DNA of 64,000 nucleotides from Lachnospiraceae bacterium 62-26 (lineage in GTDB: Bacteria > Bacillota > Clostridia > Lachnospirales > Lachnospiraceae), in NCBI GenBank assembly GCA_041223685.1, contig JBCLQR010000015.1; one strand, written 5' to 3'. Under the pieces are notes generated by a model that saw nothing but the letters and a program-made list of their open reading frames with translations, did no database searches and was not told where the DNA came from. Position numbers and translations under genes: made by a program. Of the stretch, positions 1 through 64,000 are shown one piece after another; positions within the stretch are counted from its first letter, which is position 1, and the number at the start of each line of letters is the position of its first letter.

Positions 1-155
1 CGGTGAAACGGAGGATTATGGACATGGGGCTTACAAAGGGTACTCAGGTCTGTGTAAGAAAGATGGCGCCTCTTGGAGATCCGGTAGAAGTGACGGTCAG
101 AGGCTATGAGCTGTCAATCAGAAAAGCGGATGCTCAGATGATCGAGGTACAGTAA
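1..155 (+). CDS. feoA: FeoA family iron transport protein, 3' part (start lies upstream of window)
   Basis: Frame open from window edge to TAA at 153-155; translation ..MDMGLTKGTQVCVRKMAPLGDPVEVTVRGYELSIRKADAQMIEVQ matches the FeoA SH3-like domain; sits directly upstream of feoB. Confidence 0.7.
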   Translation, partial: VKRRIMDMGLTKGTQVCVRKMAPLGDPVEVTVRGYELSIRKADAQMIEVQ

Positions 156-241
156 GGCATAATAACACAGAGAATTTTAGCAGTGAGGAAAGAAATATCT
201 GCGAAATACAAGAAACAGTATAAGAACAGGAGGGAAGAAAT

Positions 242-2395
242 ATGGGAGTAAAGATCGCACTTGCAGGAAACCCTAACAGCGGGAAGACCACGCTGTTCAA
301 TGCGCTTACGGGTTCGAACCAGTTTGTTGGAAACTGGCCGGGTGTTACCGTTGAGAAGAAGGAAGGAAAATTAAAGGATAATAAGGAAGTCACGATCACA
401 GATCTGCCGGGGATCTATTCCTTATCCCCATATACATTGGAGGAAGTTACAGCCAGAAATTATCTGATTACGGAGCGCCCGGATGCAATCCTTAATATTG
501 TGGACGGAACGAATCTGGAGCGGAATCTGTATCTGAGCACACAGCTGATGGAGCTCGGGATTCCGGTTGTATTGGCGGTTAATATGATGGATGTGGTGAG
601 AAAATCCGGAGATCAGATAGACATAAAGCTGTTGGGAGAAAAACTGGGGTGCAAGGTCGTGTCTATTTCCGCATTAAAGGGAGAAGGCGTCGGGGAAGCG
701 GTTGACATGGCCGTGAAAATGGCGCAGAATAAGTGTGAGACCAAAGCTGTCCATAGATTTTCTTTGGAGGTGGAAGGATATCTCGGGGAGATTGAGAGGA
801 AGCTGACAGGGATTGCAGAAGAGCAGAAAAGATTCTATGCGATAAAGCTGTTTGAAAGAGACGAGAAGCTTAAGGGGCAGATGGTGCAGGCCCCGGATGT
901 ATCGCAGATAATAGCAAAGGCAGAGGAGAAGCTGGATGATGACGCGGAGAGTATCATTACGGATGAACGGTATCATTACATTGCGTCCGTGACAGACGGC
1001 TGTGTTAAGAAGGCCGGGAAAGAGAAGATGACGATCTCTGACAAGATTGACCGGGTTGTGACGAACAGATGGCTTGCATTGCCGATCTTTGCCGCTGTAA
1101 TGTGGCTGGTCTATTATGTGTCGGTTTCAACGATAGGAACCGTTATGACAGATTGGACGAATGATGTTCTGTTTGGGGAGATTATTCCGCCTGCGGCAGA
1201 GAAATTTCTTGTGAGCATTCATTGTGCAGAATGGCTGCGGGGATTGATCCTGGATGGTATCATTGCGGGCGTGGGAGCTGTTCTTGGATTTGTTCCGCAG
1301 ATGCTGGTGCTGTTTATCTTTCTCGCATTTCTGGAAGCGTGCGGTTACATGGCCAGGATTGCGTTTATCATGGACAGAGTATTCCGCAGGTTCGGACTGT
1401 CCGGGAAGTCATTTATCCCCATGCTGATCGGTACGGGGTGCGGTGTGCCGGGGATCATGGCGTCCCGCACGATCGAGAATGACCGCGACCGCAAGATGAC
1501 GATCATTACGACTACATTTATTCCGTGCGGTGCGAAACTGCCGATCATCGCGCTGATTGCCGGAGCGTTGTTTGACGGGGCTTCATGGGTGGCGCCGAGC
1601 GCGTATTTTCTGGGGATTGCGGCGGTCATCTGTTCCGGGATCATTCTGAAGAAGACGAGGCTGTTTGCCGGAGATCCGGCGCCGTTTGTTATGGAACTGC
1701 CGGCTTATCACATGCCGACAGTGGGAAATGTGATGAGAAGCATGTGGGAGAGAGGCTGGTCCTTTATCAAGAAGGCGGGAACCGTCATTCTTCTGTCAAC
1801 GGTCTTTATCTGGTTTACCTCCGGATTCGGAATTGTGGACGGACAGTTCGGTATGGTGGATGACCTAAGCGACGGATTCCTGGCAGGTATCGGGCGGGCG
1901 TTTGCATGGATTTTCGTTCCGCTTGGCTGGGGAGACTGGCAGGCGGCTGTGGCGGCGGTCACAGGGCTTGTGGCGAAGGAAAATGTGGTCGGGACATTTG
2001 GTATTCTCTATGGATTTGGGGAAGTGGCAGAGGACGGGAGCGAGATCTGGGGGACGCTGGCCGTGAGCATGACGGCTGTTTCCGCGTATTCTTTCCTGGT
2101 ATTCAATCTTTTGTGCGCGCCATGCTTTGCGGCGATCGGCGCGATTAAGAGGGAGATGAACCATGCAGGCTGGACCTGGTTTGCGATTGGGTATCAGTGC
2201 GCATTTGCTTATGCGGTTTCATTATGTATCTATCAGTTTGGAATGCTGTTTGCTGGTAAAGAACCTGGGATTGGTACGATGGCGGCGCTTCTGGTGCTGA
2301 TAGGATTCTTGTATCTGTTATGCAGGCCGCATAAAGAGACGACTGGGTTAAATATGAATCTGTCCAGCGTGGCAGTTAAAGGAGCGAAGGTGTAA
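242..2395 (+). CDS. feoB: Ferrous iron transporter FeoB (N-terminal GTPase + membrane permease)
   Basis: 717-aa ORF; N-terminal G-domain motifs GNPNSGKTTLFNALTG, DLPGIYSL, NMMD; long polytopic C-terminal region; RBS GGAGGGAAG 8 nt upstream of ATG. Confidence 0.95.
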   Translation: MGVKIALAGNPNSGKTTLFNALTGSNQFVGNWPGVTVEKKEGKLKDNKEVTITDLPGIYSLSPYTLEEVTARNYLITERPDAILNIVDGTNLERNLYLSTQLMELGIPVVLAVNMMDVVRKSGDQIDIKLLGEKLGCKVVSISALKGEGVGEAVDMAVKMAQNKCETKAVHRFSLEVEGYLGEIERKLTGIAEEQKRFYAIKLFERDEKLKGQMVQAPDVSQIIAKAEEKLDDDAESIITDERYHYIASVTDGCVKKAGKEKMTISDKIDRVVTNRWLALPIFAAVMWLVYYVSVSTIGTVMTDWTNDVLFGEIIPPAAEKFLVSIHCAEWLRGLILDGIIAGVGAVLGFVPQMLVLFIFLAFLEACGYMARIAFIMDRVFRRFGLSGKSFIPMLIGTGCGVPGIMASRTIENDRDRKMTIITTTFIPCGAKLPIIALIAGALFDGASWVAPSAYFLGIAAVICSGIILKKTRLFAGDPAPFVMELPAYHMPTVGNVMRSMWERGWSFIKKAGTVILLSTVFIWFTSGFGIVDGQFGMVDDLSDGFLAGIGRAFAWIFVPLGWGDWQAAVAAVTGLVAKENVVGTFGILYGFGEVAEDGSEIWGTLAVSMTAVSAYSFLVFNLLCAPCFAAIGAIKREMNHAGWTWFAIGYQCAFAYAVSLCIYQFGMLFAGKEPGIGTMAALLVLIGFLYLLCRPHKETTGLNMNLSSVAVKGAKV

Positions 2396-2571
2396 TGATG
2401 GTATTGGCGGTGAGCAGTATTGTATCGACGTCGCTGACAGGGGGCGTGGTATTTGCCATTATGGTACTGGCGGTAAGGAGTATATGGAAAAAGAAGAAGT
2501 CAGGGGGAGGCTGTGGCTGCGGGTGCGCCGGATGCAGCGGCGCGTGCCCGTCTAAGAAACGTGATTCTTGA
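2395..2571 (+). CDS. FeoB-associated Cys-rich small membrane protein (58 aa, below ORF-track cutoff)
   Basis: ATG overlaps feoB stop (TAATG at 2393-2397); one predicted TM helix followed by GGGCGCGCAGCSGACPS Cys cluster; 59 codons ending TGA 2569-2571. Confidence 0.55.
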   Translation: MMVLAVSSIVSTSLTGGVVFAIMVLAVRSIWKKKKSGGGCGCGCAGCSGACPSKKRDS

Positions 2572-2586
2572 TTCCGTTGTAATAGT

Positions 2587-2615
2587 TTGACTTTTGAGGG
2601 GTGGAATAATATAAT
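2587..2615 (+). promoter_or_regulatory. Putative sigma-A promoter (TTGACT-17-TATAAT) for the aminopeptidase gene
   Basis: TTGACT at 2587-2592, 17-nt spacer, TATAAT at 2610-2615, about 40 nt upstream of the 2654 start. Confidence 0.4.
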
Positions 2616-2653
2616 GAAGTTATCAATATTATAGAGAAAGGCTGGGGAAGACA

Positions 2654-3739
2654 ATGGACCAGGGCAAAGTTGCAAGAGTGTTGAAATCAATGGAGGAACA
2701 CGAGATTCCGCAGATGATCATATCTGATCCGGTTGCTGTCTTTTATCTTACGGGAAAGCGGATCGAGCCGGGGGAGAGACTGCTGGCGTTATATCTGAAC
2801 GTCAACGGCGGTCATAAGCTGGTTATCAACAAGTTATTCCCGCAGGAGAAGGATCTGGGGGTTGAACTTGTATGGTATGATGACATTGAGGATGGTGTGG
2901 AGATTTTAAGCCGGCTTGTGGAGAAGGATAAGACCATGGGAGTTGACAAGACATGGCCGGCGAGATTTCTTCTTCGTCTGCAAGAGCTGGGCGGCGGAAG
3001 CAGGTTCGTGAATGGTTCTCCGATCGTTGATTACATCCGTATGGTGAAGGATGAGAAAGAGAAGGAGCTGATGAGAGAGGCCTCCAGGCTGAATGACATT
3101 GCTATGGAGAGACTGATTCCATGGGTTGTCAAAGGAATGACGGAGAAGGAATTGAACGCGAAGATCCGGGAGATTTACAAGGAACTTGGCTGTGAGGATG
3201 TATCCTTCGATCCGATCACGGCTTATGCAAAGGGCGCGGCAGATCCGCACCATGTAACGGATGATTCGAAGGGGAAGCGCGGTGACTGTGTGCTCCTTGA
3301 TATCGGTGCGTTCAAGGATAATTATGCTTCTGATATGACGAGGACGGTGTTTATCGGCGAGGTGTCCGACCGGGCAAAGGAGATCTACGATATCGTTGTT
3401 GAGGCGAACAGACGCGGTATCGAGGCGGCAAAGCCGGGTAACCGGATGTGCGACGTTGACCTTGCGGCCAGGAATTATATCGAAGAAAAAGGCTATGGGC
3501 AGTATTTTACGCACAGGACCGGACATTCCATTGGTTTGGAGGATCACGAGTTCGGGGATGTGTCCTCTGTCAATGAAGATATCATTCAGGCAGGACAGTG
3601 CTTCTCTGTTGAACCGGGGATCTATCTTGCGGACGAGGGCATCGGAGTGCGCATTGAGGATCTTGTGCTCATCACGGAAGACGGCTGTGAAGTGTTGAAT
3701 CACTTTACAAAAGATCTGATCATAGTACCAGAAGAATAG
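2654..3739 (+). CDS. M24 family metallopeptidase (Xaa-Pro aminopeptidase/dipeptidase-like)
   Basis: 361 aa; creatinase-N-like N-terminus plus pita-bread fold motifs DIGA..YASDMTRT, HRTGHSIGLEDHE, EPGIY, IRIED. Confidence 0.85.
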   Translation: MDQGKVARVLKSMEEHEIPQMIISDPVAVFYLTGKRIEPGERLLALYLNVNGGHKLVINKLFPQEKDLGVELVWYDDIEDGVEILSRLVEKDKTMGVDKTWPARFLLRLQELGGGSRFVNGSPIVDYIRMVKDEKEKELMREASRLNDIAMERLIPWVVKGMTEKELNAKIREIYKELGCEDVSFDPITAYAKGAADPHHVTDDSKGKRGDCVLLDIGAFKDNYASDMTRTVFIGEVSDRAKEIYDIVVEANRRGIEAAKPGNRMCDVDLAARNYIEEKGYGQYFTHRTGHSIGLEDHEFGDVSSVNEDIIQAGQCFSVEPGIYLADEGIGVRIEDLVLITEDGCEVLNHFTKDLIIVPEE

Positions 3740-3760
3740 AGACGGTTCTTTTATAAAGGG

Positions 3761-3798
3761 TTGCCGGGGAAGGTAATTATTTTCCGGCAATCTTTTTT
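3761..3798 (+). terminator. Rho-independent terminator after the M24 peptidase gene
   Basis: Stem TTGCCGG (3761-3767) / CCGGCAA (3784-3790) with 16-nt loop, followed by TCTTTTTTG. Confidence 0.6.
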
Positions 3799-4019
3799 GT
3801 TAAAATGTGTATGTGTCTTGTTGTCGAAAGATGTCGAAAATTTGTTCGTTTTTTTGAGGAAAAAGGATTGAAATCTATGGGGAAGGTCTGGTAAAATAAA
3901 GGTCAGAAAGATTGCAAGGGAAGTAATCATCTATTTTCATTTATTTCAGGATATATCTGTCGGATTCAGACAATGTTTTCCAGGTTATGCTATTTTAATT
4001 TAAGAACAGGAGTGAAGTT

Positions 4020-4274
4020 ATGAACCATATTAAGATGGAAAATGAATATGTAGGGGTAATGGTGAATTTATATGAGAAGTCAAATGAGGAGATTTGTGCA
4101 ATTGCAGAGAGCGGGCGTATAGACGACATTATGACAGGATATCTCGTATTGATCCTTCATAAGGTAGGGGTTGCGATGGATAAGGTAGATGAGATAGACT
4201 ACAACGCCATCTTCCGCAAGATTGATGTCAGAGAAGCGCAGATGCTTGGAAGACTGTATGGAAGAAAGAGATGA
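4020..4274 (+). CDS. Hypothetical small protein (84 aa)
   Basis: ORF with RBS AGGAGTGAAG 5 nt upstream of ATG; lies in an AT-rich 750-bp region; no recognisable motif. Confidence 0.4.
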   Translation: MNHIKMENEYVGVMVNLYEKSNEEICAIAESGRIDDIMTGYLVLILHKVGVAMDKVDEIDYNAIFRKIDVREAQMLGRLYGRKR

Positions 4275-4386
4275 GGCGGTTTCTCGTCTTACCTGTGTGA
4301 CAGGCGGTTTTTGGGTAAGTGTCTGTGAAGGTGTGTTAAGATAGTGAAAATATAGCAAAAAGACTGCGATTAAGAGAAGATACATC

Positions 4387-4415
4387 TTGACCTTTAGTTG
4401 TAAAGAGATTATAAT
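4387..4415 (+). promoter_or_regulatory. Putative sigma-A promoter (TTGACC-17-TATAAT) upstream of the HD-domain gene
   Basis: TTGACC 4387-4392, 17-nt spacer, TATAAT 4410-4415; about 80 nt upstream of the GTG start at 4493. Confidence 0.4.
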
Positions 4416-4492
4416 TTTGAACGTAAGACTTGAAGTTAAGGCGGATAAGAGGAGATAGAGGATAAGAGAAACTGACAAAGGAGGAAGCAAAA

Positions 4493-5056
4493 GTGACCAG
4501 AGAGCAGGCACACGATATCTTGATGAAGTATATGAAGGGTGAGAATTATATTACTCATTCATATGCAGTAGAGGCAATTATGAAGGGACTGGCCAAGCGC
4601 CTTGCCCCGGATGAGGTAGAATACTGGGGCATTGTCGGACTTCTCCATGATCTGGATGAGGAACAGTGTGACTGGAAGAACGACATGGGAGTGCATGGCC
4701 CGTCGTCTGTGGAGATCCTTAAAAAGGAAGGGATTGATGATAAAGTATTATTTGACGCGATCTGTGCGCATAACCCGAAGTGTGGTGTGAAAGCGAAGAC
4801 CAAGCTGCAATATGCGATTCTGTCGGCAGATCCGATGAGCGGATTTGTGAAGGCGGTTGCACAGATTTATCCAGATAAGAAGATTGCGAGTGTGAAGCAC
4901 AAGTCTGTAATGAAGCGTTTTAATGAACTGCGATTTGCGGCAGGAGCCAACAGGGATTATATGGAAGCGATTGAGTTTACAGGGCTGAGCCTGGACGACC
5001 TGATCGATGTTGCGTTGGAGGAGATGGGAGCCATCGCGGATGTGCTGGGGTTGTAA
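4493..5056 (+). CDS. HD/HDIG domain phosphohydrolase
   Basis: 187 aa; His..HD metal-binding signature (ITHSYAVEA .. GLLHDLDE); GTG start preceded by AAGGAGGAAGC. Confidence 0.75.
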   Translation: MTREQAHDILMKYMKGENYITHSYAVEAIMKGLAKRLAPDEVEYWGIVGLLHDLDEEQCDWKNDMGVHGPSSVEILKKEGIDDKVLFDAICAHNPKCGVKAKTKLQYAILSADPMSGFVKAVAQIYPDKKIASVKHKSVMKRFNELRFAAGANRDYMEAIEFTGLSLDDLIDVALEEMGAIADVLGL

Positions 5057-5201
5057 TTTATTGATAACGACAGCAGATATATCAGGGGCATATGCCGGAT
5101 ATCACATAGTATCTCTTATATAATAGGAAGAAACAGGGATTAACTGGTTTTGCAAATAAAAATTGGAAGTGTTTATGCGTCCCGCTTTGACGCTAAAGCT
5201 G

Positions 5202-5230
5202 TTGACAAAATTATATTGAGAAGGTATTAT
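5202..5230 (+). promoter_or_regulatory. Putative sigma-A promoter (TTGACA-17-TATTAT) of the cps-like operon
   Basis: TTGACA 5202-5207, 17-nt spacer, TATTAT 5225-5230, 46 nt upstream of the cpsB-like start. Confidence 0.45.
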
Positions 5231-5276
5231 TAAATACAGCTATATAACAGGCTGTATATAAGAAGGGTGTGAAGTT

Positions 5277-6014
5277 ATGGAAGGCTTTATAGACATGCAT
5301 TGTCATATATTGCCGGGAGTAGATGACGGCGCGAAAGATATCAAAGAGACGAAAGAGATGTTAAGGATCGCATATGAGGAAGGGATACGCTGTATTATTG
5401 CTACTCCACATCATCATCCAAAGCGTGGAAAAGAGAGCCCGAAGATATTGCGGCGGCAGGCTAAGCTGGTGCGGGAGGCCGCCCATGAGATAGACGAGCA
5501 TTTCCGTATCTATCTGGGGACAGAGATTTTCTTTGGACAGGATGTGCCGGACAAGCTGGAAGCCGGTGAGATATTATCCATGAATAACAGGGATTATGTG
5601 CTTGTGGAATTCTCGCCCTCTGATACTTATGCTTATATACGGCAGAGTCTCCAGCAGATGCAGATGGCCGGCTATGAGGTGATCCTCGCCCATGTAGAGA
5701 GATACAACTGTATTATCAAGGAGATTGAACTGGCAGAACAGTTGTGGGAGATGGGGATTCGTCTTCAGGTGAATGCGGACAGTATCACCGGCGAGAACGG
5801 CAGAGAGCTTAAGAAGTTTGTAAAGTGTCTGATGGACCAGGATCTTGTGTTCTGTGTTGGTACGGACGCACACAGCTGCCGGCACCGTGCACCCAGAATG
5901 AAGAAAGCGGCAGCCCAGGTAAAGAAGAAATTTGGCGATGAATATATGAGGAGGATATTCTTTGGCAATGCGAAGACGATGCTGAAGAAGTTACAGAAGA
6001 ATGAGTTACGATAA
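5277..6014 (+). CDS. cpsB: Capsular polysaccharide biosynthesis protein CpsB/YwqE-type PHP-family protein-tyrosine phosphatase
   Basis: 245 aa; N-terminal DMHCHILPGVDDG and ATPHHH PHP-phosphatase motifs; operon position immediately before Wzz and BY-kinase genes. Confidence 0.85.
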   Translation: MEGFIDMHCHILPGVDDGAKDIKETKEMLRIAYEEGIRCIIATPHHHPKRGKESPKILRRQAKLVREAAHEIDEHFRIYLGTEIFFGQDVPDKLEAGEILSMNNRDYVLVEFSPSDTYAYIRQSLQQMQMAGYEVILAHVERYNCIIKEIELAEQLWEMGIRLQVNADSITGENGRELKKFVKCLMDQDLVFCVGTDAHSCRHRAPRMKKAAAQVKKKFGDEYMRRIFFGNAKTMLKKLQKNELR

Positions 6015-6783
6015 GATGACGAATCCGGAATTTGATAATGATGAGATTACAATAGACCTGACAGAACTGCTTATGGTATTGTGGTCCGAGATTCATATTA
6101 TATTGCTGTCGGGGATGCTGATGGCTTTATTGGCGTTTGTAGGAACAAGATTGTTCATTACGCCGTTATATACGTCTGTTACCCAGATGTATGTATTAAC
6201 CAAGCAGGATAATAATGCGAATGTTACTTACAGTGACTTACAGACAGGTACTCAGCTGACGAAGGACTACATGGTCCTGATCAAGAGCCGCCCGGTAATG
6301 GAGCAGGTAATCTCGGCGCTGAACCTTGATATGGAGGCAGAAGAGCTTGCCGACATGATAAGCGTTGAGACTGAGACGGATACCCGTGTACTGAATATCA
6401 GCGTCCGGAATAAGGATCCTAAGGTGGCGAAGGAACTTGCGGATGCAGTGAGATCGGCCGTAGGCGTGCAGATCACAGAGATTATGGATGCAGAAGCGGT
6501 GAATACAGTACAGGAGGGCAATCTGGCCACATCACCTTCTTCGCCGAATACTATGAAGAATTCATTGATTGGCGGAATACTGGGAGTGATTATTGCGATA
6601 GGCGTGATCGTGCTGATATTCGTATTAGATGATACGGTTAAGAGCCCGGATGATGTGGAGCAGTATCTGGGACTTAACGTGCTTACGTCTATTCCGATAC
6701 AGGAAGGGGCAGAGAAGTCTAAGACGAAGAAGGTAAGAGGATTATCGGCAAAGAAGCTCATGGGGAGCAGTAAGAAGAGGTAA
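6001..6783 (+). CDS. cpsC: Wzz/CpsC-type polysaccharide co-polymerase (BY-kinase transmembrane activator)
   Basis: 260 aa; N-terminal TM, periplasmic Wzz-like segment, second TM (IGGILGVIIAIGVIVLIFVL) and short basic tail; overlaps cpsB end by 14 nt. Confidence 0.8.
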   Translation: MSYDKMTNPEFDNDEITIDLTELLMVLWSEIHIILLSGMLMALLAFVGTRLFITPLYTSVTQMYVLTKQDNNANVTYSDLQTGTQLTKDYMVLIKSRPVMEQVISALNLDMEAEELADMISVETETDTRVLNISVRNKDPKVAKELADAVRSAVGVQITEIMDAEAVNTVQEGNLATSPSSPNTMKNSLIGGILGVIIAIGVIVLIFVLDDTVKSPDDVEQYLGLNVLTSIPIQEGAEKSKTKKVRGLSAKKLMGSSKKR

Positions 6784-6798
6784 GAAGGAGAGAAGAGG

Positions 6799-7512
6799 AT
6801 GCAGGAAGTAATATTAAAGAATGTGGCGAAGGATTATCGGAGCAATGAAGCATATAAGACTCTCCGAACCAATGTTGAATTCTCGGGTTCAGATAAGCAG
6901 GTGATCGTATTCACGTCCTGTACACCGAATGAAGGTAAGAGTACGGTGTCGTTGTCTTTGGCAATCTCGCTTGCAGAGGCAGATAAGAATGTACTTTTTG
7001 TAGATGCAGACCTTAGAAAGTCTGTATTGGTAGGACGGCATCAGATTAAGGGATCTATCAAGGGGCTCAGTCATTTTCTGTCGGGACAGGCTGAGGCAAA
7101 GGATGTAATTGCCAAGACTCAGGAGAATGGATTATTCTGTGTACTTGCGGGTGTTGTACCGCCAAACCCGGCCGAGTTGTTGGGGAACCGCAGGTTTGAG
7201 GCATTTATCCAGGGGGCGAAGAAGGCATATGATTATGTGATCATTGATGCGCCTCCGGTTGGAAGTGTAATTGACAGCGCCATTATAGCTAAGAATTGTG
7301 ACGCGGCCATACTGGTAATTGCGGCGAATACGATCAGTTACAAGTTTGCCAGGAGCATGAAAGAGCAGATGGAGAAGTCGGACTGCCCGATCCTGGGTGT
7401 TGTGCTCAACAAGGTTAATATGAAGCAGAATAAGTATTACGGAAGATATTACGGAAGATATTACGGTGACTATTACGGAAGTTATGGTCATGAAGAAGAT
7501 AAGAAGAAGTAG
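6799..7512 (+). CDS. cpsD: CpsD/YwqD-type bacterial protein-tyrosine kinase (BY-kinase)
   Basis: 237 aa; Walker A CTPNEGKSTVS, Walker A' VLFVDADLRKS, Walker B VIIDAPP; C-terminal Tyr cluster YYGRYYGRYYGDYYGSYG typical of autophosphorylation sites. Confidence 0.9.
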   Translation: MQEVILKNVAKDYRSNEAYKTLRTNVEFSGSDKQVIVFTSCTPNEGKSTVSLSLAISLAEADKNVLFVDADLRKSVLVGRHQIKGSIKGLSHFLSGQAEAKDVIAKTQENGLFCVLAGVVPPNPAELLGNRRFEAFIQGAKKAYDYVIIDAPPVGSVIDSAIIAKNCDAAILVIAANTISYKFARSMKEQMEKSDCPILGVVLNKVNMKQNKYYGRYYGRYYGDYYGSYGHEEDKKK

Positions 7513-7520
7513 AGGGCATT

Positions 7521-8219
7521 GTGATGAAACATCGGGGATTAGCACTTGCATTGGCGAGTGGATGTGTGATTTTGGGAATTATAGCGGTTTTCTTACAGTT
7601 GAGCCAGGACACCACGCCGCCGGAGATTAAGATAGAAGAGAGAGATATTACGTATACGGAAGGAGACAGCTACGAAGGTTTGCTTGAGGGTGTGTCTGCT
7701 TCTGATAAGGCAGACGGCGATCTTACCAGCGAAGTATTTGTCAATAAGATCGTACTTACAGACGAACATGCGGCTGTCGTTTATTATGGAGTAATGGACG
7801 AGAGTAATAATGTGGGGATGGCAAGAAGACGTGTTAACTACAGGACTGCCGAGGAGGCATCAGGAGAAACAACTGATGAACCAGGAACGGACGCCTCCAA
7901 CGAAGCAGGAGAAGGAACAGCGGACGGAACGGTTCCGGCAGGAGGGGAGCCAACGCCGCTGGAGCCCAACGGACCAAGGCCGGTTATGGCGCTTACGACG
8001 AACCAGATAACGGTTCCGGTCAGAGGAGAGTTTGATCCGGTGAGTGTTGTACAGGGGGCGGTAGATGATAAGGACAGTTTTGAGATGTTATATCAGAATA
8101 TCCATGTAGATGGTGACTATGATCTGAAAGTCCCTGGCGTATATGAGCTTCGGTTTTATGTTACCGACAGCGACGGGAACGCATCTGATCCGCACATACT
8201 TACTTTGACGGTCGAATAG
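7521..8219 (+). CDS. Membrane-anchored protein with two Ig-like (DUF5011-type) repeats and a low-complexity acidic linker
   Basis: 232 aa; N-terminal signal/TM anchor; two related beta-rich repeat segments (..TYTEGDSYEGLL.. and ..VPGVYELRFYVTDSDGN..); assignment tentative. Confidence 0.5.
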   Translation: MMKHRGLALALASGCVILGIIAVFLQLSQDTTPPEIKIEERDITYTEGDSYEGLLEGVSASDKADGDLTSEVFVNKIVLTDEHAAVVYYGVMDESNNVGMARRRVNYRTAEEASGETTDEPGTDASNEAGEGTADGTVPAGGEPTPLEPNGPRPVMALTTNQITVPVRGEFDPVSVVQGAVDDKDSFEMLYQNIHVDGDYDLKVPGVYELRFYVTDSDGNASDPHILTLTVE

Positions 8220-8230
8220 AGAGGATAGAT

Positions 8231-9658
8231 ATGGAGCATCTTACCAGGAGAAAGAGAAACAGTATAATTGCGAAGATGTTTGTTCTGCTGCAATTGGTTG
8301 TGTCTATGGGATTCGCAGGTATATTACGGAAGAGCGGCATGATACCTGTGAAATATCTGCTTATCGTTCTGGTATTGCTGTTGATTGTGTGCGGTATTAT
8401 TTTCGCGCTTCAGCATTTGAGTAAGAGTATTAACGTACCAGGTGCTGTCCTGAGCATTCTGATCAGTATTATCCTGGGAATAGGGATTGCTTATTTCGCG
8501 AAAGCGGACAGGGTACTTAAGGATGTGGGAGGTGCGACATATAAGACTGATAATATGATTGTTGTGGTCAAGAAAGATGATCCGGCAGACAGTATAGAGG
8601 CTGCGAAGGATTATCGGTTTGGATATCAGACGGCGGCAGACAGTGACAATAATACACTTATGATTCAAGATATTGAGGCTAAGGTGGGAAGAGAACTGAT
8701 GCTGGTGGAAAACGCTACGGTTGTGGAGATGGCGCAGGCGCTTCTTGACGGAAGGGTTGATGCGGTCATTTATAACGAAGCGTACAGCGGTATTATTGAG
8801 GAAGCGGTTGAGAACTATCAGGATCAGGTAAGAGTTCTGTACCAGTATGGTATCCAGACAGAGATTGAACAGGAAGAGACGAATATTGAAGAAGCGTTTA
8901 ATATATATATCAGTGGTATAGATGTGGCTGGTTCGATCACAACGAACAGCCGGAGTGATGTGAATATTATCATGACCATCAACCCTAAGACGAAGAAGAT
9001 TCTTCTGACGACTACACCGAGAGATTACTATGTACAGATCCCGGGAGTATCAGGGGAAGCAAGGGATAAGCTGACACATGCCGGGATCTACGGGGTGGAC
9101 AGGTCGATGGCGGCATTGGAAAGTTTATATGGTATTGATATCTCTTATTATGCGAGGGTGAATTTTACTTCACTGATCACGATCGTGGACACTTTGGGAG
9201 GAGTAGATGTAAACTCTGAATATGCGTTTGAGGCCGGAGGCTACAGCTTTGTGAAGGGAATGAACCATCTGGATGGTAAACAGGCGCTTGCATTTGCAAG
9301 GGAGAGACACAGCTTCGCAGATGGAGATAATCAGAGGGGAAAGAATCAGGAAGCAATCCTGAAAGCAATACTGGAAAGAGTTATGTTTCCAGATATTCTT
9401 CTTCAGGCGAATCAGATATTGAATCATGTTGCAGATTGCGTTGAGACGAATATGACACAGGATGAGATGGCGAAGTTTATCAATATGCAGCTCTCTGAGA
9501 TGGCTGCATGGGAGATAGAGACGACGGCGGCAACGGGAAGAGGAGACAAACAGCCATGCTATTCGTCCGGATCACAGTTATTATATGTGATGTGGCCGGA
9601 TAATGCGATTGTTTCAGATATATCGAGAAAGATGAAGAAAATAGAGGGAGAGAACTAA
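8231..9658 (+). CDS. LCP (LytR-CpsA-Psr) family cell-envelope polymer ligase
   Basis: 475 aa; N-terminal TM segments, central accessory domain, C-terminal LCP core (NIIMTINPKTKKILLTTTPRDYYVQIPG .. HAGIYGVD .. YYARVNFTSLITIVDTLGGVDV .. ALAFARERH). Confidence 0.9.
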   Translation: MEHLTRRKRNSIIAKMFVLLQLVVSMGFAGILRKSGMIPVKYLLIVLVLLLIVCGIIFALQHLSKSINVPGAVLSILISIILGIGIAYFAKADRVLKDVGGATYKTDNMIVVVKKDDPADSIEAAKDYRFGYQTAADSDNNTLMIQDIEAKVGRELMLVENATVVEMAQALLDGRVDAVIYNEAYSGIIEEAVENYQDQVRVLYQYGIQTEIEQEETNIEEAFNIYISGIDVAGSITTNSRSDVNIIMTINPKTKKILLTTTPRDYYVQIPGVSGEARDKLTHAGIYGVDRSMAALESLYGIDISYYARVNFTSLITIVDTLGGVDVNSEYAFEAGGYSFVKGMNHLDGKQALAFARERHSFADGDNQRGKNQEAILKAILERVMFPDILLQANQILNHVADCVETNMTQDEMAKFINMQLSEMAAWEIETTAATGRGDKQPCYSSGSQLLYVMWPDNAIVSDISRKMKKIEGEN

Positions 9659-9660
9659 GG

Positions 9661-9786
9661 ATGTTTAATGTGATTGATCCAGAGAGAGCCGTAATTGCGG
9701 CGGGGGTAGTAATTGTAATCGGAATTGTGATCTTTGTTGTGAGAAACAGCAAGATGTTAGGAAGCAGATTGAGGAGCAGATATGAA
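9661..9786 (+). CDS. Possible 41-aa single-TM peptide between LCP and CapD-like genes
   Basis: ATG 3 nt after the LCP stop with GAGGGAGAGAA RBS; hydrophobic core AVIAAGVVIVIGIVIFVV; end overlaps next gene start by 5 nt; not in ORF track (<60 aa). Confidence 0.35.
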
Positions 9787-11647
9787 TAAAATGTTAGAAG
9801 GCAGGGGAATGCTGTGGATACACAAAGCAATCCTGGTTGCGGTTCTGGATGCACTGTTTGTGGTGATATCCTATGGATTAGCATTGATCCTTCGATTTGA
9901 TTTCATATTTTCCCGTATTCCCGAATCCTACCGGAGTGGTTATCTGTGGTCGATGCCGTTTTGGATTGCAGCTACAATTGTAGTATTTTATATTTTCAAG
10001 CTTTATCATAGTATCTGGAGTCTGGCCAGCATCTCGGAATTGCAGATGAGTGTTGCGGCATATCTGGTATTGGTCCCGGTATATGCGTCAGGCGCTATGT
10101 TCATGCGCCTGAAGATGCCGAGAGGCTATTATTTTATGGGGTATGTGATCTGCTTTTGTATGACGACAGCGATGAGGTTTTCCTATCGGTTTCTGAGAAC
10201 GTATCTTGGGAACAGAGAGGCTGTGAGTGAGAATGACCAGGACCGTATCATGGTGATCGGCGGCGGCGCCGCAGGTCAGACGTTGATCAGGGAACTGGTT
10301 AACAGCAGGAAGCTGCATACGAAGGTATGCTGTGTCATAGATGATAATCCCAACAAACTGGGCAGAGTTCTTGAGGGGATCCCTATTGTCGGAAACCGCA
10401 ATGATATCCTTGCCATGGTAAAGAAATACAGGGTGAATCACATTATATACGCGATTCCGGCGACGACAGGAAAGAATCAGAAGGATATTCTGAATATCTG
10501 TAAAGAGACTTCCTGTAAGCTTCAGACTGTGCCGGGGGTATATCAGCTGGTCAATGGAGAGGTGAGCGTCAGCAAGCTTCGGGATGTAGATATCTCAGAC
10601 TTGCTGGGAAGAGCGCAGGTTAAGGTCAATAACGATGAGATATTCAAGGCCATCCAGGGGCGCACGATCATGGTTACCGGAGGAGGAGGCTCTATCGGGA
10701 GCGAGCTTTGCCGGCAGATTGCCAAGGCTAATCCGGGTAAGCTGATCATCTTCGATATCTATGAGAATAACGCATATGAGATCCAGCAGGAGCTTAGACG
10801 GGCTTATCCGCAGCTTGAGCTGATAGTGCTGATCGGCTCTGTGCGTAACAGCAACCGGATCAATCAGGTTATGCATACCTATAAACCGGAGGTCGTATAT
10901 CATGCCGCGGCACATAAGCATGTACCGCTGATGGAAGACAGTCCGAATGAAGCGATCAAGAACAATGTAATGGGCACCTATAAAGCTGCGGCGGCGGCCG
11001 CGAAGACAGGTGTGAAGAAGTTCGTCCTTATCTCGACGGATAAGGCTGTGAATCCTACCAATATTATGGGAGCTTCTAAGCGTCTGTGTGAGATGGTCGT
11101 ACAGATGATGAACCGTAAGACACAGACTGAGTTCGTGGCTGTACGATTCGGTAATGTACTTGGAAGTAACGGCAGTGTGATCCCGCTCTTTAAGAAGCAG
11201 ATTGCACAGGGCGGACCTGTGACTGTCACAGACAAGAATATCATACGTTATTTTATGACGATACCAGAAGCTGTATCGTTGGTGCTGCAAGCATCCTACT
11301 ATGCACAGGGGGGAGAGATTTTCGTCCTGGATATGGGAGATCCTGTGAGGATTGACGATATGGCAAGGAACCTGATACGACTGTCAGGCTATATACCGGA
11401 TGTGGACATCCCGATCATATATACCGGGCTCAGGCCCGGCGAGAAGCTGTACGAAGAGCTTCTGATGGATGAGGAAGGACTTCAGGATACAGCGAATGAG
11501 ATGATCCATATCGGGCATCCGATAGAGATGGATGATGAGTTGTTCGAAGAGAAGCTCAGACTTCTTGACAAGGCGAGCAGACAGGATTCTGCAAGGATCA
11601 AGGAGATTGTGGCGGAGATTGTGCCTACTTATCATTACACTAAGTAG
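9782..11647 (+). CDS. CapD/PglF/WbpM-like membrane-bound nucleotide-sugar 4,6-dehydratase (polysaccharide biosynthesis protein)
   Basis: 621 aa; 4 N-terminal TM helices, Rossmann GxGxxG motifs (VIGGGAAGQT; VTGGGGSIGSEL), YxxxK-type SDR epimerase/dehydratase core (AAAHKHV, ISTDKAVNPTNIMGASKR). Confidence 0.9.
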   Translation: MNKMLEGRGMLWIHKAILVAVLDALFVVISYGLALILRFDFIFSRIPESYRSGYLWSMPFWIAATIVVFYIFKLYHSIWSLASISELQMSVAAYLVLVPVYASGAMFMRLKMPRGYYFMGYVICFCMTTAMRFSYRFLRTYLGNREAVSENDQDRIMVIGGGAAGQTLIRELVNSRKLHTKVCCVIDDNPNKLGRVLEGIPIVGNRNDILAMVKKYRVNHIIYAIPATTGKNQKDILNICKETSCKLQTVPGVYQLVNGEVSVSKLRDVDISDLLGRAQVKVNNDEIFKAIQGRTIMVTGGGGSIGSELCRQIAKANPGKLIIFDIYENNAYEIQQELRRAYPQLELIVLIGSVRNSNRINQVMHTYKPEVVYHAAAHKHVPLMEDSPNEAIKNNVMGTYKAAAAAAKTGVKKFVLISTDKAVNPTNIMGASKRLCEMVVQMMNRKTQTEFVAVRFGNVLGSNGSVIPLFKKQIAQGGPVTVTDKNIIRYFMTIPEAVSLVLQASYYAQGGEIFVLDMGDPVRIDDMARNLIRLSGYIPDVDIPIIYTGLRPGEKLYEELLMDEEGLQDTANEMIHIGHPIEMDDELFEEKLRLLDKASRQDSARIKEIVAEIVPTYHYTK

Positions 11648-11716
11648 GATCAGGCTTAAGCAGGATTAGAGGCTCAGGAAAGAATCAGAAACGTATCTGC
11701 GGAGAATGGAGGGCTT

Positions 11717-12541
11717 ATGGAGAAGACCTTATATGTAACCGACTTAGACGGCACGTTACTGAACAGGCAGGAACAGATCGATCCAAAGAGTATTCAGGTC
11801 ATCAATGATCTGGTAGAAGCGGGTATGATATTCACCTATGCGACGGCGAGATCATTTACCTCCGCATCCATTGTCACGCGGGGGTTGACCACGGACATTC
11901 CTGTGATCGCATATAACGGTGCATTTATTCTTAATCCGTCTACCGGCGAGATCTTATCCAGAGAAAGCTTCTGTAAAGAAGAGATGGACCAGGTAAGGGA
12001 TGCATTGGAGCGGATTGATGTCTGTCCGCTGGTCTACTCTTTTGTGGAGGGCGTGGAGAAGGTTTCATGGATCGTATCCAGGGAGAATGAGGGGATCCGC
12101 AGATACCTGGATAACCGGAAAGGCGACAGACGGCTGCGCCCGGTTACATCTAAGGAAGAATTGTATCAGGGAGATATGTTCTATTTTAGCTGTATCGGAG
12201 AGCAGGAGGAGATACAGCCGGTGTATGATATCTTCTCAAAAGACGCTAGATTCCGTTGTACCTTTCAGCAGGAGCTTTATCGGCCGGAATACTGGTGCGA
12301 GATCATGCCGGCGAAGGTATCGAAAGCAGAGGCAGTCCAGAAGCTTAAGCAGATCAAGGGATGTGACAGGGTGGTATCTTTTGGAGACGCAGTTAACGAT
12401 ATCCCCATGTTCGAGATATCCGACGAATGCTATGCGGTAGAGAATGCGGTGGACGAGCTTAAGGCGGCCGCTGACGGAGTGATAGACAGTAACGAGGAGA
12501 ACGGCGTTGCGAAGTGGCTTAAGGAGCATGTAGTGATATGA
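11717..12541 (+). CDS. Cof-type HAD-IIB family hydrolase
   Basis: 274 aa; motif I LYVTDLDGTLL at N-terminus, C-terminal SFGDAVNDIPMF motif IV. Confidence 0.85.
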   Translation: MEKTLYVTDLDGTLLNRQEQIDPKSIQVINDLVEAGMIFTYATARSFTSASIVTRGLTTDIPVIAYNGAFILNPSTGEILSRESFCKEEMDQVRDALERIDVCPLVYSFVEGVEKVSWIVSRENEGIRRYLDNRKGDRRLRPVTSKEELYQGDMFYFSCIGEQEEIQPVYDIFSKDARFRCTFQQELYRPEYWCEIMPAKVSKAEAVQKLKQIKGCDRVVSFGDAVNDIPMFEISDECYAVENAVDELKAAADGVIDSNEENGVAKWLKEHVVI

Positions 12542-12600
12542 TATATGCCGGCGTTCATACAGAATATACAGCATACAGATGAGAAGATAATCCATTACAG

Positions 12601-12644
12601 GGATGTTGCAGAATTCAGAGATGATTTTTGCAACATCCTTTTTT
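12601..12644 (+). terminator. Rho-independent terminator after the Cof hydrolase gene
   Basis: Perfect 10-bp stem GGATGTTGCA / TGCAACATCC with 18-nt loop followed by TTTTTT (12639-12644). Confidence 0.6.
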
Positions 12645-12710
12645 AGATCTTCTATCTTAGACACCAGACGAATCATATTCTTGTCAGATTATTGGAAATG
12701 ACATGAGAAA

Positions 12711-12736
12711 GGGCAGAAAGCTGATGCTTTCTGCCC
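12711..12736 (-). terminator. Hairpin terminator for the minus-strand M20 amidohydrolase gene
   Basis: 11-bp perfect stem GGGCAGAAAGC / GCTTTCTGCCC with 4-nt loop, 15 nt past the gene stop; U-rich tail (UUUCUCAU) on the minus-strand transcript. Confidence 0.4.
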
Positions 12737-12751
12737 GCAGGGGGACAATAT

Positions 12752-13936
12752 TTATCGGTTTAAAAACCTTTCTACTATTTCAACAAATAGAGCAGATCCT
12801 TTGTACAATACGTCTTCATCAATGTTAAACTTTGGATTATGATGTGGAACGTCTGTATGTTTCTCTGCATCTGACGAACTGAGGAAGCAGAATGCTCCGG
12901 GTGCCTTCTGGAGATAATATGCGAAATCTTCTCCGCCCATATTCGGAGCTGGAATGGAGACGATAACATGCTCCCCGCCAGCAATATCTCTGGCCGCATC
13001 GGCCGCCAGTGCTGCCATCTCGTCATGATTCACGACCGGAGGCGCGCCCCAGTCAATCTCTACTTCGGCGCGGCCTCCGAAAGCGGCCGCCACGCCGCAG
13101 GCAATCTCCTGGATACGTTTTGCCTGATACTGTCTTATGTCTTCTTCCAGTGCTCGGATTGTTCCTTCAATCGTTACAGTTTCAGGGATAACATTATATA
13201 CATTACCGCCGTGTACGGAACCAATGGTGGTAACTGCGGGCTTTGTCGCGGCAATTTCTCTTGCAATGATCTCTTCCAGAGAGATTACAATGTGAGAGGC
13301 AATGTTGATCGGATCAACACCTTTTTCCGGTGATGAACCATGGCAGCCCTTTCCGTGTACCCTGATCACAAATCGGTCAAAGGAAGCCATACAGCATCCG
13401 GGTACGACGATAATAGTTCCCGATGGAGCGGTCTTGTCAATGATCGTGCCGATATGCTGTCCGAATACAGCATCCACGCCGTCCATCGCTCCGTCCTCGA
13501 TCATGATCTGGGCGCCTTTTGACAATTCTTCTGCTGTCTGGAACAGAAGCCGGACATTTCCGCATAATTCTTCCTTATGACTGCATAGCACCCTGGCCGC
13601 GCCAAGGAGCATTGCCGTGTGGGCGTCGTGTCCACAGGCGTGCATACATCCTTCATGAGTGGAAATGTAATCCACTCCGGTTGCTTCCTGTATGGCAAGT
13701 GCGTCCATGTCTGCACGAAGTGCAACGGTCCTGCCCGGCCTGCCTCCGGTGATATCTGCGATAATACTGCTGTCAGTTTTCGAACAGCGGTAAGGGATTC
13801 CAAGCTTTTCCAGTTCTTTTATTACGTATTGCTGTGTCTTTGGAAGCATCTTACCAACCTCCGGAATTTGGTGCAGTTCTCTTCTCATCTGAACCAGTCC
13901 GTCCTGCAATGCTTCGCATTCTTTCCACAAATTCAT
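12752..13936 (-). CDS. M20D family amidohydrolase (N-acyl-L-amino acid amidohydrolase/hippurate hydrolase-like)
   Basis: ORF-track frame; start moved to ATG at 13936 (MNLWKE..) which has GGGAGGATATCAGA RBS; motifs VALRADMDAL, CGHDAHTAM, M20 dimerisation region. Confidence 0.85.
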   Translation of the reverse strand: MNLWKECEALQDGLVQMRRELHQIPEVGKMLPKTQQYVIKELEKLGIPYRCSKTDSSIIADITGGRPGRTVALRADMDALAIQEATGVDYISTHEGCMHACGHDAHTAMLLGAARVLCSHKEELCGNVRLLFQTAEELSKGAQIMIEDGAMDGVDAVFGQHIGTIIDKTAPSGTIIVVPGCCMASFDRFVIRVHGKGCHGSSPEKGVDPINIASHIVISLEEIIAREIAATKPAVTTIGSVHGGNVYNVIPETVTIEGTIRALEEDIRQYQAKRIQEIACGVAAAFGGRAEVEIDWGAPPVVNHDEMAALAADAARDIAGGEHVIVSIPAPNMGGEDFAYYLQKAPGAFCFLSSSDAEKHTDVPHHNPKFNIDEDVLYKGSALFVEIVERFLNR

Positions 13937-13964
13937 TCTGATATCCTCCCAATCCAATATAAGC

Positions 13965-14633
13965 CTATGCTTTTTTATTTTCACGTGTGTATAATACTCT
14001 TGCCCATGCAAGGCTTCCGAATACTGCGACTACAATAAGGATCCATGCCTGAGGTGCAATCGTATATTTTAAGATCAGCGGCACACCTATTCCAAATACT
14101 GCCACCTTCGGGTATTTCAGCGCATATGTCGCGAAAGTGGCGCCGAAGATTGCGGACGCAGCGTATTTTGTAAGTCCGGCAACGATAAATTCCGGAAGAA
14201 CGGCCACTATGGTCGCACCTAAGAATACAGCCGCCGTTGTCGCAACGAGATTAGTGATGATCGAACCGCAGATCGCCATAGTAGAGACGACCTCAGCCTG
14301 GATGGAGCCGGTCTCGCTGTCAGTTACTTCAAGTGCCATCGTCGCACAGGGTACACGCATATTCCCGATATTACCCGACAGAAAACTCAGATATGTTCCC
14401 GTCATACCAAGTGCCGCATAGTAAGATACAGGTTCTACTACATAGAACGCTCCAAAAGATAATGCGACCATTCCCCAACCGGCCAGCACAACCTTTGGAT
14501 CCGGCCAGCAATCATATGTAATACACAGCCAGACAGCCGGCAGAAATGCGGTAAACGCCGCAAGGAGATTTGTTGGGGAGCCAATCCGTATACTTCCCCT
14601 TTTCCATTCCTTCATCAAACTCTTATTATCCAT
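13965..14633 (-). CDS. Polytopic membrane protein, likely transporter subunit co-operonic with the M20 amidohydrolase
   Basis: 222 aa, about 6 hydrophobic helices; stops 28 nt before the amidohydrolase start on the same strand. Confidence 0.6.
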   Translation of the reverse strand: MDNKSLMKEWKRGSIRIGSPTNLLAAFTAFLPAVWLCITYDCWPDPKVVLAGWGMVALSFGAFYVVEPVSYYAALGMTGTYLSFLSGNIGNMRVPCATMALEVTDSETGSIQAEVVSTMAICGSIITNLVATTAAVFLGATIVAVLPEFIVAGLTKYAASAIFGATFATYALKYPKVAVFGIGVPLILKYTIAPQAWILIVVAVFGSLAWARVLYTRENKKA

Positions 14634-14644
14634 TTCCTTCCCTC

Positions 14645-15355
14645 CTATATGCCTGCCGTCATGTCATAGATAATTCCGCACGCCATTCCGAGAATCATCG
14701 CCATTCCCAAAGTATATTCTTTGATTTTCGGATATTTCGGTACTACAAATTTTTGCAGAAGGGCCATAGAGATGATACCGCCGATAACTGCCGATGCATT
14801 TCCAATGCCCTTCGCAATGTCGTTCGCGTTCAGGTAACCGAAAATACCGATGGAACATGCTCCGCTTAATGCAACCAGCCACTTCGAATCACCGCCGGAC
14901 ATCTTATCGCGGACCTTCTCGAGCGCCGGTGTAAAGCAGCCTGTCACAACCAGCCATCCGGCTCCGTTAAGCGCCATGACGAACCAGGTGATTGCCATCA
15001 CATTCAGCGTAAAGCCGGCACCCCCAAGTTCTGCTCCGGCCGCTTCCGCCCCCAGGGTTGCGGCCGTAAGCTCTGTAGGCGCCGCACCAATAATGGAAAG
15101 ACGCATCCACGCCATCGGCCCGCCGATAGAAGACATAAGTCCTACCATTACGATGAACACGCCAAGGGCAGGCCCGATTGCCGAGATAAGGCCGACACGG
15201 AAAGCCTGCTTTGGAACCGCTGCCGGGATATTTGCCTTAACCGTCATTTTCCGGGCCATTCTGATATAAAGAACAGCCTGTAGAAGGGCGATTACCACCG
15301 TGACTCCGCACAGGAGGTACACGGTAAGTGAGTTTGAGATTTTTACATAATCCAT
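14645..15355 (-). CDS. Polytopic membrane protein, second putative transporter subunit
   Basis: 236 aa, Gly/Ala-rich helices; first gene of the minus-strand operon, divergent from the PucR-family regulator. Confidence 0.6.
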   Translation of the reverse strand: MDYVKISNSLTVYLLCGVTVVIALLQAVLYIRMARKMTVKANIPAAVPKQAFRVGLISAIGPALGVFIVMVGLMSSIGGPMAWMRLSIIGAAPTELTAATLGAEAAGAELGGAGFTLNVMAITWFVMALNGAGWLVVTGCFTPALEKVRDKMSGGDSKWLVALSGACSIGIFGYLNANDIAKGIGNASAVIGGIISMALLQKFVVPKYPKIKEYTLGMAMILGMACGIIYDMTAGI

Positions 15356-15597
15356 AAATTCCTCTCTCCTTTGTATTTTTGTTACTTAATAGTCTAGCAC
15401 TGGAATGATTCAAAATATATATGCCTGCGGGCTAAAGCCGTCCCTTTGAATTTGTATATGAAAACTGTTTTTTATATTTATCGTACAATTTTTGTGCTTT
15501 CATTTTATATCACAGGTACAAGTACATAATTTTTAAAATGTTTTATAATATATCTAACATATAAAAATATTAAGGTTGAGGAAAGGAAATATTTTTA

Positions 15598-17229
15598 ATG
15601 ACAGTTTATGAGTTATTACAGGTCCCGTCATTGTCAGGATTCAAGGTGATATCAGGAGAACTGGGGCTTCACCGGAAGATATCCACGGTTACGGTGATCG
15701 ATACGCCCGACGGATTTAACTGGCTGAACGGCAACGAGGTAGTGATCACGACTACTTATGCGTTCAGAGACAGCGACGCTTCCTTCTGTGAGTTTGTGGA
15801 AAAGCTGATTTCACGCAACGCCAGCGCGTTGTTTGTCAAGACGGGGCGCTATCTGAAGGAAGTGCCTAAGAGAGCCATCGACCTGTCTGATGCATGTGAT
15901 TTTCCACTCATTTTCTGTCCGGGGAAATATTCCTTTGCAGACATTATCACGCCTGCGCTGTCCAGCATTATCGTCAGTCAGGCTGCGGAACTTAAGGAAG
16001 CAAGTCTTATCCATGAGAAGTTCACAACTCTGGCAATCAATGACAATACCATACCAGAGATCCTAAAGGCTTTAAGTTCACTGATCCACCGCCCCACGGC
16101 CTACGTAGATACGGTGTTTAAGAATATATATTTTTCAGACAATACGCAGCCTGAATTCCTGTCTCTGCGAAGTCTGTCCTACAGTGAGAGTCTGTCTAAG
16201 CTCGCAGAGACAGAGGATTTTGAACAGTTTACCGTCAATAATAAGAAGCGCCGGTTCGGCTATATATTTATCCTCAGGGAACAGAAAGAATCGGCGGAGA
16301 AAAGTGAGTGGGAGAACAGTATATTTAAGACTGCGGTTGAGAATGCGGGTGTTGTTATCATTCTGCGGATGCAGGTGCTCATCAGTACGAACCTTATCGA
16401 AGAGAAGTATAATTCTTCTTTTGTTGAGGATCTGATGTTCCACAATGTTAAGACGCGGGAAGAGATCCAGACCAGATCTCTGCTCTACGGATGGAATCTA
16501 AGCGGCGGCGGGTGTGTGGTTATCATAGATATCAATAATATCAAAAAGCATTATTTACAGAAACTGGATTCAGATACGAATAATAAGCTGCGGACGTACA
16601 CAGAGCACATATTTGATACGTCTATCTCCTGTATGACACGCTCCTTTTCAAATGCAAAATACTATCAGCAGAGCGACTTTATATCATTTCTCCTTCCGGG
16701 AAAGGAAGCTGCGTCTGCCAGACCGGTACTTGAGAAGGTATTTTCAGAACTGCGGGGGAATCTTGCAGGCAGTGTTCCCTTTACTGTTTCAATGGCTGTA
16801 GGGGCATATATTGACGATGTGATCAATATTCATCAGAGTTTTGAGCAGGCGAAGAATGTTATACAGATTATCTACCAGCTTCAGCGGTTTGACTGTATCA
16901 TGTTTTACGAGCAGCTGGGTATATTCAAGGTTTTGTTTTCCGTTTCGGATCAGGAGGAGGCGGTTGAATTTTGCAGAAAATATATTGCGCCGTTAAAAGA
17001 ATATGACAGACAGCATAATTCTACGCTGATAGAAACATTGCAGGTGATTGTAAACTGTGGATGGAATATAAAGGCGGCTTCGGAGCAATTGTTTATACAT
17101 TATAACTCAGCAAAATATCGGTTTAATAAAATCTGCGAGATACTTGAAATGGATCTGCATGACGCGACGCTTCACACAGAGATTGATCTGGCGCTCAAGA
17201 TATATATGATACGGAATAAAAATGTATAG
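15598..17229 (+). CDS. PucR family transcriptional regulator (purine-catabolism-regulator-like, C-terminal HTH)
   Basis: 543 aa; PucR-type N-terminal domain (..TVIDTPDGFNWLNGNEVVITTTYAF..), GGDEF-like middle, C-terminal HTH (LQVIVNCGWNIKAASEQLFIHYNSAKYRFNKICEIL). Confidence 0.85.
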   Translation: MTVYELLQVPSLSGFKVISGELGLHRKISTVTVIDTPDGFNWLNGNEVVITTTYAFRDSDASFCEFVEKLISRNASALFVKTGRYLKEVPKRAIDLSDACDFPLIFCPGKYSFADIITPALSSIIVSQAAELKEASLIHEKFTTLAINDNTIPEILKALSSLIHRPTAYVDTVFKNIYFSDNTQPEFLSLRSLSYSESLSKLAETEDFEQFTVNNKKRRFGYIFILREQKESAEKSEWENSIFKTAVENAGVVIILRMQVLISTNLIEEKYNSSFVEDLMFHNVKTREEIQTRSLLYGWNLSGGGCVVIIDINNIKKHYLQKLDSDTNNKLRTYTEHIFDTSISCMTRSFSNAKYYQQSDFISFLLPGKEAASARPVLEKVFSELRGNLAGSVPFTVSMAVGAYIDDVINIHQSFEQAKNVIQIIYQLQRFDCIMFYEQLGIFKVLFSVSDQEEAVEFCRKYIAPLKEYDRQHNSTLIETLQVIVNCGWNIKAASEQLFIHYNSAKYRFNKICEILEMDLHDATLHTEIDLALKIYMIRNKNV

Positions 17230-17236
17230 TGATAAT

Positions 17237-17283
17237 GGGAAGACGGCTGACTCAGGGAAGATATCTCTGAACAACCGTCTCCC
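17237..17283. terminator. Weak imperfect hairpin between convergent PucR and oxidoreductase genes
   Basis: GGGAAGACGG (17237-17246) pairs with CCGTCTCCC (17275-17283), 28-nt loop; plus AU-rich palindrome CAAAAAGATTTTTTG nearby. Confidence 0.25.
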
Positions 17284-17325
17284 AAATACTGTTAAGCTAT
17301 GCAAAAAGATTTTTTGGCAGGCGTG

Positions 17326-19896
17326 CTAACAAGTGGCGCCCCCGACTACATTTTTCTCAAGAATCTGCTTCTTATCAATCCTGCTGTTCAGCAGTTTATC
17401 CTGTACGTAGTCGAATCCAAGCCTTGCGACGGTATCTGCAAAGCGTTCTCCGGAAATACCCTCATCACGGAAGAACAGGATCGCGTTTTCGACCAGATCA
17501 AGAACTTCTTCTTCTGTGGCAAAAACCTTATCTAACGCGCGTCCTTCGGCGGCCTTCTTGCCCCAGCGTCCTCCTATGTAGACCTTATAGCCGGTCAGAG
17601 CTTCTGTTACCGCGCCAAACGGGCATCTGTCGATACAGCGTCCGCAATGGTTGCACTGATCCGGAGCGATACGAAGTTTACTGTCCTCTACACTGGCGAT
17701 CTTGATCGGACAGCTGTTCTGAACCTGGCAGGTCTTACAGCCTTTACATTTGGACAGATCGATCTCCGGCAGACGCTGGCCGATGATCCCGAGATCGTTC
17801 AGGTCCGGTTTTACACAGTTATTCGGACATCCGCCCACGGCAATCTTGAATTTATGAGGCAGAGACACATGGTGATAGCCAGTGTAATACAGGTCGTGCA
17901 GTTTCTCGGAGAGTGCGAAGGTGTCTATAAGGCCGTACTGGCAGGTCGTGCCTTTACAGGATACCACCGGACGCACTTTGGAGCCGGTTCCGCCGGTCTT
18001 AAGTCCGGCTTCCTCAAGGAAGGCAAAGAGCGGTTCCAGATTGTCATAGTTAACGCCCTGTATCTCAAGAGTAAGACGGGTGGTCATTGTGACTTCGCCG
18101 GAGCCGAATCTCTCGGCCGCCTGCGCAACCTTCATCTGTTCTTCTGAGGTCAGCTTACCGTTCCGGGTGATGACGCGGACGTTGAACACATCATCATACC
18201 GCTTATCTTGCAGGCATCCCAGCCCCTTAACGCGCTTGATCTCATCGGCAGACAGCTTTTTGCCGTCACGGGGTACTTTTACATCATTGAAGAACGCTCC
18301 GCCCTCCAGGACCTTTGTGCCGGTATAGCCGTAAGCTTTCAGGCGGTTCTGTAGAAAATAGCCTCTCTTGCCCTTTGCACACACGAGCAGAAGCTTTGCA
18401 TCTTTTGGGAGTCCGTCGATCGGGGCGTTGACAGAAGCCAGATCGATCCAGCGCGCGTTAGGAAGCGCCGGGGAGGGTTGTACATCCAGTACGGTATATC
18501 CCTTTGCCATGCCGGCCGCATATTCAGCCGGGCTCATAGACTCAAGCAGTCCGTCGATCTTATTTTCCAGGATATAGCACGCAGAGACGAACGGATGGAT
18601 CGCGGTGGAAAATGGCGGTGCATATGCAAAATCGAGGGTATCAAAGTCGTCAAGCTTCATACCCTGAGAGATTCCCACAACGGCGGTATCTGTGATCTTA
18701 TCTACGGCGCCCGGGCCAAATACCTGGATGCCGAGGAGCTTCCTGGTGGAGGTCTCGGCGGTCAGCTTGATAACAAAGGATGAAGCGCCTGGATAGTAGT
18801 GGGCCTTGTCATCCAGCACACAGGTCACAGAGGCCGTGTCATAGCCGGCAGATTTTGCCTGTGCTTCTGTAAGACCGGTACGTCCGCCGTTCAGAGAAGG
18901 AAGCAGACGGACAACGCCGGTTCCAAGGCATCCGCCGTATCCGTATCCTGCGCCGTTCAGGGATTTGGCCATGGCACGTGCCGCCAGGTTGGCGGTAGAG
19001 CCCATGGCGGACCACTGGTCTTTGCCGGTCTGGGCATTCTTCACCATAGCGCAGTCGCCAACGGCATAGACATCCGGCAGGTTTGTCTTCATCCGGCTGT
19101 CCACAAGGATGGTTCCTTTGAACATCTCAATTCCGGAATCGTTAAGGAATGCAGTCGCCGGACGGACGCCGATCGCCATGATCACGAGATCTGCGGCGAA
19201 GGTGCCGTTATTGGTGATCACCTTCTCGGCTTTGCCGTTCCCTTCGATTCTCTCAAGAGCGGCGGAGGTCAGCACGCGCATACCGGCCGCTTTGAGCTGC
19301 CTCCTGGCGTAGTCTGCCATCTCCTCATCGAAAGCGTTAGGCATAATCTGAGGTGCGGCGTCGATGGTGGTTACCTCAAGGCCGAGAGCCATCAGGTTTT
19401 CAGCCGCTTCAAGGCCGATAAAGCCAGCCCCGCAGACAACGGCTTTACGGCATTTCTGCTCCTGTGCATAAGCCCGTACATTTACCGCGTCATCAGGGGT
19501 GCGCACGCAGAATACGCCGGGAAGGTCTCTTCCTTCTACCGGCGGAACAAAAGGCACGGCGCCGGTTGCGATGATCAGTTTGTCATAGTCCTCTGTGAAT
19601 GTCCCGCCGGAGGCTTTTTTGAAAGAGACGGTCTTGCCGGCGCTGTCAATGCCGACGGCTTCGCATCCTGTAAATACCTCGACGCCGGTTAATCCCGAAT
19701 AGCGCGTTGGCGTGTTGACGATCAGGGCTTCTCGGGTTGGGATATCCCCGCCGATATAATAGGGAAGTCCGCAGCCTGCGTAGGAGATATCCCCGCCTTT
19801 CGTGTAGACCTTGACCTGAGCGTTCCTGTCACAGCGTTTCAGCTTGGCGGCCGCTTTTGTTCCGGCAGCGACGCCGCCTAGAATTACATACTTCAT
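17326..19896 (-). CDS. Multidomain redox enzyme: FAD pyridine-nucleotide disulfide oxidoreductase (CoA-disulfide/persulfide reductase-like) + rhodanese + nitrite/sulfite-reductase-type siroheme/4Fe-4S ferredoxin domain
   Basis: Start moved to ATG 19896 (MKYVILGGVAAG.., RBS AAAGGAGAA). N-terminus GGxAAG FAD fold with redox Cys in YAGCGLPYY; mid rhodanese with active Cys LLLVCAKGKR; C-terminus VSCKGTTCQ..GGCPNNC (sulfite/nitrite reductase Cys motif) and two ferredoxin CxxCxxCxxxCP motifs. Confidence 0.8.
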   Translation of the reverse strand: MKYVILGGVAAGTKAAAKLKRCDRNAQVKVYTKGGDISYAGCGLPYYIGGDIPTREALIVNTPTRYSGLTGVEVFTGCEAVGIDSAGKTVSFKKASGGTFTEDYDKLIIATGAVPFVPPVEGRDLPGVFCVRTPDDAVNVRAYAQEQKCRKAVVCGAGFIGLEAAENLMALGLEVTTIDAAPQIMPNAFDEEMADYARRQLKAAGMRVLTSAALERIEGNGKAEKVITNNGTFAADLVIMAIGVRPATAFLNDSGIEMFKGTILVDSRMKTNLPDVYAVGDCAMVKNAQTGKDQWSAMGSTANLAARAMAKSLNGAGYGYGGCLGTGVVRLLPSLNGGRTGLTEAQAKSAGYDTASVTCVLDDKAHYYPGASSFVIKLTAETSTRKLLGIQVFGPGAVDKITDTAVVGISQGMKLDDFDTLDFAYAPPFSTAIHPFVSACYILENKIDGLLESMSPAEYAAGMAKGYTVLDVQPSPALPNARWIDLASVNAPIDGLPKDAKLLLVCAKGKRGYFLQNRLKAYGYTGTKVLEGGAFFNDVKVPRDGKKLSADEIKRVKGLGCLQDKRYDDVFNVRVITRNGKLTSEEQMKVAQAAERFGSGEVTMTTRLTLEIQGVNYDNLEPLFAFLEEAGLKTGGTGSKVRPVVSCKGTTCQYGLIDTFALSEKLHDLYYTGYHHVSLPHKFKIAVGGCPNNCVKPDLNDLGIIGQRLPEIDLSKCKGCKTCQVQNSCPIKIASVEDSKLRIAPDQCNHCGRCIDRCPFGAVTEALTGYKVYIGGRWGKKAAEGRALDKVFATEEEVLDLVENAILFFRDEGISGERFADTVARLGFDYVQDKLLNSRIDKKQILEKNVVGGATC

Positions 19897-20109
19897 GAAA
19901 TGAGTTCTCCTTTCTTGTTCCATGCTTTTACATATATTATAATACCTGCCGTCCAAAAAGGAAATCTCTTGACATTATAATACTTGCCATTCATTAAGAA
20001 AAATCGTAAAATGAAATCTATAATCGGTCCAATCTTTTTTGCATCCCATGCATGGTAAGGATTGGGGCATCTGAAAAAGGTCATCTGACAGAGAAGGAGT
20101 AGAAGCAGA

Positions 20110-22377
20110 ATGGGTATTTTATATAATGAACAGGCAGGGATTTTTAAACTGGATGCGCTGGATACCAGTTACGTGATCGGTATCTTTGACGATGAGAGGT
20201 TTGTCTCGCATCTATATTATGGAAAGAAGATCATAGACTCGGATGTGCGTTATCTCTACGGTCCGTTATACCAGGTCCGTCCGTCGGTACTGCCGGGGCA
20301 GGCGGGGCGTATCATGGATGCAGTCCCCTTTGAATATCCGACCTTCGGATGCGGGGATTATCGTGAGCATTGTCTCGAGGTGGAGACGGTTGACGGGTAT
20401 CATGCCTGTGATCTGCGCTATGAAGCGCATAAGATTTATCCGGGCAAGCCGGCTCTTGAGGGACTGCCGTCGACTTTTGAGCGGGAAGCGGGTGATTGTA
20501 ACACGTTGGAACTGGTCTGCCGGGATAAGGTACTGAATCTTGGAGTAACGCTTCTTTATACGGTATTTGAACAGCTTAACGTGATTACCCGTGCTGTTCT
20601 TGTTACGAATGAAGATTCGAATGCTGTGTATATAAAAAGAGTCCTGTCAGGATGCGTGGAATTCGATCATCAGAACTTTGATGTGATGACACTTCACGGA
20701 AGCTGGGAGAGGGAATGCGGGCCGGTCCGCACGCCGCTGCGGCAGGGAAAGATCGTTACAGAAAGTACCAGGGGAGAGTCCGGTCCTACGGACAATCCGT
20801 TTCTGGCTGTGCTTTCCTGTGACGCCACAGAAGATACCGGAGAGGTATTTGCCATGAATCTGGTATATTCCGGCAATTTCCTTGGAGTTGCACAAGGCCA
20901 TCATTTTCGCGGTACACGGATCGTAATGGGAATCAATCCGGTCAATTTCAGCTGGAAACTGGAGCCGGGCGATACTTTTACGGCTCCGGAGGTTGTGATG
21001 GTCTATTCTGACCGGGGGCTTGGGAAAATGAGCAGGACCTTTCATGATCTGTACAGAGGGCATCTGATCCGTGACGTTTATCCGGATACGTCAAGGCCGG
21101 TCCTGATCAATAACTGGGAAGCTACGTATTTTGGGTTTACCTTTGACAGGCTGATTGAGATTGCGGCAGAGGCGTCGAAGTGCGGTATCGAATTATTTGT
21201 GCTGGACGACGGATGGTTTGGAGACCGGAACGATGAAACGAAAGGATTAGGAGACTGGTTCGTCAATGAAGAAAAGCTGCCGGGCGGTATCGCCCGCCTT
21301 TCAAAGGAGATCAACAAGCTTGGCATGAAGTTCGGACTGTGGATCGAGCCGGAGATGGTAAGTCCCGATTCTGAGCTGTTTCGCGAGCACCCGGATTGGG
21401 CGATACAGATTCCGGGAAGGCACCGGTCGTTGTTCCGACATCAATATGTTCTGGACTGGTCCAGAAGAGAAGTGCGAAGCCATATCTATGATATGATCCA
21501 TCAGGTGCTATCCGGCGCAAATGTTGAGTATATTAAGTGGGATATGAACCGTACTCTGACAGAGGCGGCGTCTGCGGCGCTTCCGGCAGACCGTCAGGGC
21601 GAGCTGTGCCACCGGTATGTACTGGGAGTCTATGAGATCATGGGAAGGCTCAGAGAGGATTTCCCTTCACTGCTTCTGGAAAATTGTTCTGCGGGCGGTT
21701 CGCGGTTTGACCCGGGCGTGCTCTATTACAGCCCTCAGATCTGGGGTTCCGACGATTCAGACGCGATAGAGCGGATCCAGATAGAGATGGGAGCCTCCAT
21801 GTGCTATCCTCTTTCCACGATAGGCGCGCATGTGAGCGCGGTGCCTAATCATCAGACCGGCAGGATCACGCCGCTTGAGACGCGGGGATATGCGGCCATG
21901 GCCGGGACGTTTGGGTATGAGCTTAATATTGCGCAGATGAGCGAGGCGGAGAAGGCGGTTATCCGTGAGCAGGTGGATATTTATCATAAATATAATTGGA
22001 TCGTGAAGGAAGGAGATCTCTACCGGATCGGAGATCCTTTTGCAAACCGTGATCATGCATGTTGGATGGTTGTATCCAGGGATAAGAAGGAAGCGCTCGT
22101 GACTTATATCCAGACACATGCTCTGCCGGGGTATTTCGGTTCTGCAAGAAAGCTGAGGCTGAAAGGATTGATGGATGAGGCGGTTTACAGGGCGGAGGTG
22201 ATCTCTGTCTCGTCAGAGGTTGTGAACGGGGATGCGCATCTGGAAGGCGGGCAGAATGCAGGAAAAGGCCGTGAGGTGCTGGAAGTGTCCGGATCGGCGC
22301 TTATGAACGCCGGATACTGGATGGAGCGTCTGGGAGGCGATTATATGGGGATGATGATACATCTGAAAGCCGAATAG
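20110..22377 (+). CDS. GH36 alpha-galactosidase
   Basis: 755 aa; GH36 catalytic region motifs FVLDDGWFGDRNDETKGLGDW, KWDMNR, ENCSAGG; adjacent GPH sugar symporter. Confidence 0.9.
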   Translation: MGILYNEQAGIFKLDALDTSYVIGIFDDERFVSHLYYGKKIIDSDVRYLYGPLYQVRPSVLPGQAGRIMDAVPFEYPTFGCGDYREHCLEVETVDGYHACDLRYEAHKIYPGKPALEGLPSTFEREAGDCNTLELVCRDKVLNLGVTLLYTVFEQLNVITRAVLVTNEDSNAVYIKRVLSGCVEFDHQNFDVMTLHGSWERECGPVRTPLRQGKIVTESTRGESGPTDNPFLAVLSCDATEDTGEVFAMNLVYSGNFLGVAQGHHFRGTRIVMGINPVNFSWKLEPGDTFTAPEVVMVYSDRGLGKMSRTFHDLYRGHLIRDVYPDTSRPVLINNWEATYFGFTFDRLIEIAAEASKCGIELFVLDDGWFGDRNDETKGLGDWFVNEEKLPGGIARLSKEINKLGMKFGLWIEPEMVSPDSELFREHPDWAIQIPGRHRSLFRHQYVLDWSRREVRSHIYDMIHQVLSGANVEYIKWDMNRTLTEAASAALPADRQGELCHRYVLGVYEIMGRLREDFPSLLLENCSAGGSRFDPGVLYYSPQIWGSDDSDAIERIQIEMGASMCYPLSTIGAHVSAVPNHQTGRITPLETRGYAAMAGTFGYELNIAQMSEAEKAVIREQVDIYHKYNWIVKEGDLYRIGDPFANRDHACWMVVSRDKKEALVTYIQTHALPGYFGSARKLRLKGLMDEAVYRAEVISVSSEVVNGDAHLEGGQNAGKGREVLEVSGSALMNAGYWMERLGGDYMGMMIHLKAE

Positions 22378-22400
22378 GGATGAAAGGCGGGGAGGATCTG

Positions 22401-24011
22401 ATGCGGAAAGAGTTCAATATTACAGGGTTGTGTGTGCCGAGGAAGCATTATATGGTGAATTTAGACGATCGTCTGGAACGGATGAAGAAAATGGTTGATA
22501 AGGGGAATTATTTTGCTATAAACCGTGCGAGGCAGTATGGGAAAACGACAACGCTTGCAGCACTGGCGAATTATCTGAGTGATAAGTATGTTGTGATATT
22601 TATAGATTTTCAGACAATCGGAAATGCAATGTATCAGGATGAAGACGCATTTGCAAGGGCGTTTGCAATTTGCTTTTTGGATGAATTTCGCACAGAATAT
22701 TCGGACTGGTCCGAAGAAATGAGACATAAGGCAGACGGGCTTGAGAAGTTGTTGGAGGAGCAGGAGAAGCCGTTTTACCTGATGAATCTGTTCAGATATC
22801 TGACCGCTTTCTGTAAGATGACCGAAAAACCGATGGTTCTGATGATTGATGAGACCGACAGTGCGGCGGATAACCAGGTGTTTTTGGATTTCCTGTCACA
22901 GCTTCGTAATTATTATCTTCAAAGGGAGCGGAAAGGAACAGAAACATTCCATTCTGTGATACTGGCGGGGGTTCATGATGTTAAGAATCTGAAAGGGAAG
23001 CTTAGGCCGAAAGAAGACGGAAGGACGAACAGCCCATGGAATATTGCTGTAAATTTTGATCTGGATATGAGTTTTTCCAAAGATGAGATAGCCGGTATGT
23101 TGAAGGAATATGAGAAAGATGTGGATTCGGGAATGGATGTTGATAAGATGGCCGGGCTGATCTATGATGAGACGTCAGGCTATCCGTTTCTGGTATGTCG
23201 CTTGTGTAAGATCATAGATGAAGAACTGCCGGAGATGCTGGATTTTCGGAATCTTTCTGAAGCCTGGAGCAGGATGGGGTTTCTTGCGGCAGTACGCATA
23301 CTGGTTCTTGAAAAGAATACATTGTTTGATTCTCTGAATCATAAGCTGGAGGAATATCCTGAATTGGAGAGGGTTATCGGCAAAGTATTGTTTAATGGGG
23401 AAAAGATTGTATATAATCCGGATCTTAGGGAAATTGATGTTGCGATGATGTTTGGATTCGCGAAACGAAAGGACGCCTCAGTTGTGATCGCGAACCGTAT
23501 TTTTGAGACACGGCTTTATAATCGTTTCCTTGCGTCTGAAGAATGGAAAGAGAGTGAGATCACACAGGCGTCTTTTTTGGATAAAAATGGGTTTGTGAGG
23601 GACGGCCGTTTAAATATGCGAAGAATACTCGAGAAATTTGTGATACATTTTCAAGAGTTATATGGAGGGAAGGATCATAAATTTATAGAAGAGTATGGAA
23701 GACGTTTTTTTCTGTTATATCTCCGTCCCATTATAAACGGAACCGGAAATTACTATATTGAGGCACAGACCAGAGATAAAAAGCGGACTGATGTCATCGT
23801 AGACTATCACGGGGAGCAATTTATTATTGAGATGAAGCTGTGGCACGGAAAAGAATATCATGAAAGAGGAGAAGCACAGCTTGCTGAATATCTGGACATT
23901 TATCAGAAGCGGACAGGATATATGCTGAGTTTTAATTTTAATAAAAAGAAAGAGACCGGTGTATTTGAGCGGATGATCGGTGACAAGCGGATTATAGAAG
24001 CAATAGTGTAA
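22401..24011 (+). CDS. AAA-ATPase (DUF1703-type) with C-terminal PD-(D/E)XK nuclease-like domain
   Basis: Start set to ATG 22401 (MRKEF.., RBS GGCGGGGAGGA); Walker A RQYGKTTTLAAL; C-terminal YYIEAQTRDKKRTDVIVDYHGEQFIIEMKLW resembles PDDEXK_9. Confidence 0.8.
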   Translation: MRKEFNITGLCVPRKHYMVNLDDRLERMKKMVDKGNYFAINRARQYGKTTTLAALANYLSDKYVVIFIDFQTIGNAMYQDEDAFARAFAICFLDEFRTEYSDWSEEMRHKADGLEKLLEEQEKPFYLMNLFRYLTAFCKMTEKPMVLMIDETDSAADNQVFLDFLSQLRNYYLQRERKGTETFHSVILAGVHDVKNLKGKLRPKEDGRTNSPWNIAVNFDLDMSFSKDEIAGMLKEYEKDVDSGMDVDKMAGLIYDETSGYPFLVCRLCKIIDEELPEMLDFRNLSEAWSRMGFLAAVRILVLEKNTLFDSLNHKLEEYPELERVIGKVLFNGEKIVYNPDLREIDVAMMFGFAKRKDASVVIANRIFETRLYNRFLASEEWKESEITQASFLDKNGFVRDGRLNMRRILEKFVIHFQELYGGKDHKFIEEYGRRFFLLYLRPIINGTGNYYIEAQTRDKKRTDVIVDYHGEQFIIEMKLWHGKEYHERGEAQLAEYLDIYQKRTGYMLSFNFNKKKETGVFERMIGDKRIIEAIV

Positions 24012-24048
24012 TACGCCTCTCCCAACCTAAAAATAAGACAACAAAACA

Positions 24049-24066
24049 TTGTCATATTCATGACAA
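24049..24066. promoter_or_regulatory. 18-bp palindrome TTGTCATATTCATGACAA upstream of the GPH symporter gene (candidate operator)
   Basis: 7-4-7 perfect inverted repeat about 100 nt upstream of the 24164 start. Confidence 0.3.
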
Positions 24067-24163
24067 CTTGTAAAATACTAAGAAATCTAAAAAATGTACG
24101 GATTCTGACAGGGCAGAATGTCTGTTATCCTTTTCTTAGCGATAAGAAAGGGAGGAGACAAAG

Positions 24164-25546
24164 ATGAATAATACTTCTACAACGGACGGAAAGCTTACCT
24201 GGAGAATCCGGGTTTCCTATGCAGGCGGAGACGTGGCGTGTAACGTGATCTTCGGAATGGTCGGAACGCTGCTTACACTTTTTTATACGGATTATGTGGG
24301 GATCAATCCGGCGACGGTCGGTATGGTCATGCTGATCTCACGTCTGTTTAACGGTGTTTCAGATCTGGTCATGGGAATGATCGTGGAGCGCACCAATTCA
24401 AAATGGGGGAAATCAAGGCCCTGGATTTTGTGGATGAGCGTGCCATACGCGCTGTCAGCCGTTCTTTTGTTTACCGTGCCGCATTCTTCGGCGATGGTGC
24501 AGGCCGTCTACATATTTGTAACCTATAATTTCTGCACGACCATATGCTATACGGCCGTCAATCTCCCCTACGGAAGTCTTTCGGCCATGATGACACGGAT
24601 ATCGGCAGAGAGAGATATGCTGAGCGTTGTGAGGATGGGGCTGTCTCCGCTTGGAAGGATTATGGCAGTGACATTTACCCTTCCTCTGGTGAAGCTGTTC
24701 GGGGATGATCAGGCGGCATGGGTTAAGACGATGGCGGTGTGGGCCGTGATCGCGCTGATCCTTCTGGTCATCTGCTTTGTAGAATGTAAGGAGACTGTAG
24801 TGATCACCGCGAAGAAGGAGGCGAAGACGGTTTCGACAGGAAAGGGACTGAAAGCGCTGGTTACGAATCAGTATTTCTGGGCTGTCCTTGTGCTTTGGAT
24901 GCTGCAAAGCGTATCCTTTGGGATATCCGGTACGATCCTTCCATACTATTGTAAATATATTTTCCATAATGATACCTGGATGTACAGCGCGCTCTATCTG
25001 ACAGAGACCTTGGTACTGGTCGCATGTATCTTCCTGTGTGCTCCGCTGATCAGGAAGTATGGCAAGAGAAATGCGGCCTTTGCAGGTGCGGTGACCGCCC
25101 TTGCGGGACAGCTGTTATTCTTTTTGAATCCATACAGCTTCACGTGGATGGTGGGAAGCTGTGTACTCCGTGCAGTAGGGCTGGCGCCTTTGAATGCGGC
25201 GGTATTCGGAATGATCGGGGATGTGGTGGAATTCGGACAATGGAAAACGCATATCCGTCAGGAGAGCCTGATATTCGCGGGCGGTTCCATCGGTACGAAG
25301 GTGGGTGCGGGACTGGCGTCTGCGCTCATGACAGGAATGCTCTCTGCGGCAGGATATATCAGCACGTCAACAGGAAGCGTGACACAGCCGGAGTCCGCGC
25401 TGAACTGTATTGTTACCATCTATAAGTTCGGGCCGGTGATCGTTGCCGGGATTGCAGTGATCACGCTTGCGCTGTATAAGCTTGATAAGAAGTATCCGTC
25501 TATCATGGAGGAACTGATGAAGAGAGAGGCACAAGGAGAGTTATAA
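24164..25546 (+). CDS. Glycoside-pentoside-hexuronide (GPH):cation symporter, MelB-like
   Basis: 460 aa, 12 TM; GPH signature region (VSYAGGDVACNVIFGMV..YTDYVGINPATVGMVMLISRLFNGVSDLVMG..RTNSKWGKSRPWIL). Confidence 0.85.
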   Translation: MNNTSTTDGKLTWRIRVSYAGGDVACNVIFGMVGTLLTLFYTDYVGINPATVGMVMLISRLFNGVSDLVMGMIVERTNSKWGKSRPWILWMSVPYALSAVLLFTVPHSSAMVQAVYIFVTYNFCTTICYTAVNLPYGSLSAMMTRISAERDMLSVVRMGLSPLGRIMAVTFTLPLVKLFGDDQAAWVKTMAVWAVIALILLVICFVECKETVVITAKKEAKTVSTGKGLKALVTNQYFWAVLVLWMLQSVSFGISGTILPYYCKYIFHNDTWMYSALYLTETLVLVACIFLCAPLIRKYGKRNAAFAGAVTALAGQLLFFLNPYSFTWMVGSCVLRAVGLAPLNAAVFGMIGDVVEFGQWKTHIRQESLIFAGGSIGTKVGAGLASALMTGMLSAAGYISTSTGSVTQPESALNCIVTIYKFGPVIVAGIAVITLALYKLDKKYPSIMEELMKREAQGEL

Positions 25547-25748
25547 GGAAATGGGAAGTTCTGCACTGAGCAGGACTGGCTGACAGGGAGATTAAAAGCA
25601 CGCAGATTTTGCGTGCTTTTATGATAAAATACTACAAAATATGTGTTGACACGCAGGCATATATTCTGTATATTAGGATATAGAGAAAATGCGTAAAAAT
25701 TAGGAAGAACAGCTTGTAAACAGGTATAGGCCGCAGAGGGACAGCAAG

Positions 25749-26691
25749 ATGGGAATCTTAAATTATGCCGGCAGGAGCTTAAGAACTGTGACGGCAATTA
25801 TGCTTGGGTTATGTGTGATATCGGGATGTGCACGCAGAGAGAGCGCGGAATCTGAGGAAGAGCCGTATACGATTGGCGTGGTTACGAAGTCCAGAGACAG
25901 TGAGTATTGGATGTCTGTGTTCGGGAATGGAGAAGGCGGCCGGAGATTACAGAGTGTCTGTCAGGATCATTTCCCCGGATTCAGAGTCCAATGACAAGAT
26001 GCAGAAGAAGATGATCCATGATCTGATACAACAGAACGTGGATGCCCTGGCGATCTCCCCGATCTCTTCTTATGACGCCCCCTATCTAGAAGAGGCAGAA
26101 GAAGAGGGGATAAGAGTGGTTGCATACGATACGAAGATCATGGCGGACGGGATACCGTACATAGGGATAGATAACCGCAAGGCGGGGGAAGAGCTTGCCG
26201 CAGATATGGCAGGACGGCTTTCGAACTGTGGAAAGGTAGGGATTGTTGCGGGTGATCTGAGGCAGACAGCGCATTCAGAACGAGTGGAGGGTATCCTCTC
26301 CTACATAGAGAAGAATACGGACATTGAGATTGCGTTTGTCGAGAGCGGGTATGCGAATCTTCTGATTTCGGATGCGGAGATATCAAGGATATTCTCAGAG
26401 CATCCGGATATTGACGGGATATTTGCCACCAGCGGGGTTACGGCCCTTGGGATCCGGCAGTATCTGGGAGAGTCTCCGGTACTTGTGATGACGGTGGACG
26501 CCCAGCAGGATGCGCTGACTGCGGTCGCAAGCGGGAAGCTTGCCGCGCTGGCTGCGCAGTCCGGATATGAGATCGGATACGAGACGGTCCGCTTTATCGC
26601 CGAGAACAGGGAGAATGACGATGGCATATTGGAAGACAGGATATTAGACGCAGATATTTTGACAAAAGACAATATAGATGAGTGGCAGTAA
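25749..26691 (+). pseudogene. Frameshifted lipoprotein-type periplasmic sugar-binding protein (PBP1, RbsB/LacI-type), sensor partner of the downstream kinase
   Basis: Frame 0 (25749..25994) encodes lipobox LGLCVISGC and domain start TIGVVTKSRDSEYWMSV; the domain continues in the +1 frame (SGMEKAAGDYRVSVRIISPDS.. to 26691); junction in the TCTGTGTTCGGG run near 25917-25923. Confidence 0.6.
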
Positions 26692-26714
26692 ATAAGTACC
26701 TAAGGAGACAGGGT

Positions 26715-28526
26715 ATGTTCCATAGTATGAGAAGTAAGATGATCCTGGCAATGCTTGTGGTGACAGGCTGTGCGGTAGTTCTGGTTACCGCGATGTTCTA
26801 TCAGAGATCTGCCGGGATGATAGAAGAGGATTACGTGGAGAACCTCTATGGCAGGCTCCGTCAGATGGGCGATGCGCTGGACGAATCCTTAAAGGAGATC
26901 TATTTTCTCACGGTACAGGCTTCCTGTGATGAGAAGATTCTTGCAGGAACGGAAGCTTATCTTTCTGAGGGTGAGGAACAGAACCTGACGGAGCTTGCAA
27001 AGATGCTTCGGGATTATTCCGGAAGACACAGCGAGGCAGGGTGCTTCTATCTGGTGATTCCTGAAAAACGGATGATCGTGACGTCTCTGGAGTATCCGGT
27101 ATATCACAAGGAGATATCGGAGGAGAAGCTTGATGAGATTGAGAAGACGGGGACGGCCTCCCTTACACCGGCGCTTATCAAAGATCCGCTGAGGGAACAG
27201 GATCATATCCTGGTATTTGTAAGCCCGGTGGAGGCGGATAACGGCGGGATATGTGCTTATGTTATGAGTTGCCTGAAAGAACGGACGCTGTATTATAATT
27301 ACCTTGATAATCTGGAAGGCGGAGAAACCTCGAGGGCGGCGCTTCTGGATGAGAATGGAAGGATCGTATCAGCGAAGCGTCTGGAACATGTGGGCATGTA
27401 TTATCCGGCAGAGCAGGAGCAGGGTTATGCCGGGACGCAGAAGGACCGTGAGGGACAAAAAAGCAAGGACGGCCGGGATATGATCTTCGTACAGTATCGG
27501 GCTGATTTCTCCGGATATTCGTTTCTGCTGGAGCGGGAGAAGAATGAAGTGTTAGCCGACTTAAGAGAGATACGCTCTTATCTGGCAGTGATTCTCCTGG
27601 CGGTCCTTGGATGTGTGGCGGTTCTGATGGTTGTGATCACGAAAGCCATGTATCAGCCCTTAAAGCGCCTGACAGAGACGATGGGGCAGGTAAGCAGGGG
27701 CGGACTGGAATGTCGTGTGGAAGTGACGACAAAGGATGAGATCGGCCTCCTGTCCGGTGAATTCAATGATATGCTGGACCATATTGAAGATCTGATCGGC
27801 CGGCTTTTGCAGGAGGAAATGCTGAAAAAAGATGCGGAGCTTGAGGCGCTTCAGTATCAGATCACGCCTCATTTCATGTACAATACACTGAATTCCATCA
27901 AGTATGCCGCGCTGTTAAAGGGCGAGGATGAGATTGGCGGTCTGCTTGAGGATTTTATAGAGCTTCTTCAGGCAAGTATCAATAAGAAGGGAAAGTTCGT
28001 TACTGTTGCGGAGGAGATCCATTTTCTTAAGAACTACATGAACTTGTAGCGTATGCGCTATGAAGAGGAAATCGTGGTTGATTACCAGATACAGCAGGAG
28101 GCTTATGCCTGTTTCCTTCCAAGGCTGATGCTCCAGCCGCTTGTGGAGAATGCGATCCTGCACGGGCTTGATCTGAGAGGCAAAAGGAACAGGATCGTGA
28201 TCGGCGGAGACGTAGAGGAGGGCCGGCTAAAGCTGTGGGTACAGGATTACGGCAGAGGAATGTCACAGGAGCAGATAGCGCGTCTCTTACAGGAGACGCA
28301 CAAGAAGGAGAAGGGGCTGTCCGGAATCGGCGTGGCGAATGTGAAGGAACGTCTGCGGCTGTATTATGGTGACGCCGGGCATGTGACGTGTGTAAGCAGT
28401 GACGCAGGTACGAAGATCTGTATGTACCTGCCTGCATACAGGGAGCAGAACCAGTATGCACTGTATGGGTTTGATATGCAGAAGGAAAAGGAGCAAGGAT
28501 ATGATCAGAACGGTGATTGTGGATGA
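26715..28526 (+). pseudogene. YesM-like sensor histidine kinase interrupted by an in-frame TAG
   Basis: N part (to 28049) has 2 TM + HAMP + His_kinase signature LQYQITPHFMYNTLNSI; TAG at 28047-28049; same frame continues RMRYEEE.. with HATPase_c (LQPLVENAILHGL, DYGRGM, GLSGIGVANVKERL) to 28526; a CAG codon at the stop position would give the family-typical ..NLQRMRY.. Confidence 0.6.
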
Positions 28527-30147
28527 TGATTTCCTGGTGCGCAGTTATCTGAGACAGCTTAAAGCGTGGGAACGGGCGGATTATCAGATCGTGGCCGATG
28601 CAAGGGACGGCGAGGAGGCGCTTACGGCTGTGGAGGAGCTGGGGCCTCAGGTGGTGATCACGGATATTTCCATGCCTTTGATGGACGGTATCGAGCTGAT
28701 TAGAAGAATACGGGAGACAAATCGTACCGTATATATTATCGTACTCAGCTGTCACGATGACTTTGAATATGTGAGAGAGGCCATGAAGCTTGGAGCCGAT
28801 GAATATGTACTGAAGAATTCACTGAATGAAGACAGCCTGTATGAGATGCTGGTCCATACGGCCGGACAGCTTAAGGACAGGAGGGCGCAGTTTCAGGAAA
28901 ATGATGAGACAAAGCGGTTGGTGGAGATGGGAAGGCAATCGCTGAAATATCATTTCTTCAACGGACTGCTTGCGGGCAGTTTAACCGCTAAGGAGCGGGA
29001 GAAGAGAAGGAAAGAGGCAGGGATCCATGCGAAATATACCAACAGTGCGGTGATCAATCTGTTCATACCTTCCTGGGGGATGCTGAAATATCAGTACAGC
29101 GGACTGGAGCTGGAGCAGTACGGACAGAGATTCTTACGAAAGCTGATCAGAGGGCTGGAACGCAGGGCAGAGGATATCTCTCTTGAAGCTTCGAACGGGA
29201 CAAGAGAGATACGGGGGAGGGATTCGCCCGGGAAAGAGATGGAATGCGTGGAATGTGTATATCTGGGAGAAGGGGTTTTCTGCTGTTTCCTGGATATGTC
29301 GGGACTGTATCGGGACAGCCTGATGAGGCAGAAGCTGACGAGCGCCGCCACGGCGTGCTATCGCTGTTGTAAAGATGAGGAGCATACTTTTTTTGTAGGC
29401 GTGAGCGGTATCTGCTTTGGAGAAGAGGGAATCCGTCAGGCATATCAACAGGCAAGAGAGATGCTGAGGCTTGGCTTTTATGAGGACGCCGGGATCCTGT
29501 ATTATGAGGATTGTCCGGGGATCGGAAGGGTTCTGCCGGGGGAGGCTCAGGAGCTTCTGGATCATGCGGCGGATTATGTGGAATGCCGGCCGTATGAGGA
29601 CATGAGAGCGGAATTTGAGAAGGTATCGTCGGTTTTTTGTAAGGAGCATACAGATCCCCGTCTGATCCTGCACTGGCTCAGGGAGCTGGATCAGCGGCTG
29701 AAGGTTGAACGGCCGCAGGAGGAGTATGCCGGGATCATCAAGATCGAACAGCTTATGTCTGCGTGTGACGCCTACAAGCCGAAGTGGTTTCTGTTGCAGA
29801 AAAAACCGCTGCCAAAGGAAGTAAGCTCGGCTGTGCGCCGGGTGGTGGAGTATCTCCATACCCATTATAAGGAACCGATCGGGCTTGCGGATGCGGCAGA
29901 GACGGCGGGACTGAATCCGGCATATTTAAGCTTCCTGTTCAAGCAGGAGCTGGGAACGGGGTTTTCCTCCTACCTCCTTGATCTGAGAATGGAGTGCGCC
30001 AGGGCTTTGCTTCGGGGCACGAATGAAAAGATAAAGGAGGTGGCAAGAGAAGCAGGATTCAACGACTATCATTATTTTTCCAAGGCATTCAAGAAGATCA
30101 ACGGATGCAGTCCGGTGGATTACCGGAAGAATCATATTAAGGTCTAA
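28501..30147 (+). CDS. YesN-like two-component response regulator with AraC-type DNA-binding domain
   Basis: Start ATG 28501 (MIRTVIVDDD, RBS AAGGAGCAAGG) overlapping the kinase 3' end; REC domain with DISMPLMDG; C-terminal AraC HTH (..GFSSYLLDLRMECARALL..FNDYHYFSKAFKK). Confidence 0.85.
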   Translation: MIRTVIVDDDFLVRSYLRQLKAWERADYQIVADARDGEEALTAVEELGPQVVITDISMPLMDGIELIRRIRETNRTVYIIVLSCHDDFEYVREAMKLGADEYVLKNSLNEDSLYEMLVHTAGQLKDRRAQFQENDETKRLVEMGRQSLKYHFFNGLLAGSLTAKEREKRRKEAGIHAKYTNSAVINLFIPSWGMLKYQYSGLELEQYGQRFLRKLIRGLERRAEDISLEASNGTREIRGRDSPGKEMECVECVYLGEGVFCCFLDMSGLYRDSLMRQKLTSAATACYRCCKDEEHTFFVGVSGICFGEEGIRQAYQQAREMLRLGFYEDAGILYYEDCPGIGRVLPGEAQELLDHAADYVECRPYEDMRAEFEKVSSVFCKEHTDPRLILHWLRELDQRLKVERPQEEYAGIIKIEQLMSACDAYKPKWFLLQKKPLPKEVSSAVRRVVEYLHTHYKEPIGLADAAETAGLNPAYLSFLFKQELGTGFSSYLLDLRMECARALLRGTNEKIKEVAREAGFNDYHYFSKAFKKINGCSPVDYRKNHIKV

Positions 30148-30288
30148 AGAAAAGACAACTTTTATCTGACCAGAAAGCAACAAACCTAAAATAATTACAG
30201 TTTTTTTAGACCTGCGGGTATGGTATATTTTTTATAGAAAAGCAAGAGAAGAGAAGAAGAGTGGATATAGAGAAAGGAGAGTCAAGAG

Positions 30289-31188
30289 ATGTTTGACAAG
30301 AACAAAGTAAAACTTGGAATTGCGCCCATTGCATGGACGAACGACGATCTGCCGGATCTGGGAGGAGAGAACACATTTGAGCAGTGTGTCAGTGAGATGG
30401 CGCTGGCCGGATTTACGGGATCGGAGGTAGGAAACAAGTATCCTAAGGATCCGGAAGTCCTGAGGAAGGCTTTGGAGCTTAGAGGGATTGAGATCTGTAA
30501 TCAGTGGTTCTCCTCTTTCCTGATCACGAAGCCGTTTGAAGAGGTGGAGAAGGAGTTCCGTGCACAGCTTACATTCTTAAAGGCCATGGGAGCGAAGATC
30601 ATCGGCGCTTCTGAGCAGAGCCACAGTGTGCAGGGACAGCAGGATACGCCGATCTTCGGGCATAAGTATGTGATGAACGACGAAGAGTGGAAGACCTTCT
30701 GCGACGGCATGAACCGTCTTGGCAAGATTGCGAAGGAGGAGTACGGGATTGCCCTTACCTTCCATCATCATATGGGAACCGTGGTACAGAACCCGGATGA
30801 GGTGGAGCGCATGATGGAGAACACGGATCCGGAATATGTAAGCCTGCTGTTTGATACGGGGCATTTTACATACTGCGGGGCTGATCCGCTTGAGATGGTG
30901 ACCAAGTATGTGGACAGGATCAAGCATGTCCACCTGAAGGATATCCGTCCGGAGGTAGTAGAGAAGGTCAAAGCAGAGAACTTAAGCTTCCTTGAAGGTG
31001 TAAGGATGGGAACCTTTACGGTGCCGGGAGACGGATGCATTGATTTTGATCCTATTTTCAAGGTTCTTGAGGATCACAATTATGAAGGATATATGCTGGT
31101 AGAGGCGGAGCAGGATCCGGCGAAGGCGAATCCGTTAGAGTATGCCGTTAAGGCAAGGAAGTTTATCGCAGAGAAGACAGGGCTTTAA
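30289..31188 (+). CDS. iolE: IolE-like (myo-inosose-2 dehydratase family) xylose-isomerase-like TIM-barrel protein, paralog 1
   Basis: 299 aa; N-terminal [37 protein letters not shown] and internal [15 protein letters not shown] motifs typical of the IolE family. Confidence 0.75.
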
Positions 31189-31212
31189 ACCAGAGAAGAC
31201 AGGGCTTTAAAC
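31169..31212 (+). repeat. Perfect 22-bp tandem duplication spanning the iolE-like stop codon
   Basis: CAGAGAAGACAGGGCTTTAAAC at 31169-31190 repeated exactly at 31191-31212. Confidence 0.8.
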
Positions 31213-31274
31213 CGGCGCGGAAAGATTGCCGGTAAGTGATACAGTCACATAAACAGGAAGGAGATAAGAAGATT

Positions 31275-32288
31275 ATGGTTACAGTAGGTATTATCGGAGC
31301 AGGAAGAATCGGAAGAGTTCACGTGGAGAGCATTTGTACAAAGGTGGGCAATGCAAAGATCAAGGCCCTTGCGGATCCGTTCATGAACGAGGAGACAGAA
31401 CTCTGGGCAAAGAAGATGGGTGTGGAGAAGACGACGAAGGATTACAAGGAGATCCTTGCAGATCCTGAGATCGATGCAGTGCTGATCTGTTCCTCCACAG
31501 ATACACATTCACCAATCTCTGTAGAGGCGATCCAGGCAGGAAAGCATGTATTCTGCGAGAAGCCGATCGACCATGATGTGGCGAAGATCAAGGAGGTTAT
31601 AACTGCGCTTGAGAAGAACCAGGTGAAATACCAGGTAGGCTTCAACCGCAGATTCGACCACAACTTTGAGGCGGTAAGAGATGCGGTGGCGGCAGGCAGG
31701 ATCGGAGATACACATATCATCAAGATCACATCCAGAGATCCGGAGCCGCCGTGTGCAGACTATGTGAAGGTATCAGGCGGAATGTTCCTGGATATGACCA
31801 TCCATGATTTCGATATGGTGCGTTTCCTTGCAGGATGCAATGCAACAGAGGTTTATGTAGAGGCAGCGGTCCTTGTGGATCCGGCGATCGGAGAAGCAGG
31901 AGACGTAGATACGGCAGTGATCACGCTCAAGATGGAGAACGGCGCGATCGCAGTTATTGATAATTCAAGACAGGCCGTATATGGATACGACCAGAGAGCG
32001 GAAGTATTTGGCTCTAAGGGAATGGTGGCAACGGGAAATGACACTGCAAGTGCCGCAGTGATCAGTAACGTGGACGGCGTGACTGGAGAGAAGCCGCTTC
32101 ACTTCTTCCTGGAGCGTTATATGGATGCATATGCGAAGGAGATTAAGTGCTTTATCGAGGCAATCGAGAATGATTCTGAAACTCCTCTTGGAGTGGAGGA
32201 CGGATTGCAGCCGGTACTGATGGGACTTGCGGCGAAGAAGTCCTTGGAGGAGCATCGTCCGGTGAAGATCTCTGAGATCAGCGCGTAA
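31275..32288 (+). CDS. Gfo/Idh/MocA family NAD-dependent inositol dehydrogenase paralog (IolX/IolW-like)
   Basis: Start ATG 31275 (MVTVGIIGAGRIGRVH, RBS AAGGAGATAAGAAG); Rossmann GxGxxG, conserved EKP motif (VFCEKPI) and GFNRRFD. Confidence 0.8.
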   Translation: MVTVGIIGAGRIGRVHVESICTKVGNAKIKALADPFMNEETELWAKKMGVEKTTKDYKEILADPEIDAVLICSSTDTHSPISVEAIQAGKHVFCEKPIDHDVAKIKEVITALEKNQVKYQVGFNRRFDHNFEAVRDAVAAGRIGDTHIIKITSRDPEPPCADYVKVSGGMFLDMTIHDFDMVRFLAGCNATEVYVEAAVLVDPAIGEAGDVDTAVITLKMENGAIAVIDNSRQAVYGYDQRAEVFGSKGMVATGNDTASAAVISNVDGVTGEKPLHFFLERYMDAYAKEIKCFIEAIENDSETPLGVEDGLQPVLMGLAAKKSLEEHRPVKISEISA

Positions 32289-32377
32289 TCCGAGTGAGCA
32301 GTAGTTTTCTCGTTAATTTTCACACCCTTCGCCGATCACACAGCTGATTGAGTGGAGCCGATATAAGATACACATCC

Positions 32378-32425
32378 AACGGGACTGCCCCTGGCCGAAG
32401 ACGGCTTTTAACGGGCAGTCCCGTT
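32378..32425 (+). terminator. Long hairpin after the dehydrogenase gene (possible terminator or attenuator)
   Basis: 13-bp stem AACGGGACTGCCC / GGGCAGTCCCGTT with 22-nt loop, followed by only a weak T tract (TATAATTCTC). Confidence 0.35.
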
Positions 32426-32575
32426 TATAATTCTCAACTGCATAGAATAAAAGCTATATAGAATCCGGCGGGGATTTGCTTCTATTTTTATAAGGTGATA
32501 TAATAGACCTTGACTTTCGGGAGACACTACATCAGAAGGATATGTGCAGTCTGCCCGCAGCAGGGAGGGAAGGAT

Positions 32576-33604
32576 ATGGCAGTAACCTTACAACAGATCG
32601 CAGAAGCGGCCGGAGTCTCCAGAGGAACGGTAGACCGGGCTTTGAACAATAGAGGAAGAATCAATGCGGAGGTGGCGGACAGGATCCGGAGAATCGCAGA
32701 TGAGATGGGATATCAGCCCAACCGGGCGGGCAGGGCGCTGGCGATGTCGAAACGGTCGATCACCATAGGCGTGCTTATCCAGGCGGCGGAGACGCCGTTT
32801 ATGGAGAATGTCATTGAGGGCGCAGAGGATGCCAAGGCAGAGGTAGAGCGTCTCGGCGCGGATGTGATCATCCGCAGGATGGAGGATTTTGATGCCGGGA
32901 AGGCGGTTGAGGCGATGTATGAGCTTAAGAAGGCGGGATGCAACGGGATCGCCATGATCCCGGTGGACGACGGGGAGCTTAAGGAGACGGTCAACAGATT
33001 CGCCGATGAGAATATACCGGTGATCACGTTTAACTCGGATATCGAAGAGTCGAAGAGGCTCTGCTTTGTGGGGCAGGATACTTACCAGAGCGGAAGAGTG
33101 GCGGCGGGCCTGATGGCCGATATTCTCCCGGCAGACGGGAAGGTACTTGTCATATCAGGATATCCGACCAGTTACGGACATAAGAACCGGACAAAAGGAT
33201 TTCTTGGAGAATTTGCGGCGCTCAGGGAGGATGTCCGGGTACTGGATGTACAGTATGATTTTGACGACGACCATATGGCGGAGATGATCACGAGGGGAAT
33301 GCTTAAGGAGTACGAGGATCTGTCCGGCATCTATCTTGCGGCGTCCGGGGTAGAGGGTGTGTGTAAGGCGCTTAAGGATTTTGGCATGGAAGAGAAGGTG
33401 AAGGTGATCTCTAATGACCTGACTGCCCGGAACGTGCAGTATCTTAGGGAGGGGAAGATCCGCTTCCTGATCGGGCAGGACGGTTACCGCCAGGGGTATG
33501 AGCCGGTCATGCTGTTATTTGAGAAGATTTTTGACGGCAAAGAACCAGAGAAAGAATATGCCTACACGGAGATTGTGATCAAGACCAGGTATAATCTTGT
33601 ATAG
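32576..33604 (+). CDS. LacI family transcriptional regulator
   Basis: Start ATG 32576 (MAVTLQQIAEAAGVSRGTVDRALNN, RBS GGGAGGGAAGGA); N-terminal HTH plus periplasmic-binding-protein-like sugar-binding core. Confidence 0.85.
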   Translation: MAVTLQQIAEAAGVSRGTVDRALNNRGRINAEVADRIRRIADEMGYQPNRAGRALAMSKRSITIGVLIQAAETPFMENVIEGAEDAKAEVERLGADVIIRRMEDFDAGKAVEAMYELKKAGCNGIAMIPVDDGELKETVNRFADENIPVITFNSDIEESKRLCFVGQDTYQSGRVAAGLMADILPADGKVLVISGYPTSYGHKNRTKGFLGEFAALREDVRVLDVQYDFDDDHMAEMITRGMLKEYEDLSGIYLAASGVEGVCKALKDFGMEEKVKVISNDLTARNVQYLREGKIRFLIGQDGYRQGYEPVMLLFEKIFDGKEPEKEYAYTEIVIKTRYNLV

Positions 33605-33648
33605 ACATAATGAATAAAAATGTTTTGTGAAAATTGTGTAAAATGCCA

Positions 33649-33670
33649 ATTGCGTTCACGTGAACGCAAT
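33649..33670. promoter_or_regulatory. 22-bp perfect palindrome ATTGCGTTCACGTGAACGCAAT, candidate LacI-type operator upstream of the iolG-like gene
   Basis: Perfect inverted repeat about 70 nt upstream of the 33740 start; same 18-bp core recurs at 34776-34793. Confidence 0.5.
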
Positions 33671-33739
33671 GATAAAATAACAACATAAAGAAACAAAGTC
33701 ATGAGAAACATATAAAAAGCAGGAAAGGTGGAAAACAAA

Positions 33740-34744
33740 ATGTTAAGAGTAGGAGTTATCGGTTGCGGCGGAATGGGAAGAGACCATATCAGGAGGATCA
33801 CAGAGAGGATTCAGGGAGCTGAGGTTGTGGCAGTATCAGATGTATTTGAAGAGGGTGCGAAGAAGGCGGCAGAGATTGCCGGAGGAGCCAGGGTATATAC
33901 GGACGGCAAAGCACTGATCAATGATCCGGAGGTTGACGCGGTTCTGATTGTTTCACCCGGATTTGCGCATGTAGAGGATCTTCTTGAGGCAATTAAGGCC
34001 GGCAAGCGAGTATTCTGCGAGAAACCGCTCTGTACAACAGCGGAGGACTGCAAGAAGGTTATGGACGCGGAAGAGGCATCCGGCAGGCATCTGATCCAGT
34101 TAGGATTCATGCGCCGTTACCACAAGGGATACAACCAGATCAAGGATGCGATTGCCACAGGAGAGTACGGCGAACCGCTGATGATGCACTGTACGCACAG
34201 GAATCCTGAGGTGGGGACAAATTACAACACGCCGATGGCAGTACATGATACCGTGATCCATGAGATTGATCTCTGCCACTGGCTGGTAGATGATGATTAT
34301 GAGAGCGTACAGGTGATCATGCCGAAGGTTACCAAGTACTCACATTCAGAGCTTAAGGATCCTCAGATCATGCTGATGCGCACGAAGAGCGGTATCTGCA
34401 TTGACGTAGAGTGCTTCGTGAACTGCAAGTTTGGCTATGATATCAACTGCGAGGTTGTATGTGAGGACGGCGCTCTTAAGATGGGAGCTCCGATGGCTCC
34501 GTCTATCCGTAAGAATGCGGCGGCTTCTACAGAGATCACGACAGACTGCTTCGTACTGTTCAAGGATGCATATGACGCGGAGATCCAGAACTGGGTAGAT
34601 TGTGCAAAGAAGGATGTGATTGAAGGGCCGACCACGTGGGACGGATATCTGGCGGCAGTTACAGCGGATGCGCTGGTGAAGGCTCAGGAAACGGGGAATA
34701 TCGAGAAGGTTGTAACGGTTGAGAAGCCGGAATTTTATAAGTAA
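33740..34744 (+). CDS. iolG: myo-inositol 2-dehydrogenase-like (IolG-type) Gfo/Idh/MocA oxidoreductase
   Basis: Start ATG 33740 (MLRVGVIGCGGMGRDH; the track start 33728 is a GTG); VFCEKPLCTTAEDC, QLGFMRRYH, GEPLMMHCTHRNP resemble the B. subtilis IolG pattern. Confidence 0.8.
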   Translation: MLRVGVIGCGGMGRDHIRRITERIQGAEVVAVSDVFEEGAKKAAEIAGGARVYTDGKALINDPEVDAVLIVSPGFAHVEDLLEAIKAGKRVFCEKPLCTTAEDCKKVMDAEEASGRHLIQLGFMRRYHKGYNQIKDAIATGEYGEPLMMHCTHRNPEVGTNYNTPMAVHDTVIHEIDLCHWLVDDDYESVQVIMPKVTKYSHSELKDPQIMLMRTKSGICIDVECFVNCKFGYDINCEVVCEDGALKMGAPMAPSIRKNAAASTEITTDCFVLFKDAYDAEIQNWVDCAKKDVIEGPTTWDGYLAAVTADALVKAQETGNIEKVVTVEKPEFYK

Positions 34745-34775
34745 TACTAAGGCAGGAGATTATTTTTTCAGGCAA

Positions 34776-34793
34776 TGCGTTCACGTGAACGCA
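34776..34793. promoter_or_regulatory. 18-bp palindrome TGCGTTCACGTGAACGCA, second copy of the candidate operator
   Basis: Identical core to the 33649-33670 site, about 40 nt upstream of the 34832 start. Confidence 0.5.
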
Positions 34794-34831
34794 AATGAAC
34801 CCGGAGGGAAAAACGAAAGGAGACGACGATC

Positions 34832-35665
34832 ATGAAATTAGGATTTAACGAGGCAACAGCGCTGGAGTGTAAAGGGCAGTCCCTGCTTGCAGATATGGAG
34901 GCATGTGAGAAGTATGGTTTTGATTATATAGAGATTAGATTTGACTGTGTAAAGGATTATCTGAAGGAGCATACGTTAGAGGACCTGGCAGACTGGTTTA
35001 AGAATCATCATCTGAAGCCGTGGGCGTATAACACGCTGATTTTCTTTAACCAGAGAGATGAAGCGGGTGTGAAGGAGATTGATGAGGAGACCGATTTTAT
35101 CATCGAGGTATGCAGGGCGATCGGGATGAAGATGCTGATCACGGTTCCGCAGTTTGATGTAAAGGATAAGAGCGTGTCCGAGATTAAGGAGGAGGCTGTG
35201 GAAAGACTTCGCTATCTGTCCGACAAGGTTGGCTCTGACATCAGGATTTCCCTGGAGTTCTGCGGCGCTCCTAACTGTTCCATCAATCAGTTTGGGACGG
35301 CGTATGACGTAGTGAAAGCGGTAGACAGAGAGAATGTGGGAATTACGGTTGATACCTTCCATTTCCATGAGATGTGTTCTAAGATCGAGGATCTTAAGAA
35401 GGCTGACGGCAGAAAGATTTTCGCATATCACCTGAATGACTGCGAGGATCTGCCTCTTGGTTCCTGCGGCGATGACAAGAGACTGTGGCCGGAAGAGGGT
35501 GTGGTCGATCATGCGGCGATTGCCGGCGCGCTGAAGGAGATTGGATTCGACGGAGTGTGCACGATAGAGGAATTCCGTCCGGAGTATTATGCAATGTCTC
35601 ATGAGGAGAATGTGAAGAAGGCGGCAGAGGTAACGAAGGCATTTGTAGAGAAATATTTCGGCTAA
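34832..35665 (+). CDS. Sugar phosphate isomerase/epimerase, xylose-isomerase-like TIM barrel (IolI/inosose-isomerase-like)
   Basis: 277 aa; AP-endonuclease-2/xylose-isomerase TIM-barrel pattern (..DYIEIRFD.., ..VDTFHFHE.., ..YHLNDCED..). Confidence 0.75.
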   Translation: MKLGFNEATALECKGQSLLADMEACEKYGFDYIEIRFDCVKDYLKEHTLEDLADWFKNHHLKPWAYNTLIFFNQRDEAGVKEIDEETDFIIEVCRAIGMKMLITVPQFDVKDKSVSEIKEEAVERLRYLSDKVGSDIRISLEFCGAPNCSINQFGTAYDVVKAVDRENVGITVDTFHFHEMCSKIEDLKKADGRKIFAYHLNDCEDLPLGSCGDDKRLWPEEGVVDHAAIAGALKEIGFDGVCTIEEFRPEYYAMSHEENVKKAAEVTKAFVEKYFG

Positions 35666-35702
35666 ATGGATTGGGCAGTGCGGGCTGGAAGGAGCAGAAG
35701 AG

Positions 35703-36599
35703 ATGTTAGATAAGAATAAAGTTTCACTTGGTATAGCGCCGATCGGATGGACGAACGACGATATGCCGGACCTGGGGAAAGAGAATACATTTGAACAGAC
35801 GGTAAGCGAGATGGCGCTTGCAGGATTTACGGGATCAGAGGTGGGCAGCCATTATCCTGCGGATCCGGCAGTGCTAAAGAAAGCGCTGGATCTGAGAGGA
35901 ATGACGATCTGTAATCAGTGGTTTTCTTCTTTCCTGATCAGCAGACCGTATGAAGAGACGGAGGAAGCATTTATTAAGCAGTGCGATTTTCTGAAAAAGG
36001 TGGGTGCAAGGTGCATCGGCGTGTCCGAGCAGAGCTTCAGCATCCAGGGAATGACGGACCATCCGATCCAGGAGGGCAAATATGTCATGAATGATGAGGA
36101 GTGGGATCTGCTTACGGGGGGCCTCAACAGGCTTGGAAGGATTGCGAAGGAGAAAGGAATGGTACTTACCTTCCATCATCATATGGGAACGGTTGTGCAG
36201 ACGGAGGAGGAGATAGACCGGTTCATGGCATCTGTGGATCCCGAACTTGTATTCTTGTTGTTTGACAGCGGACACTTGTCGTTTGCAGGGATAGATCCGG
36301 AGAAGGTGCTGAGAAAATATGTGGACCGTGTGCGTCATGTCCACCTGAAAGATCTGAGGAAGCGTGTTGTGGAACAGTCGCGCAATGAGAAATGGAGTTT
36401 CCTGAAAGGAGTGCGCGAGGGAACGTTTACCGTGCCCGGCGACGGGGATGTGGATTTTGCACCGATTTTTAAGATCCTTGAAGAGGCTGATTACAGAGGA
36501 TGGGTAGTGGTAGAGGCGGAGCAGGATCCGGCGAAGGCAAACCCGCTTGAGTACGCTCTTAAGGCAAGAAAGTATATTGCAAAGCATACGGGCTTATAG
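35703..36599 (+). CDS. iolE: IolE-like (myo-inosose-2 dehydratase family) TIM-barrel protein, paralog 2
   Basis: 298 aa; same family motifs as 30289..31188 ([37 protein letters not shown]; LTFHHHMGT; HVHLKD). Confidence 0.75.
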   Translation: MLDKNKVSLGIAPIGWTNDDMPDLGKENTFEQTVSEMALAGFTGSEVGSHYPADPAVLKKALDLRGMTICNQWFSSFLISRPYEETEEAFIKQCDFLKKVGARCIGVSEQSFSIQGMTDHPIQEGKYVMNDEEWDLLTGGLNRLGRIAKEKGMVLTFHHHMGTVVQTEEEIDRFMASVDPELVFLLFDSGHLSFAGIDPEKVLRKYVDRVRHVHLKDLRKRVVEQSRNEKWSFLKGVREGTFTVPGDGDVDFAPIFKILEEADYRGWVVVEAEQDPAKANPLEYALKARKYIAKHTGL

Positions 36600-36641
36600 G
36601 ATAAATTTTAAAAATCCAAAAACAGGAAAGGAGTGTAAGAA

Positions 36642-37541
36642 ATGAAGATAGCATTCGATGTAGATGTATTGGCGAAGCAGATGGGTATTAATGATATGGT
36701 TCATCAGGTTGCGGACTGGGGTTACAAATATATTGAGCAGTCCCCGCACCCGCGTATCAACCCGTTCTACAAGCATCCGTTGTTTTCTAAAGAGTGTGAG
36801 GCGGAGTATAGAAAGGCTCTTCGCGAGACAGGTGTGGAGATCTCCTCTTTTATCGTTGTATACCGCTGGTCCGGTCCGACAGAGGAGCAGCGGCAGATGG
36901 CGGTGGCAAACTGGAAGCGGATGGTTGAGATTGCAGTAGATATGGGAGTACAGGTGATCAACACGGAGCTTTCCGGCGACCCCAATCAGCAGGAAATCTG
37001 CAATGGTATGTGGTTCCGCTCTATGGATGAACTGCTGCCGTTGTTTGAGAAGGAAGGGATCCGTGTAGAGATACAGTCACATCCGTGGGATTTCTGCGAG
37101 TTGAATAATGAGACCTGCGATATGGTGAAGAGTTATCGTTCCGATAATCTGAAATATGTATATTCTTCCCCGCACGGTTTCTTCTACGACAAGGGCGCGG
37201 GCGATGTCCGTTCGATGCTCAAGTACGCGGGCGATGATCTGAGCCATGTATTATTTGCAGATACGTACAACCAGACCAAGGATTGCAGATATATCCTGAA
37301 TCCGCCGTGGCTTAACAGTATGGGAAGAGAAGATGTTTCCATTCATCAGCATAATCCGATGGGAGAAGGGGATGTGGATTTTGACGGGATCTTCGAGACG
37401 CTGAGAGAGATGGATTTTGCAAACAGACAGTTTAAAGCAGGCGGAGACGCAATCTCCTGTGTATCTATCTTCGGATATCCGGAGCGCATGGCGGTTGAAG
37501 CTCCAAAGGCAAGAGAGATCATTGAGCGTGAATTATTATGA
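36642..37541 (+). CDS. Sugar phosphate isomerase/epimerase family TIM-barrel protein
   Basis: 299 aa; xylose-isomerase-like fold pattern; stop overlaps the next gene start (ATGA at 37538-37541). Confidence 0.7.
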   Translation: MKIAFDVDVLAKQMGINDMVHQVADWGYKYIEQSPHPRINPFYKHPLFSKECEAEYRKALRETGVEISSFIVVYRWSGPTEEQRQMAVANWKRMVEIAVDMGVQVINTELSGDPNQQEICNGMWFRSMDELLPLFEKEGIRVEIQSHPWDFCELNNETCDMVKSYRSDNLKYVYSSPHGFFYDKGAGDVRSMLKYAGDDLSHVLFADTYNQTKDCRYILNPPWLNSMGREDVSIHQHNPMGEGDVDFDGIFETLREMDFANRQFKAGGDAISCVSIFGYPERMAVEAPKAREIIERELL

Positions 37542-39661
37542 AATCAGCGGCGGAATTACTGAATTATAAACAAAAGAATAAAGATATGGATGAGTTCATC
37601 AGGGTGCCCGTGTCTGAAAAGCTGGCGTACTGCTTCGGCGATCCGGCTTTGACGCTGATGTATACGATGACAACCACACTTCTGATCTACTTCTATACCA
37701 ATGTGGTTGGTATTTCGGCAGGATCGGTCGGAATGATCATGCTGGTGTCCCGCGTGTTCGACGGCTTCTCGGATGTGTTGATGGGAACCATTATAGACCG
37801 GACTCATTCCAAATACGGGAAATCCAGAATATGGATCTTACGGCTGGCGGTTCCTTATGCGTTAGCGGCAATTATCCTTTTTACGATGCCGGGCATGGGG
37901 CCGAAGGGGAAGATTGTATATGCGTTTGTGACTTATAATATCATGAATACGGTTGTATATACGGCGATCAGCCAGCCGTTCCATGCTCTGGGATCCCTGA
38001 TGAGCCGTGACAGGAGAGAGCGCGATGTAATCTGTAATATCCGTATGGTACTGTCCATTACGGCGAGCATGGTCATCACGGCATTCACGCTTCCGCTGAT
38101 CAATAAGACTGCGGGCATCATCCATCATGAACAGGCGGCGTGGATCCTCGTTACGGCTGTGTATGCCGTCATCTCAGTGTTCGTACTGCTGAACACCTAT
38201 GCGACATGTACCGAGCGTGTACAGACAGCCCAGAAGAGCAAGGAGGATATCCCGTTCTGGATGGCGCTTAAGGCTACGGTGACGAATCCGTATTTCCTGA
38301 TCGCGCTGGGGCTGATGCTGTTCTATACGGTGTATCAGATCATTATAGGGACGGATCTTACATATTATTGTCAGTATGTATTGAATGATGTGGATCTGGT
38401 CATGCCGTTGTCGGCTTCCGAGAAGATTGCAACTATCATCGGAATCGCCCTGCTTCCGAAGCTTCTTCCCAAATTCGGAAAACGAAATCTGATCTGTGCG
38501 GGATGTATTCTTGGCGTTGCCGGGCAGCTCATCTTCCTGATGAATGTTACAAGCGTTCCGTTAGGAGTTGTTACGTGTATTATGAGGGGATTCGGAATCG
38601 CCCCATTCTATGGTGTACAATATTCGCTGCCAAGTGATGCCATTGAATATGGCCAATGGAAGACAGGGCTTAGGATCGAGGGGCTGATGTTCTCATCCAT
38701 GAGCATGGGGCAGAAGGCCGGTTCGGGATTCACGTCTGCTATTATGGGTGCAATCCTCTCTATGGCGGCATTCGACGGACTGAAAGCGACGGCGGCTGAA
38801 CAGACAGCAGAAGCGATTGCGGTGATCAAAGGGTTCTATCTCTATGTACCGATCGCAATCTGGATGATTATGTTCCTGATTGCTCTGTGCTATAAGCTTG
38901 ATAAGAAATATGACCAGATGATGCGGGATCTGATCGCGCGGGAAAGCAAAGCGGAGCATACGGAAAGCGGGCGTGATGATACAGAGCTTATCGGGCAGAA
39001 TGATCACTTAAGCAGATTTAACGCAGACAACCAGGCCGTTGATTGGAAGCAGGGGCAGATTAATATCGCGATCGGGCGGCTCTATGGGGCAAGTGGAAGA
39101 AAGATTGCGGAAGCACTTGCAAAGGAGCTTGGATGCCGGGTGTATGACCGGCAGATCATCTGTATGCTGGGCGAGAAATTCGGAATGGAGACAACGGATA
39201 TCGAGAAGCTTAAGCGGTATCTGGATTCCTATAATGAAGGACGGCAGGTAACGTTCTCCCCTTATTCCATGCCGGGCGCCGGGGTTGCGGAGGATATTAT
39301 AGACACGCAGGTATTTGAAGAGCAGAGCCGGCTGATCATGAAGCTTGCGAAGACGGCGCCGGGAGTCTTCCTCGGACGTTGTGCGAACTTCTTATTGGCG
39401 GAGCTTCCTCACACCTATTCCTTCTTCATCTATGCGGATGATGAATACAGGGAAAGAGAAGGACGGGAATATTACCAGGGACAGACGCTTGAGAAGCTGA
39501 AAGAGCGTGATGAGAAGAGGAGTGAATATTATCTGCGGTACACCGGCACGAAGCGGGACGATCCAGGATGCTATGATATGGTCATCAACGTAAGCAGGAC
39601 GGGCGTTGCCGGCGCGGTGCAGGTGATTATGGATTATATTAAGAAGAAAGAGGAAGAATAG
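37538..39661 (+). CDS. GPH-family sugar:cation symporter fused to a C-terminal cytidylate-kinase-like (Cytidylate_kin2) P-loop domain
   Basis: 707 aa single ORF; residues 1-470 are a 12-TM MelB-like transporter (..YTNVVGISAGSVGMIMLVSRVFDGFSDVLMG..RTHSKYGKSRIWIL); residues 515-707 (INIAIGRLYGASGRKIAEALAKELGCRVYDRQII..) match the standalone cytidylate-kinase-like family. Confidence 0.7.
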   Translation: MKSAAELLNYKQKNKDMDEFIRVPVSEKLAYCFGDPALTLMYTMTTTLLIYFYTNVVGISAGSVGMIMLVSRVFDGFSDVLMGTIIDRTHSKYGKSRIWILRLAVPYALAAIILFTMPGMGPKGKIVYAFVTYNIMNTVVYTAISQPFHALGSLMSRDRRERDVICNIRMVLSITASMVITAFTLPLINKTAGIIHHEQAAWILVTAVYAVISVFVLLNTYATCTERVQTAQKSKEDIPFWMALKATVTNPYFLIALGLMLFYTVYQIIIGTDLTYYCQYVLNDVDLVMPLSASEKIATIIGIALLPKLLPKFGKRNLICAGCILGVAGQLIFLMNVTSVPLGVVTCIMRGFGIAPFYGVQYSLPSDAIEYGQWKTGLRIEGLMFSSMSMGQKAGSGFTSAIMGAILSMAAFDGLKATAAEQTAEAIAVIKGFYLYVPIAIWMIMFLIALCYKLDKKYDQMMRDLIARESKAEHTESGRDDTELIGQNDHLSRFNADNQAVDWKQGQINIAIGRLYGASGRKIAEALAKELGCRVYDRQIICMLGEKFGMETTDIEKLKRYLDSYNEGRQVTFSPYSMPGAGVAEDIIDTQVFEEQSRLIMKLAKTAPGVFLGRCANFLLAELPHTYSFFIYADDEYREREGREYYQGQTLEKLKERDEKRSEYYLRYTGTKRDDPGCYDMVINVSRTGVAGAVQVIMDYIKKKEEE

Positions 39662-39677
39662 CTGATAAAAATCCGAT

Positions 39678-39734
39678 ATTGCGTATGTATAGCTTCCGCG
39701 GGGGTTAGACCGCCAGAGCTTTTACATACGCAAT
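39678..39734. terminator. Long-loop hairpin between convergent genes (possible bidirectional terminator)
   Basis: 12-bp stem ATTGCGTATGTA (39678-39689) / TACATACGCAAT (39723-39734) enclosing a GC-rich 33-nt loop. Confidence 0.35.
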
Positions 39735-39761
39735 CTCGAAAAAGTTCAGAATGGAACATGA

Positions 39762-40967
39762 TCATGCCTGCGGTTGTATATCGGAGGCATATCTGTCATA
39801 GTATAGTGATGATTCATCTTCAGTGAGACCAAAATGTTTTTGCAGTTTCATAAGGATTCTTCCCTTGGGGATCTGCTCGTCCAGGTTGTCTAGAATTAAT
39901 GCCTGTATGCCTTCTTCTTTGGCAATCCTGGCTTGTGCTTTAGCGTCCATAGCTTCTTTTTTAATAATTTCAGATTCCTTTTTAATAATTTCAGCTTCTT
40001 CCATAACAATTTCGGCTTCTTTTCTGGCGATTTCAGCCTTTTCTTTAACAATTTCAGCTTCTTTTCTGGCGATTTCAGCTTCCGCTTTAATAGCCTCAAC
40101 TTCTTTCTGGACAGATTTTAGAGCATCATCCCGAACTCCTGCGTGTACGACCTGCTCCAGGCTGCTCATCTGCGTAACCTCCCTCCACAATTCCGCATTG
40201 GCAGAGAAATCGATATATTCTGTTACTGTTGACATAAAGTCCTCTTTATGCGGATACATAATTGCATTCAGGAAACGAAAAAGGTCATATCCATCGTCTT
40301 CCTTACCCCCATTATACACCTCATTGCCTAATTTGATAACTACTAATGTCATCAGATCGTAGTTTTCTCTGGCCACGGAGCCGGGCGAGGTATTCCTGGT
40401 GTTGGTCGTCTCGTAAACGGAAATACTATAGCAGTCCTTCTTTGGGATATCATCCCGGCAGATAAAGATGCTGTAGCATTTGGAGAGAAGGTTGTAATCC
40501 GTGCCTTCATAGGCCAGTGACAGCTGGGAGGACAAACGGCGTGCAAGATAGTAAAATCCCCGCTTTTCAATCGGGTAACCTGGTTTATACGTCTTCTGCG
40601 GTTCCAGATCGATATGCAGGTTGATCTGGATATCTTCTGTAGAGAGCTGGGGATTCCGGGCCTGAAAGGCCAGATCAAAGTTAGTTGTTTTCTCATTGAG
40701 ATGAATGAATTCGGTGTTGCCGCAGCTGACTTTGGTGTTACTCCTTCCCGGCGATACTTCCGTGGTGTTGGTAATGGAATCCGGAACAATAAATTCTTGT
40801 ACTTCCTTTAAACTATATCCTTTGTATTCTGAGACGGTTCCTTTCAAGATAACTGCCAGCACCTCCAAGTGGCGCAGGATTGTTTTGCTTGGAGCGTCCT
40901 TACCGGCCGTGTCTGCGGTAGTCTGCAAAGCGCTAAGGGCAGCAATGCTTCCCTGAAGCTTATCCAT
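39762..40967 (-). CDS. Rpn family recombination-promoting nuclease/putative transposase (PD-(D/E)XK, YhgA-like)
   Basis: 401 aa; N-terminal nuclease-like region, central acidic heptad-like repeats (KEAEIARKEAEIVKEKAEIARKEAEIV), C-terminal ..LILDNLDEQIPKGRILMKLQKHFGL.. tail as in Rpn/Transposase_31 proteins. Confidence 0.6.
   Translation of the reverse strand: MDKLQGSIAALSALQTTADTAGKDAPSKTILRHLEVLAVILKGTVSEYKGYSLKEVQEFIVPDSITNTTEVSPGRSNTKVSCGNTEFIHLNEKTTNFDLAFQARNPQLSTEDIQINLHIDLEPQKTYKPGYPIEKRGFYYLARRLSSQLSLAYEGTDYNLLSKCYSIFICRDDIPKKDCYSISVYETTNTRNTSPGSVARENYDLMTLVVIKLGNEVYNGGKEDDGYDLFRFLNAIMYPHKEDFMSTVTEYIDFSANAELWREVTQMSSLEQVVHAGVRDDALKSVQKEVEAIKAEAEIARKEAEIVKEKAEIARKEAEIVMEEAEIIKKESEIIKKEAMDAKAQARIAKEEGIQALILDNLDEQIPKGRILMKLQKHFGLTEDESSLYYDRYASDIQPQA
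40007..40090. repeat. Two tandem 42-bp units (plus degenerate flanking copies) inside the Rpn-like gene
   Basis: CAATTTC(G/A)GCTTCTTTTCTGGCGATTTCAGC.. repeated at 40007-40048 and 40049-40090; encodes the EAEIxRKEAEI peptide repeats. Confidence 0.7.
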
Positions 40968-41251
40968 GTGATGACCTCCTCCATTCTGTTGAAATGATAT
41001 AAAAATACTGGTAAATCCTATCGAAGTGATATGGGGATACTGTTGAATGCTGTTGAGATGTTCCGGAAATGATGCCGGATGATCAAGAAATCATAAGGCT
41101 GTCTTTCTGTCTTTATAATGAAGTAAAAACCGACGTTTGTCAATGCAAATCCTTCGACATCTTTTGACAAAATCACCAGCCGGCAGACTTCTATATATGA
41201 TAAAAGAGACTGCCTGGAAATGAATCGACAGTCTCAATCTGCGTCCCCTGC

Positions 41252-42040
41252 TTACGAAAGAACATCCATCTTGCAATATCTGCAAAATCCAACTCCGATC
41301 CCGATTATCGTAAACACCAGTCCCGCAGACAGATATTTTACATCCAGACATTGACCTGCAATGATGTCCGCGCTCTCTGTATAGCTGAACGGAGTAATAT
41401 ATTTTACAAAGTCTGCATGATCTGTAAGATTCGCGGCAAGGTTAAGAAAGTAAAGAAGCGCGGCCATGCCAATCCCGATTCCGGCGCCTCCCTGTGTAAG
41501 GAAGGCAGATATCCCGAAGCATACGGAAGCCACCTCGATCTGTAGGATGAAATAAGCAAGGAACAGAAGCAAGATTGGACGGATCTCAGGGGATTCGCCG
41601 ATAGCCCGTATAGATACTGCGGTGATAATGACGGCAAAGAGATTCAGGAACAGGATCTGTAAAAATACGGCAATCAGTTTCCTGCTTAGGATATCCCGCC
41701 GGCTGACCGGATGGGTAAGAAGGAACTCTGCCGTATGTTCCCTGCCTTCTTTGGCGGATATAGAGATGCCAAGGAGAGCCGCGAAAAGGGCGCCCCCAAG
41801 CCCCAGGATATTACCGCATTCCACACCGAAGAATCCTGTGAACTCACCGAAATTAAGCCTGTCCATGCCGAAAGCGGCAGAAAAACTCCCCATCTTGGCG
41901 AATATAGAGCTGACGTCCCCCATCTGCATTTCCATTTCCGGATAGATCAGAATACAGAGGGACAGCATAAATGCGATCACAGCCGTCCATATGAGTAAGG
42001 TGATCCGTCCTTCCTTTAATTCGTGTCTTATCATAACCAT
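41252..42040 (-). CDS. ABC-2 family transporter permease
   Basis: 262 aa, 6 TM helices; downstream of and co-directional with the ABC ATPase. Confidence 0.75.
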   Translation of the reverse strand: MVMIRHELKEGRITLLIWTAVIAFMLSLCILIYPEMEMQMGDVSSIFAKMGSFSAAFGMDRLNFGEFTGFFGVECGNILGLGGALFAALLGISISAKEGREHTAEFLLTHPVSRRDILSRKLIAVFLQILFLNLFAVIITAVSIRAIGESPEIRPILLLFLAYFILQIEVASVCFGISAFLTQGGAGIGIGMAALLYFLNLAANLTDHADFVKYITPFSYTESADIIAGQCLDVKYLSAGLVFTIIGIGVGFCRYCKMDVLS

Positions 42041-42069
42041 GCCAATTTACCTCCCTGATTTTCTTGCCG

Positions 42070-42945
42070 CTATCCATAATAATGCATAAATATTTCCTCC
42101 AGATCCGGTTCGGTGATCGAGGCGTCTGAAAGTGGAAGCGCGGCCAGAGTGTTCAACAGTTCTTTCAGGCTGCCACTGTACAGGAAACTGACAGAATCAC
42201 CGTCAATCTGTAGATCTTTCAGATTCAACAGACTGGACAGACGATCAGATATCCGCCCTGTTCCTCTTAGACGAACCCGCTTTGTATCTGTATGTCCGAG
42301 GTTTTTGGTGCTGTCTAGAGCTAACAGCCTGCCTTCGCGGATTATAGCCGCATGGCGGCAGTACCGCTGGACTTCTGAAAGAATATGAGAGGATACGAAG
42401 ATGGTGGCGCCGTTCTTGCTGCGTTCCTCCAATATAGCATAGAATTCCCTCTGCATCAGCGGATCCAGCCCGCTTGTCGGCTCATCCAGGATACAGAGCC
42501 TGGGCATATGCTGGAGTGCGCAGACGATGGATACTTTCTTGCGGTTGCCAAGAGACAGCTCGTGGATTTTCCTGTTTACGTCAAGTTCCAGACGTTCACA
42601 GAGCGTTTGGGCTTCTGCGCGGCAATCCTTGCGACGAAGATCCGCTGAGAATTTTATCACATCCCGAACCCGCATATTGCGGTAGAAAGAGGCTTCTGAC
42701 GGCATGTATCCGACATGGGAGAGTATGGTCTCCTTCTGGCGGGAGATATCCATCCCGAGAACCTGCGCACTTCCAGAAGATGGTGCGATCAGGCCCAGAA
42801 GAATGCGGATGGTGGTGCTCTTGCCGGCGCCGTTCGGCCCGATAAATCCAAAGAAATCGCCCTGTTCCACCGTCAGGTTCATGTCCGTGATACCCCGTGC
42901 CCTGCCATAATATTTAGTGAGTGAGTTGGTTCTTATTGCGTCCAT
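42070..42945 (-). CDS. ABC transporter ATP-binding protein
   Basis: 291 aa; Walker A GPNGAGKST, signature LSLGNRKKVS, Walker B LCILDEP. Confidence 0.9.
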   Translation of the reverse strand: MDAIRTNSLTKYYGRARGITDMNLTVEQGDFFGFIGPNGAGKSTTIRILLGLIAPSSGSAQVLGMDISRQKETILSHVGYMPSEASFYRNMRVRDVIKFSADLRRKDCRAEAQTLCERLELDVNRKIHELSLGNRKKVSIVCALQHMPRLCILDEPTSGLDPLMQREFYAILEERSKNGATIFVSSHILSEVQRYCRHAAIIREGRLLALDSTKNLGHTDTKRVRLRGTGRISDRLSSLLNLKDLQIDGDSVSFLYSGSLKELLNTLAALPLSDASITEPDLEEIFMHYYG

Positions 42946-42973
42946 CCTATATTAATGCCTCCTTCCTCTTATG

Positions 42974-43071
42974 AAGATTTCCGTGGATACGCATTCTTCC
43001 AGAAGTTCACACTATCCGAAGTCAATTCATACCTCTATCAAGATTTCCGCAGATACACATTCTTCCAGAAG
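42974..43071. repeat. Imperfect 32-bp direct repeat (29/32), one copy intergenic, one inside the 3' end of the TetR gene
   Basis: AAGATTTCCGTGGATACGCATTCTTCCAGAAG (42974-43005) vs AAGATTTCCGCAGATACACATTCTTCCAGAAG (43040-43071); explains the artefactual + strand ORF 42955..43149. Confidence 0.6.
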
Positions 43072-43652
43072 GCCAGCATCTCCGAGAAGTCCTTCTTTAG
43101 TACGTCAGCCGTCAGGACACCGCCCTGCTGTGAGATCTCCCACAGATAGCCGACGGACATTAAGTAGATCTGCCGGTGCATCATCTTAAGATCCAGCCCG
43201 GGAACAAAGTCTTCCGGGTTAAGCTTTTCGAGAGCATTCTCCGCTTTCAGGTCAAAATGCCGGCGGTAACTCATCTGGATGTCCTCACAGATGGAGGCAT
43301 CCTTTTCGTAGAAAGCCTTTATGGCGAATACAGCCATGTCCGGATAACGACACATGATCTGGATCTTTGCATACATACCCCGCTTTATCATCTCAAATAA
43401 ATCTGTAGAGTCGTAACAGTGATACAAGTTAAGATATTCCATTGTGACGTCCGCCGCCTTGTTCCACAGGAACAGATACAGGTCCTTCTTGTTGCGGAAG
43501 TAATAGAATAAGAGGGATTTGCTGATCCCCGCCTCGTCCGCAATCTCCTGCATGGGGCTTTTTTTGTAGGAATTCTGTGAAAATACACGGAAGCCTGCAT
43601 TGATGATCCGCTGCTGCTTATCCGGCGGAAGGATAAAAAATCGTTCGTTCAT
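43038..43652 (-). CDS. TetR/AcrR family transcriptional regulator
   Basis: 204 aa; N-terminal HTH (QEIADEAGISKSLLFYYFRNKKDLY); immediately upstream of the ABC-2 exporter operon on the same strand. Confidence 0.85.
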   Translation of the reverse strand: MNERFFILPPDKQQRIINAGFRVFSQNSYKKSPMQEIADEAGISKSLLFYYFRNKKDLYLFLWNKAADVTMEYLNLYHCYDSTDLFEMIKRGMYAKIQIMCRYPDMAVFAIKAFYEKDASICEDIQMSYRRHFDLKAENALEKLNPEDFVPGLDLKMMHRQIYLMSVGYLWEISQQGGVLTADVLKKDFSEMLAFWKNVYLRKS

Positions 43653-43756
43653 GGGAATGCCTCGCTGACTATAATGGTCAATGGGTTATATGTATCATTA
43701 TACTCCATTGACCATTTTTGAGAAGACCGTTTGACTGAGAAAGTATGAAGAGGATC

Positions 43757-44617
43757 CTATTCTGATTTTATAGATGAATACATGGCCACACTTAAGATGA
43801 CAGCCCCGCCGATCAGTTCCCTTACGCTGGGGATTTCCCCGAGGAAGAGAAGGGCATAGACGATCCCGTACACCGTCTCCATTCCTGATACGATCCCGGC
43901 AGTCTGAGCCCGGACGCTCTTCTGGGCGGATATATAGAGGGAATGTGCGAAGGCCGTGCAGATGAATCCCACGAACGCAACTCCTGCAATATCCTGTATC
44001 CGCCAGGAAGCCTCCACGAGAAACAATGCCGGAAGAAGCACGATGGCGGCGCTTCCCTGTTCGTACAGGCATATGGTGCGGGCGGCGTACCGCGCGGAGA
44101 AATACCGGTTGGCAAGTGTCAGGACCGCATAGGTGAAGCTTGAGATCATTCCCCATATGATGCCGATCGTCGTATGATTGGCCATGGAAAATTCCGGGAT
44201 CGTGATGAGCACGCCGATAAACAGCACGACGGCGCTTGTGATACTCTGTTTTCGCAGTCTCTCATGGAATATAAGGGGTTCCAGAAAGGTCAGGAACAGT
44301 GGAAATGTGGAAAATGTGATCGTACCGATGGCCACCGTTGATACCTGTATGGACTGGAAGAATGTGGTCCAGTGTGCGGCCATGACTACGCCCGTCAGGA
44401 CGATCATGCCATAATCCTTCTTAGAATTCAGGCTCAGCCTGTCTTTTTTGAATACTGCGATCAAAAACAGCAGGATGGAGGAGCAGATTACTCGTCCAAG
44501 GGCGGTCAGGACCGCGGGTATCTCTACGAACTGTGCGGCGACGCCGGCCAGCCCGAAGAGCATTACTGCAATGTGCAGGTACAGGATATTTCTGTCAAAT
44601 GATTCACGTATATGCAT
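43757..44617 (-). CDS. DMT superfamily (EamA/RhaT-like) transporter
   Basis: 286 aa, 10 TM in two EamA-like halves. Confidence 0.8.
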   Translation of the reverse strand: MHIRESFDRNILYLHIAVMLFGLAGVAAQFVEIPAVLTALGRVICSSILLFLIAVFKKDRLSLNSKKDYGMIVLTGVVMAAHWTTFFQSIQVSTVAIGTITFSTFPLFLTFLEPLIFHERLRKQSITSAVVLFIGVLITIPEFSMANHTTIGIIWGMISSFTYAVLTLANRYFSARYAARTICLYEQGSAAIVLLPALFLVEASWRIQDIAGVAFVGFICTAFAHSLYISAQKSVRAQTAGIVSGMETVYGIVYALLFLGEIPSVRELIGGAVILSVAMYSSIKSE

Positions 44618-44792
44618 GAGTATGGATTTCCTCTCTGGTAAATATTGTTTTTCTCTACATATCAGATTATAAAGGATATTCTTATAAGGTCAATGTTTTT
44701 TTTGATTAAGTTTGAAGATACGAAAAGCATCCTGTATAATAAAAAAAGACACAGATAAATCAGCAACAGGAGCATACAGAGAAGGAGAGGAT

Positions 44793-46484
44793 ATGGAATT
44801 AATCATTCTTGCAATTGGAGCGGTATTTGCGATACTTTCAGGGTATCTGTACAATCTATATTTAAGAAGAAAACGGATTCAGGATATACTTCTGAGAAGA
44901 TTTGGGACCAAACCAGAGTATAAGGAATATGATTTTGACAGGATAAAGATACTCTGGGAAGAAACCAGAGTGACGGGATGTCCGGGGAACATAGATGATA
45001 TAACCTGGAATGATCTTGAGATGGATAAGGTGTTTGCAAGGATTAACGGGTGCTGTTCGTTTGCAGGGGAACAGTATCTGTATCGAAGTTTAAGAACGCT
45101 TTGCTTTGACCGCTCAAAGAGGGAGGCTCTGGAAAGAAAGATATCATATATGGAGAGTGACCGGGAGGGAAGAACGGATATACAGAAGAAGCTGTTATGT
45201 ATAGGCAAAAGGGAAAATAGTTATCACGTGTCATCCTTTTTAAACGATCTGGACAGTTTTAAGCTTGATCGGAGCTGGATTTATTATACTTTGCAGCTCC
45301 TGCTGTTTCTTGCGATCGCATCAAGTATGATTTTCAGGCATATTTATGCTTACGCTTTTCTCGGTATTATTTTCCTGGTCAATATGAATGTCTATGCGTT
45401 GATGAAGAACAGATATGAGACGAATATAGATCTGATCACAGCGTTGCAGAACGTTCTTACGATCAGCAGGAAGCTTGCAGGCAATAAAGAGCCTGTCGTG
45501 TCCGGTATATTTAAAGAGAATCTGTCAGTGCTCCATAAATTGTTAAAGCCGATGTCGTTCGTCAACGGAAGACATCAAAGAGAATATTCCGCAGATTTTA
45601 TGGAGCTGTGTGGGATGTATGTGACGGGTGCGTTCTTATTCGATTTTGTGCTGTATAATCGGATACTGTCGGATCTTAAGGAGCATCTGTCGGTCGTATA
45701 TGAGCTTTTGGATGGCGTGGGAGAACTGGAGCTGGCGGTTTCGGCGGCGTCTTTTCGAAAGAGCCTGCCGTTATACTGCGTTCCGAAGATCTGTAAGGAG
45801 GGCGGGATTTGTTACGAGGAGATGTATAATCCGCTGTTGGATAAGCCGGTCTATAATGATTTCAGCCTGAACGGACACTGTATTATCACAGGCTCCAATG
45901 CGTCGGGGAAATCTACTTTCATTAAGGCGGCTGCGATCAATGAGATACTGGCCATGAGCATACATACCTGTGCCGCGAAGACGGCGCGGGTATCAGAGGC
46001 GGAGGTCTATACATCCATGGCGGTACGGGATGATCTGCTGGCAGGCGAGAGTTACTTTGTGAGAGAAATAAAGTCGTTGCAGAGAATCATAGAAGTGATT
46101 GACCAGGGAAGATTTGTCATAGCGGTCATAGACGAAATCTTACGCGGAACGAATAACAGGGAACGGATCTTCGCCTCGTCGGCGATACTAAAATACCTGG
46201 AAGATAAAAACTGTATGGTGATCGTCGCGTCTCACGATGTGGAACTGATCGATCTGCTGGGAAGCGAAAGATATGCAAATTACTTTTTCTGTGAACAGGC
46301 AGAAGAAGAGGAGGTAATATTTGATTATAAGATACATCTTGGGATCTGTGAGCAGAGTAACGCAATAAAGCTGCTCGGCTGTTTTGGATTTCCCGAAAGA
46401 ATTGTGGAGGATGCGAATGGATATCTCCGTGAATATCAGGACAAGGAAAAAAACGCGGGTAGTGTCTGCGGGCTGCTCTTCTGA
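44793..46484 (+). CDS. Membrane-anchored MutS domain V-type ABC ATPase (MutS-related protein without mismatch-binding domain)
   Basis: Start ATG 44793 (MELIILAIGAV.., RBS GAAGGAGAGG); 2-4 TM helices then MutS ATPase motifs GSNASGKSTFIKAAAINEIL, VIDEILRGTN, VIVASHD. Confidence 0.75.
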   Translation: MELIILAIGAVFAILSGYLYNLYLRRKRIQDILLRRFGTKPEYKEYDFDRIKILWEETRVTGCPGNIDDITWNDLEMDKVFARINGCCSFAGEQYLYRSLRTLCFDRSKREALERKISYMESDREGRTDIQKKLLCIGKRENSYHVSSFLNDLDSFKLDRSWIYYTLQLLLFLAIASSMIFRHIYAYAFLGIIFLVNMNVYALMKNRYETNIDLITALQNVLTISRKLAGNKEPVVSGIFKENLSVLHKLLKPMSFVNGRHQREYSADFMELCGMYVTGAFLFDFVLYNRILSDLKEHLSVVYELLDGVGELELAVSAASFRKSLPLYCVPKICKEGGICYEEMYNPLLDKPVYNDFSLNGHCIITGSNASGKSTFIKAAAINEILAMSIHTCAAKTARVSEAEVYTSMAVRDDLLAGESYFVREIKSLQRIIEVIDQGRFVIAVIDEILRGTNNRERIFASSAILKYLEDKNCMVIVASHDVELIDLLGSERYANYFFCEQAEEEEVIFDYKIHLGICEQSNAIKLLGCFGFPERIVEDANGYLREYQDKEKNAGSVCGLLF

Positions 46485-46924
46485 AAATACCTGCTGAAAT
46501 ACAAGGGCTTCTCGAATTCGCACAGCGCTCATGCAAAGCCCCGAAACCAGGCCCTTTAGGGGAAGGTTTCGGGCAAAAAAAACAGTCGTGCAATGTAAAA
46601 AAACTTCACTTCACTGGCAATCTATGGTATATTAATTATAATCTGTCGTCCAATTTGGCACGGCGCATAACTAACTCCTATTAGTGTACTGTCTGACTAA
46701 TATGTAGGCAAATCTCCTTGCCTATCTTCCTGATAGCACTATATTAAAAGCCCTGACGAAACCCCCGGCGCTGTCAAGCGTCTGCGGTGCTTTTTTAGTG
46801 AGGACCAAAACGGAGTGTAAAACTGCGTTTGTGAGACAGGACTTTCAGAAAAAGATCCTGAATGCTGTTCTTAAGCGGGAATGGTCTGGATCGCAAATAT
46901 CATTATATATCAGGAGTGAAATAT

Positions 46925-48595
46925 ATGGCATCTTTCGTACACAAAGGAAACGACAAGCAGAAGATTAAACGGATTGGCCGCAAGGTGGGAAACCTGGTTG
47001 CGGCGATGTTGGGCGTGAGCATCACCCTTGTTGTGGTGCTGTGTGTGCTGATGTTTTACCGGCTCACGATGTCCATGATGCAGAAGGAATGCGTAAGCGG
47101 CACGAATGTGCTGGCTTATGAGCTGGCCGCCTATTCCGGCAACGATGATAAGACGGAGTTATTAGATGAGCTCAAGAAGGAGATGGGGTGTGAGTTTACC
47201 ATTTTTCACGGGGACGAACGGGCGTACACCACCATTTTGCAGAACAAAGAGAGAGCCGTGGGCACCCGTCTTTCCGGCGAGATTGCAGAGATAGTGCTGG
47301 AAAAAGGGGAAGAATACGTGGGGCAGGCTGTTATTCTGGGAGAAAAGCATCTATGCTCATATGTTCCTACATACGATGCCGACGGTCAGATCGACGGCCT
47401 GATCTTTGCCGGGATCTCCATGTCTTCGGCGATGAGACAGATTGGACTGACGGTCGTGCTGTCCTGCCTGGCCGGAGTCGTGCTGATCATTATTGGGATT
47501 TTGATCATTGGAGCCTATATAAAGAGAACGGTTTCCAGCCCGCTCTTCCGCCTGACCATATTGGCGCAGACACTGGAGCAGGGAGATCTGGGGCTGAATC
47601 AGCATCAGACTATGCTGGGCGGGATCGAATCTGACGATGAAATCGGAGTATTGTCTAGAAGTTTCGACAATACCATCTGCCGTCTGAGAGATTATATCGG
47701 AGAGATATCGAATATGCTGGAGGCCATCGCAAGCGGCGATCTGACGGCGCAGACCACCCATGATTATGTCGGTGATTTTTCGTCTATCCGTACATCTCTC
47801 GACGACATTCTTCAGAGACTTAATGCCACAATGGGACAGATTGTCACCAGCGCGGAGCATGTATCCGGCGGGGCAGAGCAGATGTCAACTGCCTCACAGG
47901 CTCTCAGCCAGGGTTCTACAGAGCAGACCTGTGCCGTGGAGGAATTAGAGGAGACCATCCGCTCCGTCACAAACAGCGTCAAGCAGACGGCGGAAAATGT
48001 CCAGCGTGCGCGGGAGCAGGTTGGCGGAATGGGACGTCAGCTTGCCGAGGGAAATCAGAAGATGCAGGAAATGATAACTGCTATGGATGAGATTACCGAC
48101 AGTTCTAATGAGATTGAGAAGATTATCAAGACGATTGAGGATATCGCTTTCCAGACCAATATCCTGGCGCTTAATGCCGCTGTGGAGGCGGCACGTGTCG
48201 GTGCGGCGGGTAAGGGTTTTGCCGTGGTTGCCGACGAGGTCCGCAACCTGGCGGCCAAGAGTGCGGAAGCCTCGCAATCCACTTCGGCGTTGATCGGGCG
48301 GTCCATTGCCGCGGTGAATCAGGGGACACAGATCGCGGACGCTACGGCGAAGCAGCTGGAGAGCGTAGTGGCGGGCGCGTCTGAGATTGTGGAAACCATT
48401 AACGGGATTGCCGCAGATGCGCAAACCCAGGCAGGAGCGGTGGAACAGATCCAGGATCAGATCGGCCAGATCACAAGTGTGGTGCAGACCACATCCTCTA
48501 CGGCAGAGGAGAGCGCGGCCACCAGCCAGGAACTCAGCGCTCAGGCCGGCGTATTGAAGCAGCTGGTCAGAGCATTCAATCTCCGTCAGAAATAA
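46925..48595 (+). CDS. Methyl-accepting chemotaxis protein (Cache-like sensor, HAMP, MCP signalling domain)
   Basis: Start ATG 46925 (MASFVHK, RBS CAGGAGTGAA); two TM, HAMP, highly conserved signalling hairpin (..[43 protein letters not shown]..). Confidence 0.9.
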
Positions 48596-48611
48596 ATAAC
48601 GAAGAGGTTGT

Positions 48612-48692
48612 TGTAAAACGGCGGGTTTTTACAATATATGGTATGAATACGAGGGTATTTGCGCCTATATATTGTAAAAACCCGCCGTTTTC
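48612..48692. terminator. 25-bp perfect inverted repeat flanking a 27-nt loop, 17 nt after the MCP stop; T-rich downstream
   Basis: AAAACGGCGGGTTTTTACAATATAT (48615-48639) and its exact reverse complement (48667-48691); each arm also contains a small AAAAC-GGCGG-GTTTT hairpin. Confidence 0.5.
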
Positions 48693-48744
48693 TCATGGCT
48701 TCCTGGATTTTTATAAAAGGGTTTTATATTTCTTTTTTTACTCC

Positions 48745-48773
48745 TTGAGAAATACCAGAATATTAAGTATAAT
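48745..48773 (+). promoter_or_regulatory. Putative sigma-A promoter (TTGAGA-17-TATAAT) for the malic enzyme gene
   Basis: TTGAGA 48745-48750, 17-nt spacer, TATAAT 48768-48773. Confidence 0.4.
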
Positions 48774-48875
48774 GAGAAGGATACTATCAGCCGGAATGAA
48801 TGATGATGTGAACAGCAGACGGTACGGATAGAAGCGATAAGTCTGGCAGGAAAATCAATTAAGGAGGATATAAAC

Positions 48876-50069
48876 ATGAATTATGCAGAAGAGTCATTGA
48901 AGATGCACTATGACCTGAAGGGGAAGATTGAGATCGCGTCCAGATCATCCGTGGATTCAAAGGAAGCGTTAAGCCTTGCCTATACGCCGGGAGTTGCACA
49001 GCCTTGTCTTGAGATCCAGAAGGATCCGCAGAAGAGCTTCGAGCTTACCCGACGCTGGAATACTGTTGCCGTCGTGACGGACGGGACGGCCGTTCTGGGA
49101 CTGGGCGATATCGGACCGGAAGCAGGGATGCCGGTAATGGAGGGCAAATGCGTCCTTTTTAAAGCTTTCGGAGATGTCGATGCTTTTCCGCTGTGCATCC
49201 GCAGTAAGGATGTGGATGAGATTGTAAAGACTATAAGTCTCCTGGCCGGAAGCTTTGGCGGAATTAACCTCGAGGACATTTCCGCTCCGCGGTGTTTCGA
49301 GATTGAGGATAAACTGAAGAAATGCTGCGATATCCCGATCTTCCATGACGACCAGCATGGAACGGCTGTAATTACCCTTGCCGGACTTCTCAATGCTTTG
49401 AAAGTAGTCGGTAAGAGATTAAGCGAAGTCAAGATTGTCACATCAGGTGCGGGAGCCGCCGGGATTGCGATCATTAAGCTCCTTATGTCCATGGGGCTTA
49501 AAAATGTGATCATGACGGACCGGAAAGGAGCCATTTACGAAGGCCGTGAAGGCATGAACGATATCAAAAAGGAGATGGCTGAGATCACCAACCTCAATCG
49601 TGAGACGGGAGAGCTTTCGGAGGTGATACAAGGAGCGGATGTATTCATCGGCGTGTCTGCGCCGAAGACACTGACGGCAGATATGGTGAGGACGATGGCG
49701 GAAGATCCGATTATCTTCGCCTGTGCCAACCCTACGCCTGAGATCTTCCCAGAAGAGGCGAAGGCCGCCGGAGCGGCGGTGGTGTCTACCGGACGTTCCG
49801 ATTACCCGAATCAGGTGAACAATGTGCTCTGTTTCCCGGCGCTGTTCAGGGGAGCCCTGGATGTACGCGCCTCTGAGATCAATGACGAGATGAAAGTGGC
49901 GGCCGCATATGCGATCGCGGACCTTGTAAGGCCGGAGGAATTGAATACAGAATATATCTTGCCGCAGCCTTTCGATCCGCGGATTAAGGACGCTGTGGCG
50001 TCGGCCGTGGCAGAAGCGGCGAGAAAAACCGGCGTGGCGAGAGTTTATTCAGCCAAGATGGATCAGTAA
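48876..50069 (+). CDS. NAD(P)-dependent malic enzyme (short form)
   Basis: 397 aa; malic enzyme N-terminal and NAD-binding domain motifs (LSLAYTPGVAQPC, VVTDGTAVLGLGDIGP, GAGAAGIAI); strong RBS AAGGAGGA. Confidence 0.9.
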   Translation: MNYAEESLKMHYDLKGKIEIASRSSVDSKEALSLAYTPGVAQPCLEIQKDPQKSFELTRRWNTVAVVTDGTAVLGLGDIGPEAGMPVMEGKCVLFKAFGDVDAFPLCIRSKDVDEIVKTISLLAGSFGGINLEDISAPRCFEIEDKLKKCCDIPIFHDDQHGTAVITLAGLLNALKVVGKRLSEVKIVTSGAGAAGIAIIKLLMSMGLKNVIMTDRKGAIYEGREGMNDIKKEMAEITNLNRETGELSEVIQGADVFIGVSAPKTLTADMVRTMAEDPIIFACANPTPEIFPEEAKAAGAAVVSTGRSDYPNQVNNVLCFPALFRGALDVRASEINDEMKVAAAYAIADLVRPEELNTEYILPQPFDPRIKDAVASAVAEAARKTGVARVYSAKMDQ

Positions 50070-50113
50070 GACGAGAGAGATTAAAATATGAGCATGAAAG
50101 GATAATTTCTGAA

Positions 50114-51595
50114 ATGGATACGAAGGGAAATATGGACGGAAAGAATGTAAATATGGAAATGGAGAAAAAAAATTACCGGACAGAGGAGGATTCGATCGGT
50201 ACAAAGGCTGTCCCGGAAAGCGTCTATTATGGAGTGCAGTCTCTGAGAGCCGCCGAGAATTTCCGTATCACGGGGCTTAATATGCACCCGGAGATCATCA
50301 ACAGTCTGGCGTATATTAAGAAGGCGGCCGCGGTTACAAACTGTGAGGTCGGGATTCTCGACCGGAAGATTGCCGATGCCATTGCCAAAGCCTGTGATGA
50401 GATCCTGGAAGGAAAACTTCACAAAGATTTTATCGTAGATCCCATACAGGGAGGCGCGGGTACTTCCATCAATATGAATGCCAACGAAGTGATCGCGAAC
50501 CGTGCCATAGAGATTTTGGGAGGGCATAAGGGAGATTATTCCATTGTGAATCCGAACGACCATGTAAACTGCGGACAGTCTACCAACGACGTGATACCTA
50601 CCGCAGGAAAGATGACCTCCCTCAGACTGCTTAAGAACTTAAAGGAAGAGCTCCTGAGACTGCACAAAGCGCTGCTTGCAAAGGCTGAAGAGTTCGACCA
50701 TGTTATTAAGATGGGACGAACCCAGATGCAGGATGCGGTGCCGATCCGTCTGGGGCAGGAATTCCGGGCGTATTCGGTTGCGATCATGCGCGACATCCGC
50801 CGTATGGATAAAGCCATGGAAGAGATGTGTACGCTGAACATGGGAGGCACCGCCGTCGGGACGGGGATCAATGCGGACGCGGCTTATCTGCGCCGGATTG
50901 TTCCGAATCTGGCAGAGCTGTCCGGCATGGAGCTTGTACAGGCATTTGACCTGATTGACGCGACACAGAATCTGGATTCCTTCGTGGCGGTATCCGGTGC
51001 AATTAAGGCCTGCGCGGTTACGCTGTCTAAGATTGCCAATGATCTGCGGCTGATGTCTTCCGGACCTAGAACCGGTTTCGGAGAGATCAATCTGCCTGCG
51101 CGCCAGAATGGTTCGTCAATCATGCCAGGAAAAGTGAATCCGGTTATCCCGGAGGTGGTCAATCAGGTTGCGTTCAATATCATCGGTAACGACGTGACGA
51201 TCACCATGGCGGCAGAGGCAGGACAGCTGGAACTGAATGCGTTTGAACCAATCATCTTTTACTGCATGTTTCAGTCGATCGATACCCTTGCTTATGCGGT
51301 ACAGACTTTCGTTGATAACTGTATCACAGGGATTACCGCGAATGAAGACCGCTGCCGTTATCTGGTCGAGAACAGCGTGGGGATCATTACGGCAATCTGC
51401 CCTCATGTAGGATACCAGAGGGCGGCAGAGATCGCAAAGACAGCCATGAAGACGGGGGAATCGGTGCGTACTCTGATCCTCAGGGAAGGACTGCTTGATG
51501 AAAAAGAGTTAGACGAGATCCTTGAGCCGCTGCATATGACAGAGCCGGGGATTTCCGCCAAAGAGCTTCTGAAAAAAGAACGGCTGAAAAAGTAA
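50114..51595 (+). CDS. aspA: Aspartate ammonia-lyase (fumarase/aspartase family)
   Basis: 493 aa; fumarate-lyase signature GSSIMPGKVNPVIPE, AspA-like following segment VVNQVAFNIIGNDVTITMAAEAGQLELN; start ambiguous (in-frame ATGs at 50114, 50132, 50153, 50159). Confidence 0.8.
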   Translation: MDTKGNMDGKNVNMEMEKKNYRTEEDSIGTKAVPESVYYGVQSLRAAENFRITGLNMHPEIINSLAYIKKAAAVTNCEVGILDRKIADAIAKACDEILEGKLHKDFIVDPIQGGAGTSINMNANEVIANRAIEILGGHKGDYSIVNPNDHVNCGQSTNDVIPTAGKMTSLRLLKNLKEELLRLHKALLAKAEEFDHVIKMGRTQMQDAVPIRLGQEFRAYSVAIMRDIRRMDKAMEEMCTLNMGGTAVGTGINADAAYLRRIVPNLAELSGMELVQAFDLIDATQNLDSFVAVSGAIKACAVTLSKIANDLRLMSSGPRTGFGEINLPARQNGSSIMPGKVNPVIPEVVNQVAFNIIGNDVTITMAAEAGQLELNAFEPIIFYCMFQSIDTLAYAVQTFVDNCITGITANEDRCRYLVENSVGIITAICPHVGYQRAAEIAKTAMKTGESVRTLILREGLLDEKELDEILEPLHMTEPGISAKELLKKERLKK

Positions 51596-51632
51596 GAAAC
51601 TACTGATTTCTTTTAGAAATGGAAGAGTTGTT

Positions 51633-52859
51633 ATGAAAATAATATCACAATACAAGGGGCTTCGCAGGGAGAATTATATCCTCTGCTTCGGACGTCTCGT
51701 TACGGCTATGGGCTCCATGATCTGGCCGATGCTGACGATGATCTTAAGCCAGAAGATGGGCATGAGCGCAGAGCATATTGCCTGGATCATGGCTGTGGTA
51801 GGCATCCTGGCCCTGCCGGCTAATCTGATCGGCGGCAAGATGGCGGATCATTTCAATAAGAAAATGAATATTGTATACCTGGATATGATATCTGTAGTCT
51901 GCTATGTGATCTGTGCATTGACGCCTCTGACAGAAAAGTCCATTGTGGTGATGTTTATTGCGGCCACCTGTCAGAGCATGGAGCATCCGTCTTATAATGC
52001 GCTCACAGCGGATATCACGGTAACGGAAGACCGGGAGCGTGCGTATTCACTCCAGTACCTCTGCTCGAATCTGGGATTTGTCATGTCACCGACGATCGCG
52101 GGATTTCTGCTCAGGGATTATCTCTGGCTGGCGTTTTTGATCAGCGGGAGCGCCATCGGGTGCTCTGCTGTGCTGATTCTGTTTCTGGTGAAGGATATCA
52201 CCCCGGTCAGAGACACCAGCCAGAAGGCTGTATATCAGGCCGAACGAAAAGGCGAGGGGCTGTGGACCGTCTTGAAGGAGAACAAGATGATCGTTCTCTA
52301 CCTTCTGGCAGTCAGCGGTTACTTTGCGACCTATCAGATGTATAATTATCTGATGCCTCTGGACCTTGCGAGACTGCATGGAGACAGCGGTGCGGTCATC
52401 TTCGGCTCTATCACCAGCGTGAACTGTGTGGTAGTCGTGTTGTGCACACCGCTGTTTACCAGAATGTTCCCGCAGGTGACAGAGACTGTCAAGACGCTGC
52501 TCGGCCAGGTCCTTTTGGTGGCGGGCTTCGGTATATTCCTGCTGTGCCTGGGGCGGATACCGTTCTACTATGTTGCGATGATCGTCCTGACCTGGGGAGA
52601 GGTGTTCAGTACGCTCGCGGAGAGCCCGTACCTTACGAAGCGGATGCCTGCAAGCCACAGAGGACGTATCAACGGGCTGGCAGAAGTGTTAAGGACCGGT
52701 ATAACCAGTGTATACCAGCTGTTGATAGGTTTCGTGTATAAGGCCGGAGGATCAGAGACGGCCTGGGTGGCTGTTCTGATCCTTGGAGTGTTCTTTGTGA
52801 TACTCTGTGTGGTACTGACGGTAAAAGACCGGAAGGTCTATAAGAATCTATACCTTTAA
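51633..52859 (+). CDS. MFS transporter
   Basis: 408 aa, 12 TM; follows the malic enzyme and aspartase genes on the same strand. Confidence 0.8.
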   Translation: MKIISQYKGLRRENYILCFGRLVTAMGSMIWPMLTMILSQKMGMSAEHIAWIMAVVGILALPANLIGGKMADHFNKKMNIVYLDMISVVCYVICALTPLTEKSIVVMFIAATCQSMEHPSYNALTADITVTEDRERAYSLQYLCSNLGFVMSPTIAGFLLRDYLWLAFLISGSAIGCSAVLILFLVKDITPVRDTSQKAVYQAERKGEGLWTVLKENKMIVLYLLAVSGYFATYQMYNYLMPLDLARLHGDSGAVIFGSITSVNCVVVVLCTPLFTRMFPQVTETVKTLLGQVLLVAGFGIFLLCLGRIPFYYVAMIVLTWGEVFSTLAESPYLTKRMPASHRGRINGLAEVLRTGITSVYQLLIGFVYKAGGSETAWVAVLILGVFFVILCVVLTVKDRKVYKNLYL

Positions 52860-53378
52860 AGCGAGCCGTCTGATGTCGGGGACTGCCAGCAGGATTGGAT
52901 ATAGTACAAAAGCGATAATAAGTCCACTGAGTCCCTGAATCAGATTGGCGGGAATACTTGCCGCGGCGGCGGAGATTCCATAGAGCGGGATCTCACAGAG
53001 GAAATATCCCCCGGCAACGAAGATGATGTCAACAATCCCGCCCAGTATCACGGCTGTACACTGACCTTTGCCGGTACGGCCGATCTTATGATAGATAAGT
53101 CCCGCAACACATGCGGTGATTCCTTTGATCGCGAATGTGATCGGTATATAGATAAAATATCCGCCGACAAGATCAGCCATGGCGGAACCGATTCCTGCGG
53201 CCAGAAATCCGCCGGACGGACCTAAGATAATACCGGAGAGGATGACAACAGCGTCGCCCGGATGTATGTATCCGCCCGTTCCCGGCGTCGGGATGCGGAT
53301 GGACATGGTTGCAACACAGGCCAGAGCCGCAAACAATGCAGTCGTGACGATTTTTCGCAGATTAGTATTTACGTTCAT
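52848..53378 (-). CDS. ECF transporter S component (substrate-specific membrane subunit)
   Basis: Start moved to ATG 53378 (MNVNTNLRKIVTTALFAALACV.., RBS AAGAGG); 176 aa with 5-6 TM and Gly-rich motifs typical of ECF S proteins; the upstream part of the track ORF has no RBS or homology. Confidence 0.65.
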   Translation of the reverse strand: MNVNTNLRKIVTTALFAALACVATMSIRIPTPGTGGYIHPGDAVVILSGIILGPSGGFLAAGIGSAMADLVGGYFIYIPITFAIKGITACVAGLIYHKIGRTGKGQCTAVILGGIVDIIFVAGGYFLCEIPLYGISAAAASIPANLIQGLSGLIIAFVLYPILLAVPDIRRLALKV

Positions 53379-53540
53379 AGTAGTGACCTCTTTTCCTTTT
53401 AATCTGTGGTAAACCTGTATGGATACAGGTTCAATCCGATAGAGATACTTTATACCCAGACTGGCGTGAAGGGAAGGTCCAATAAATACAAAATTAACCA
53501 TACCAGTTATTTTTTGAATATGTTTGTGAGGAAATAGAAA

Positions 53541-53825
53541 ATGGCAGATAACATCTATAAATTCAACGCAGTTATTCACACGATTCCGGAGAAAGGCGGA
53601 GCATATATTGAATTCCCCTATGATATCCGCGAGGAATTTGGGAAGGGGAGGGTGAAGGTCCATGTGACATTTGACGGGATTCCCTACGACGGGAGCATCG
53701 TGAACATGGGCGTAAAAAATCCTGACGGAAGTATCTGCTATATTATCGGAATGTTGAAAGCGATTCGTGAACGGCTGGGCAAGTCAAACGGTGATTCGGT
53801 TGAAGTAACTGTATGTGAGAGATGA
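53541..53825 (+). CDS. DUF1905 domain protein
   Basis: 94 aa; small beta-rich protein (..YIEFPYDIREEFGKGRVKVHVTFDGIPYDGSIVNMG..) matching the DUF1905 pattern; RBS GAGGAAA. Confidence 0.6.
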   Translation: MADNIYKFNAVIHTIPEKGGAYIEFPYDIREEFGKGRVKVHVTFDGIPYDGSIVNMGVKNPDGSICYIIGMLKAIRERLGKSNGDSVEVTVCER

Positions 53826-53832
53826 TCCCCTT

Positions 53833-54888
53833 TCATTTCAGATTCCGTTGTCTCCAAAGGCGCGACCGCAGGCTTTTCAGGAATTTCTCATTTCCGATCA
53901 CTGTGATCATAGGACCAAAGGACATCACTTCGATCAACAGCTCGGTTTCCATGCTCTGATTATAATAGATAAGGCATTCATAGGTGTTCTCATCTATCTT
54001 GGTCGTATTCTTTTCATAATTGGCAAAATGTAACATAGCCCGTTCCAGTGCGTTGCGCTTATTGGCGATATGCAGCCGGAGCGGTTCTTTGTAGTAGGAT
54101 CTTCGGATCAGCGAATTCAGATCAATGTCAGAAGAGAGCCGTTTTTCTGTGAGCCGGGCACTCTGTATGCGGGCGATATTCAGGATGTCAAGCCTCATGC
54201 CGCCACGGCCGGTATTCTTCAGCGCGAGGAGGCGGAACTTGTCGTTTTTGACGGAGTATTCAAGCCTGGCAGGAACATAGTGATGGTGTACGCGCGTTCC
54301 GGCAGGGGAAGTATAATCAAGATCCACATACCGTTTAAGCTTCTGCGCCTTCAAGAGAGTTCGGAAGTTTTGACGGTATGTTTCACTTCTGCCGTAAAGC
54401 CTGTCCTCTTTTTCATCTGCGCCGGCTTCGTCTGACAACGCCGCGGCGCCTGATGATACCGCGTCACTGCCTGACGGCGGTATCGGATAGGGATCTTTGT
54501 CTGCAAACTGGTCATAATAGCAGAACTGTTCCTTACGCCAGAGCGGTTTTACAGACGCAAGCATTTCGTTCAGGGCATCGAATTGCTCCCGGTCAAGAAA
54601 CAGTCCGATGCGGGGATCTGACAGCAAAGCCTTGAGATAAGATTTTTCAAGGGAAGTGAGCGGGACGGCAAAGGAGGGGGAAAGCCTGGACAGATAGAGT
54701 TCGTTGTCCCTGTCAAACAGATTCCATGCCCCGCTCTCCAGTCTTGGGATGATGGAGATCATGCTTTCGCCGAAGCCTTCGTTGTCGATCTGGCGGTAGA
54801 TCTCCTGTATGGTCATGGCATCTGTCCGGCACAGAATATGCCGTAATACCTGGTAATAACAGCTGTATATTTCTGAAAATAATTCCAT
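53833..54888 (-). CDS. WYL domain transcriptional regulator (wHTH-WYL-WCX architecture), downstream member of a tandem pair
   Basis: 351 aa; WYL-domain signature region (..YVPARLEYSVKNDKFRLLALKNTGRGGMRLDILNIARI..), C-terminal WCX-like end (FGPMITVIGNEKFLKSL); RBS AAAAGGAG. Confidence 0.7.
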   Translation of the reverse strand: MELFSEIYSCYYQVLRHILCRTDAMTIQEIYRQIDNEGFGESMISIIPRLESGAWNLFDRDNELYLSRLSPSFAVPLTSLEKSYLKALLSDPRIGLFLDREQFDALNEMLASVKPLWRKEQFCYYDQFADKDPYPIPPSGSDAVSSGAAALSDEAGADEKEDRLYGRSETYRQNFRTLLKAQKLKRYVDLDYTSPAGTRVHHHYVPARLEYSVKNDKFRLLALKNTGRGGMRLDILNIARIQSARLTEKRLSSDIDLNSLIRRSYYKEPLRLHIANKRNALERAMLHFANYEKNTTKIDENTYECLIYYNQSMETELLIEVMSFGPMITVIGNEKFLKSLRSRLWRQRNLK

Positions 54889-54916
54889 GTGAGAACTCCT
54901 TTTTCATTCGCGGCTG

Positions 54917-55025
54917 GTGTAAGGGGACCGATTCGTAAAGGTATTGACTCGTAAAGGAATCGATTCGTAAAGAAATCGACTCGTAAGGGGATTGATTCGT
55001 AAAGAAATCGACTCGTAAGGGGATC
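54917..55025. repeat. Tandem array of 6.5 copies of a 16-bp unit (GAYTCGTAARGRRATY), filling the spacer between the two WYL genes
   Basis: Full units at 54930, 54946, 54962, 54978, 54994, 55010; units alternate GATTCGTAAAGAAATC / GACTCGTAAGGGGATT, giving a 32-bp period; last unit overlaps the stop codon (55024-55026) of the upstream WYL gene. Confidence 0.85.
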
Positions 55026-56289
55026 AGGCGTCTTCGTTTGGCGTATGGGAAGCCGGGGGGATCTCATACATCTCGTACATTTTCTGCAAGTCACGGTAAA
55101 ACCGTTGTTCTACGGATCTGGCGGTACACTTAAGATCAAGGATCCTTCCGATAAATGTGCGGATCCACGGCAGCATTTCATTACAATCAAAGACTTCGAT
55201 CTCGTACTGATAGATATTCCGTGCGATCTTTGTTACGGTTCCGCCCCTGCCTTCCCGTTTCAGCCTGTCAACAATATAATCCTCAGCAGGTTCGAGAGCC
55301 TGTATGGTCATGGTAAGTCTGTCCAGATGATGCGCTCCTTCGCCCTGAAAGGAAACGCCCCACAGCTTCTTGCGGTTCTGATCCAGTGTGTCTGTGAGCC
55401 TGTCATATTCCGGGAAGGGTTCCAGAGGGGTAACACATTTGATGGAATCCAGTCGGAAGCAGGAGAAGCGTTTTCTTCTGTGCACATATCCGCACAGGTA
55501 ACGCCGGCCGCTCCTTGTGCTGATAAATATCTGCAACGGGACGCAGACGGTGGTGGTTACTTTCTCCGAGCGGGAGCTTTTCAGGCTGAGTTCCACACGC
55601 ATTTTCTGGTTCATGGCACAGAGAAGCTTAAGAAGAATCTCATCCTCCAGTGTATGTACGCAGAAGCTGTGTTTTACCCGGAAAGTCTGGTTCTGACAAT
55701 CCATCTGATCGGTTAGTTCATTCCCGATGATTCCAAATACTTCCGCTGTCTGGTAGAAGAAGAGTGCATCCAGTATATCTTCGTTGGAACGGATCCACCG
55801 GATCGGCGCAAGGTTCAGGGAGTAGACGACCGTCTTTCCTTTCTTCTGCTTGTCTAAAAGCCCCTCTCTGGCATAGGCGTTGCATTTGCGCCGGACGGTC
55901 TGTATGTCGAACAGTGCTTCGTATTCCGTGAGAAGGAGGTCTGTGACGGCTTCTGCTGTCAGGGCGCGCCCGTCTTGCAGGATATCTAAGATCAGAAAAT
56001 GCAGGACAATATCGTTGTCGGTAAAGCTCTTCGTCTTCCATACTCTGAACAGGGGATTGGCATCCAGAAGATTACTGTCGATGGCGAGGGAAATATTTGA
56101 GCCGCCGGATACATGATCTTTCCGGACATAGGGGGCAAGCCAGCTCTCCAGCCGTCTCCGCTCATTGTCGTAGGTGCGGGGGCTTTTGGCCTTGAATTCA
56201 TTCCTGGTCTTGAACCCGTAGACGAAAAAATCGCGGACGTATTCCCGTGTCTTGGGAAAGCTCTTTATTAATTCCTGAAAATCAGACAT
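55024..56289 (-). CDS. WYL domain transcriptional regulator (wHTH-WYL-WCX), upstream member of the tandem pair (PafB/PafC-like arrangement)
   Basis: 421 aa; classic WYL motif VPLQIFISTRSGRRYLCGYVHRRKRFSCFRLDSI; C-terminal WCX-like ..WIRTFIGRILDL; strong RBS GTAAGGAGGCA; divergent from rtcB. Confidence 0.75.
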   Translation of the reverse strand: MSDFQELIKSFPKTREYVRDFFVYGFKTRNEFKAKSPRTYDNERRRLESWLAPYVRKDHVSGGSNISLAIDSNLLDANPLFRVWKTKSFTDNDIVLHFLILDILQDGRALTAEAVTDLLLTEYEALFDIQTVRRKCNAYAREGLLDKQKKGKTVVYSLNLAPIRWIRSNEDILDALFFYQTAEVFGIIGNELTDQMDCQNQTFRVKHSFCVHTLEDEILLKLLCAMNQKMRVELSLKSSRSEKVTTTVCVPLQIFISTRSGRRYLCGYVHRRKRFSCFRLDSIKCVTPLEPFPEYDRLTDTLDQNRKKLWGVSFQGEGAHHLDRLTMTIQALEPAEDYIVDRLKREGRGGTVTKIARNIYQYEIEVFDCNEMLPWIRTFIGRILDLKCTARSVEQRFYRDLQKMYEMYEIPPASHTPNEDA

Positions 56290-56472
56290 TGGGTGATGCC
56301 TCCTTACTTCTGTGCCTGTGGGACGGATGTACTTTGTATGGAAGTAATCGTATCACAGACCAGAAGAAAATACCAGAGTTCGCAGCTTTTTTTAAATGAT
56401 TCTGCGGAAAATGCCGGGTATAATACTACCATCAGATGCAGATCAGAAATAAGATGAAAGGGTGTGGAGGAT

Positions 56473-57705
56473 ATGTTTGTAATATCAAATGAGAATACCA
56501 GATTTCCGATAAAAATATGGCTTGAAGATATCAGCCGGCTTGAAGGATCCTGTCTTGAACAGGCGTATCACCTGGCACAGCTTCCGTTTTTGCACAAATG
56601 GGTGTGCCTGATGCCGGACACCCATACGGGCAAAGGAATGCCGATCGGCGGGGTGATCGCGGCGAAGGATGTGATCATACCCAACGCGGCAGGCGTGGAC
56701 ATCGGTTGCGGGATGGATTACATACCGACGAATATTTTGGTGGAAGAGATAAGGAAGGTACAGACGGGAAACGGCACGATCCTCCAGGCAGTCATCGGAA
56801 ATATCATGCGGACGATCCCGCTTGCCACGGAACGTTACAGGGAACCGCAGAAGTCCAGGGTGCTTGACCGGGCGAAGCAGGAGCCGGAAAAGTATCAGGA
56901 GGATCAGGAGCTTCTGCCGTTGATCGAAGACGGGTATTTTCAGGTGGGAAGCCTGGGAGGAGGAAATCATTTCATAGAGCTTCAGGAGGATCAGGACGGC
57001 TGTCTGTGCATCATGATCCATTCGGGCAGCCGCCATCTTGGGAAGGAAATCTGTGATCATTTCCACAAGAAGGCCAGAGAACTGAACCGGAGATGGTACA
57101 GTGAAGTAAAAGACGAATATCAGCTGGCGTTCCTTCCGGTTCAGGCCAGGGAGGGGCAGCAGTATATCAATTGGATGAACCTGGCGCTTGATTATGCTTT
57201 CGAGAACAGAGAGAGGATGCTTGAGAAGACCTGTTCCATTGTGAAGGAGACCATAGAGAAGTATACGGATATGATCGTGGAATTCGGGGAAGAGATCAAC
57301 TGCCACCACAACTATGCGGCGTTGGAGAACCACTATGGAGAAAATGTCTGGGTACACAGGAAAGGCGCAGCCAGGGTGCGGGAAGGCGAGCTGGCTGTAA
57401 TCCCGGGGGCGATGGGTTCCTTCAGCTATGTGGTGGAAGGAACGGGGAATCCCTTATCTTTCTGCTCGTCTTCCCACGGCGCCGGAAGGAATTATTCGAG
57501 GACGGGAGCCATGAGAGAGTTCAGCGTGGAAAAGGTCATGACCGATCTGAAGGAACAGGGCGTCGTGCTTGGGAAACGCAGGAAAAATGATGTGGCAGAA
57601 GAGTGCCGGTTTGCCTATAAAGATATCGACCAGGTAATGGCACAGCAGATGGACCTGGTTACGCCGGTCAGAAGACTTCGGACGGTCGGCGTCGTGAAGG
57701 GATAG
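56473..57705 (+). CDS. rtcB: RtcB family RNA 3'-phosphate/2',3'-cyclic-phosphate ligase
   Basis: Start ATG 56473 (MFVISNE.., RBS GTGGAGGAT); metal-binding and catalytic motifs MPDTHTGKGMPIGGV, GGGNHFIELQ, IHSGSRHLG, CHHNYAALENH; the track start 56464 is a GTG. Confidence 0.9.
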   Translation: MFVISNENTRFPIKIWLEDISRLEGSCLEQAYHLAQLPFLHKWVCLMPDTHTGKGMPIGGVIAAKDVIIPNAAGVDIGCGMDYIPTNILVEEIRKVQTGNGTILQAVIGNIMRTIPLATERYREPQKSRVLDRAKQEPEKYQEDQELLPLIEDGYFQVGSLGGGNHFIELQEDQDGCLCIMIHSGSRHLGKEICDHFHKKARELNRRWYSEVKDEYQLAFLPVQAREGQQYINWMNLALDYAFENRERMLEKTCSIVKETIEKYTDMIVEFGEEINCHHNYAALENHYGENVWVHRKGAARVREGELAVIPGAMGSFSYVVEGTGNPLSFCSSSHGAGRNYSRTGAMREFSVEKVMTDLKEQGVVLGKRRKNDVAEECRFAYKDIDQVMAQQMDLVTPVRRLRTVGVVKG

Positions 57706-57820
57706 GGAAATAATTTATTGTGTCAGGGTATTGGGAGGACTTCATATAACCCGTGCTCCCTGCCCGGCGGTGCCTGCGGCGTGCTGTCAGGTATACCATA
57801 AATATTTCAAATATAAAAAG

Positions 57821-57875
57821 TGTGGTGTCGGGGGTTCGAATCCCTCCCGTGTAAACGGCAGCTCAGAGGTAGAGC
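57821..57875 (+). other. tRNA-like fragments: T-arm (GGGGG-TTCGAAT-CCCTC) with 3' acceptor-like strand, then a D-arm-like GCTCAGAGGTAGAGC; no complete tRNA
   Basis: T-stem/loop at 57830-57846 followed by CCGTGTA-A; D-arm-like element at 57861-57875; the upstream 50 nt are AT-rich with no acceptor or D-arm partner. Confidence 0.35.
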
Positions 57876-58317
57876 ACACATGAGAAAGGGAAGACTTGTC
57901 AAAGGTCTGCGGTTTAACGCCGCTCTAATTAAAAATACTTCTGTCCCTTCTGTGTCATTGCATGTTATATGCGGATGCAATGATGCAGGGGTTCATGCAC
58001 AGGATGCAGATTGACTTGCCGCCTGTAAGCCCGATTTGCAATACGCAGACTGGAAGGATCATGGAAGTGATCATAGACAGGGATCAGGAAGATAAGCCGG
58101 AAAGAAAGAACAGCGGCCGGCAAAAGGTATTTTCAGAATGTACGGCAAAAGGCGGCGGCCTGTGAATGCCGTGCAGGAGAAGTGGATACCAGCTGACGGA
58201 CCGTCCTTCTTTCAGACCGGCCGCCTCCCCGGGCTTCCGCGGCAGGCCGATGAACAAGGGATGGGAGTATTCTGAAAAGAACAAAATTATTCTACATTCA
58301 GACAGGAGGAATGTGTT

Positions 58318-59430
58318 ATGAAGTATATGCTCAGGGATAATCAGGCGGGATTTGTGTTAAAGGACGGAGTATTCAAGAAAATGATAACGTCCGGAATCTG
58401 CCGTTTCTCCAAAATGCGGGGGTACAGTGTTGAGATAGAAGAGATGTCGGGCGAGGTCGACTACATGGAAGTGCCTTATCAGATCCTTGCCAAAGATCCG
58501 GCGTTTCTTGCATCGGTCCTGCATGTGGAGATTCCTGACGGTTCTGTGGGATTTATTTACATAAATGGAAAACTGACGTCATTTGCCAATCGGAAAGAGT
58601 ATACATTCTGGAATGTATTTGACAAGTATGAGGTAAAGACCGTATCCATGGCGGAGACAGAGATCGGGGCGGAGGTGTCAAAGCAGATGCTTGCACTGGT
58701 CCCAAAGAACCTTTATACGGAGATATCCGTAGGAGAAGGGCAGACTGGCCTGGTATATTATGACAATGTACTCCAAAGGCAGCTGGCGAAGGGGGTGTAT
58801 CGCTTCTGGAACTATGCCCGAAGTGTGACGTACCATATATTTGATATGAGGCAGCAGGAACTGGACATCGTGGGGCAGGAGATACTGACCAAAGACAAGA
58901 TCGGTATCCGGATGAATGTTTCCTGCATGTATAAGGTCCGGGACGCCGTAGAATTTGCCGCGACGGTGACGGAGCTTAAGAGGCCCCTTTACTCGGCGGT
59001 ACAGCTTGTGATCCGGGAAATTGTGGGAAATTATAAGCTGGATGAGATATTAGAGTTAAAAGAGAAGATTTCCGGGGAAATCTATACGGCTCTCAGGGTG
59101 CGGGAGAAGATGTTCTGCGTTAATTTCCTGACTGCCGGGATCAAGGATATCATACTGCCGGGCGAGATCCGGGAGATTATGAATTCCGTCCTGGTGGCTG
59201 AGAAGTCGGCGCAGGCAAATGTAATCTCAAGGCGGGAGGAGGTGGCTTCTACCCGGTCGCTTCTCAATACGGCGAAACTGATGGATGAGAACAAGACGCT
59301 CTTTAAGCTCAAGGAGCTCGAGTATCTGGAGCGGATCTGTGAGAAGGTGGGAGAGATATCTGTGAATGGAAATATGGGGATTGTAGAACAACTGGGGAAG
59401 ATGATCGGGACAGGGCAGAGGGCTTCTTAA
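58318..59430 (+). CDS. SPFH/Band-7 domain protein (slipin/flotillin-like) with no N-terminal TM
   Basis: 370 aa; SPFH core (..QEILTKDKIGIRMNVSCMYKVRD.. and ..REIMNSVLVAEKSAQANVISRREEVAST..) preceded by a 130-aa soluble N-terminal extension. Confidence 0.7.
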   Translation: MKYMLRDNQAGFVLKDGVFKKMITSGICRFSKMRGYSVEIEEMSGEVDYMEVPYQILAKDPAFLASVLHVEIPDGSVGFIYINGKLTSFANRKEYTFWNVFDKYEVKTVSMAETEIGAEVSKQMLALVPKNLYTEISVGEGQTGLVYYDNVLQRQLAKGVYRFWNYARSVTYHIFDMRQQELDIVGQEILTKDKIGIRMNVSCMYKVRDAVEFAATVTELKRPLYSAVQLVIREIVGNYKLDEILELKEKISGEIYTALRVREKMFCVNFLTAGIKDIILPGEIREIMNSVLVAEKSAQANVISRREEVASTRSLLNTAKLMDENKTLFKLKELEYLERICEKVGEISVNGNMGIVEQLGKMIGTGQRAS

Positions 59431-59580
59431 TGAAGCTCTCTAATTTTTTGGGGATTTTAGATATATTTCATACTGTTTTTCTGATTATATGATAAAATAA
59501 ACAAGAATGCGGAGAAATACAAGGGCGTAGATTTCCACAGATAAAAAAGAGTTGTCATCACAGGAAGGAGTTGTTTTATT

Positions 59581-60288
59581 ATGGAAGCAGGAAAGCAAAG
59601 ATTTCGAAAGATGAGATTTCGAAAGATGAGATTTAAAAAGGATTTATTATGCAGATGTGCGGTATTCGTCCTGTGCTGTCTGCCTGTTCTGAGCGGATGT
59701 GCGTCAGGGGAAGGGGCTTCGACTGGCGGAAAGGACGCCGTTTCTGAAAAGGAACAGGGAAGCCGGCAGAAAGACGACGGAGAGGGGAACGACGGACAGG
59801 ATCAGACAGGAGCGAAGGGTTCAGAAAGCGAAACGCTGGGAGATTTCAGCATACAGGACGTCGCAGGGGAGACTTATACGCCGGACATGTTCGCGGATTA
59901 TGAGCTGACTCTGGTCAATGTGTTTACTACCTGGTGTACGCCGTGTATCCGGGAGATCCCGGAGCTTGAGAAGCTTCACCGGGAAATGGCGGATCAGGGC
60001 GTACAGGTGGCGGGTATTGTCCTGGATGCGGCGGGACAGTCCGGCGAGACGGATGAAGAGGCGGTAAAGAAAGCGAAGCTTCTGGCAGAGAAGGCGGAAG
60101 TGACATATCCGTTCCTGATTCCTGATGCGGGATATCTGAACGGCAGGCTTGCAGGAATCAGCGCCGTGCCGGAGACCTTCTTCGTGGATAAGGAGGGCAA
60201 TATCGTCGGAGAGACTTATTCTGGGAGCCGTTCTTATGACGACTGGAAGAGTATCGTAGAGAAAGAACTCTCAGAGGCGGCGCAATGA
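59581..60288 (+). CDS. TlpA/ResA-like thiol-disulfide oxidoreductase lipoprotein (thioredoxin fold, WCxxC)
   Basis: 235 aa; lipobox VLSGC, Asp/Gly-rich linker, thioredoxin motif VFTTWCTPCIREIPELEKL; 5' end has a 15-bp x3 tandem repeat encoding RFRKM. Confidence 0.8.
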   Translation: MEAGKQRFRKMRFRKMRFKKDLLCRCAVFVLCCLPVLSGCASGEGASTGGKDAVSEKEQGSRQKDDGEGNDGQDQTGAKGSESETLGDFSIQDVAGETYTPDMFADYELTLVNVFTTWCTPCIREIPELEKLHREMADQGVQVAGIVLDAAGQSGETDEEAVKKAKLLAEKAEVTYPFLIPDAGYLNGRLAGISAVPETFFVDKEGNIVGETYSGSRSYDDWKSIVEKELSEAAQ

Positions 60289-60434
60289 GCCGTATCTTAC
60301 GCACACCCCGGGCAGGGATCATCCTTGCCGTCACAGGGCTTGTATTCATGGGGATCGGCATATACCGCGGGGAGATGGCGGTAGTTCTTGAAAAGGCGGT
60401 CAATATATGCATGGAGTGTGTGGGGATCGGGTAA
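60285..60434 (+). CDS. Small single-TM CxxC-motif protein (49 aa) translationally coupled to TlpA
   Basis: ATG overlaps the TlpA stop (ATGA 60285-60288); MSRILRTPRAGIILAVTGLVFMGIGIYRGEMAVVLEKAVNICMECVGIG; TAA at 60432-60434; below the ORF-track cutoff. Confidence 0.5.
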   Translation: MSRILRTPRAGIILAVTGLVFMGIGIYRGEMAVVLEKAVNICMECVGIG

Positions 60435-60575
60435 ATAGTTCTATATTGTGCAGATAACTGGCGGAAACCGGCTTTTCCTGCGTCTTTGGCATACAGGAAT
60501 TGTGAGGGATTGGAAGCCTGGGAGGTGAATGTTATACAAGGAGAGGGAAAGAAGGGCGAAGAACCAGGGGAGAGG

Positions 60576-60899
60576 CTGGAAAATGGTGAGAATCAGGCGA
60601 TTGGGAAGGATCAGAAAAATGGTGAGAATTTGGCAATTGGTGAGAGCTTGAAAAATGGTGAGAATTTGGCAATCGGGGAGAGCCTGAAAAGTGGTGGAAA
60701 GCAGGCAATCGAGAAGAATCAGGAGGCCGGGAAGAATCAGAAAATGGAGGAAAGTCTGAAAAATGGGGAGAATTTGGCAGCCGGGAAGAATGTGAAAAAT
60801 GGTGAGAGTCTGAAAAACGGAAAGAATCAGAAAGCCGGGAAGAATCAGAAAATGGAGGAAAGCCTGAAAAATGGTGAATATCAGGCGGCCGGGAAGAAG
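60576..60899. repeat. 18-bp tandem repeat, about 18 units (CWGAAAAATGGTGAGAAT-like), in-frame hexapeptide repeat or upstream noncoding minisatellite
   Basis: Units readable every 18 nt from 60576 to 60899; translate in the polyferredoxin frame as (K/E)NGEN(L/Q)A(I/A)G(E/K)S repeats. Confidence 0.8.
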
Positions 60900-60941
60900 A
60901 CGGCGGCACGAAAGTCGGGATTATACGGGAGATGTACGGGG

Positions 60942-61763
60942 GTGTATGAAGGGAAACGTCATGGCGTTCAGGCTTTGTGGGCATTGCTTACTAATAGCTA
61001 TCTGGCGGGATTTGTGCAGGGGAAAATATACAGAGGAAGTCTTAAGAATCTGTGCGTGCCGGGCTTAAACTGTTATTCTTGCCCGGGAGCTGTCGGCTCC
61101 TGCCCGATCGGCGCTATGCAGGCAGTCATCGGGAGCTGGAACTTTAAGCTTGCATTTTATGTGGCAGGCTTCCTGATGTTTGTTGGGGCGCTGATGGGAA
61201 GATTTGTCTGTGGATGGCTGTGTCCATTCGGGCTGATCCAGGATCTGCTGTACAAGGTTCCGTTTTTTAAGAAAATCGAGAGCTTTCGGGGGGATAAGTC
61301 TGCGCGGAAGCTGAAATATGTGATACTTGTTGTATTTGTGATCCTTCTGCCGATGTTCCTGGTGGATATCCTGGGACAGGGGGCGCCGTATTTCTGTAAG
61401 CTGATCTGTCCGGCCGGGACGCTGGAGGGAGGAATTCCCCTTGTCCTGCTCAACAAGTCCATGCGAAGCGCGGTGGGATGGCTGTATGCATGGAAAAATG
61501 TGCTGCTGGCGGTTACCGTCATTTTCTCGGTTCTGATCTACCGGCCGTTCTGCAAATATATCTGTCCGTTGGGAGCGGTCTATTCTGTATTCAATCCCGT
61601 CTCGGTGTTCCGATACCGGATAGATGATGATAAATGTACCGGCTGCGGGATCTGCGCAAAGGTCTGTAAGATGCAGGTGAACCCGGTGAAGAATGCAAAT
61701 CATCCGGAGTGTATCCGATGCGGAGTTTGTAAAGCGTCATGTCCTGTAAAGGCGATACGGTAA
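60942..61763 (+). CDS. Polytopic 4Fe-4S-binding membrane protein (NapH/MauN-like polyferredoxin)
   Basis: Conserved core starts ..HGVQALWALLTNSYLAGF.. with CxxC pairs in TM helices and C-terminal 2x CxxCxxCxxxCP; proposed GTG start 60942 (RBS GGGAGA); the track ORF extends to a TTG at 60486 through the repeat region and an in-frame ATG lies at 60744, so the start is uncertain. Confidence 0.6.
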   Translation: MYEGKRHGVQALWALLTNSYLAGFVQGKIYRGSLKNLCVPGLNCYSCPGAVGSCPIGAMQAVIGSWNFKLAFYVAGFLMFVGALMGRFVCGWLCPFGLIQDLLYKVPFFKKIESFRGDKSARKLKYVILVVFVILLPMFLVDILGQGAPYFCKLICPAGTLEGGIPLVLLNKSMRSAVGWLYAWKNVLLAVTVIFSVLIYRPFCKYICPLGAVYSVFNPVSVFRYRIDDDKCTGCGICAKVCKMQVNPVKNANHPECIRCGVCKASCPVKAIR

Positions 61764-61889
61764 GTCTGATTGCAGTATGATACATTTGACCAATAAAATG
61801 GGAAAAAAGGAAGAAATTTCTTGTTCATGTTGTATATTTCTATTTATGGAAAATTATGATATCATCTTTTTCGAAAAGGAGAGGTTAAT

Positions 61890-62120
61890 ATGAACAAGAT
61901 GACAGTAGTATTTCAAAATCCGGATGACATCTTAGAGTTTGTGCAGAAGGTAGAAAAGTATCCATATAATATGGATATGAAGCGCGGCAGGTATGTAGTA
62001 GATGCGAAATCTCTGTTGGGGTTGATGAACCTTGGCTTTCACAGGGAGATTGAGCTGGAGGTTCATGAAGAGGACTGCGAAGATCTCCGAAGAGATATTG
62101 AAGAATTTATTGCTGCGTAA
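61890..62120 (+). CDS. HPr-family-like phosphocarrier protein lacking the catalytic His15 (Crh-like)
   Basis: 76 aa; HPr fold pattern with Ser46 region RYVVDAKSLLGLMNLG conserved, but the N-terminal region (NPDDILEFV) has no His at the His15 position. Confidence 0.55.
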   Translation: MNKMTVVFQNPDDILEFVQKVEKYPYNMDMKRGRYVVDAKSLLGLMNLGFHREIELEVHEEDCEDLRRDIEEFIAA

Positions 62121-62267
62121 GGAGTTGGTTTGATAACTCCGGGGTATTTTAAATTGATACTTGTATAAAGAGACTCCTCGTCGTATAATAAGTAATTGTG
62201 CAGAAGAGATTATATATCTACTTTTCTTTTTTCTGACATTTCTTATCCGATGAAGGAGTCTTTCGTT

Positions 62268-63629
62268 ATGAGTAAAACAGCCAGGGCGGACAGGAGCGGT
62301 TATCTTTTTGACAACAGAGCTCTTGTAACGCTCATCATTCCGCTTATTATTGAACAGCTTTTGGCAGTGCTTGTCGGTATGGCGGATTCTATTATGATTG
62401 CGAGTGTAGGCGAGGCGGCTGTGTCCGGGGTATCGCTGGTGGACCAGATCATGGTCCTGCTCATCAATATTTTTGCCGCGCTTGCGACCGGCGGTGCGGT
62501 TGTGGCAGGACAATACCTGGGACACGGGAGGAAGGATTCGGCGTGCGAATCGTCGACACAGCTTGTATGGTTCATTACCATTTGTGCATTAGTGATAACG
62601 GCAGTGGTATATCTGGGGAAATCTCTGATACTGCGAGGGGTATTTGGCCAGATTGAGCCGGATGTCATGCGTCACGCGGACATTTACCTGACGATCGTGA
62701 CCATGGCGATCCCATTTATGGCACTGTATAATGCCGGTGCGGCGGTTTTCCGGGCGATGGGGAATTCCAGGGTGTCTATGCTGGTATCCATTATCATGAA
62801 TGTGATCAATGTGACAGGCAATGCAATCCTGATCTATGGTTTCCACCGGGGGACGGAAGGGGTTGCGATACCGACGCTGGTATCCAGGATCGTGGCGGCG
62901 GTGATCATCATCGTGCTCCTCTGTGATGAGAAGCAGATCTTGCATATCAGGCGTTCCTGGCGTTACAGAGTGGACTGGACACATGTGAAGAAGATCCTGA
63001 GCGTGGGAGTTCCGAACGGGCTTGAGAACAGTATGTTCCAGCTTGGCAAGATTCTGGTGCTGAGCCTGGTATCTACCTTCGGGACATATGCGATTGCGGC
63101 CAATGCGGTGAGCAACGCGATCGCATTATTCCAGATTCTTCCGGGAATGGCGATCAACCTTGCGGTTACGACAGTCATTGCAAGATGTGTGGGCGCCGGT
63201 GATTATGAGCAGGTGAGATATTATAATAAGAAGCTGCTGCTCATTACGCATATAGGGATTACGGGAATGGTCCTGGGTGTATTTACGCTTCTTCCGTTGA
63301 TTATCCGTGCGTATAATCTGTCAGATATTACGGCAGAGGTAACGAAGCAGATCATATATTTCCACGGGCTTAGCGCGATTATTATATGGCCGGCGTCATT
63401 TTCCCTTCCGTCAACCTTCCGGGCTTCCGGGGACGCGAAGGCATGTATGATCATTTCCATGGTATCTATGTGGTTATTCCGGATTATATTCAGTTATATT
63501 CTGGGGAAATATATGGGAATGGGAGTGTTTGGAATCTGGGTGGCGATGGTTGTGGACTGGGCATTTCGGGCGTTGTGTTTTATCATTCGGTATTTCAGGG
63601 GCGGATGGAGAAAGCAGGCGTTGGTGTGA
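62268..63629 (+). CDS. MATE family efflux transporter
   Basis: Start ATG 62268 (MSKTARADRSGYLF.., RBS GAAGGAG); 12 TM, MatE repeats. Confidence 0.85.
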   Translation: MSKTARADRSGYLFDNRALVTLIIPLIIEQLLAVLVGMADSIMIASVGEAAVSGVSLVDQIMVLLINIFAALATGGAVVAGQYLGHGRKDSACESSTQLVWFITICALVITAVVYLGKSLILRGVFGQIEPDVMRHADIYLTIVTMAIPFMALYNAGAAVFRAMGNSRVSMLVSIIMNVINVTGNAILIYGFHRGTEGVAIPTLVSRIVAAVIIIVLLCDEKQILHIRRSWRYRVDWTHVKKILSVGVPNGLENSMFQLGKILVLSLVSTFGTYAIAANAVSNAIALFQILPGMAINLAVTTVIARCVGAGDYEQVRYYNKKLLLITHIGITGMVLGVFTLLPLIIRAYNLSDITAEVTKQIIYFHGLSAIIIWPASFSLPSTFRASGDAKACMIISMVSMWLFRIIFSYILGKYMGMGVFGIWVAMVVDWAFRALCFIIRYFRGGWRKQALV

Positions 63630-63850
63630 TGATGTTGGCGTGATGCTGGTGTGATAGGGTTGGTGTGATGTTGGTGGTGTCAGGGAGATATTATGGGGAG
63701 AGTGTATGTACAGTCGGGGTGGTTTAGATAGGTTTGTAGATTGATTTATTGATAGGCTGGTTTTATAGATTAAACAGATTTGTAGATTTGAGGGGATTTG
63801 TAGATAGATAGGCAGATGGATGCATCGGGCAGATTTGTTTAACAGGCAGG
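63630..63850. repeat. G/T-rich low-complexity repeats (GTTGGTGTGATG-like units, then GATTTGTAGAT-like units)
   Basis: Begins at the MATE stop codon; 5 copies of a GGTGTGATG-type motif followed by 4 copies of GATTTGTAGAT-type motif. Confidence 0.5.
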
Positions 63851-63871
63851 TGAATGAAAAAGTCTTTTAAT

Positions 63872-63890
63872 CCCCCATCTGAGATGGGGG
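63872..63890. terminator. 8-bp GC-rich hairpin CCCCCATC-TGA-GATGGGGG; U-rich flank on the minus-strand reading
   Basis: Perfect stem; on the minus strand it is followed by AUUAAAAGACUUUUUC; a new + strand gene (RBS AGGAGG, ATG 63991) starts just downstream. Confidence 0.35.
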
Positions 63891-64000
63891 AACAGGCAAA
63901 GCCGTAGCGGTGCGTAGAGTATAAAAAACTCCTATGCTATAATGATATTGGTTTCGCAGGCCATATCAAAAGCATAGGAGGTATCCAAAATGGATAATCA

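Follow-up and report, generated by a model that had tools for sequence, protein, structure and literature searches.

A GPH-family symporter fused to a cytidylate kinase-like domain in an inositol-type operon of a Lachnospiraceae bacterium

Ligand-sensing cytoplasmic domains appended to transporters are known from several systems, including CBS domains on OpuA, MgtE and ClC, STAS domains on SulP and RCK/TrkA domains on K+ transporters. Within the GPH family, the LacS/RafP-type lactose and raffinose permeases of Gram-positive bacteria combine a 12-TM symporter with a C-terminal cytoplasmic domain of ~160-200 aa, which is EIIA-Glc-like and dispensable for translocation; in LacS this tail is regulatory. 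MelB of Salmonella and E. coli lacks such a tail and is regulated by a separate PTS protein. Binding of EIIA-Glc inhibits MelB (inducer exclusion), showing that a soluble regulator can dock on the cytoplasmic face of these transporters. MFS transporters of glycosides are usually 400-550 aa long, and a review of them names LacS as the exception and recognises no other GPH transporter that carries an additional domain (PMC13543919).

Here we describe a GPH transporter with a different tail, found in a window of 64,000 nucleotides from the gut bacterium Lachnospiraceae bacterium 62-26 (GenBank assembly GCA_041223685.1, contig JBCLQR010000015.1). It shares the general layout of LacS/RafP, but its C-terminal domain has the kinase fold of the Cytidylate_kin2 family instead of an EIIA-Glc-like fold, the tail has no evident HPr-dependent phosphorylation site, and the operon appears to serve inositol-type catabolism, not galactosides. 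We found no description of a fusion with a Cytidylate_kin2 tail in the literature.

Architecture of the fusion protein

The original prediction from the sequence was of one 707-aa ORF that joins a sugar symporter to a C-terminal domain, and this is borne out at 37538..39661 (+); both domain calls, MFS_2 and Cytidylate_kin2, are also right, with scores far over the Pfam gathering thresholds. The GPH/MelB-type transporter core, with ~12 TM helices, spans residues 31-456 (37628..38905, +). It matches the full MFS_2 model (PF13347, positions 2-427/427; 2.9e-79, 267 bits, cut-off 27) and the NCBIfam model TIGR00792 'gph' (positions 1-436/437; 312 bits vs a cut-off of 231), and a 12-TM MFS fold is seen in the AF2 helix pattern, in hydropathy and in an end-to-end alignment with MelB. 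The MelB structures 4M64 and 7L16, the closest solved structures for this half, align over ~430 residues (E ~2e-36). R52, D55 and D59 of MelB correspond by alignment to R72, D75 and D79; D75 and D79 are invariant in the clade, while Asp124 of MelB is replaced by an equally invariant Ser145. The core has dN/dS values of 0.02-0.06. By sequence comparison the transporter half is classed as a cation symporter of the GPH family, and cation coupling is predicted on the same grounds.

A cytoplasmic helix follows TM12 in the AF2 model (residues 454-476, KLDKKYDQMMRDLIARE...; 38897..38965, +) and recurs in relatives without the tail and in the transporters of split gene pairs. The variable linker, predicted to be disordered, comprises residues 464-505 (38927..39052, +). 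It has pLDDT values <50 in the full-length AF2 model, a column identity of 0.06 with 64% gaps among 109 homologues, and a dN/dS of 0.4-0.85 typical of a fast-evolving segment; it measures ~40 aa here, and in the lineage the disordered tether ranges from 30 to 50 aa. The Cytidylate_kin2 domain (PF13189) then occupies residues 509-686 (39062..39595, +). The original prediction saw no stop, RBS or ATG between the two parts, and indeed codons 463-520 contain no in-frame ATG, GTG or TTG and no stop codon. At the other end, the fusion ATG lies on the TGA of the preceding TIM-barrel gene (36642..37541), in the predicted ATGA overlap.

An ORF of this kind could result from an assembly, sequencing or frameshift error that joined two genes, and the original prediction took a stop codon followed by a separate gene in other strains as the sign of such an artefact. 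Relatives with this arrangement do exist (L004, L062, L066 and L056), L004 having its stop codon and separate gene at the corresponding place, but they do not point to an artefact, as they carry two genuine genes, with an RBS or a promoter-like spacer of their own. The spacer in L004 is 320 nt long with a hairpin and its own RBS, and is no point frameshift. The identical 707-aa protein was recovered from 4 contigs, with 42 member sequences from independent assemblies (P0001), and the fusion is in-frame in 41 of 50 species-level genome loci, finished chromosomes among them. Purifying selection also acts on the tail (dN/dS 0.06-0.11). We rejected the artefact reading, which is practically out of the question given the independent assemblies and the 41 fused species-level genomes. 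The fusion is a genuine, selected gene fusion.

Family, fold and active site of the tail

As anticipated in the original prediction, PF13189 is mostly found as separate proteins of ~200 aa. The tail matches this family over nearly the whole model (positions 1-175/176; 1.5e-35, 123 bits, cut-off 28). Modeling of the tail, which had been suggested as a check, gave a confident AF2 structure (pLDDT 87.9, pTM 0.83) with an NMP/shikimate-kinase-like fold according to Foldseek. The best matches are 3FDI from Eubacterium ventriosum and 3HDT from Clostridium symbiosum (E 6e-12 to 2e-11, target TM 0.80-0.85), followed by shikimate and CMP kinases (E 1e-6 to 1e-4, TM ~0.5-0.65). Sequence comparison of 3FDI and 3HDT with the tail gives E ~1e-14 by phmmer and 1e-59 to 1e-66 by profile. 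These two structural-genomics entries belong to the same family, with the same fold and an R-x-x-G-S-G-G-[R/H] loop, and differ from the tail in being standalone soluble proteins with, as far as known, no transporter link. No functional information, and no publication on the two structures, was found in a literature search covering PF13189, 3FDI/3HDT and cytidylate kinase-like domains with transporters. Among other domain models, Pfam detected no PTS_EIIA domain on the fusion protein and the PADLOC defence-system models gave no match to the tail.

Relative to Cmk and AroK, the tail keeps the overall NMP-kinase alpha/beta fold and differs by a long insertion at residues 551-588, which is partly disordered in the models, and by its phosphate-binding loop. 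R514, G613-R614 and R661 show no variation among 115 diverse PF13189 members or among 51 fused homologues. R514 precedes the glycine-rich loop, the arginine of G613-R614 is equivalent to that of the 'GRD' motif of Cmk, and R661 is the arginine of a LID-like D-x-x-R. The glycine-rich loop itself, R514-L-Y-G-A-S-G-R-K522 (39077..39103, +), is degenerate and does not conform to the canonical Walker-A GxxGxGK[ST]. In a profile alignment to the Cmk structures 1Q3T and 3R8C, the Walker-A lysine position is G520, a glycine in 98% of the family. At the Ser/Thr position stands R521; across the family this residue is R in 64%, H in 12% and K in 8% of members, and varied in the rest. The family pattern is R-x-x-G-S-G-G-[R/H/K]. 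The predicted label "P-loop domain" is thus apt for the fold, which is that of P-loop kinases, and not for the loop, where Gly stands for the lysine and Arg, His or Lys for Ser/Thr. Since both residues are replaced family-wide, ATP-dependent kinase chemistry is doubtful. The score against the (d)CMP kinase model TIGR02173 is 16.9 bits, below its cut-off of 102. Catalysis may still be possible with the basic R521, which stands next to the position of the lost lysine.

The tail could be an active kinase or phosphotransferase for small molecules whose P-loop is atypical, and would then phosphorylate the imported substrate or a pathway intermediate at the transporter exit and so trap it in the cell. 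The fold comes closest to CMP kinases and to shikimate kinases, enzymes whose substrate is a carbocyclic polyol; this is compatible with catalysis, as are the invariant acceptor-site 'GR' arginine and LID-like D-x-x-R, the basic residue that follows the lysine-replacing glycine in 84% of members, and the presence of the gene in inositol operons here and in L062. However, the whole family lacks both the Mg-binding Ser/Thr and the lysine of Walker A, R521 is not invariant, and the domain is also fused or adjacent to MATE exporters, Tct importers and DUF6198 proteins, that is, to partners with unrelated substrates and opposite direction of transport. Orthologues without the tail occur in otherwise identical operons. 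In addition, the iol pathway begins with dehydrogenation of free inositol, and the PfkB-type kinase IolC acts only later. On balance, we consider a catalytic role unlikely.

Operon context and relatives of the fusion

The operon is preceded by a LacI-family regulator gene (32510..33604, +), which is syntenic in relatives. Its first gene (33728..34744, +) encodes an IolG-like inositol/D-chiro-inositol dehydrogenase with GFO_IDH_MocA domains, scoring 468 bits against NF052679, under the cut-off of 540. It is followed in the same operon by a sugar isomerase/epimerase-like TIM-barrel gene (34832..35665, +; Pfam), by iolE for myo-inosose-2 dehydratase (35703..36599, +; TIGR04379, 414 bits vs a cut-off of 290), and by the xylose-isomerase-like TIM-barrel gene (36642..37541, +; Pfam) whose stop codon overlaps the fusion start. 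A consensus scan found no intrinsic terminator after the fusion gene. The iol-type gene content suggests that the transporter probably imports inositol, a cyclitol or a derivative. Literature on inositol transport in Lachnospiraceae yielded no functional information.

More than 110 protein clusters with 70-100% identity share the full fusion architecture. Fused genes occur in Blautia, Dorea and Faecalicatena, and complete genomes that carry them include those of Blautia producta DSM 2950 and Clostridium sp. ASF356. The fusion has survived an operon rearrangement and is found with either of two gene orders. In other relatives the same two parts are separate genes. L004 has the transporter and a separate gene for the tail domain (CK2) in the same operon. 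The order in L062-64 is IolD-IolB-MFS_2 followed after 2 nt by CK2-IolG, in L066 MFS_2 is followed after 14 nt by CK2, and in L056 CK2 comes first with MFS_2 12 nt behind it. In L055, CK2 lies 14 nt after TctBAC. Because relatives encode the two parts as neighbouring separate genes, the protein is a Rosetta-stone fusion that joins a conserved pair of genes. A transporter-adjacent CK2 gene was found in 5 of the 7 informative nearest relatives; in a PF13189 subgroup used as a control, the figure is 5 of 59 (Fisher p = 5e-4). The GPH lineages adjacent to CK2 are only ~37% identical to each other, and the adjacency recurs among them.

Tail-less orthologues also exist in the same operon and have both basal and nested placements in the trees; their existence indicates that the tail is accessory. 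According to the topology of these unbootstrapped NJ trees, the tail may have been secondarily lost several times, in which case any regulation by it would be dispensable. No degraded tail remnants were found downstream of the tail-less orthologues. Orthologues in the same operon that are tail-less or split would fit a tail which, as in LacS, modulates transport and is not essential to it.

These states could also be explained by a neutral fusion, in which the stop codon between neighbours was lost and the tail keeps an independent cytoplasmic function, for example in nucleotide metabolism. Split pairs 2-14 nt apart could be fused by a single mutation, the tail has been lost repeatedly on the above topology, and the control PF13189 subgroup occurs in housekeeping contexts. 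Yet the fusion is retained in 41 species and through operon rearrangement, transporter adjacency recurs in the diverged GPH lineages, and the domain has been fused independently to MATE and DUF6198 proteins. Selection would normally act against anchoring a soluble enzyme at the membrane if its work were elsewhere. We give the neutral explanation little credence.

The fusions to MATE (MatE) and DUF6198 membrane proteins fall in separate clades, indicating independent events. With importers (GPH, Tct) as well as exporters (MATE) among the partners, the evidence favours a role that does not depend on the substrate. We also considered whether PF13189 is generally transporter-associated and rejected this: in 80 metagenome loci of a consensus-type subgroup, collected in a scan with a 10-sequence alignment, polytopic neighbours were not enriched (9/107 vs 19/291), and members of this subgroup adjoin RluD, Dtd and GltX, a housekeeping context. 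Judged from gene neighbourhoods, the transporter association is specific to a PF13189 subfamily. Two further members of the tail clade add no support, as P0157 follows a GH43 gene and the contig of P0153 is too short. A word-indexed search for homologues of the tail alone yielded only 23 matches; all were close relatives, most of them short or incomplete proteins, and they were uninformative on architectures.

Possible role of the tail

The many unrelated membrane-protein partners could point to a structural or biogenesis role of the domain, such as dimerisation, protection from proteolysis, membrane insertion or localisation. Both solved homologues, 3FDI and 3HDT, have two chains in each entry, and tethering by a flexible linker would fit such a role. 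Against it, the invariant arginine triad and the glycine-rich loop lie at the phosphate-binding place of kinases, which argues for a small-ligand site and not only a protein interface, and most family members are standalone with no membrane-protein neighbours. A purely structural role is in our view quite unlikely.

For the tail, a nucleotide- or phosphate-sensing regulatory role appears most plausible. We tentatively propose, with slightly less than even confidence, that it is a non-catalytic sensor of a phosphate- or nucleotide-type ligand which modulates the transporter, by analogy with the EIIA tail of LacS. The GPH symporter would serve the LacI-controlled inositol-type (iol) catabolic operon. 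Elsewhere, the PF13189 subfamily of the tail is encoded by a separate, co-directional gene of ~200 aa directly next to genes for secondary transporters; in the lineage of Blautia, Dorea and Faecalicatena this pair merged, the old junction becoming the disordered tether. With its kinase fold, its glycine-rich anion hole and the invariant R514, R614 and R661, the tail may act as a cytoplasmic ligand sensor. Binding of a phosphorylated or nucleotide-type metabolite could then alter the docking of the tail on the cytoplasmic face of the transporter, and uptake would be tuned to the metabolic state, as with the EIIA-like tail in LacS. We infer ligand binding, docking and regulation from these comparisons; the full-length AF2 model, of low confidence (pLDDT 68.6, pTM 0.55, disordered linker), gives no tail-transporter interface.

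The CBS, STAS and RCK/TrkA modules offer a broader parallel, being modular C-terminal cytoplasmic domains, fused or separate, on unrelated transporter families. They differ in fold, and for PF13189 a sensor role is a proposal. At least one PF13189 subfamily would thus be a partner of secondary transporters, probably in a non-catalytic sensing role. If confirmed, this would represent a new regulatory module in secondary transport and would affect the modeling of nutrient uptake in gut anaerobes, for example of inositol-type substrates in Blautia and Dorea. It is possible, if doubtful, that some PF13189 proteins are more generally pseudokinase-type ligand-sensing regulatory subunits of ion-coupled secondary transporters (GPH, MATE, DUF6198, tripartite tricarboxylate), either separate or fused, and form a Firmicutes counterpart to regulation by EIIA-Glc, CBS and RCK.

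The fusion, the split pairs and the independent MATE and DUF6198 fusions provide a concrete, testable lead for a large family. The tail matches 3,065 clusters at 50% identity. In a 2026 gut-microbiome atlas, PF13189 is among the most numerous and most transcribed 'colonization factor' families and is filed under nucleotide metabolism, a class apparently derived from the family name (PMC13601570).

Architecture and conservation of the fusion

An uninterrupted ORF of 707 aa (37538-39661, plus strand) matches MFS_2, the Pfam domain of GPH transporters, at residues 31-456 (2.9e-79) and Cytidylate_kin2 (PF13189) at residues 509-686 (1.5e-35), both over the whole model. TIGR00792, the NCBIfam GPH model, gives 312 bits (cut-off 231). 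MelB structures 4M64 and 7L16 align end to end with the transporter half (E about 2e-36), with R72, D75 and D79 corresponding to MelB R52, D55 and D59, and Ser145 to MelB D124. A codon scan found no in-frame ATG, GTG or TTG from codon 463 to 520, and the start codon overlaps, as ATGA, with the stop codon of the TIM-barrel gene before it. The original prediction of a GPH transporter and a Cytidylate_kin2 tail in one ORF, with no start between the parts and with the ATGA overlap, was therefore accurate. The linker is predicted to be disordered and is the sole poorly conserved, gap-rich segment in the homologue alignment.

The fusion is the last gene of an operon preceded by a LacI gene, following an IolG-like dehydrogenase (33728-34744), a TIM-barrel gene (34832-35665), IolE (35703-36599; TIGR04379 414 bits, cut-off 290) and, directly before it, a second TIM-barrel gene (36642-37541). 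Closely upstream of the LacI gene, at 30289-32288 on the plus strand, the window encodes a second IolE (428 bits with TIGR04379) and a canonical IolG (477 bits with TIGR04380). The island therefore has two sets of dehydrogenase and dehydratase, which may serve different inositol isomers. The region is an inositol-type utilisation island, in which no IolB, IolC or IolD turned up from 20 kb to 43 kb of the window; from this context the fused transporter is most plausibly its importer.

Protein clusters with the full-length two-domain architecture number over 110, at 70-100% identity. One of them is an identical protein (100%) on four contigs from independent assemblies. Among 50 loci from a scan with one genome per species, 41 have the in-frame fusion. 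Carriers include two finished chromosomes (Blautia producta DSM 2950, Clostridium sp. ASF356) as well as B. schinkii, B. hominis, B. luti, Faecalicatena orotica DSM 1287 and Dorea sp. 5-2. Gene order is IolG-TIM1-IolE-TIM2-fusion in Dorea-like genomes and IolG-TIM1-fusion-IolE-TIM2 in Blautia, TIM1 and TIM2 being the TIM-barrel genes. In pairwise comparisons the transporter has a dN/dS of 0.02-0.06 and the tail one of 0.06-0.11, against 0.4-0.85 in the linker; this contrast and the variable, disordered linker mark the tail as a functional domain that is flexibly tethered. The fusion is real: the 41/50 loci, the identical protein in independent assemblies and the selection on the tail exclude an artefact. 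Two metagenome-assembled genomes hold damaged copies, possibly pseudogenes or assembly errors. In L034 (about 8001-10073) the tail ORF of the fused gene begins ~280 nt into the transporter part, and in L053 (8107-9202) only a transporter fragment is present, out of frame with a tail that looks intact.

Split and tail-less relatives

Close relatives of the operon show three states: split, tail-less and fused. In the split locus L004, the transporter (87% identical) is closed by a stop codon and followed by an AT-rich spacer of 320 nt, which contains a hairpin and a GAAAGGAG RBS, and then by a separate 202-aa Cytidylate_kin2 gene beginning MAKINIAIGRL, the exact domain boundary. The original prediction took a stop and a separate gene at the junction in other strains as a sign of artefact; L004 literally has this arrangement, yet it points to a two-gene state, ancestral or alternative. 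The transporter is tail-less in L001-L003 and L044-L048/L050, with no PF13189 member in the flanks, and the remaining loci are fused. An unbootstrapped NJ tree of the transporter part places two tail-less forms basally and the others within the fused clade, which suggests one fusion followed by several losses or a fission. Tail remnants that would prove loss were not found beside the tail-less transporters.

An exhaustive search of representatives linked the tail to 3,065 clusters at 50% identity. Almost all of these are standalone proteins of ~200 aa; the entire fused clade is one representative. We examined the neighbourhoods of the nearest standalone relatives at eight loci or locus groups. 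P0147 (L062-64) lies 2 nt after a 469-aa MFS_2 gene in a canonical IolD-IolB-...-IolG-IolE-IolA operon, P0151 (L066) 14 nt after an MFS_2 gene, P0150 (L056) between a MatE gene and an MFS_2 gene, with a gap of 12 nt to the latter, and P0146 (L055) 14 nt after TctB-TctA-TctC; P0144 belongs to the split pair of L004. No transporter adjoins P0148 (L065) or P0157 (L150), the latter following a GH43 gene, and the contig of P0153 (L149) is too short to judge. The partner transporters in L062 and L066 have only ~37% identity to that of the window, so the pairing spans divergent GPH lineages.

Our control was a consensus-type subgroup of PF13189 at 80 metagenome loci, where it typically lies behind an RluD-type pseudouridine synthase. 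Polytopic membrane neighbours were not in excess there (9/107 versus 19/291 in the background), which rules out a transporter association across the whole of PF13189. A transporter neighbour was found for 5/7 of the tail's relatives, which are few and phylogenetically non-independent, versus 5/59 in the control (Fisher p = 5e-4). The association is therefore a property of the subfamily. At 18 loci among L069-L148 (e.g. L101, 2790-3821) the PF13189 gene is directly downstream of the RluD-type gene, and Dtd- and GltX-like genes recur nearby, as judged by eye from the sequences. These neighbours suggest a housekeeping, RNA- or nucleotide-related role for that branch.

Fold and possible role of the tail

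Structure prediction gave a confident AF2 model of the tail (pLDDT 87.9, pTM 0.83), best matched by 3FDI and 3HDT, structural-genomics proteins of unknown function, and then by shikimate and CMP kinases. The loop consensus of 115 diverse members is R(100%)-E/Q-Y/F-G-S-G-G(98%)-R/H/K (R 64%, H 12%, K 8%); the window's fusion has R514-L-Y-G-A-S-G520-R521-K522. Profile alignment to cytidylate kinases puts the invariant Arg at the first P-loop Gly, the conserved Gly at the Walker-A lysine and the basic residue at the Mg-binding Ser/Thr. R514, G613-R614 (its arginine equivalent to that of the Cmk 'GRD') and R661 are invariant in the family and D537, D658, Y665 and Y679 nearly so; all are kept in the fused clade. 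The predicted P-loop domain thus holds for the CMP/shikimate-kinase-like fold but not for a canonical P-loop; here Gly and Arg stand in place of the Walker-A Lys and the Ser/Thr. Judging from these residues, the tail appears to keep an anion-binding pocket, and it lacks what canonical P-loop kinases need for ATP-Mg chemistry. The NCBIfam (d)CMP kinase model gives the fusion 16.9 bits, with a cut-off of 102.

Among the best 150 representatives related to the tail, PF13189 occurs too as the C-terminal part of MATE efflux proteins (P0247, P0256) and DUF6198 membrane proteins (P0188, P0214, P0251, P0231); P0267 seems by eye to be a truncated DUF6198-fusion copy. An NJ tree of the domain puts these fusions outside the GPH-linked clade, the DUF6198 fusions as a clade of their own and the two MatE fusions in two further places. 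The domain was therefore joined to membrane transporters at least three times. Another representative, P0282, carries a long, low-complexity, lysine/alanine-rich C-terminal repeat extension.

The best-supported reading, which we hold tentatively at somewhat below even chances, is that the tail is a cytoplasmic accessory domain that would bind a ligand, dock on the transporter and modulate it. This is favoured by a tail that is under selection and yet dispensable, by the fused, split and lost states, by the degenerate catalytic loop and by partners that include importers and exporters of unrelated substrates. An atypical substrate kinase would suit the fold and the iol context, but partners such as MATE and Tct and the absence of the Walker-A Lys and Ser/Thr make it unlikely. 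A role in structure or oligomerisation is less likely still, and a neutral fusion slightly less so again. The full-length fusion model is too weak for a tail-transporter interface to show.

[quoted passage not shown] In a 2026 review (PMC13543919), LacS is the sole glycoside MFS transporter listed as oversized. We found no paper on PF13189 function or on the transporter-PF13189 architecture. The latter can be seen in public domain annotations, where the NCBI name is simply GPH symporter, and is therefore unreported rather than undiscoverable. A 2026 gut atlas (PMC13601570) files 'cytidylate kinase-like family protein' under nucleotide metabolism and counts it with the colonization-factor families that are most numerous and most highly transcribed. 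The finding would be weightier if the subfamily turned out to regulate secondary transporters in general as their partner.

Other features of the window

The fusion tail is the only PF13189 member in the window. A second, tail-less GPH symporter (24164-25546, plus strand; TIGR00792 311 bits; 40% identity to the fused transporter) lies near a GH36 alpha-galactosidase (20110-22377, plus strand), and its C-terminus (...KLDKKYPSIMEELMKREAQGEL) is very similar to the ends of the MFS_2 partners of the separate PF13189 genes in L062 and L066. A perfect 12-bp inverted repeat (39678-39734; ATTGCGTATGTA ... TACATACGCAAT; arms 39678-39689 and 39723-39734, 33-nt loop) begins 17 nt past the fusion's stop codon and was not called by a consensus terminator scan because it has no T-run. 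Beyond it is a convergent 401-aa ORF (39762-40967, minus strand) that has no match in Pfam, NCBIfam or PADLOC, is conserved in L005 and L007 (77-83% identity), there too on the downstream side of the fusion, and has coiled-coil-like KEAEI(A/V)-type repeats in its C-terminal half. A YesM-like sensor histidine kinase (26682-28526, plus strand; dCache, HAMP, His_kinase) is broken by an in-frame TAG at 28047-28049 (...NYMNL*RMRYEEE...), and the ATPase-like part beyond it reads on in that frame as an ORF of 157 aa (28053-28526); it is a candidate pseudogene, sequencing error or case of read-through.

Follow-up and report, generated by a model that had tools for sequence, protein, structure and literature searches.

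Several described systems resemble the locus reported here. One is PafBC, the mycobacterial and actinobacterial DNA-damage activator, which is built from two paralogous wHTH-WYL-WCX modules, encoded by tandem genes or, in some lineages, by a single fused one. Its dimer forms through the WCX-WCX contact, and fusions occur in nature (PMC6789036); a single ssDNA runs across both WYL domains and switches transcription on (PMC11804915). DriD of Caulobacter, CapW and BrxR share this architecture, which defines the 'class A' transcription factors of Mueller et al. 2019 (PMC6789036), and each controls, locally, a stress or defence operon next to its own gene, but they are single-gene homodimers with palindromic sites and an ssDNA ligand, and what they control is DNA-damage genes, CBASS or BREX rather than RNA repair. 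In the realm of RNA repair, the rtcBA operon of E. coli and Salmonella lies divergent from RtcR, a dedicated ligand-sensing regulator (a CARF-AAA+ sigma-54 activator) whose signal is damaged tRNA (PMC7790460), and the Salmonella rtcB operon carries Y-RNA-like tRNA mimics (10.1101/312249). Finally, Burroughs and Aravind (2016; NAR 44:8525), as judged from papers that cite this work, predicted a repair module in which rtcB stands beside a Band-7/SPFH gene and a tRNA-like ncRNA.

The window analysed here is a stretch of 64,000 nt from contig JBCLQR010000015.1 (assembly GCA_041223685.1, Lachnospiraceae bacterium 62-26, a gut bacterium), and all positions refer to it. It contains two adjacent minus-strand genes, A (55024..56289, 421 aa) and B (53833..54888, 351 aa), and, on the plus strand and divergent from A, an rtcB RNA ligase gene (56473..57705, 410 aa counted from its ATG), the product of which matches Pfam RtcB over its full length (1.3e-108) and solved RtcB structures in the PDB at about 1e-42. 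The earliest possible rtcB start codon is GTG 56464; in tblastn alignments, however, homologues match from the first residue of the ATG form onwards, making ATG 56473 the common start, and the control region between A and rtcB (56290..56472) is thus 183 bp long. The open reading frames, their strands and this spacer are as the sequence-only reading had given them, and the peptide strings it quoted are found in the two proteins. Between genes A and B lie 135 nt (54889..55023), in which the minus strand shows nothing resembling a terminator; the two genes of related loci overlap or stand up to about 100 nt apart, and in some lineages they are fused. A and B are probably co-transcribed. Around the pair, Pfam identifies rtcB, an SPFH/Band-7 protein (58318..59430, plus strand, 370 aa; Band_7 5.6e-24), an ECF-S component and DUF1905, and no Pup-proteasome linkage is seen at the locus. 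Nor does an RtcR-type regulator, rtcA or rsr adjoin rtcB here: the regulators are WYL proteins, the promoter carries a sigma-70-type TATAAT, and SPFH/Band-7 takes the place of Ro60. The earlier suggestion that this rtcB is RtcR-independent is in keeping with this arrangement.

Both regulators belong to the wHTH-WYL-WCX class as judged by profile and fold searches, which agree with the HTH, WYL and WCX regions proposed from sequence. The AF2 model of B (pLDDT 72.7) places a wHTH at residues 10-67 (three predicted helices and a beta-hairpin), a WYL domain at about 186-250 and a WCX domain at about 257-348, with a disordered Ala/Ser/Asp-rich insert at about 123-156. The B protein of the window has no match in Pfam or NCBIfam but matches the PADLOC WYL model (5.7e-7), and among 64 members of its family Pfam WCX PF25583 is found in 35 and WYL in 16; the family profile also matches the PafBC WCX of 6sj9. 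For A, the AF2 model predicts a wHTH of the same composition at 95-160, a linker helix and a WYL domain at 214-291, followed at 295-407 by a C-terminal domain of alpha/beta type. Its WYL domain is recognised by Pfam PF13280 (31.5 bits, cutoff 21.8, residues 217-287) and by the PADLOC model (1e-11); PF13280 is matched by 32/45 family members, a few of which also match the wHTH models PaaX, HTH_12 or Penicillinase_R. Its C-terminal domain does not match Pfam WCX, yet it aligns with the WCX of B by hhalign and with that of solved regulators by fold, so that it may be called WCX-like, if with weaker support than in B. The wHTH was expected to be N-terminal in both proteins; this is true of B, whereas in A it is preceded by a strongly conserved extension of 94 residues with invariant positions (aa 1-94, coded by 56008..56289), which PafBC does not have. 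With Foldseek, the A model matches full-length DriD, PafBC, CapW and BrxR at 3e-10 to 1e-5 and the B model the same group at 5e-10 to 1e-4, with 8tp8 (3e-10 and 5e-10), 7tb5, 9c5g, 7qfz and 7t8k among the top or high matches, and 9fnd X/Y and 6sj9 on the PafBC side.

How far the likeness to PafBC extends is a matter of degree. BLASTP detects no similarity between A and B, while hhalign aligns them over the WYL and C-terminal/WCX region (E 1.8e-5, 18% identity), which points to very distant paralogues. The sequence-only reading had called this the paired PafB/PafC arrangement. The tandem order and the existence of fusions bear this out, but the close homology between the two halves of PafBC is absent, A and B having diverged from each other much further than PafB from PafC, and A and B are not PafB and PafC orthologues: although the PDB entry that scores best by sequence profile is PafB in the case of A (3.5e-4) and PafBC in that of B (2.9e-3), PafC reaches only 0.42, and the PafB and PafC matches cover single domains. 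The setting differs too, since the host is a member of the Lachnospiraceae rather than of the Actinobacteria and the apparent target is an RNA-repair operon. At the residue level, B has a degenerate WYL signature, with Arg in place of the Tyr of W-Y-L and Asn at the position of PafB R211, and A has S282 at that of R214, one of the two key PafB arginines thus being missing; ligand binding may therefore sit in one module or differ in kind.

A pointer to a joint function is the presence of at least eight diverged natural fusion proteins, each a single reading frame that encodes both A and B in full length; they recur on independent contigs where their contexts were looked up. These support a PafBC-style two-module unit, and it is quite probable, by analogy with PafBC, that A and B form a heterodimer, most likely through their WCX domains. 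The alternative, that A and B are independent homodimers that are neighbours by chance and of which one or neither controls rtcB, draws on the fact that most characterised WYL regulators (DriD, BrxR, CapW) are homodimers and on the lack of BLASTP-detectable similarity between the two. We consider it improbable given the fusions, an A-B adjacency that is invariant across 27-83% identity, and a DNA site that, as described below, has no dyad symmetry as a whole, which is what one would expect if the binder is asymmetric.

Linkage of the pair to RNA repair is not confined to this genome. The same pair, sometimes fused, accompanies RNA-repair genes together with a 23-bp DNA site in about 100 other genomes, all relatives coming from Clostridia, Enterococcus or Treponema. 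Among 80 close loci, all from Lachnospiraceae and with A at least 62% identical, rtcB is present and divergent from A in 77, and B lies downstream of A in 77. The conserved WYL-WYL-rtcB order that the sequence-only reading anticipated is therefore found in related species, and it extends to most distant relatives: in 15 loci with A 31-45% identical, B always adjoins A, and in 12 of them RNA-repair genes adjoin the pair in differing layouts, including rearranged co-directional ones. The repair genes themselves differ, comprising RtcB of two clades (26-28% versus 58-72% identity), a DUF2828/vWA protein, or, in Enterococcus, a Hen1/Pnkp-like cassette of Hen1-like, Pnkp-like and NTase genes; near the other three distant pairs (L081, L090, L095) no RNA-repair gene could be recognised within 6 kb. 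One could argue that all this is gene order inherited without function, with the conserved intergenic block amounting to two core promoters only, and some synteny is indeed expected by descent among 80 Lachnospiraceae loci this similar. This explanation is very unlikely, because the remaining window neighbours are not conserved across the close loci, while the linkage persists in the distant ones through other families and genera, other orientations and non-homologous repair enzymes. Furthermore, the 23-bp motif lies away from the A promoter in co-directional loci and extends 20 bp further upstream than any -35 position.

Downstream of rtcB, the predicted 'tRNA-like fragments' turned out to be tRNA-like indeed, but as one structured RNA of about 160 nt (57786..57943, plus strand) identified with nhmmer, RNAalifold and Rfam. 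Its core (57822..57880) has a T arm, an acceptor-like hairpin and a D arm in the permuted order of YrlA (Rfam RF02553), and is followed on the 3' side by an arm resembling an anticodon arm and by another T arm, both additional to YrlA; ARAGORN calls no tRNA in it. The Rfam match (35.3 bits, E 7e-6, model positions 23-86/114) stays below the gathering score of 69 and leaves the Ro60-binding stem part of the model unmatched, and no rsr gene is nearby, so we describe the RNA as YrlA-like rather than as YrlA proper. It is detected by nhmmer downstream of rtcB in 57 loci, and an RNAalifold consensus of 38 sequences contains 27 pairs, eight of them with compensatory changes; in distant loci, sub-threshold YrlA matches of 38-42 bits lie between rtcB and Band_7. 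The SPFH/Band-7 gene follows rtcB in 54/80 close loci and in distant loci L084, L086, L089, L091 and L096. With a Band-7 gene next to rtcB and a tRNA-like ncRNA in the cassette, the operon is an instance of the RtcB-Band-7-tRNA-like system already predicted by Burroughs and Aravind, insofar as that work is represented by its citing papers; YrlA has been reported as occasionally being the RNA next to Band-7 (10.1101/312249).

The control region offers a candidate for how the pair acts on this operon. Across 58 aligned intergenic regions there is a single conserved block of about 75 bp, the rest being unalignable, and within it lies the 23-bp site with family consensus GTTCGCAACTTTTTTGAAATGAT, represented in the window by GTTCGCAGCTTTTTTTAAATGAT (56378..56400, plus strand), a predicted operator or activator site at about -54 to -31 of the rtcB promoter. 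The motif matches once in the window but never in 100 shuffles, and 86/90 sequences carry exactly one copy where chance would give none. A perfect -10 hexamer (TATAAT, 56419..56424, plus strand; conserved in more than 80% of loci) follows 18 nt beyond its end, a distance kept in 77/86. The site also follows the target operon rather than gene A: in the co-directional loci L087, L088 and L096 it stands in front of the operon and not at the A promoter, it remains beside rtcB in 17-18 of 19 loci with unrelated genes between rtcB and A, and variants with the same N18 spacing occur upstream of the Hen1/Pnkp-like operon of Enterococcus (L094) and at L092. Control of rtcB through this site is, in our judgement, probable. 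As in PafBC, the site is asymmetric and near the -35 region, but its sequence differs from that of RecA-NDp promoters, at which PafBC, triggered by ssDNA, activates by sigma adaptation.

Such control could be positive or negative. The -35 position of the rtcB promoter is poor (AATGAT/ATGATT), and generic promoter calling that requires both hexamers passes the promoter over. The non-consensus AATGAT, which is conserved, and the absence of a TG extension at the -10 are typical of activator-dependent promoters, and together with the position of the site, whose centre near -42 matches class-II activators, they lead us to lean slightly towards activation, an inclination shared by the closest fold matches, DriD and PafBC, both activators. 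On the other hand, the same pair and site could work as a repressor in the manner of BrxR and CapW, with the -35 region of the rtcB promoter occluded until ligand release. The perfect TATAAT means that the promoter might fire unaided, Foldseek also matches CapW and BrxR, and the WYL transcription factors of conflict systems have been described as negative regulators (Iyer et al. 2022, PMC9503650). A promoter for A, predicted by sequence reading and consensus reasoning only (56367..56395, minus strand; -35 TTAAAA at 56395..56390, a 17-nt spacer ending in TGG, -10 TATTTT at 56372..56367; TTCAAA-N17(TG)-TATAyT at this position in other loci), has its -35 position and spacer covered by the site. 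This overlap makes autoregulation of A plausible, and a site that lies over the -35 fits a repressor equally well. We regard repression as the less likely course, though one to be kept in view.

As for the signal, a nucleic-acid ligand on the WYL/WCX modules would switch the unit, and we tentatively favour, at somewhat short of even odds, an RNA-damage product such as RNA or tRNA fragments with 2',3'-cyclic-phosphate or 5'-OH ends. The known ligands of WYL transcription factors are all ssDNA or c-di-GMP, not RNA (PMC11804915, PMC11880434), and all structurally defined WYL-factor ligands among our fold matches are ssDNA (8tp8, 9fnd, 9c5g; PMC11804915). The pair might thus sense ssDNA like PafBC, DriD and CapW, which would place the rtcB operon in a DNA-damage or phage-infection response; in Salmonella, expression of the rtc operon occurs during the SOS response (PMC9879122). 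We hold this to be rather doubtful, since the A-B family stands beside RNA-repair cassettes of three different mechanisms rather than beside DNA-repair genes, the WYL and WCX folds are of RNA-binding type (PMC6789036), and WYL has been proposed to sense RNA ends (PMC9503650).

Taken together, our preferred explanation, to which we assign a probability of roughly 0.65, is that A and B are a ligand-switched controller of an RNA-repair operon. Made from one transcript, the two proteins would act as a single two-module unit that binds the asymmetric 23-bp site on a sigma-A-type promoter with a perfect -10 and a poor -35, and would through it control rtcB, the YrlA-like tRNA-mimic RNA and SPFH/Band-7, with autoregulation through the overlap with the A promoter; ligand-dependent activation, class-II-like or sigma-adaptation-like, would be favoured over derepression. 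The proposal of the sequence-only reading, a WYL-heterodimer-controlled RNA-damage response module, is supported to this extent, the heterodimer, the ligand and the regulation itself being inferences. Since PMC9503650 cites the 2016 work of Burroughs and Aravind for WYL factors, a WYL link was probably noted there; the literature consulted, in which that work is represented by its citing papers, yielded no account of the regulator family, whether paired or fused, or of the DNA site that goes with it. If our explanation is true, the A-B family would regulate RNA-repair cassettes generally across Clostridia and Enterococcus, and thereby be a functional counterpart of RtcR, and the locus suggests a hitherto uncharacterised switch for RNA repair in Gram-positive bacteria.

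The adjacent minus-strand genes A (55024..56289, 421 aa) and B (53833..54888, 351 aa) encode wHTH-WYL-WCX regulators, a class common among Actinobacteria and Firmicutes (PMC6789036). The product of A matches the Pfam WYL model above its curated cutoff at aa 217-287 and the PADLOC WYL model at 1e-11; the window's own B protein matches the PADLOC WYL model at 5.7e-7 and nothing in Pfam or NCBIfam. At the family level, WYL was matched by 32/45 members of the A family, and Pfam WCX and WYL by 35 and 16, respectively, of 64 diverse members of the B family. AF2 models, built from input alignments of 35 sequences, comprise a wHTH (95-160), a long linker helix, a WYL domain (214-291) and an alpha/beta C-terminal domain (295-407) for A (pLDDT 62.7), and a wHTH (10-67), WYL (186-250) and WCX (257-348) for B (pLDDT 72.7). 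Searched against the PDB with Foldseek, A and B returned one list of matches, namely DriD, PafBC (9fnd X, Y; 6sj9), CapW, BrxR and the Cas13d-associated WYL1, at E-values from 3e-10 to 1e-4 and with no other significant match. Profile and fold searches together bear out the WYL domain and the wHTH-WYL-WCX fold that the sequence-only reading had assigned to both proteins. Single-sequence PDB searches were set aside, their matches being marginal or spurious (the designed Kelch-like repeat proteins returned for B are repeat noise). What falls outside the known architecture is the first 94 residues of A (56008..56289, minus strand), the most conserved stretch of its family, with many invariant Arg, Tyr and Phe residues; this extension has no Pfam match, is modelled at pLDDT <50 and is absent from DriD, PafB/C, BrxR and CapW. 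An Ala/Ser/Asp/Glu-rich insert lies between the N-terminal domain and WYL of B (aa ~123-156; 54420..54522, minus strand); it is predicted to be disordered and is missing from most homologues (about 320 aa).

The relationship between A and B is visible only with family profiles: direct BLASTP found no similarity between the two proteins, whereas their profiles align over WYL and WCX (hhalign probability 78%, E 1.8e-5, 169 columns, 18% identity), which marks them, on the strength of this alignment, as old paralogues. A profile search over 1.84 billion representatives recovered 1388 relatives of B, eight of which are A-B fusions (685-855 aa), with a full-length A at 33-45% identity as the N-terminal half and B as the C-terminal half. 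Two of the fusion genes with examined contexts (P0391 and P0396) each turn up on separate contigs of different origin, and the A and B halves share one frame in L084 (806 aa). Natural gene fusions are a classic sign of two proteins working together. These fusions mirror the separate PafB and PafC and the fused PafBC of Arthrobacter, so that the likeness to a tandem or fused two-module PafBC stands; the identification as PafBC itself does not, since tests for orthology to PafB/PafC and for proteasome linkage found neither. PafBC dimerises through its WCX domains (PMC6789036). By analogy, A and B would form a heterodimer through their WCX domains, a reading to which we give a probability of roughly three in four.

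Divergently from A runs rtcB (plus strand, to 57705), whose start is GTG 56464 or ATG 56473. Because the ATG is the start common to homologues in related loci (tblastn), the spacer between A and rtcB is 183 bp, as first proposed. The initial assignment of the gene as rtcB is unambiguous, as its product matches Pfam RtcB over its full length (1.3e-108) and, at about 1e-42, RtcB ligases of solved structure. Judged by its homologues, the window belongs to Lachnospiraceae, its best matches being uncultured mouse-gut 'Dorea' MAGs and Sporofaciens musculi. When one genome per GTDB species was scanned, 313 genomes had an A relative. Among the best 80 loci (the close set, all Lachnospiraceae, A 62-83% identical), tblastn with the window proteins placed B downstream of A in 77, rtcB divergently upstream of A in 77, and the SPFH/Band-7 gene (58318..59430 in the window) beyond rtcB in 54; the WYL-WYL-rtcB order read from one sequence is thus conserved. 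B also lies downstream of A in 15/15 distant loci. The DUF1905 and ECF-transporter S-component genes on the B side of the window, together with MFS and the other window neighbours, were essentially never found by tblastn in the 80 close loci. The mechanical ORF of the ECF S component (52848..53663, minus strand) overlaps the DUF1905 gene (53541..53825, plus strand), and its real start is probably well downstream because the ECF domain begins only at aa 100. Another neighbouring ORF (60486..61763, plus strand) opens with about 150 aa of imperfect K/N/G/E-rich repeats (GENLAIGESLKNGEN...), followed by a cysteine-rich polyferredoxin-like membrane region.

In the distant set (15 distinct loci; A 31-45% and B 27-41% identical), the regulators occur with divergent RtcB and Band-7 (five loci), as a fusion with divergent RtcB alone (one), as a pair leading co-directionally into RtcB (one), with a DUF2828/vWA protein and RtcB, divergent or co-directional (three), as a pair followed by SPFH, RtcB and a nucleotidyltransferase (one), and as a fusion facing a DUF2828/vWA gene (one). 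The DUF2828 protein, which we take to be Ro60-like, has no match in the PDB by sequence and gives only a weak vWA match. On an Enterococcus raffinosus megaplasmid (L094; NZ_CP081847, 669503-682684), the pair faces a Hen1-like methyltransferase (TIGR04074, 6e-21), a Pnkp-like 850-aa protein (TIGR04075, 5e-54; both scores are below the equivalog cutoffs) and a nucleotidyltransferase, and a Y-family DNA polymerase gene lies just past this operon. As the RtcB of the co-directional and DUF2828 loci is only 26-28% identical to that of the window, the regulator family goes with two RtcB clades and, at the Hen1/Pnkp-like locus, with a non-homologous ligase system. Judged from these gene neighbourhoods, such an association is what would be expected of a functional link to RNA repair rather than of inherited gene order. 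A mobile element or defence island was considered as another explanation and rejected: there was no phage match, the window flanks are housekeeping genes, and the plasmid matches are 0.25-1.2 Mb non-mobilizable replicons. No recognisable repair gene was found near three distant pairs (L081, L090 and the Treponema locus L095, which has only a NUDIX gene). In the first of these (Logan SRR32503428 contig, 4151-5947), a fusion regulator and a 4-mismatch copy of the conserved promoter motif face only small unannotated ORFs (30, 83, 221 and 64 aa), and the target may be of an unknown kind. Subdoligranulum variabile has two A-B pairs in one organism, upstream of different cassettes: SPFH-RtcB-nucleotidyltransferase (L096, OY725857) and tRNA-like RNA-RtcB-DUF2828 (L097, OY725878).

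Between rtcB and the SPFH gene lies a structured RNA of about 160 nt (57786..57943, plus strand), a YrlA-like permuted tRNA module, after which come an anticodon-like arm and another T arm (GCGGTTTAACGCCGC). Against the tRNA-like portion of Rfam YrlA, its core scores 35 bits, short of the gathering score (69); scanning the window with Rfam at gathering thresholds and with ARAGORN found no RNA, and the YrlA-like match appears only at E-value thresholds. The RNA is present in 57/80 close loci by nhmmer, which was used for the final count (an earlier strict regex for the tRNA-like module had matched 6/80). The consensus that RNAalifold predicts from 38 sequences has T-arm, acceptor-like, D-arm and anticodon-like helices plus that of the second T arm, with compensatory changes in 8/27 pairs. 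The single-sequence fold z-score is unremarkable (-1.19), so the case for the RNA is one of conservation and covariation. The tRNA-like fragments first reported downstream of rtcB form a single structured, YrlA-like RNA. The window copy is without a further CTTAAC...GTTAAG hairpin present in most relatives. Distant loci have comparable sub-threshold YrlA matches between rtcB and Band-7, and tRNA-like genes lie within the DUF2828/RtcB operons of L087 and L097. In L087, ARAGORN calls Pro-tgg and Phe-gaa tRNAs (2484-2557 and 2682-2753; the Rfam tRNA model confirms only the second) between the motif and a DUF2828/vWA-HEAT-repeat-RtcB operon; they may be operon-embedded tRNA-like cofactors. The order rtcB-RNA-SPFH matches the RtcB-Band-7-tRNA-like RNA system that Burroughs and Aravind reportedly predicted in 2016, rather than the RtcR-rtcBA operon. 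Wang et al. (bioRxiv 10.1101/312249) describe YrlA as an occasional form of the RNA beside Band-7, and this RNA as one that had yet to be validated by experiment.

When 58 rtcB-A spacers were aligned, a single block was conserved (GTTCGCAACTTTTTTGAAATGAT in the rtcB sense) and the remainder was unalignable. The window copy of this 23-bp element (56378..56400) departs from it at two positions and is the one match there, none occurring in 100 shuffles; allowing up to 4 mismatches, the element occurs exactly once in 86/90 sequences, and in 77 of these 86 a TATAAT-like hexamer follows 18 nt past its end. With that hexamer at 56419..56424 in the window, the element covers about -54 to -31 of a sigma-70-type promoter, whose -35 position reads AATGAT, with no TG extension. 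The element tracks the target operon, not the regulator. In co-directional loci (L087, L088, L096) it comes after B and before the repair operon, its orientation relative to the operon unchanged, and where a Uma2 gene is inserted (L089) it still adjoins rtcB. In 19 close loci, rtcB and A are separated by 0.45-6.3 kb of genes (NIF3, esterase, ArgRS, fucosidase, GGDEF and others), and the element lies 50-150 bp from rtcB in 17-18 of them; the intervening genes were rejected as extra module members, their functions being unrelated. One locus (L039; CAJUPF010000036, about 2488-4370) has lost rtcB, and there the element precedes the ncRNA and SPFH, which are still beside the A-B pair. Upstream of the DUF2828 operons of L082 and L093 and of the rtcB of an 829-aa fusion locus (L092) lie weaker variants that keep the N18 spacing, as does the motif-like GCTCGCACCCTTTTTTAAAAGAA-N18-TAAGAT before the Hen1/Pnkp-like operon of Enterococcus. 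The element as a whole lacks dyad symmetry, which is limited to GTT-CGC-AAC; this would fit an asymmetric two-module binder. On the opposite strand, the conserved block reads TTCAAA-N17(TG)-TATAyT, likely the promoter of A, predicted in the window by consensus reasoning at TTAAAA (56395..56390) and TATTTT (56372..56367) on the minus strand; as this promoter overlaps the element, occupancy of the site should regulate A and B as well. A generic promoter scan of the window called neither the rtcB nor the A promoter, both assigned from consensus, because their -35 elements are poor.

We propose that the A-B heterodimer would bind the 23-bp site, and that a nucleic-acid ligand in its WYL/WCX modules would switch transcription of rtcB, the RNA and SPFH. 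Two features, a -35 that is poor yet conserved and a site centre near -42, make us lean slightly towards activation; PafBC substitutes for the -35 contact, and DriD acts as an activator at a comparable position. That the pair instead works as a repressor like CapW or BrxR, both among its fold matches, seems to us less likely. Compared with M. smegmatis PafB, A keeps the WYL tyrosine (Y264) and the R211 equivalent (R279), with Ser where PafB has R214; in B, by hhalign, an invariant Arg occupies the tyrosine position and Asn that of R211. The two modules are thus unequal, and PafBC offers a parallel: of its two WYL domains, ssDNA binding requires only that of PafB (PMC11804915). More speculatively, the A-B family could be the first WYL transcription factor to sense damaged RNA (2',3'-cyclic-phosphate or 5'-OH tRNA/rRNA fragments), or the state of its own operon's tRNA-mimic RNA, through an asymmetric two-module WYL/WCX tunnel and the A-specific N-terminal domain, and might thereby serve Gram-positive gut bacteria as a general master switch, independent of RtcR, for their RtcB, Ro-like and Pnkp/Hen1 RNA-repair cassettes.

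The general idea of WYL control of RNA repair is already published: CARF and WYL transcription factors may sense RNAs with cyclic-phosphate ends, and some regulate RNA-repair pathways (Iyer et al. 2022, PMC9503650, which cites Burroughs and Aravind 2016 for the WYL factors). That 2016 paper may already mention the pair; the literature we searched on WYL with RNA repair contained no description of a paired or fused A-B family, of A's N-terminal extension or of the DNA site, no link of A-B to the three kinds of RNA-repair cassette and no experiment on the family. We see in the finding no new category but a well-delimited system open to direct tests.

Its interest lies in two questions, WYL sensing outside DNA damage and the Gram-positive control of RNA repair. 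WYL domains were reportedly predicted in 2014 to sense RNA-derived ligands, and the WYL ligands defined so far are, to our knowledge, all ssDNA or c-di-GMP. Likewise, we know of no account of how bacteria outside Proteobacteria switch on RNA repair, RtcR being the sole characterised regulator known to us. The locus makes both questions directly testable: a compact regulator pair, or a single-chain natural fusion, should suit biochemistry, the 23-bp site is precisely delimited with a fixed promoter geometry and a defined output operon, and cultured hosts include Sporofaciens musculi, Petralouisia muris, Enterococcus raffinosus and Subdoligranulum variabile. It would also give a handle on the predicted RtcB-Band-7-tRNA-mimic system, which is abundant in gut Lachnospiraceae.

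What the first reader, a model, noticed from the sequence alone, without database searches (positions are those of the whole stretch)
54917..55025. Exact 16-bp x6.5 tandem array (32-bp period) filling the entire spacer between the two WYL genes
The 135-bp intergenic space between the stop of the upstream WYL gene and the start of the downstream one is almost entirely a head-to-tail array GATTCGTAAAGGTATT GACTCGTAAAGGAATC GATTCGTAAAGAAATC GACTCGTAAGGGGATT GATTCGTAAAGAAATC GACTCGTAAGGGGATC. The last unit overlaps the upstream gene's TGA. Adjacent units create CGATT..AATCG inverted half-sites, as expected for dimeric HTH binding, and if the two genes are co-transcribed the array sits inside the mRNA. 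It could be an autoregulatory operator array for the WYL pair, an RNA structural element setting the stoichiometry of the two subunits, or a phase-variable copy-number repeat. It is not CRISPR (no spacers) and not coding: the apparent ORF 54813..55094 (- strand) is an artefact of the repeat.
Basis: seen in the sequence. Interest (0 to 1): 0.6.

Follow-up and report, generated by a model that had tools for sequence, protein, structure and literature searches.

The report
Strain-variable 16-bp repeat between WYL genes
The repeat is real, but it is an ordinary variable-number tandem repeat: it is young, confined to one gut Lachnospiraceae species, changes unit number between strains, and shows no sign of being a protein-binding operator or a folded RNA.

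Summary
The array is real. It lies at window 54919-55025, with period 16 (5.6 copies, 77% matches, no indels) and a higher-order period of 32 (3.3 copies, 86%). It fills about 105 of the 135 nt between the stop of WYL1 (55024-56289, -) and the start of WYL2 (53833-54888, -).

- **Distribution.** About 86 orthologous rtcB<->WYL1->WYL2 loci from other Lachnospiraceae keep the genes but never the array. Their spacers run from a 26-nt overlap to about 140 nt, and some hold inserted genes. The nearest relatives (79-83% WYL1 identity) have spacers of 3-36 nt or an unrelated 131 nt.
- **Variation within the species.** There are three length alleles of 4.5, 6.5 and 7.5 units (103, 135 and 151 nt). Each was seen in at least two independent assemblies.
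- **RNA.** The sense RNA folds worse than shuffled sequence (z = +1.4), and Rfam gives no match.
- **Operator test.** The unit does not recur in the rtcB/WYL1 promoter. That promoter carries a different, strongly conserved box that is unrelated to the array.
- **Coding test.** The overlapping 93-aa ORF is broken by stops in one allele.

Best reading: a slippage-generated VNTR (variable-number tandem repeat) tolerated in an unconstrained intercistronic spacer, which at most modulates WYL2 expression. Interest is low.

The parts
54919..55025 (-). Tandem array of 6.5 units of 16 bp. On the gene strand the consensus is RATYYCYTTACGARTC. There is a 32-bp higher-order period, and the first unit (gene strand) overlaps the WYL1 TGA.
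   Evidence: TRF; the repeat finder family D1; motif and PWM scans; sequence read directly.
55024..56289 (-). WYL1, 421 aa, HTH-WYL regulator and upstream gene of the pair.
   Evidence: ORF; Pfam WYL PF13280, E 1.8e-7; weak PDB sequence match to PafBC chains 7p5x/9fnd; 3393 homologues.
53833..54888 (-). WYL2, 351 aa, divergent wHTH-WYL-WCX-like paralogue and downstream gene of the pair.
   Evidence: ORF; no Pfam or NCBIfam hit; the AF2 model matches only DriD, PafBC, CapW and BrxR; NCBI names homologues 'WYL domain-containing protein'.
54896..54902 (-). Shine-Dalgarno sequence of WYL2 (AAAGGAG, 7 nt before the ATG), in the 30-nt non-repeat remainder of the spacer.
   Evidence: Read from the sequence. 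AAGGAGTTC is also present before WYL2 in the relatives L012 and L013.
56376..56402 (+). Conserved promoter box GAGTTCGCAGCTTTTTTTAAATGATTC, 16 nt upstream of the rtcB -10 hexamer (TATAAT, 56419-56424). It is the probable true operator of the WYL pair. It is context only, not part of the array and unrelated to it.
   Evidence: Present in all 58 rtcB<->WYL1 intergenic regions examined, at fixed distance from the -10. Unique in the window at 39 bits, with the next best hit at 0 bits.
56473..57705 (+). rtcB RNA ligase, divergent from WYL1 and the presumed target of the pair (context). The listed ORF starts at GTG 56464. ATG 56473, preceded by GGAGG, matches the 410-aa gene calls.
   Evidence: Pfam RtcB, E 1e-108; gene calls of 410 aa in L001-L009.

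Best explanation
The array is a young, lineage-specific variable-number tandem repeat (VNTR, or minisatellite). A roughly 16-nt stretch just downstream of the WYL1 stop codon was amplified by slipped-strand mispairing or unequal recombination. The amplification went first in 16-bp steps, whose units have since diverged, and more recently in a 32-bp step that left two nearly identical periods. The array lies inside the WYL1-WYL2 bicistronic mRNA as an unstructured, pyrimidine-rich spacer. It persists because the length and sequence of this spacer are essentially unconstrained in this operon family, and WYL2 is translated from its own Shine-Dalgarno sequence. It probably has no sequence-specific function. 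At most, its length mildly changes WYL2 expression relative to WYL1.

Shown here: the array exists, it is restricted to one species, it varies in length between strains, it lacks RNA structure, and it is unrelated to the conserved promoter box. Inferred: the slippage origin, co-transcription of the two genes, and neutrality.
For: 1. **Species restriction.** In 80 species-representative loci and six further loci of the nearest relatives, the trio rtcB<->WYL1->WYL2 is conserved. The spacer ranges from overlaps of 17 or 26 nt, through 3-141 nt, to inserted genes. The core CYTTAYGARTC occurs once by chance in about 665 kb of these loci, against 4-7 times in every complete spacer of the window's species.
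2. **Length polymorphism with identical flanks.** The 103-nt form is in L010 and L101, the 135-nt form in the window and in L001, L002, L003, L007 and L099, and the 151-nt form in L102 and L106. L007 and L010 have almost identical WYL1 and WYL2 yet differ by one 32-bp period, so unit gain or loss outpaces substitution.
3. **No special sequence constraint.** Units carry substitutions between strains (TTACGA to TTATGA, GAATC to GAATT). The array shows 2 substitutions in 107 nt between the window and L102, against 96.8% and 98.2% nucleotide identity for the flanking genes.
4. **Hierarchy typical of stepwise duplication.** Matches are 77% at period 16 and 86% at period 32, and there is a 31-nt exact repeat.
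5. **Possible local origin.** The nearest relative L011 has TACCTTATGCGTC directly after its stop codon, resembling the first unit TCCCCTTATGAATC of L102. This is suggestive only.
6. **No RNA structure and no transcription signals.** Fold z-scores are +1.41 (sense) and +2.07 (antisense). Rfam gives no match. No promoter-like or terminator-like site lies in the array.
7. **Such arrays are common here.** There are 19 arrays of period >= 10 in about 59 kb of non-coding DNA in the related loci, or 0.32 per kb.
Against: - The array is kept in every strain of the species seen so far (at least 4.5 units), and no allele has lost it entirely.
- Its units were identical across several strains that differ at two positions in the 12 nt just downstream. 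The numbers are too small to distinguish constraint from recent origin or concerted evolution.
- The consistent 16-bp phase with a well-kept TTACGA core would also suit a binding array.
- Neutrality cannot be shown by sequence analysis alone, and no expression data were available.
Confidence: 0.7

Rival explanations
1. RNA-level cis element without structure. The unstructured, C/U-rich repeat in the intercistronic mRNA acts as a landing pad, for example a Rho rut-like site, an RNase entry site, or single-stranded RNA bound by the WYL domains themselves. Its length would set the WYL2:WYL1 ratio.
For: The sense strand of the array is C-rich and G-poor (31 C against 15 G in 107 nt) and less structured than shuffles. 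It lies inside a probable bicistronic transcript, with no terminator-like or promoter-like site, and the genes overlap in about 10 related species. WYL domains of solved relatives bind single-stranded nucleic acid, as the titles of the PDB hits and the papers listed state.
Against: Nothing comparable is conserved in any other species with the same gene pair. Many relatives couple the genes by overlap, so no such element is needed for the system to work. C>G composition is a low-specificity criterion. No expression data exist, and Rho was not looked for.
Confidence: 0.12
2. DNA operator or decoy array. The 16-bp units are binding sites for the WYL pair or for another HTH protein, and they autoregulate or titrate the regulator.
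For: The direct repeats are regularly phased with a conserved TTACGA core and GATT/AATC ends. The array sits inside the regulator's own operon.
Against: The unit is absent from the rtcB/WYL1 promoter and from the rest of the 64 kb. The promoter carries a different box conserved in 58 of 58 species, and its PWM scores -30 bits on the array. Cores mutate between strains (TTATGA). Palindromic junctions are inconsistent.
Confidence: 0.08
3. Adaptive phase or contingency locus. Unit number changes at high frequency and switches or tunes WYL2, and hence rtcB control, between states.
For: Three length alleles exist in one species. Near-identical strains (L007 and L010) differ by 32 bp.
Against: Alleles largely track strain lineages, and six assemblies with 99.9-100% identical WYL1 all carry 6.5 units. 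The array lies in neither a reading frame nor a recognisable promoter, so length changes have no obvious on/off consequence. No within-sample heterogeneity could be measured.
Confidence: 0.07
4. Type III toxin-antitoxin-like RNA repeat array, or a small coding gene (ORF 54813-55094, - strand).
For: A tandem repeat array directly upstream of a protein gene resembles the ToxI-ToxN layout (from general knowledge). The array is free of stop codons in all three sense frames in the window.
Against: The downstream protein has a WYL-regulator fold, not a ToxN/AbiQ-type RNase fold, and it occurs without any array in all other species. The RNA units are not structured. Length alleles differ by 16 or 32 nt, and the ORF is broken by stops in L106.
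Confidence: 0.01

Closest known systems
Bacterial intergenic VNTR / minisatellite loci (the kind used for MLVA strain typing)
   Same: Head-to-tail units of 10-100 bp in non-coding DNA. Unit number differs between strains while the flanks stay identical. Units diverge by point substitutions and show higher-order periodicity from stepwise duplication. The array is absent from sister species.
   Different: Nothing essential differs. This one happens to lie inside a regulator operon, between two co-transcribed genes, so it is transcribed.
PafBC (mycobacterial heterodimeric WYL activator) and its promoter element. This is the gene context, not the array.
   Same: Two tandem wHTH-WYL-WCX paralogues (fold matches, weak sequence match). 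A conserved box lies immediately upstream of a -10 hexamer in the target promoter, comparable in position to PafBC-dependent promoters (PMC8635444, title and abstract; exact positions are from memory).
   Different: The target here is the RNA ligase gene rtcB rather than DNA-repair genes. The box sequence differs. No biochemical data exist. The repeat array has no counterpart in PafBC loci.
Iterons and operator arrays (regularly spaced direct-repeat binding sites)
   Same: Phased direct repeats of about 16-22 bp.
   Different: The motif does not recur at any regulated promoter, there is no replication or partition context, it is not conserved across species, and its cores mutate between strains.
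Type III toxin-antitoxin RNA repeat arrays (ToxI-like)
   Same: A tandem repeat array just upstream of a protein-coding gene in the same transcript.
   Different: Units here are 16 or 32 nt rather than about 34-45 nt, and they are unstructured. The downstream protein is a WYL regulator, not an endoribonuclease, and the array is dispensable in all relatives.

Membership tests
VNTR / minisatellite | Head-to-tail repetition of a unit of at least 10 bp, beyond what chance gives | tested here: met
   TRF scores 110 and 165. Six motif matches against 0.85 expected, with 0 of 100 shuffles reaching six.
VNTR / minisatellite | Unit number varies between strains while the flanks are conserved | tested here: met
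   Spacers of 103, 135 and 151 nt (4.5, 6.5 and 7.5 units), each seen in at least two independent assemblies.
VNTR / minisatellite | Non-coding, with no frame constraint on length changes | tested here: met
   Alleles differ by 16 or 32 nt, and the overlapping ORF is broken in L106.
Operator / iteron array of the WYL regulators | The motif recurs at the regulated promoter(s) | tested here: not met
   No match with up to 2 mismatches, and no PWM hit above 13 bits outside the array. The promoter box PWM scores -30 bits on the array.
Operator / iteron array of the WYL regulators | Conserved together with the regulator genes across species | tested here: not met
   Absent from about 86 orthologous loci.
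Operator / iteron array of the WYL regulators | Specific protein binding | not testable with these tools
   Needs EMSA or footprinting.
Structured cis-regulatory RNA (riboswitch, attenuator, leader) | A fold more stable than composition predicts | tested here: not met
   z = +1.41 for the sense strand and +2.07 for the antisense strand.
Structured cis-regulatory RNA (riboswitch, attenuator, leader) | Match to a curated RNA family | tested here: not met
   No Rfam match at gathering score over the window, nor at E <= 1 on 54800-55120.
Structured cis-regulatory RNA (riboswitch, attenuator, leader) | Covariation supporting base pairs | not testable with these tools
   The element exists in one species only, so there is no divergent alignment to test.
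CRISPR array | Repeats separated by unique spacers of similar length | tested here: not met
   The units are contiguous at a start-to-start spacing of 16.
Dispersed repeat family (REP / BIME / MITE) | Further copies elsewhere in the genome or in other genomes | tested here: not met
   None in the 64-kb window. The metagenome scan found only this locus, plus one unrelated array in L104/L105. Nothing was found in viral contigs, plasmids or phages. The rest of the host genome was not available.
Type III toxin-antitoxin | The downstream gene encodes a ToxN/AbiQ-type endoribonuclease, and the repeats are conserved with it | tested here: not met
   The downstream protein has a WYL-regulator fold, and its orthologues lack arrays.

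The most novel reading that the evidence does not exclude
The array is a strain-variable 'tuning knob'. As unstructured C/U-rich RNA between the two cistrons, its length would set the WYL2:WYL1 subunit ratio of a PafBC-like heterodimer that controls the RNA ligase gene rtcB. It could act through Rho or RNase access, or by being bound in cis as single-stranded RNA by the WYL domains it separates. Different strains would then carry different set-points of an RNA-damage response.
Probability: 0.06. Interest if true: 0.55.

Novelty: new member of a known kind. Interest (0 to 1): 0.18.

Why it matters
The array itself matters little. It could serve as a strain-typing marker for one uncultured mouse-gut Lachnospiraceae species, and it causes assembly breaks: Logan contigs stop exactly at its 31-nt exact repeat.

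Its main value is negative. It should not be taken for the operator of the WYL pair. The comparative data collected to test it point to the real candidate operator, a box conserved in 58 of 58 species just upstream of the rtcB -10 hexamer. They also point to a widespread PafBC-like WYL pair divergent from rtcB in Lachnospiraceae. That system would be the more rewarding thing to study.

Tried and rejected
- **Rfam.** Nothing at gathering score over the whole window, and nothing at E <= 1 on the region.
- **RNA folding.** Both strands fold less stably than shuffles.
- **Promoter and terminator scan.** No site in the array.
- **Unit elsewhere.** No hit in the rest of the window by degenerate pattern or PWM. 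Viral contigs gave 0. Plasmids and phages gave no blastn match.
- **Metagenome scan.** This found only the same locus, plus one array of a 15/16-identical unit (L104/L105) beside a Pif1-2B-domain ORF of unknown origin. I judged that plausibly coincidental. A rough estimate from first principles is about 1e-6 per 16-bp array once phase and strand are allowed for. I did not pursue it further.
- **Relation to the promoter box.** The array is unrelated to the conserved rtcB promoter box.
- **WYL1 versus WYL2.** Neither BLASTP nor hhalign detects homology. Only the structure-based search does.
- **Hot-spot test.** I asked whether the WYL1-WYL2 spacer is a hot spot for tandem repeats. There are 2-3 arrays in 3.5 kb of spacers, against about 1.1 expected from the non-coding background of 0.32 per kb. 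This is not significant.
- **Rejected readings.** Type III TA, a coding ORF and CRISPR are rejected for the reasons given in the membership table.
- **Literature.** The held library gave no paper linking WYL regulators with rtcB in Firmicutes. Burroughs & Aravind 2016 is not held.

Full report
**1. Observation**

The + strand of window 54919-55025 carries a head-to-tail array. TRF reports period 16 (54929-55018, 5.6 copies, 77% matches, no indels, score 110) and period 32 (54919-55025, 3.3 copies, 86% matches, score 165).

Both flanking genes are on the - strand:
- WYL1 is 55024-56289 (421 aa).
- WYL2 is 53833-54888 (351 aa).
- The spacer 54889-55023 is 135 nt.

On the gene strand the spacer reads TGA|TCCCCTTACGAGTC GATTTCTTTACGAATC AATCCCCTTACGAGTC GATTTCTTTACGAATC GATTCCTTTACGAGTC AATACCTTTACGAATC GGTCCCCTTACACC. 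Thirty non-repeat nucleotides follow, and these contain the WYL2 Shine-Dalgarno sequence AAAGGAG.

The array is well beyond chance:
- The degenerate unit matches six times, all in the array. Shuffles give 0.85 on average and never six (0 of 100).
- A unit PWM scores 23-26 bits inside the array and at most 13 bits elsewhere in the 64 kb.

The phase is exact but the units are not. About 105 of the 135 nt are repeat. The claimed inverted half-sites are inconsistent from junction to junction.

**2. Gene context**

WYL1 has a Pfam WYL domain. WYL2 has no Pfam or NCBIfam hit and no detectable sequence or profile similarity to WYL1.

An AlphaFold2 model of WYL2 has mean pLDDT 61, with the C-terminal half near 80. 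Its 32 best PDB matches are all wHTH-WYL-WCX regulators (DriD, PafBC, CapW, BrxR, the Cas13d accessory WYL1), with E-values from 3e-9 to 3e-4.

The pair is divergent from rtcB, which has a Pfam RtcB match at E 1e-108. The arrangement looks like a PafBC-style pair of WYL paralogues next to an RNA-ligase gene.

**3. Comparative test across species**

A scan of one genome per GTDB species with a WYL1 alignment returned 80 loci, all Lachnospiraceae and mostly mouse-gut MAGs, at 62-83% WYL1 identity. tblastn shows that the trio rtcB<->WYL1->WYL2 is conserved in nearly all of them.

The WYL1-WYL2 spacer is highly variable:
- about 10 species have overlaps of 17 or 26 nt;
- most have 4-66 nt;
- eight have 102-141 nt;
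- seven have 300-3700 nt, some with inserted genes.

None contains the unit. The core CYTTAYGARTC occurs once in about 665 kb of these loci, against 4-7 times in every complete spacer of the window's own species.

The nearest relatives show the same picture. L012, L013 and the loci of P0003, P0006 and P0007 (79-82% identity) have spacers of 3-36 nt. L011 (83%) has an unrelated, non-repetitive 131 nt.

**4. Variation within the species**

Contigs encoding identical or 97-99% identical WYL1 or WYL2 show three spacer lengths with the same flanks:

| Spacer | Units | Seen in |
|---|---|---|
| 135 nt | 6.5 | window, L001, L002, L003, L007, L099 |
| 103 nt | 4.5 (one 32-bp period fewer) | L010, L101 |
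| 151 nt | 7.5 (one extra 16-bp unit at the 5' end) | L102, L106 |

Many Logan contigs stop exactly at the 31-nt exact repeat of the 6.5-unit form. That is expected for a k = 31 assembly graph. Logan contigs run straight through the 4.5- and 7.5-unit forms, which have no repeated 31-mer. This argues that those lengths are real and not assembly collapses.

Units also carry substitutions between strains: TTACGA to TTATGA and GAATC to GAATT. Between the window and L102 the array has 2 substitutions in 107 nt, while the flanking genes are 96.8% and 98.2% identical. The array is therefore neither specially conserved nor specially fast.

L007 and L010 are almost identical in both genes yet differ by one 32-bp period. 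Unit gain and loss is thus faster than point substitution, which is the signature of a VNTR.

**5. Functional tests that could be run**

- **RNA structure.** The 156-nt sense RNA has MFE -22.1 kcal/mol against -26.9 +/- 3.4 for shuffles (z = +1.41). The antisense gives z = +2.07. Rfam is silent.
- **Transcription signals.** The scan finds no sigma-70-like promoter or intrinsic terminator in the array. Together with the overlapping genes in relatives, this supports co-transcription, so the array lies within the mRNA.
- **Operator.** All 58 rtcB<->WYL1 intergenic regions examined share a box, GTTCGCA(A/G)CTTTTTT(G/T)AAATGAT, followed by 18 nt and TATAAT on the rtcB strand. In the window it lies at 56376-56402 and scores 39 bits, with the next best hit in 64 kb at 0 bits. 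The best score inside the array is -30 bits. The likely operator of the WYL pair is therefore elsewhere and unrelated to the array.
- **Coding.** The length alleles differ by 16 or 32 nt, and the 93-aa ORF 54813-55094 is interrupted by stops in L106.

**6. Is the unit found elsewhere?**

Viral contigs gave nothing, and plasmids and phages gave no match.

The metagenome scan for two adjacent units found two more contigs of the same locus (L102, L103). It also found one unrelated array, in L104/L105: 16.7 copies of a unit that is 15/16 identical to the window unit, next to an ORF with a Pif1 2B domain. That ORF has no phage or plasmid match.

The scan was designed to find exactly this pattern in a very large collection, so one such hit is plausibly coincidental. 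I leave it as an unexplained aside.

**7. Background rate of such arrays**

In the 80 related loci there are 19 arrays of period >= 10 in about 59 kb of approximately non-coding DNA, or 0.32 per kb. The WYL1-WYL2 spacers of other species hold 2-3 unrelated arrays (L050, L069, L088) in 3.5 kb, against about 1.1 expected. Tandem arrays are common in these genomes, and this spacer is not a significant hot spot.

**8. Conclusion**

The array is best explained as a young, species-specific VNTR. It was probably generated by slippage from sequence just downstream of the WYL1 stop codon. The relative L011 has TACCTTATGCGTC at that position, which resembles the first unit, but this is only suggestive. 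The array is tolerated in a spacer whose length is free to vary.

A sequence-independent effect of spacer length on WYL2 expression cannot be excluded and is the main rival. An operator array, a structured RNA, a type III TA array, a coding ORF and CRISPR are each contradicted by at least one test made here.

The array belongs to a known kind, and interest is low. The by-product has more potential: a conserved promoter box and a widespread PafBC-like WYL pair next to rtcB. The held literature did not turn up a description of that system.

Noticed in passing
window 56376-56402 (+), with the -10 hexamer at 56419-56424; the same position in L012-L090: A 23-27-nt box, GTTCGCA(A/G)CTTTTTT(G/T)AAATGAT, followed by 18 nt and TATAAT on the rtcB strand. 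It is present in all 58 Lachnospiraceae rtcB<->WYL1 divergent promoters examined and is unique in the 64-kb window. It is the probable operator of the WYL pair, and it abuts or replaces the -35 region as in PafBC-type promoters. I did not find it described in the held literature.
   Followed up: partly
window 53833-54888 (-): WYL2 escapes Pfam, NCBIfam and profile-profile detection, yet its predicted fold matches only wHTH-WYL-WCX regulators. It has a low-confidence, probably disordered insert at about residues 116-166, which makes it roughly 30 aa longer than most orthologues (319-330 aa).
   Followed up: partly
L104 1605-1871 and L105 1497-1591 (OMLO01000144.1, OMLO01155027.1): A 16.7-copy tandem array of a 16-mer (GATTACTTTACGAATC-like) that is 15/16 identical to the window unit, in an unrelated context next to an ORF with a Pif1 2B domain. 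The source organism is unknown. The similarity is possibly a coincidence of the targeted scan.
   Followed up: partly
L004-L006, L008, L009 (3' ends) and L092-L098, L100 (5' ends): Logan contigs of this species break exactly at the 31-nt exact repeat inside the array. This separates WYL1 and WYL2 onto different contigs, so the repeat is a systematic assembly breakpoint.
   Followed up: yes
spacers of L050 (2926-2999), L069 (5290-5386), L088 (5282-5315): Unrelated tandem repeats (34 bp x2.2, 38 bp x2.6, 14 bp x2.4) occur in the same WYL1-WYL2 spacer in other species. L061 and L062 carry a single copy of the L069 unit. The number is not significantly above the non-coding background.
   Followed up: yes
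L014, L038, L057, L059, L070 (between WYL1 and WYL2): In several species 0.6-3.7 kb of extra DNA, apparently including genes, is inserted between WYL1 and WYL2. In L038, L057 and L059 the insert begins with a similar small ORF (MEK/RINREDMLELTRRMTLKRNCFDRI...). I did not examine these inserts.
   Followed up: no
window 53833-54888 compared with L001, L007, L010, L103, L106: Between strains, WYL2 shows more non-synonymous than synonymous differences (for example 9 against 3 codons in L007 and L010). WYL1 shows mostly synonymous changes (25 against 10 in L102). The window's own WYL2 carries minority residues at positions 31, 127 and 244.
   Followed up: partly
window 39951-40110 and 60580-60898: The other large TRF arrays in the window are coding repeats. 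One is a KEAEIARKEAEIV-type coiled-coil repeat in the 401-aa ORF 39762-40967 (-). The other is a KNGENLAIGESL-type repeat at the N-terminus of the 425-aa ORF 60486-61763 (+), whose C-terminal part is cysteine-rich and looks like a membrane ferredoxin-type protein.
   Followed up: no
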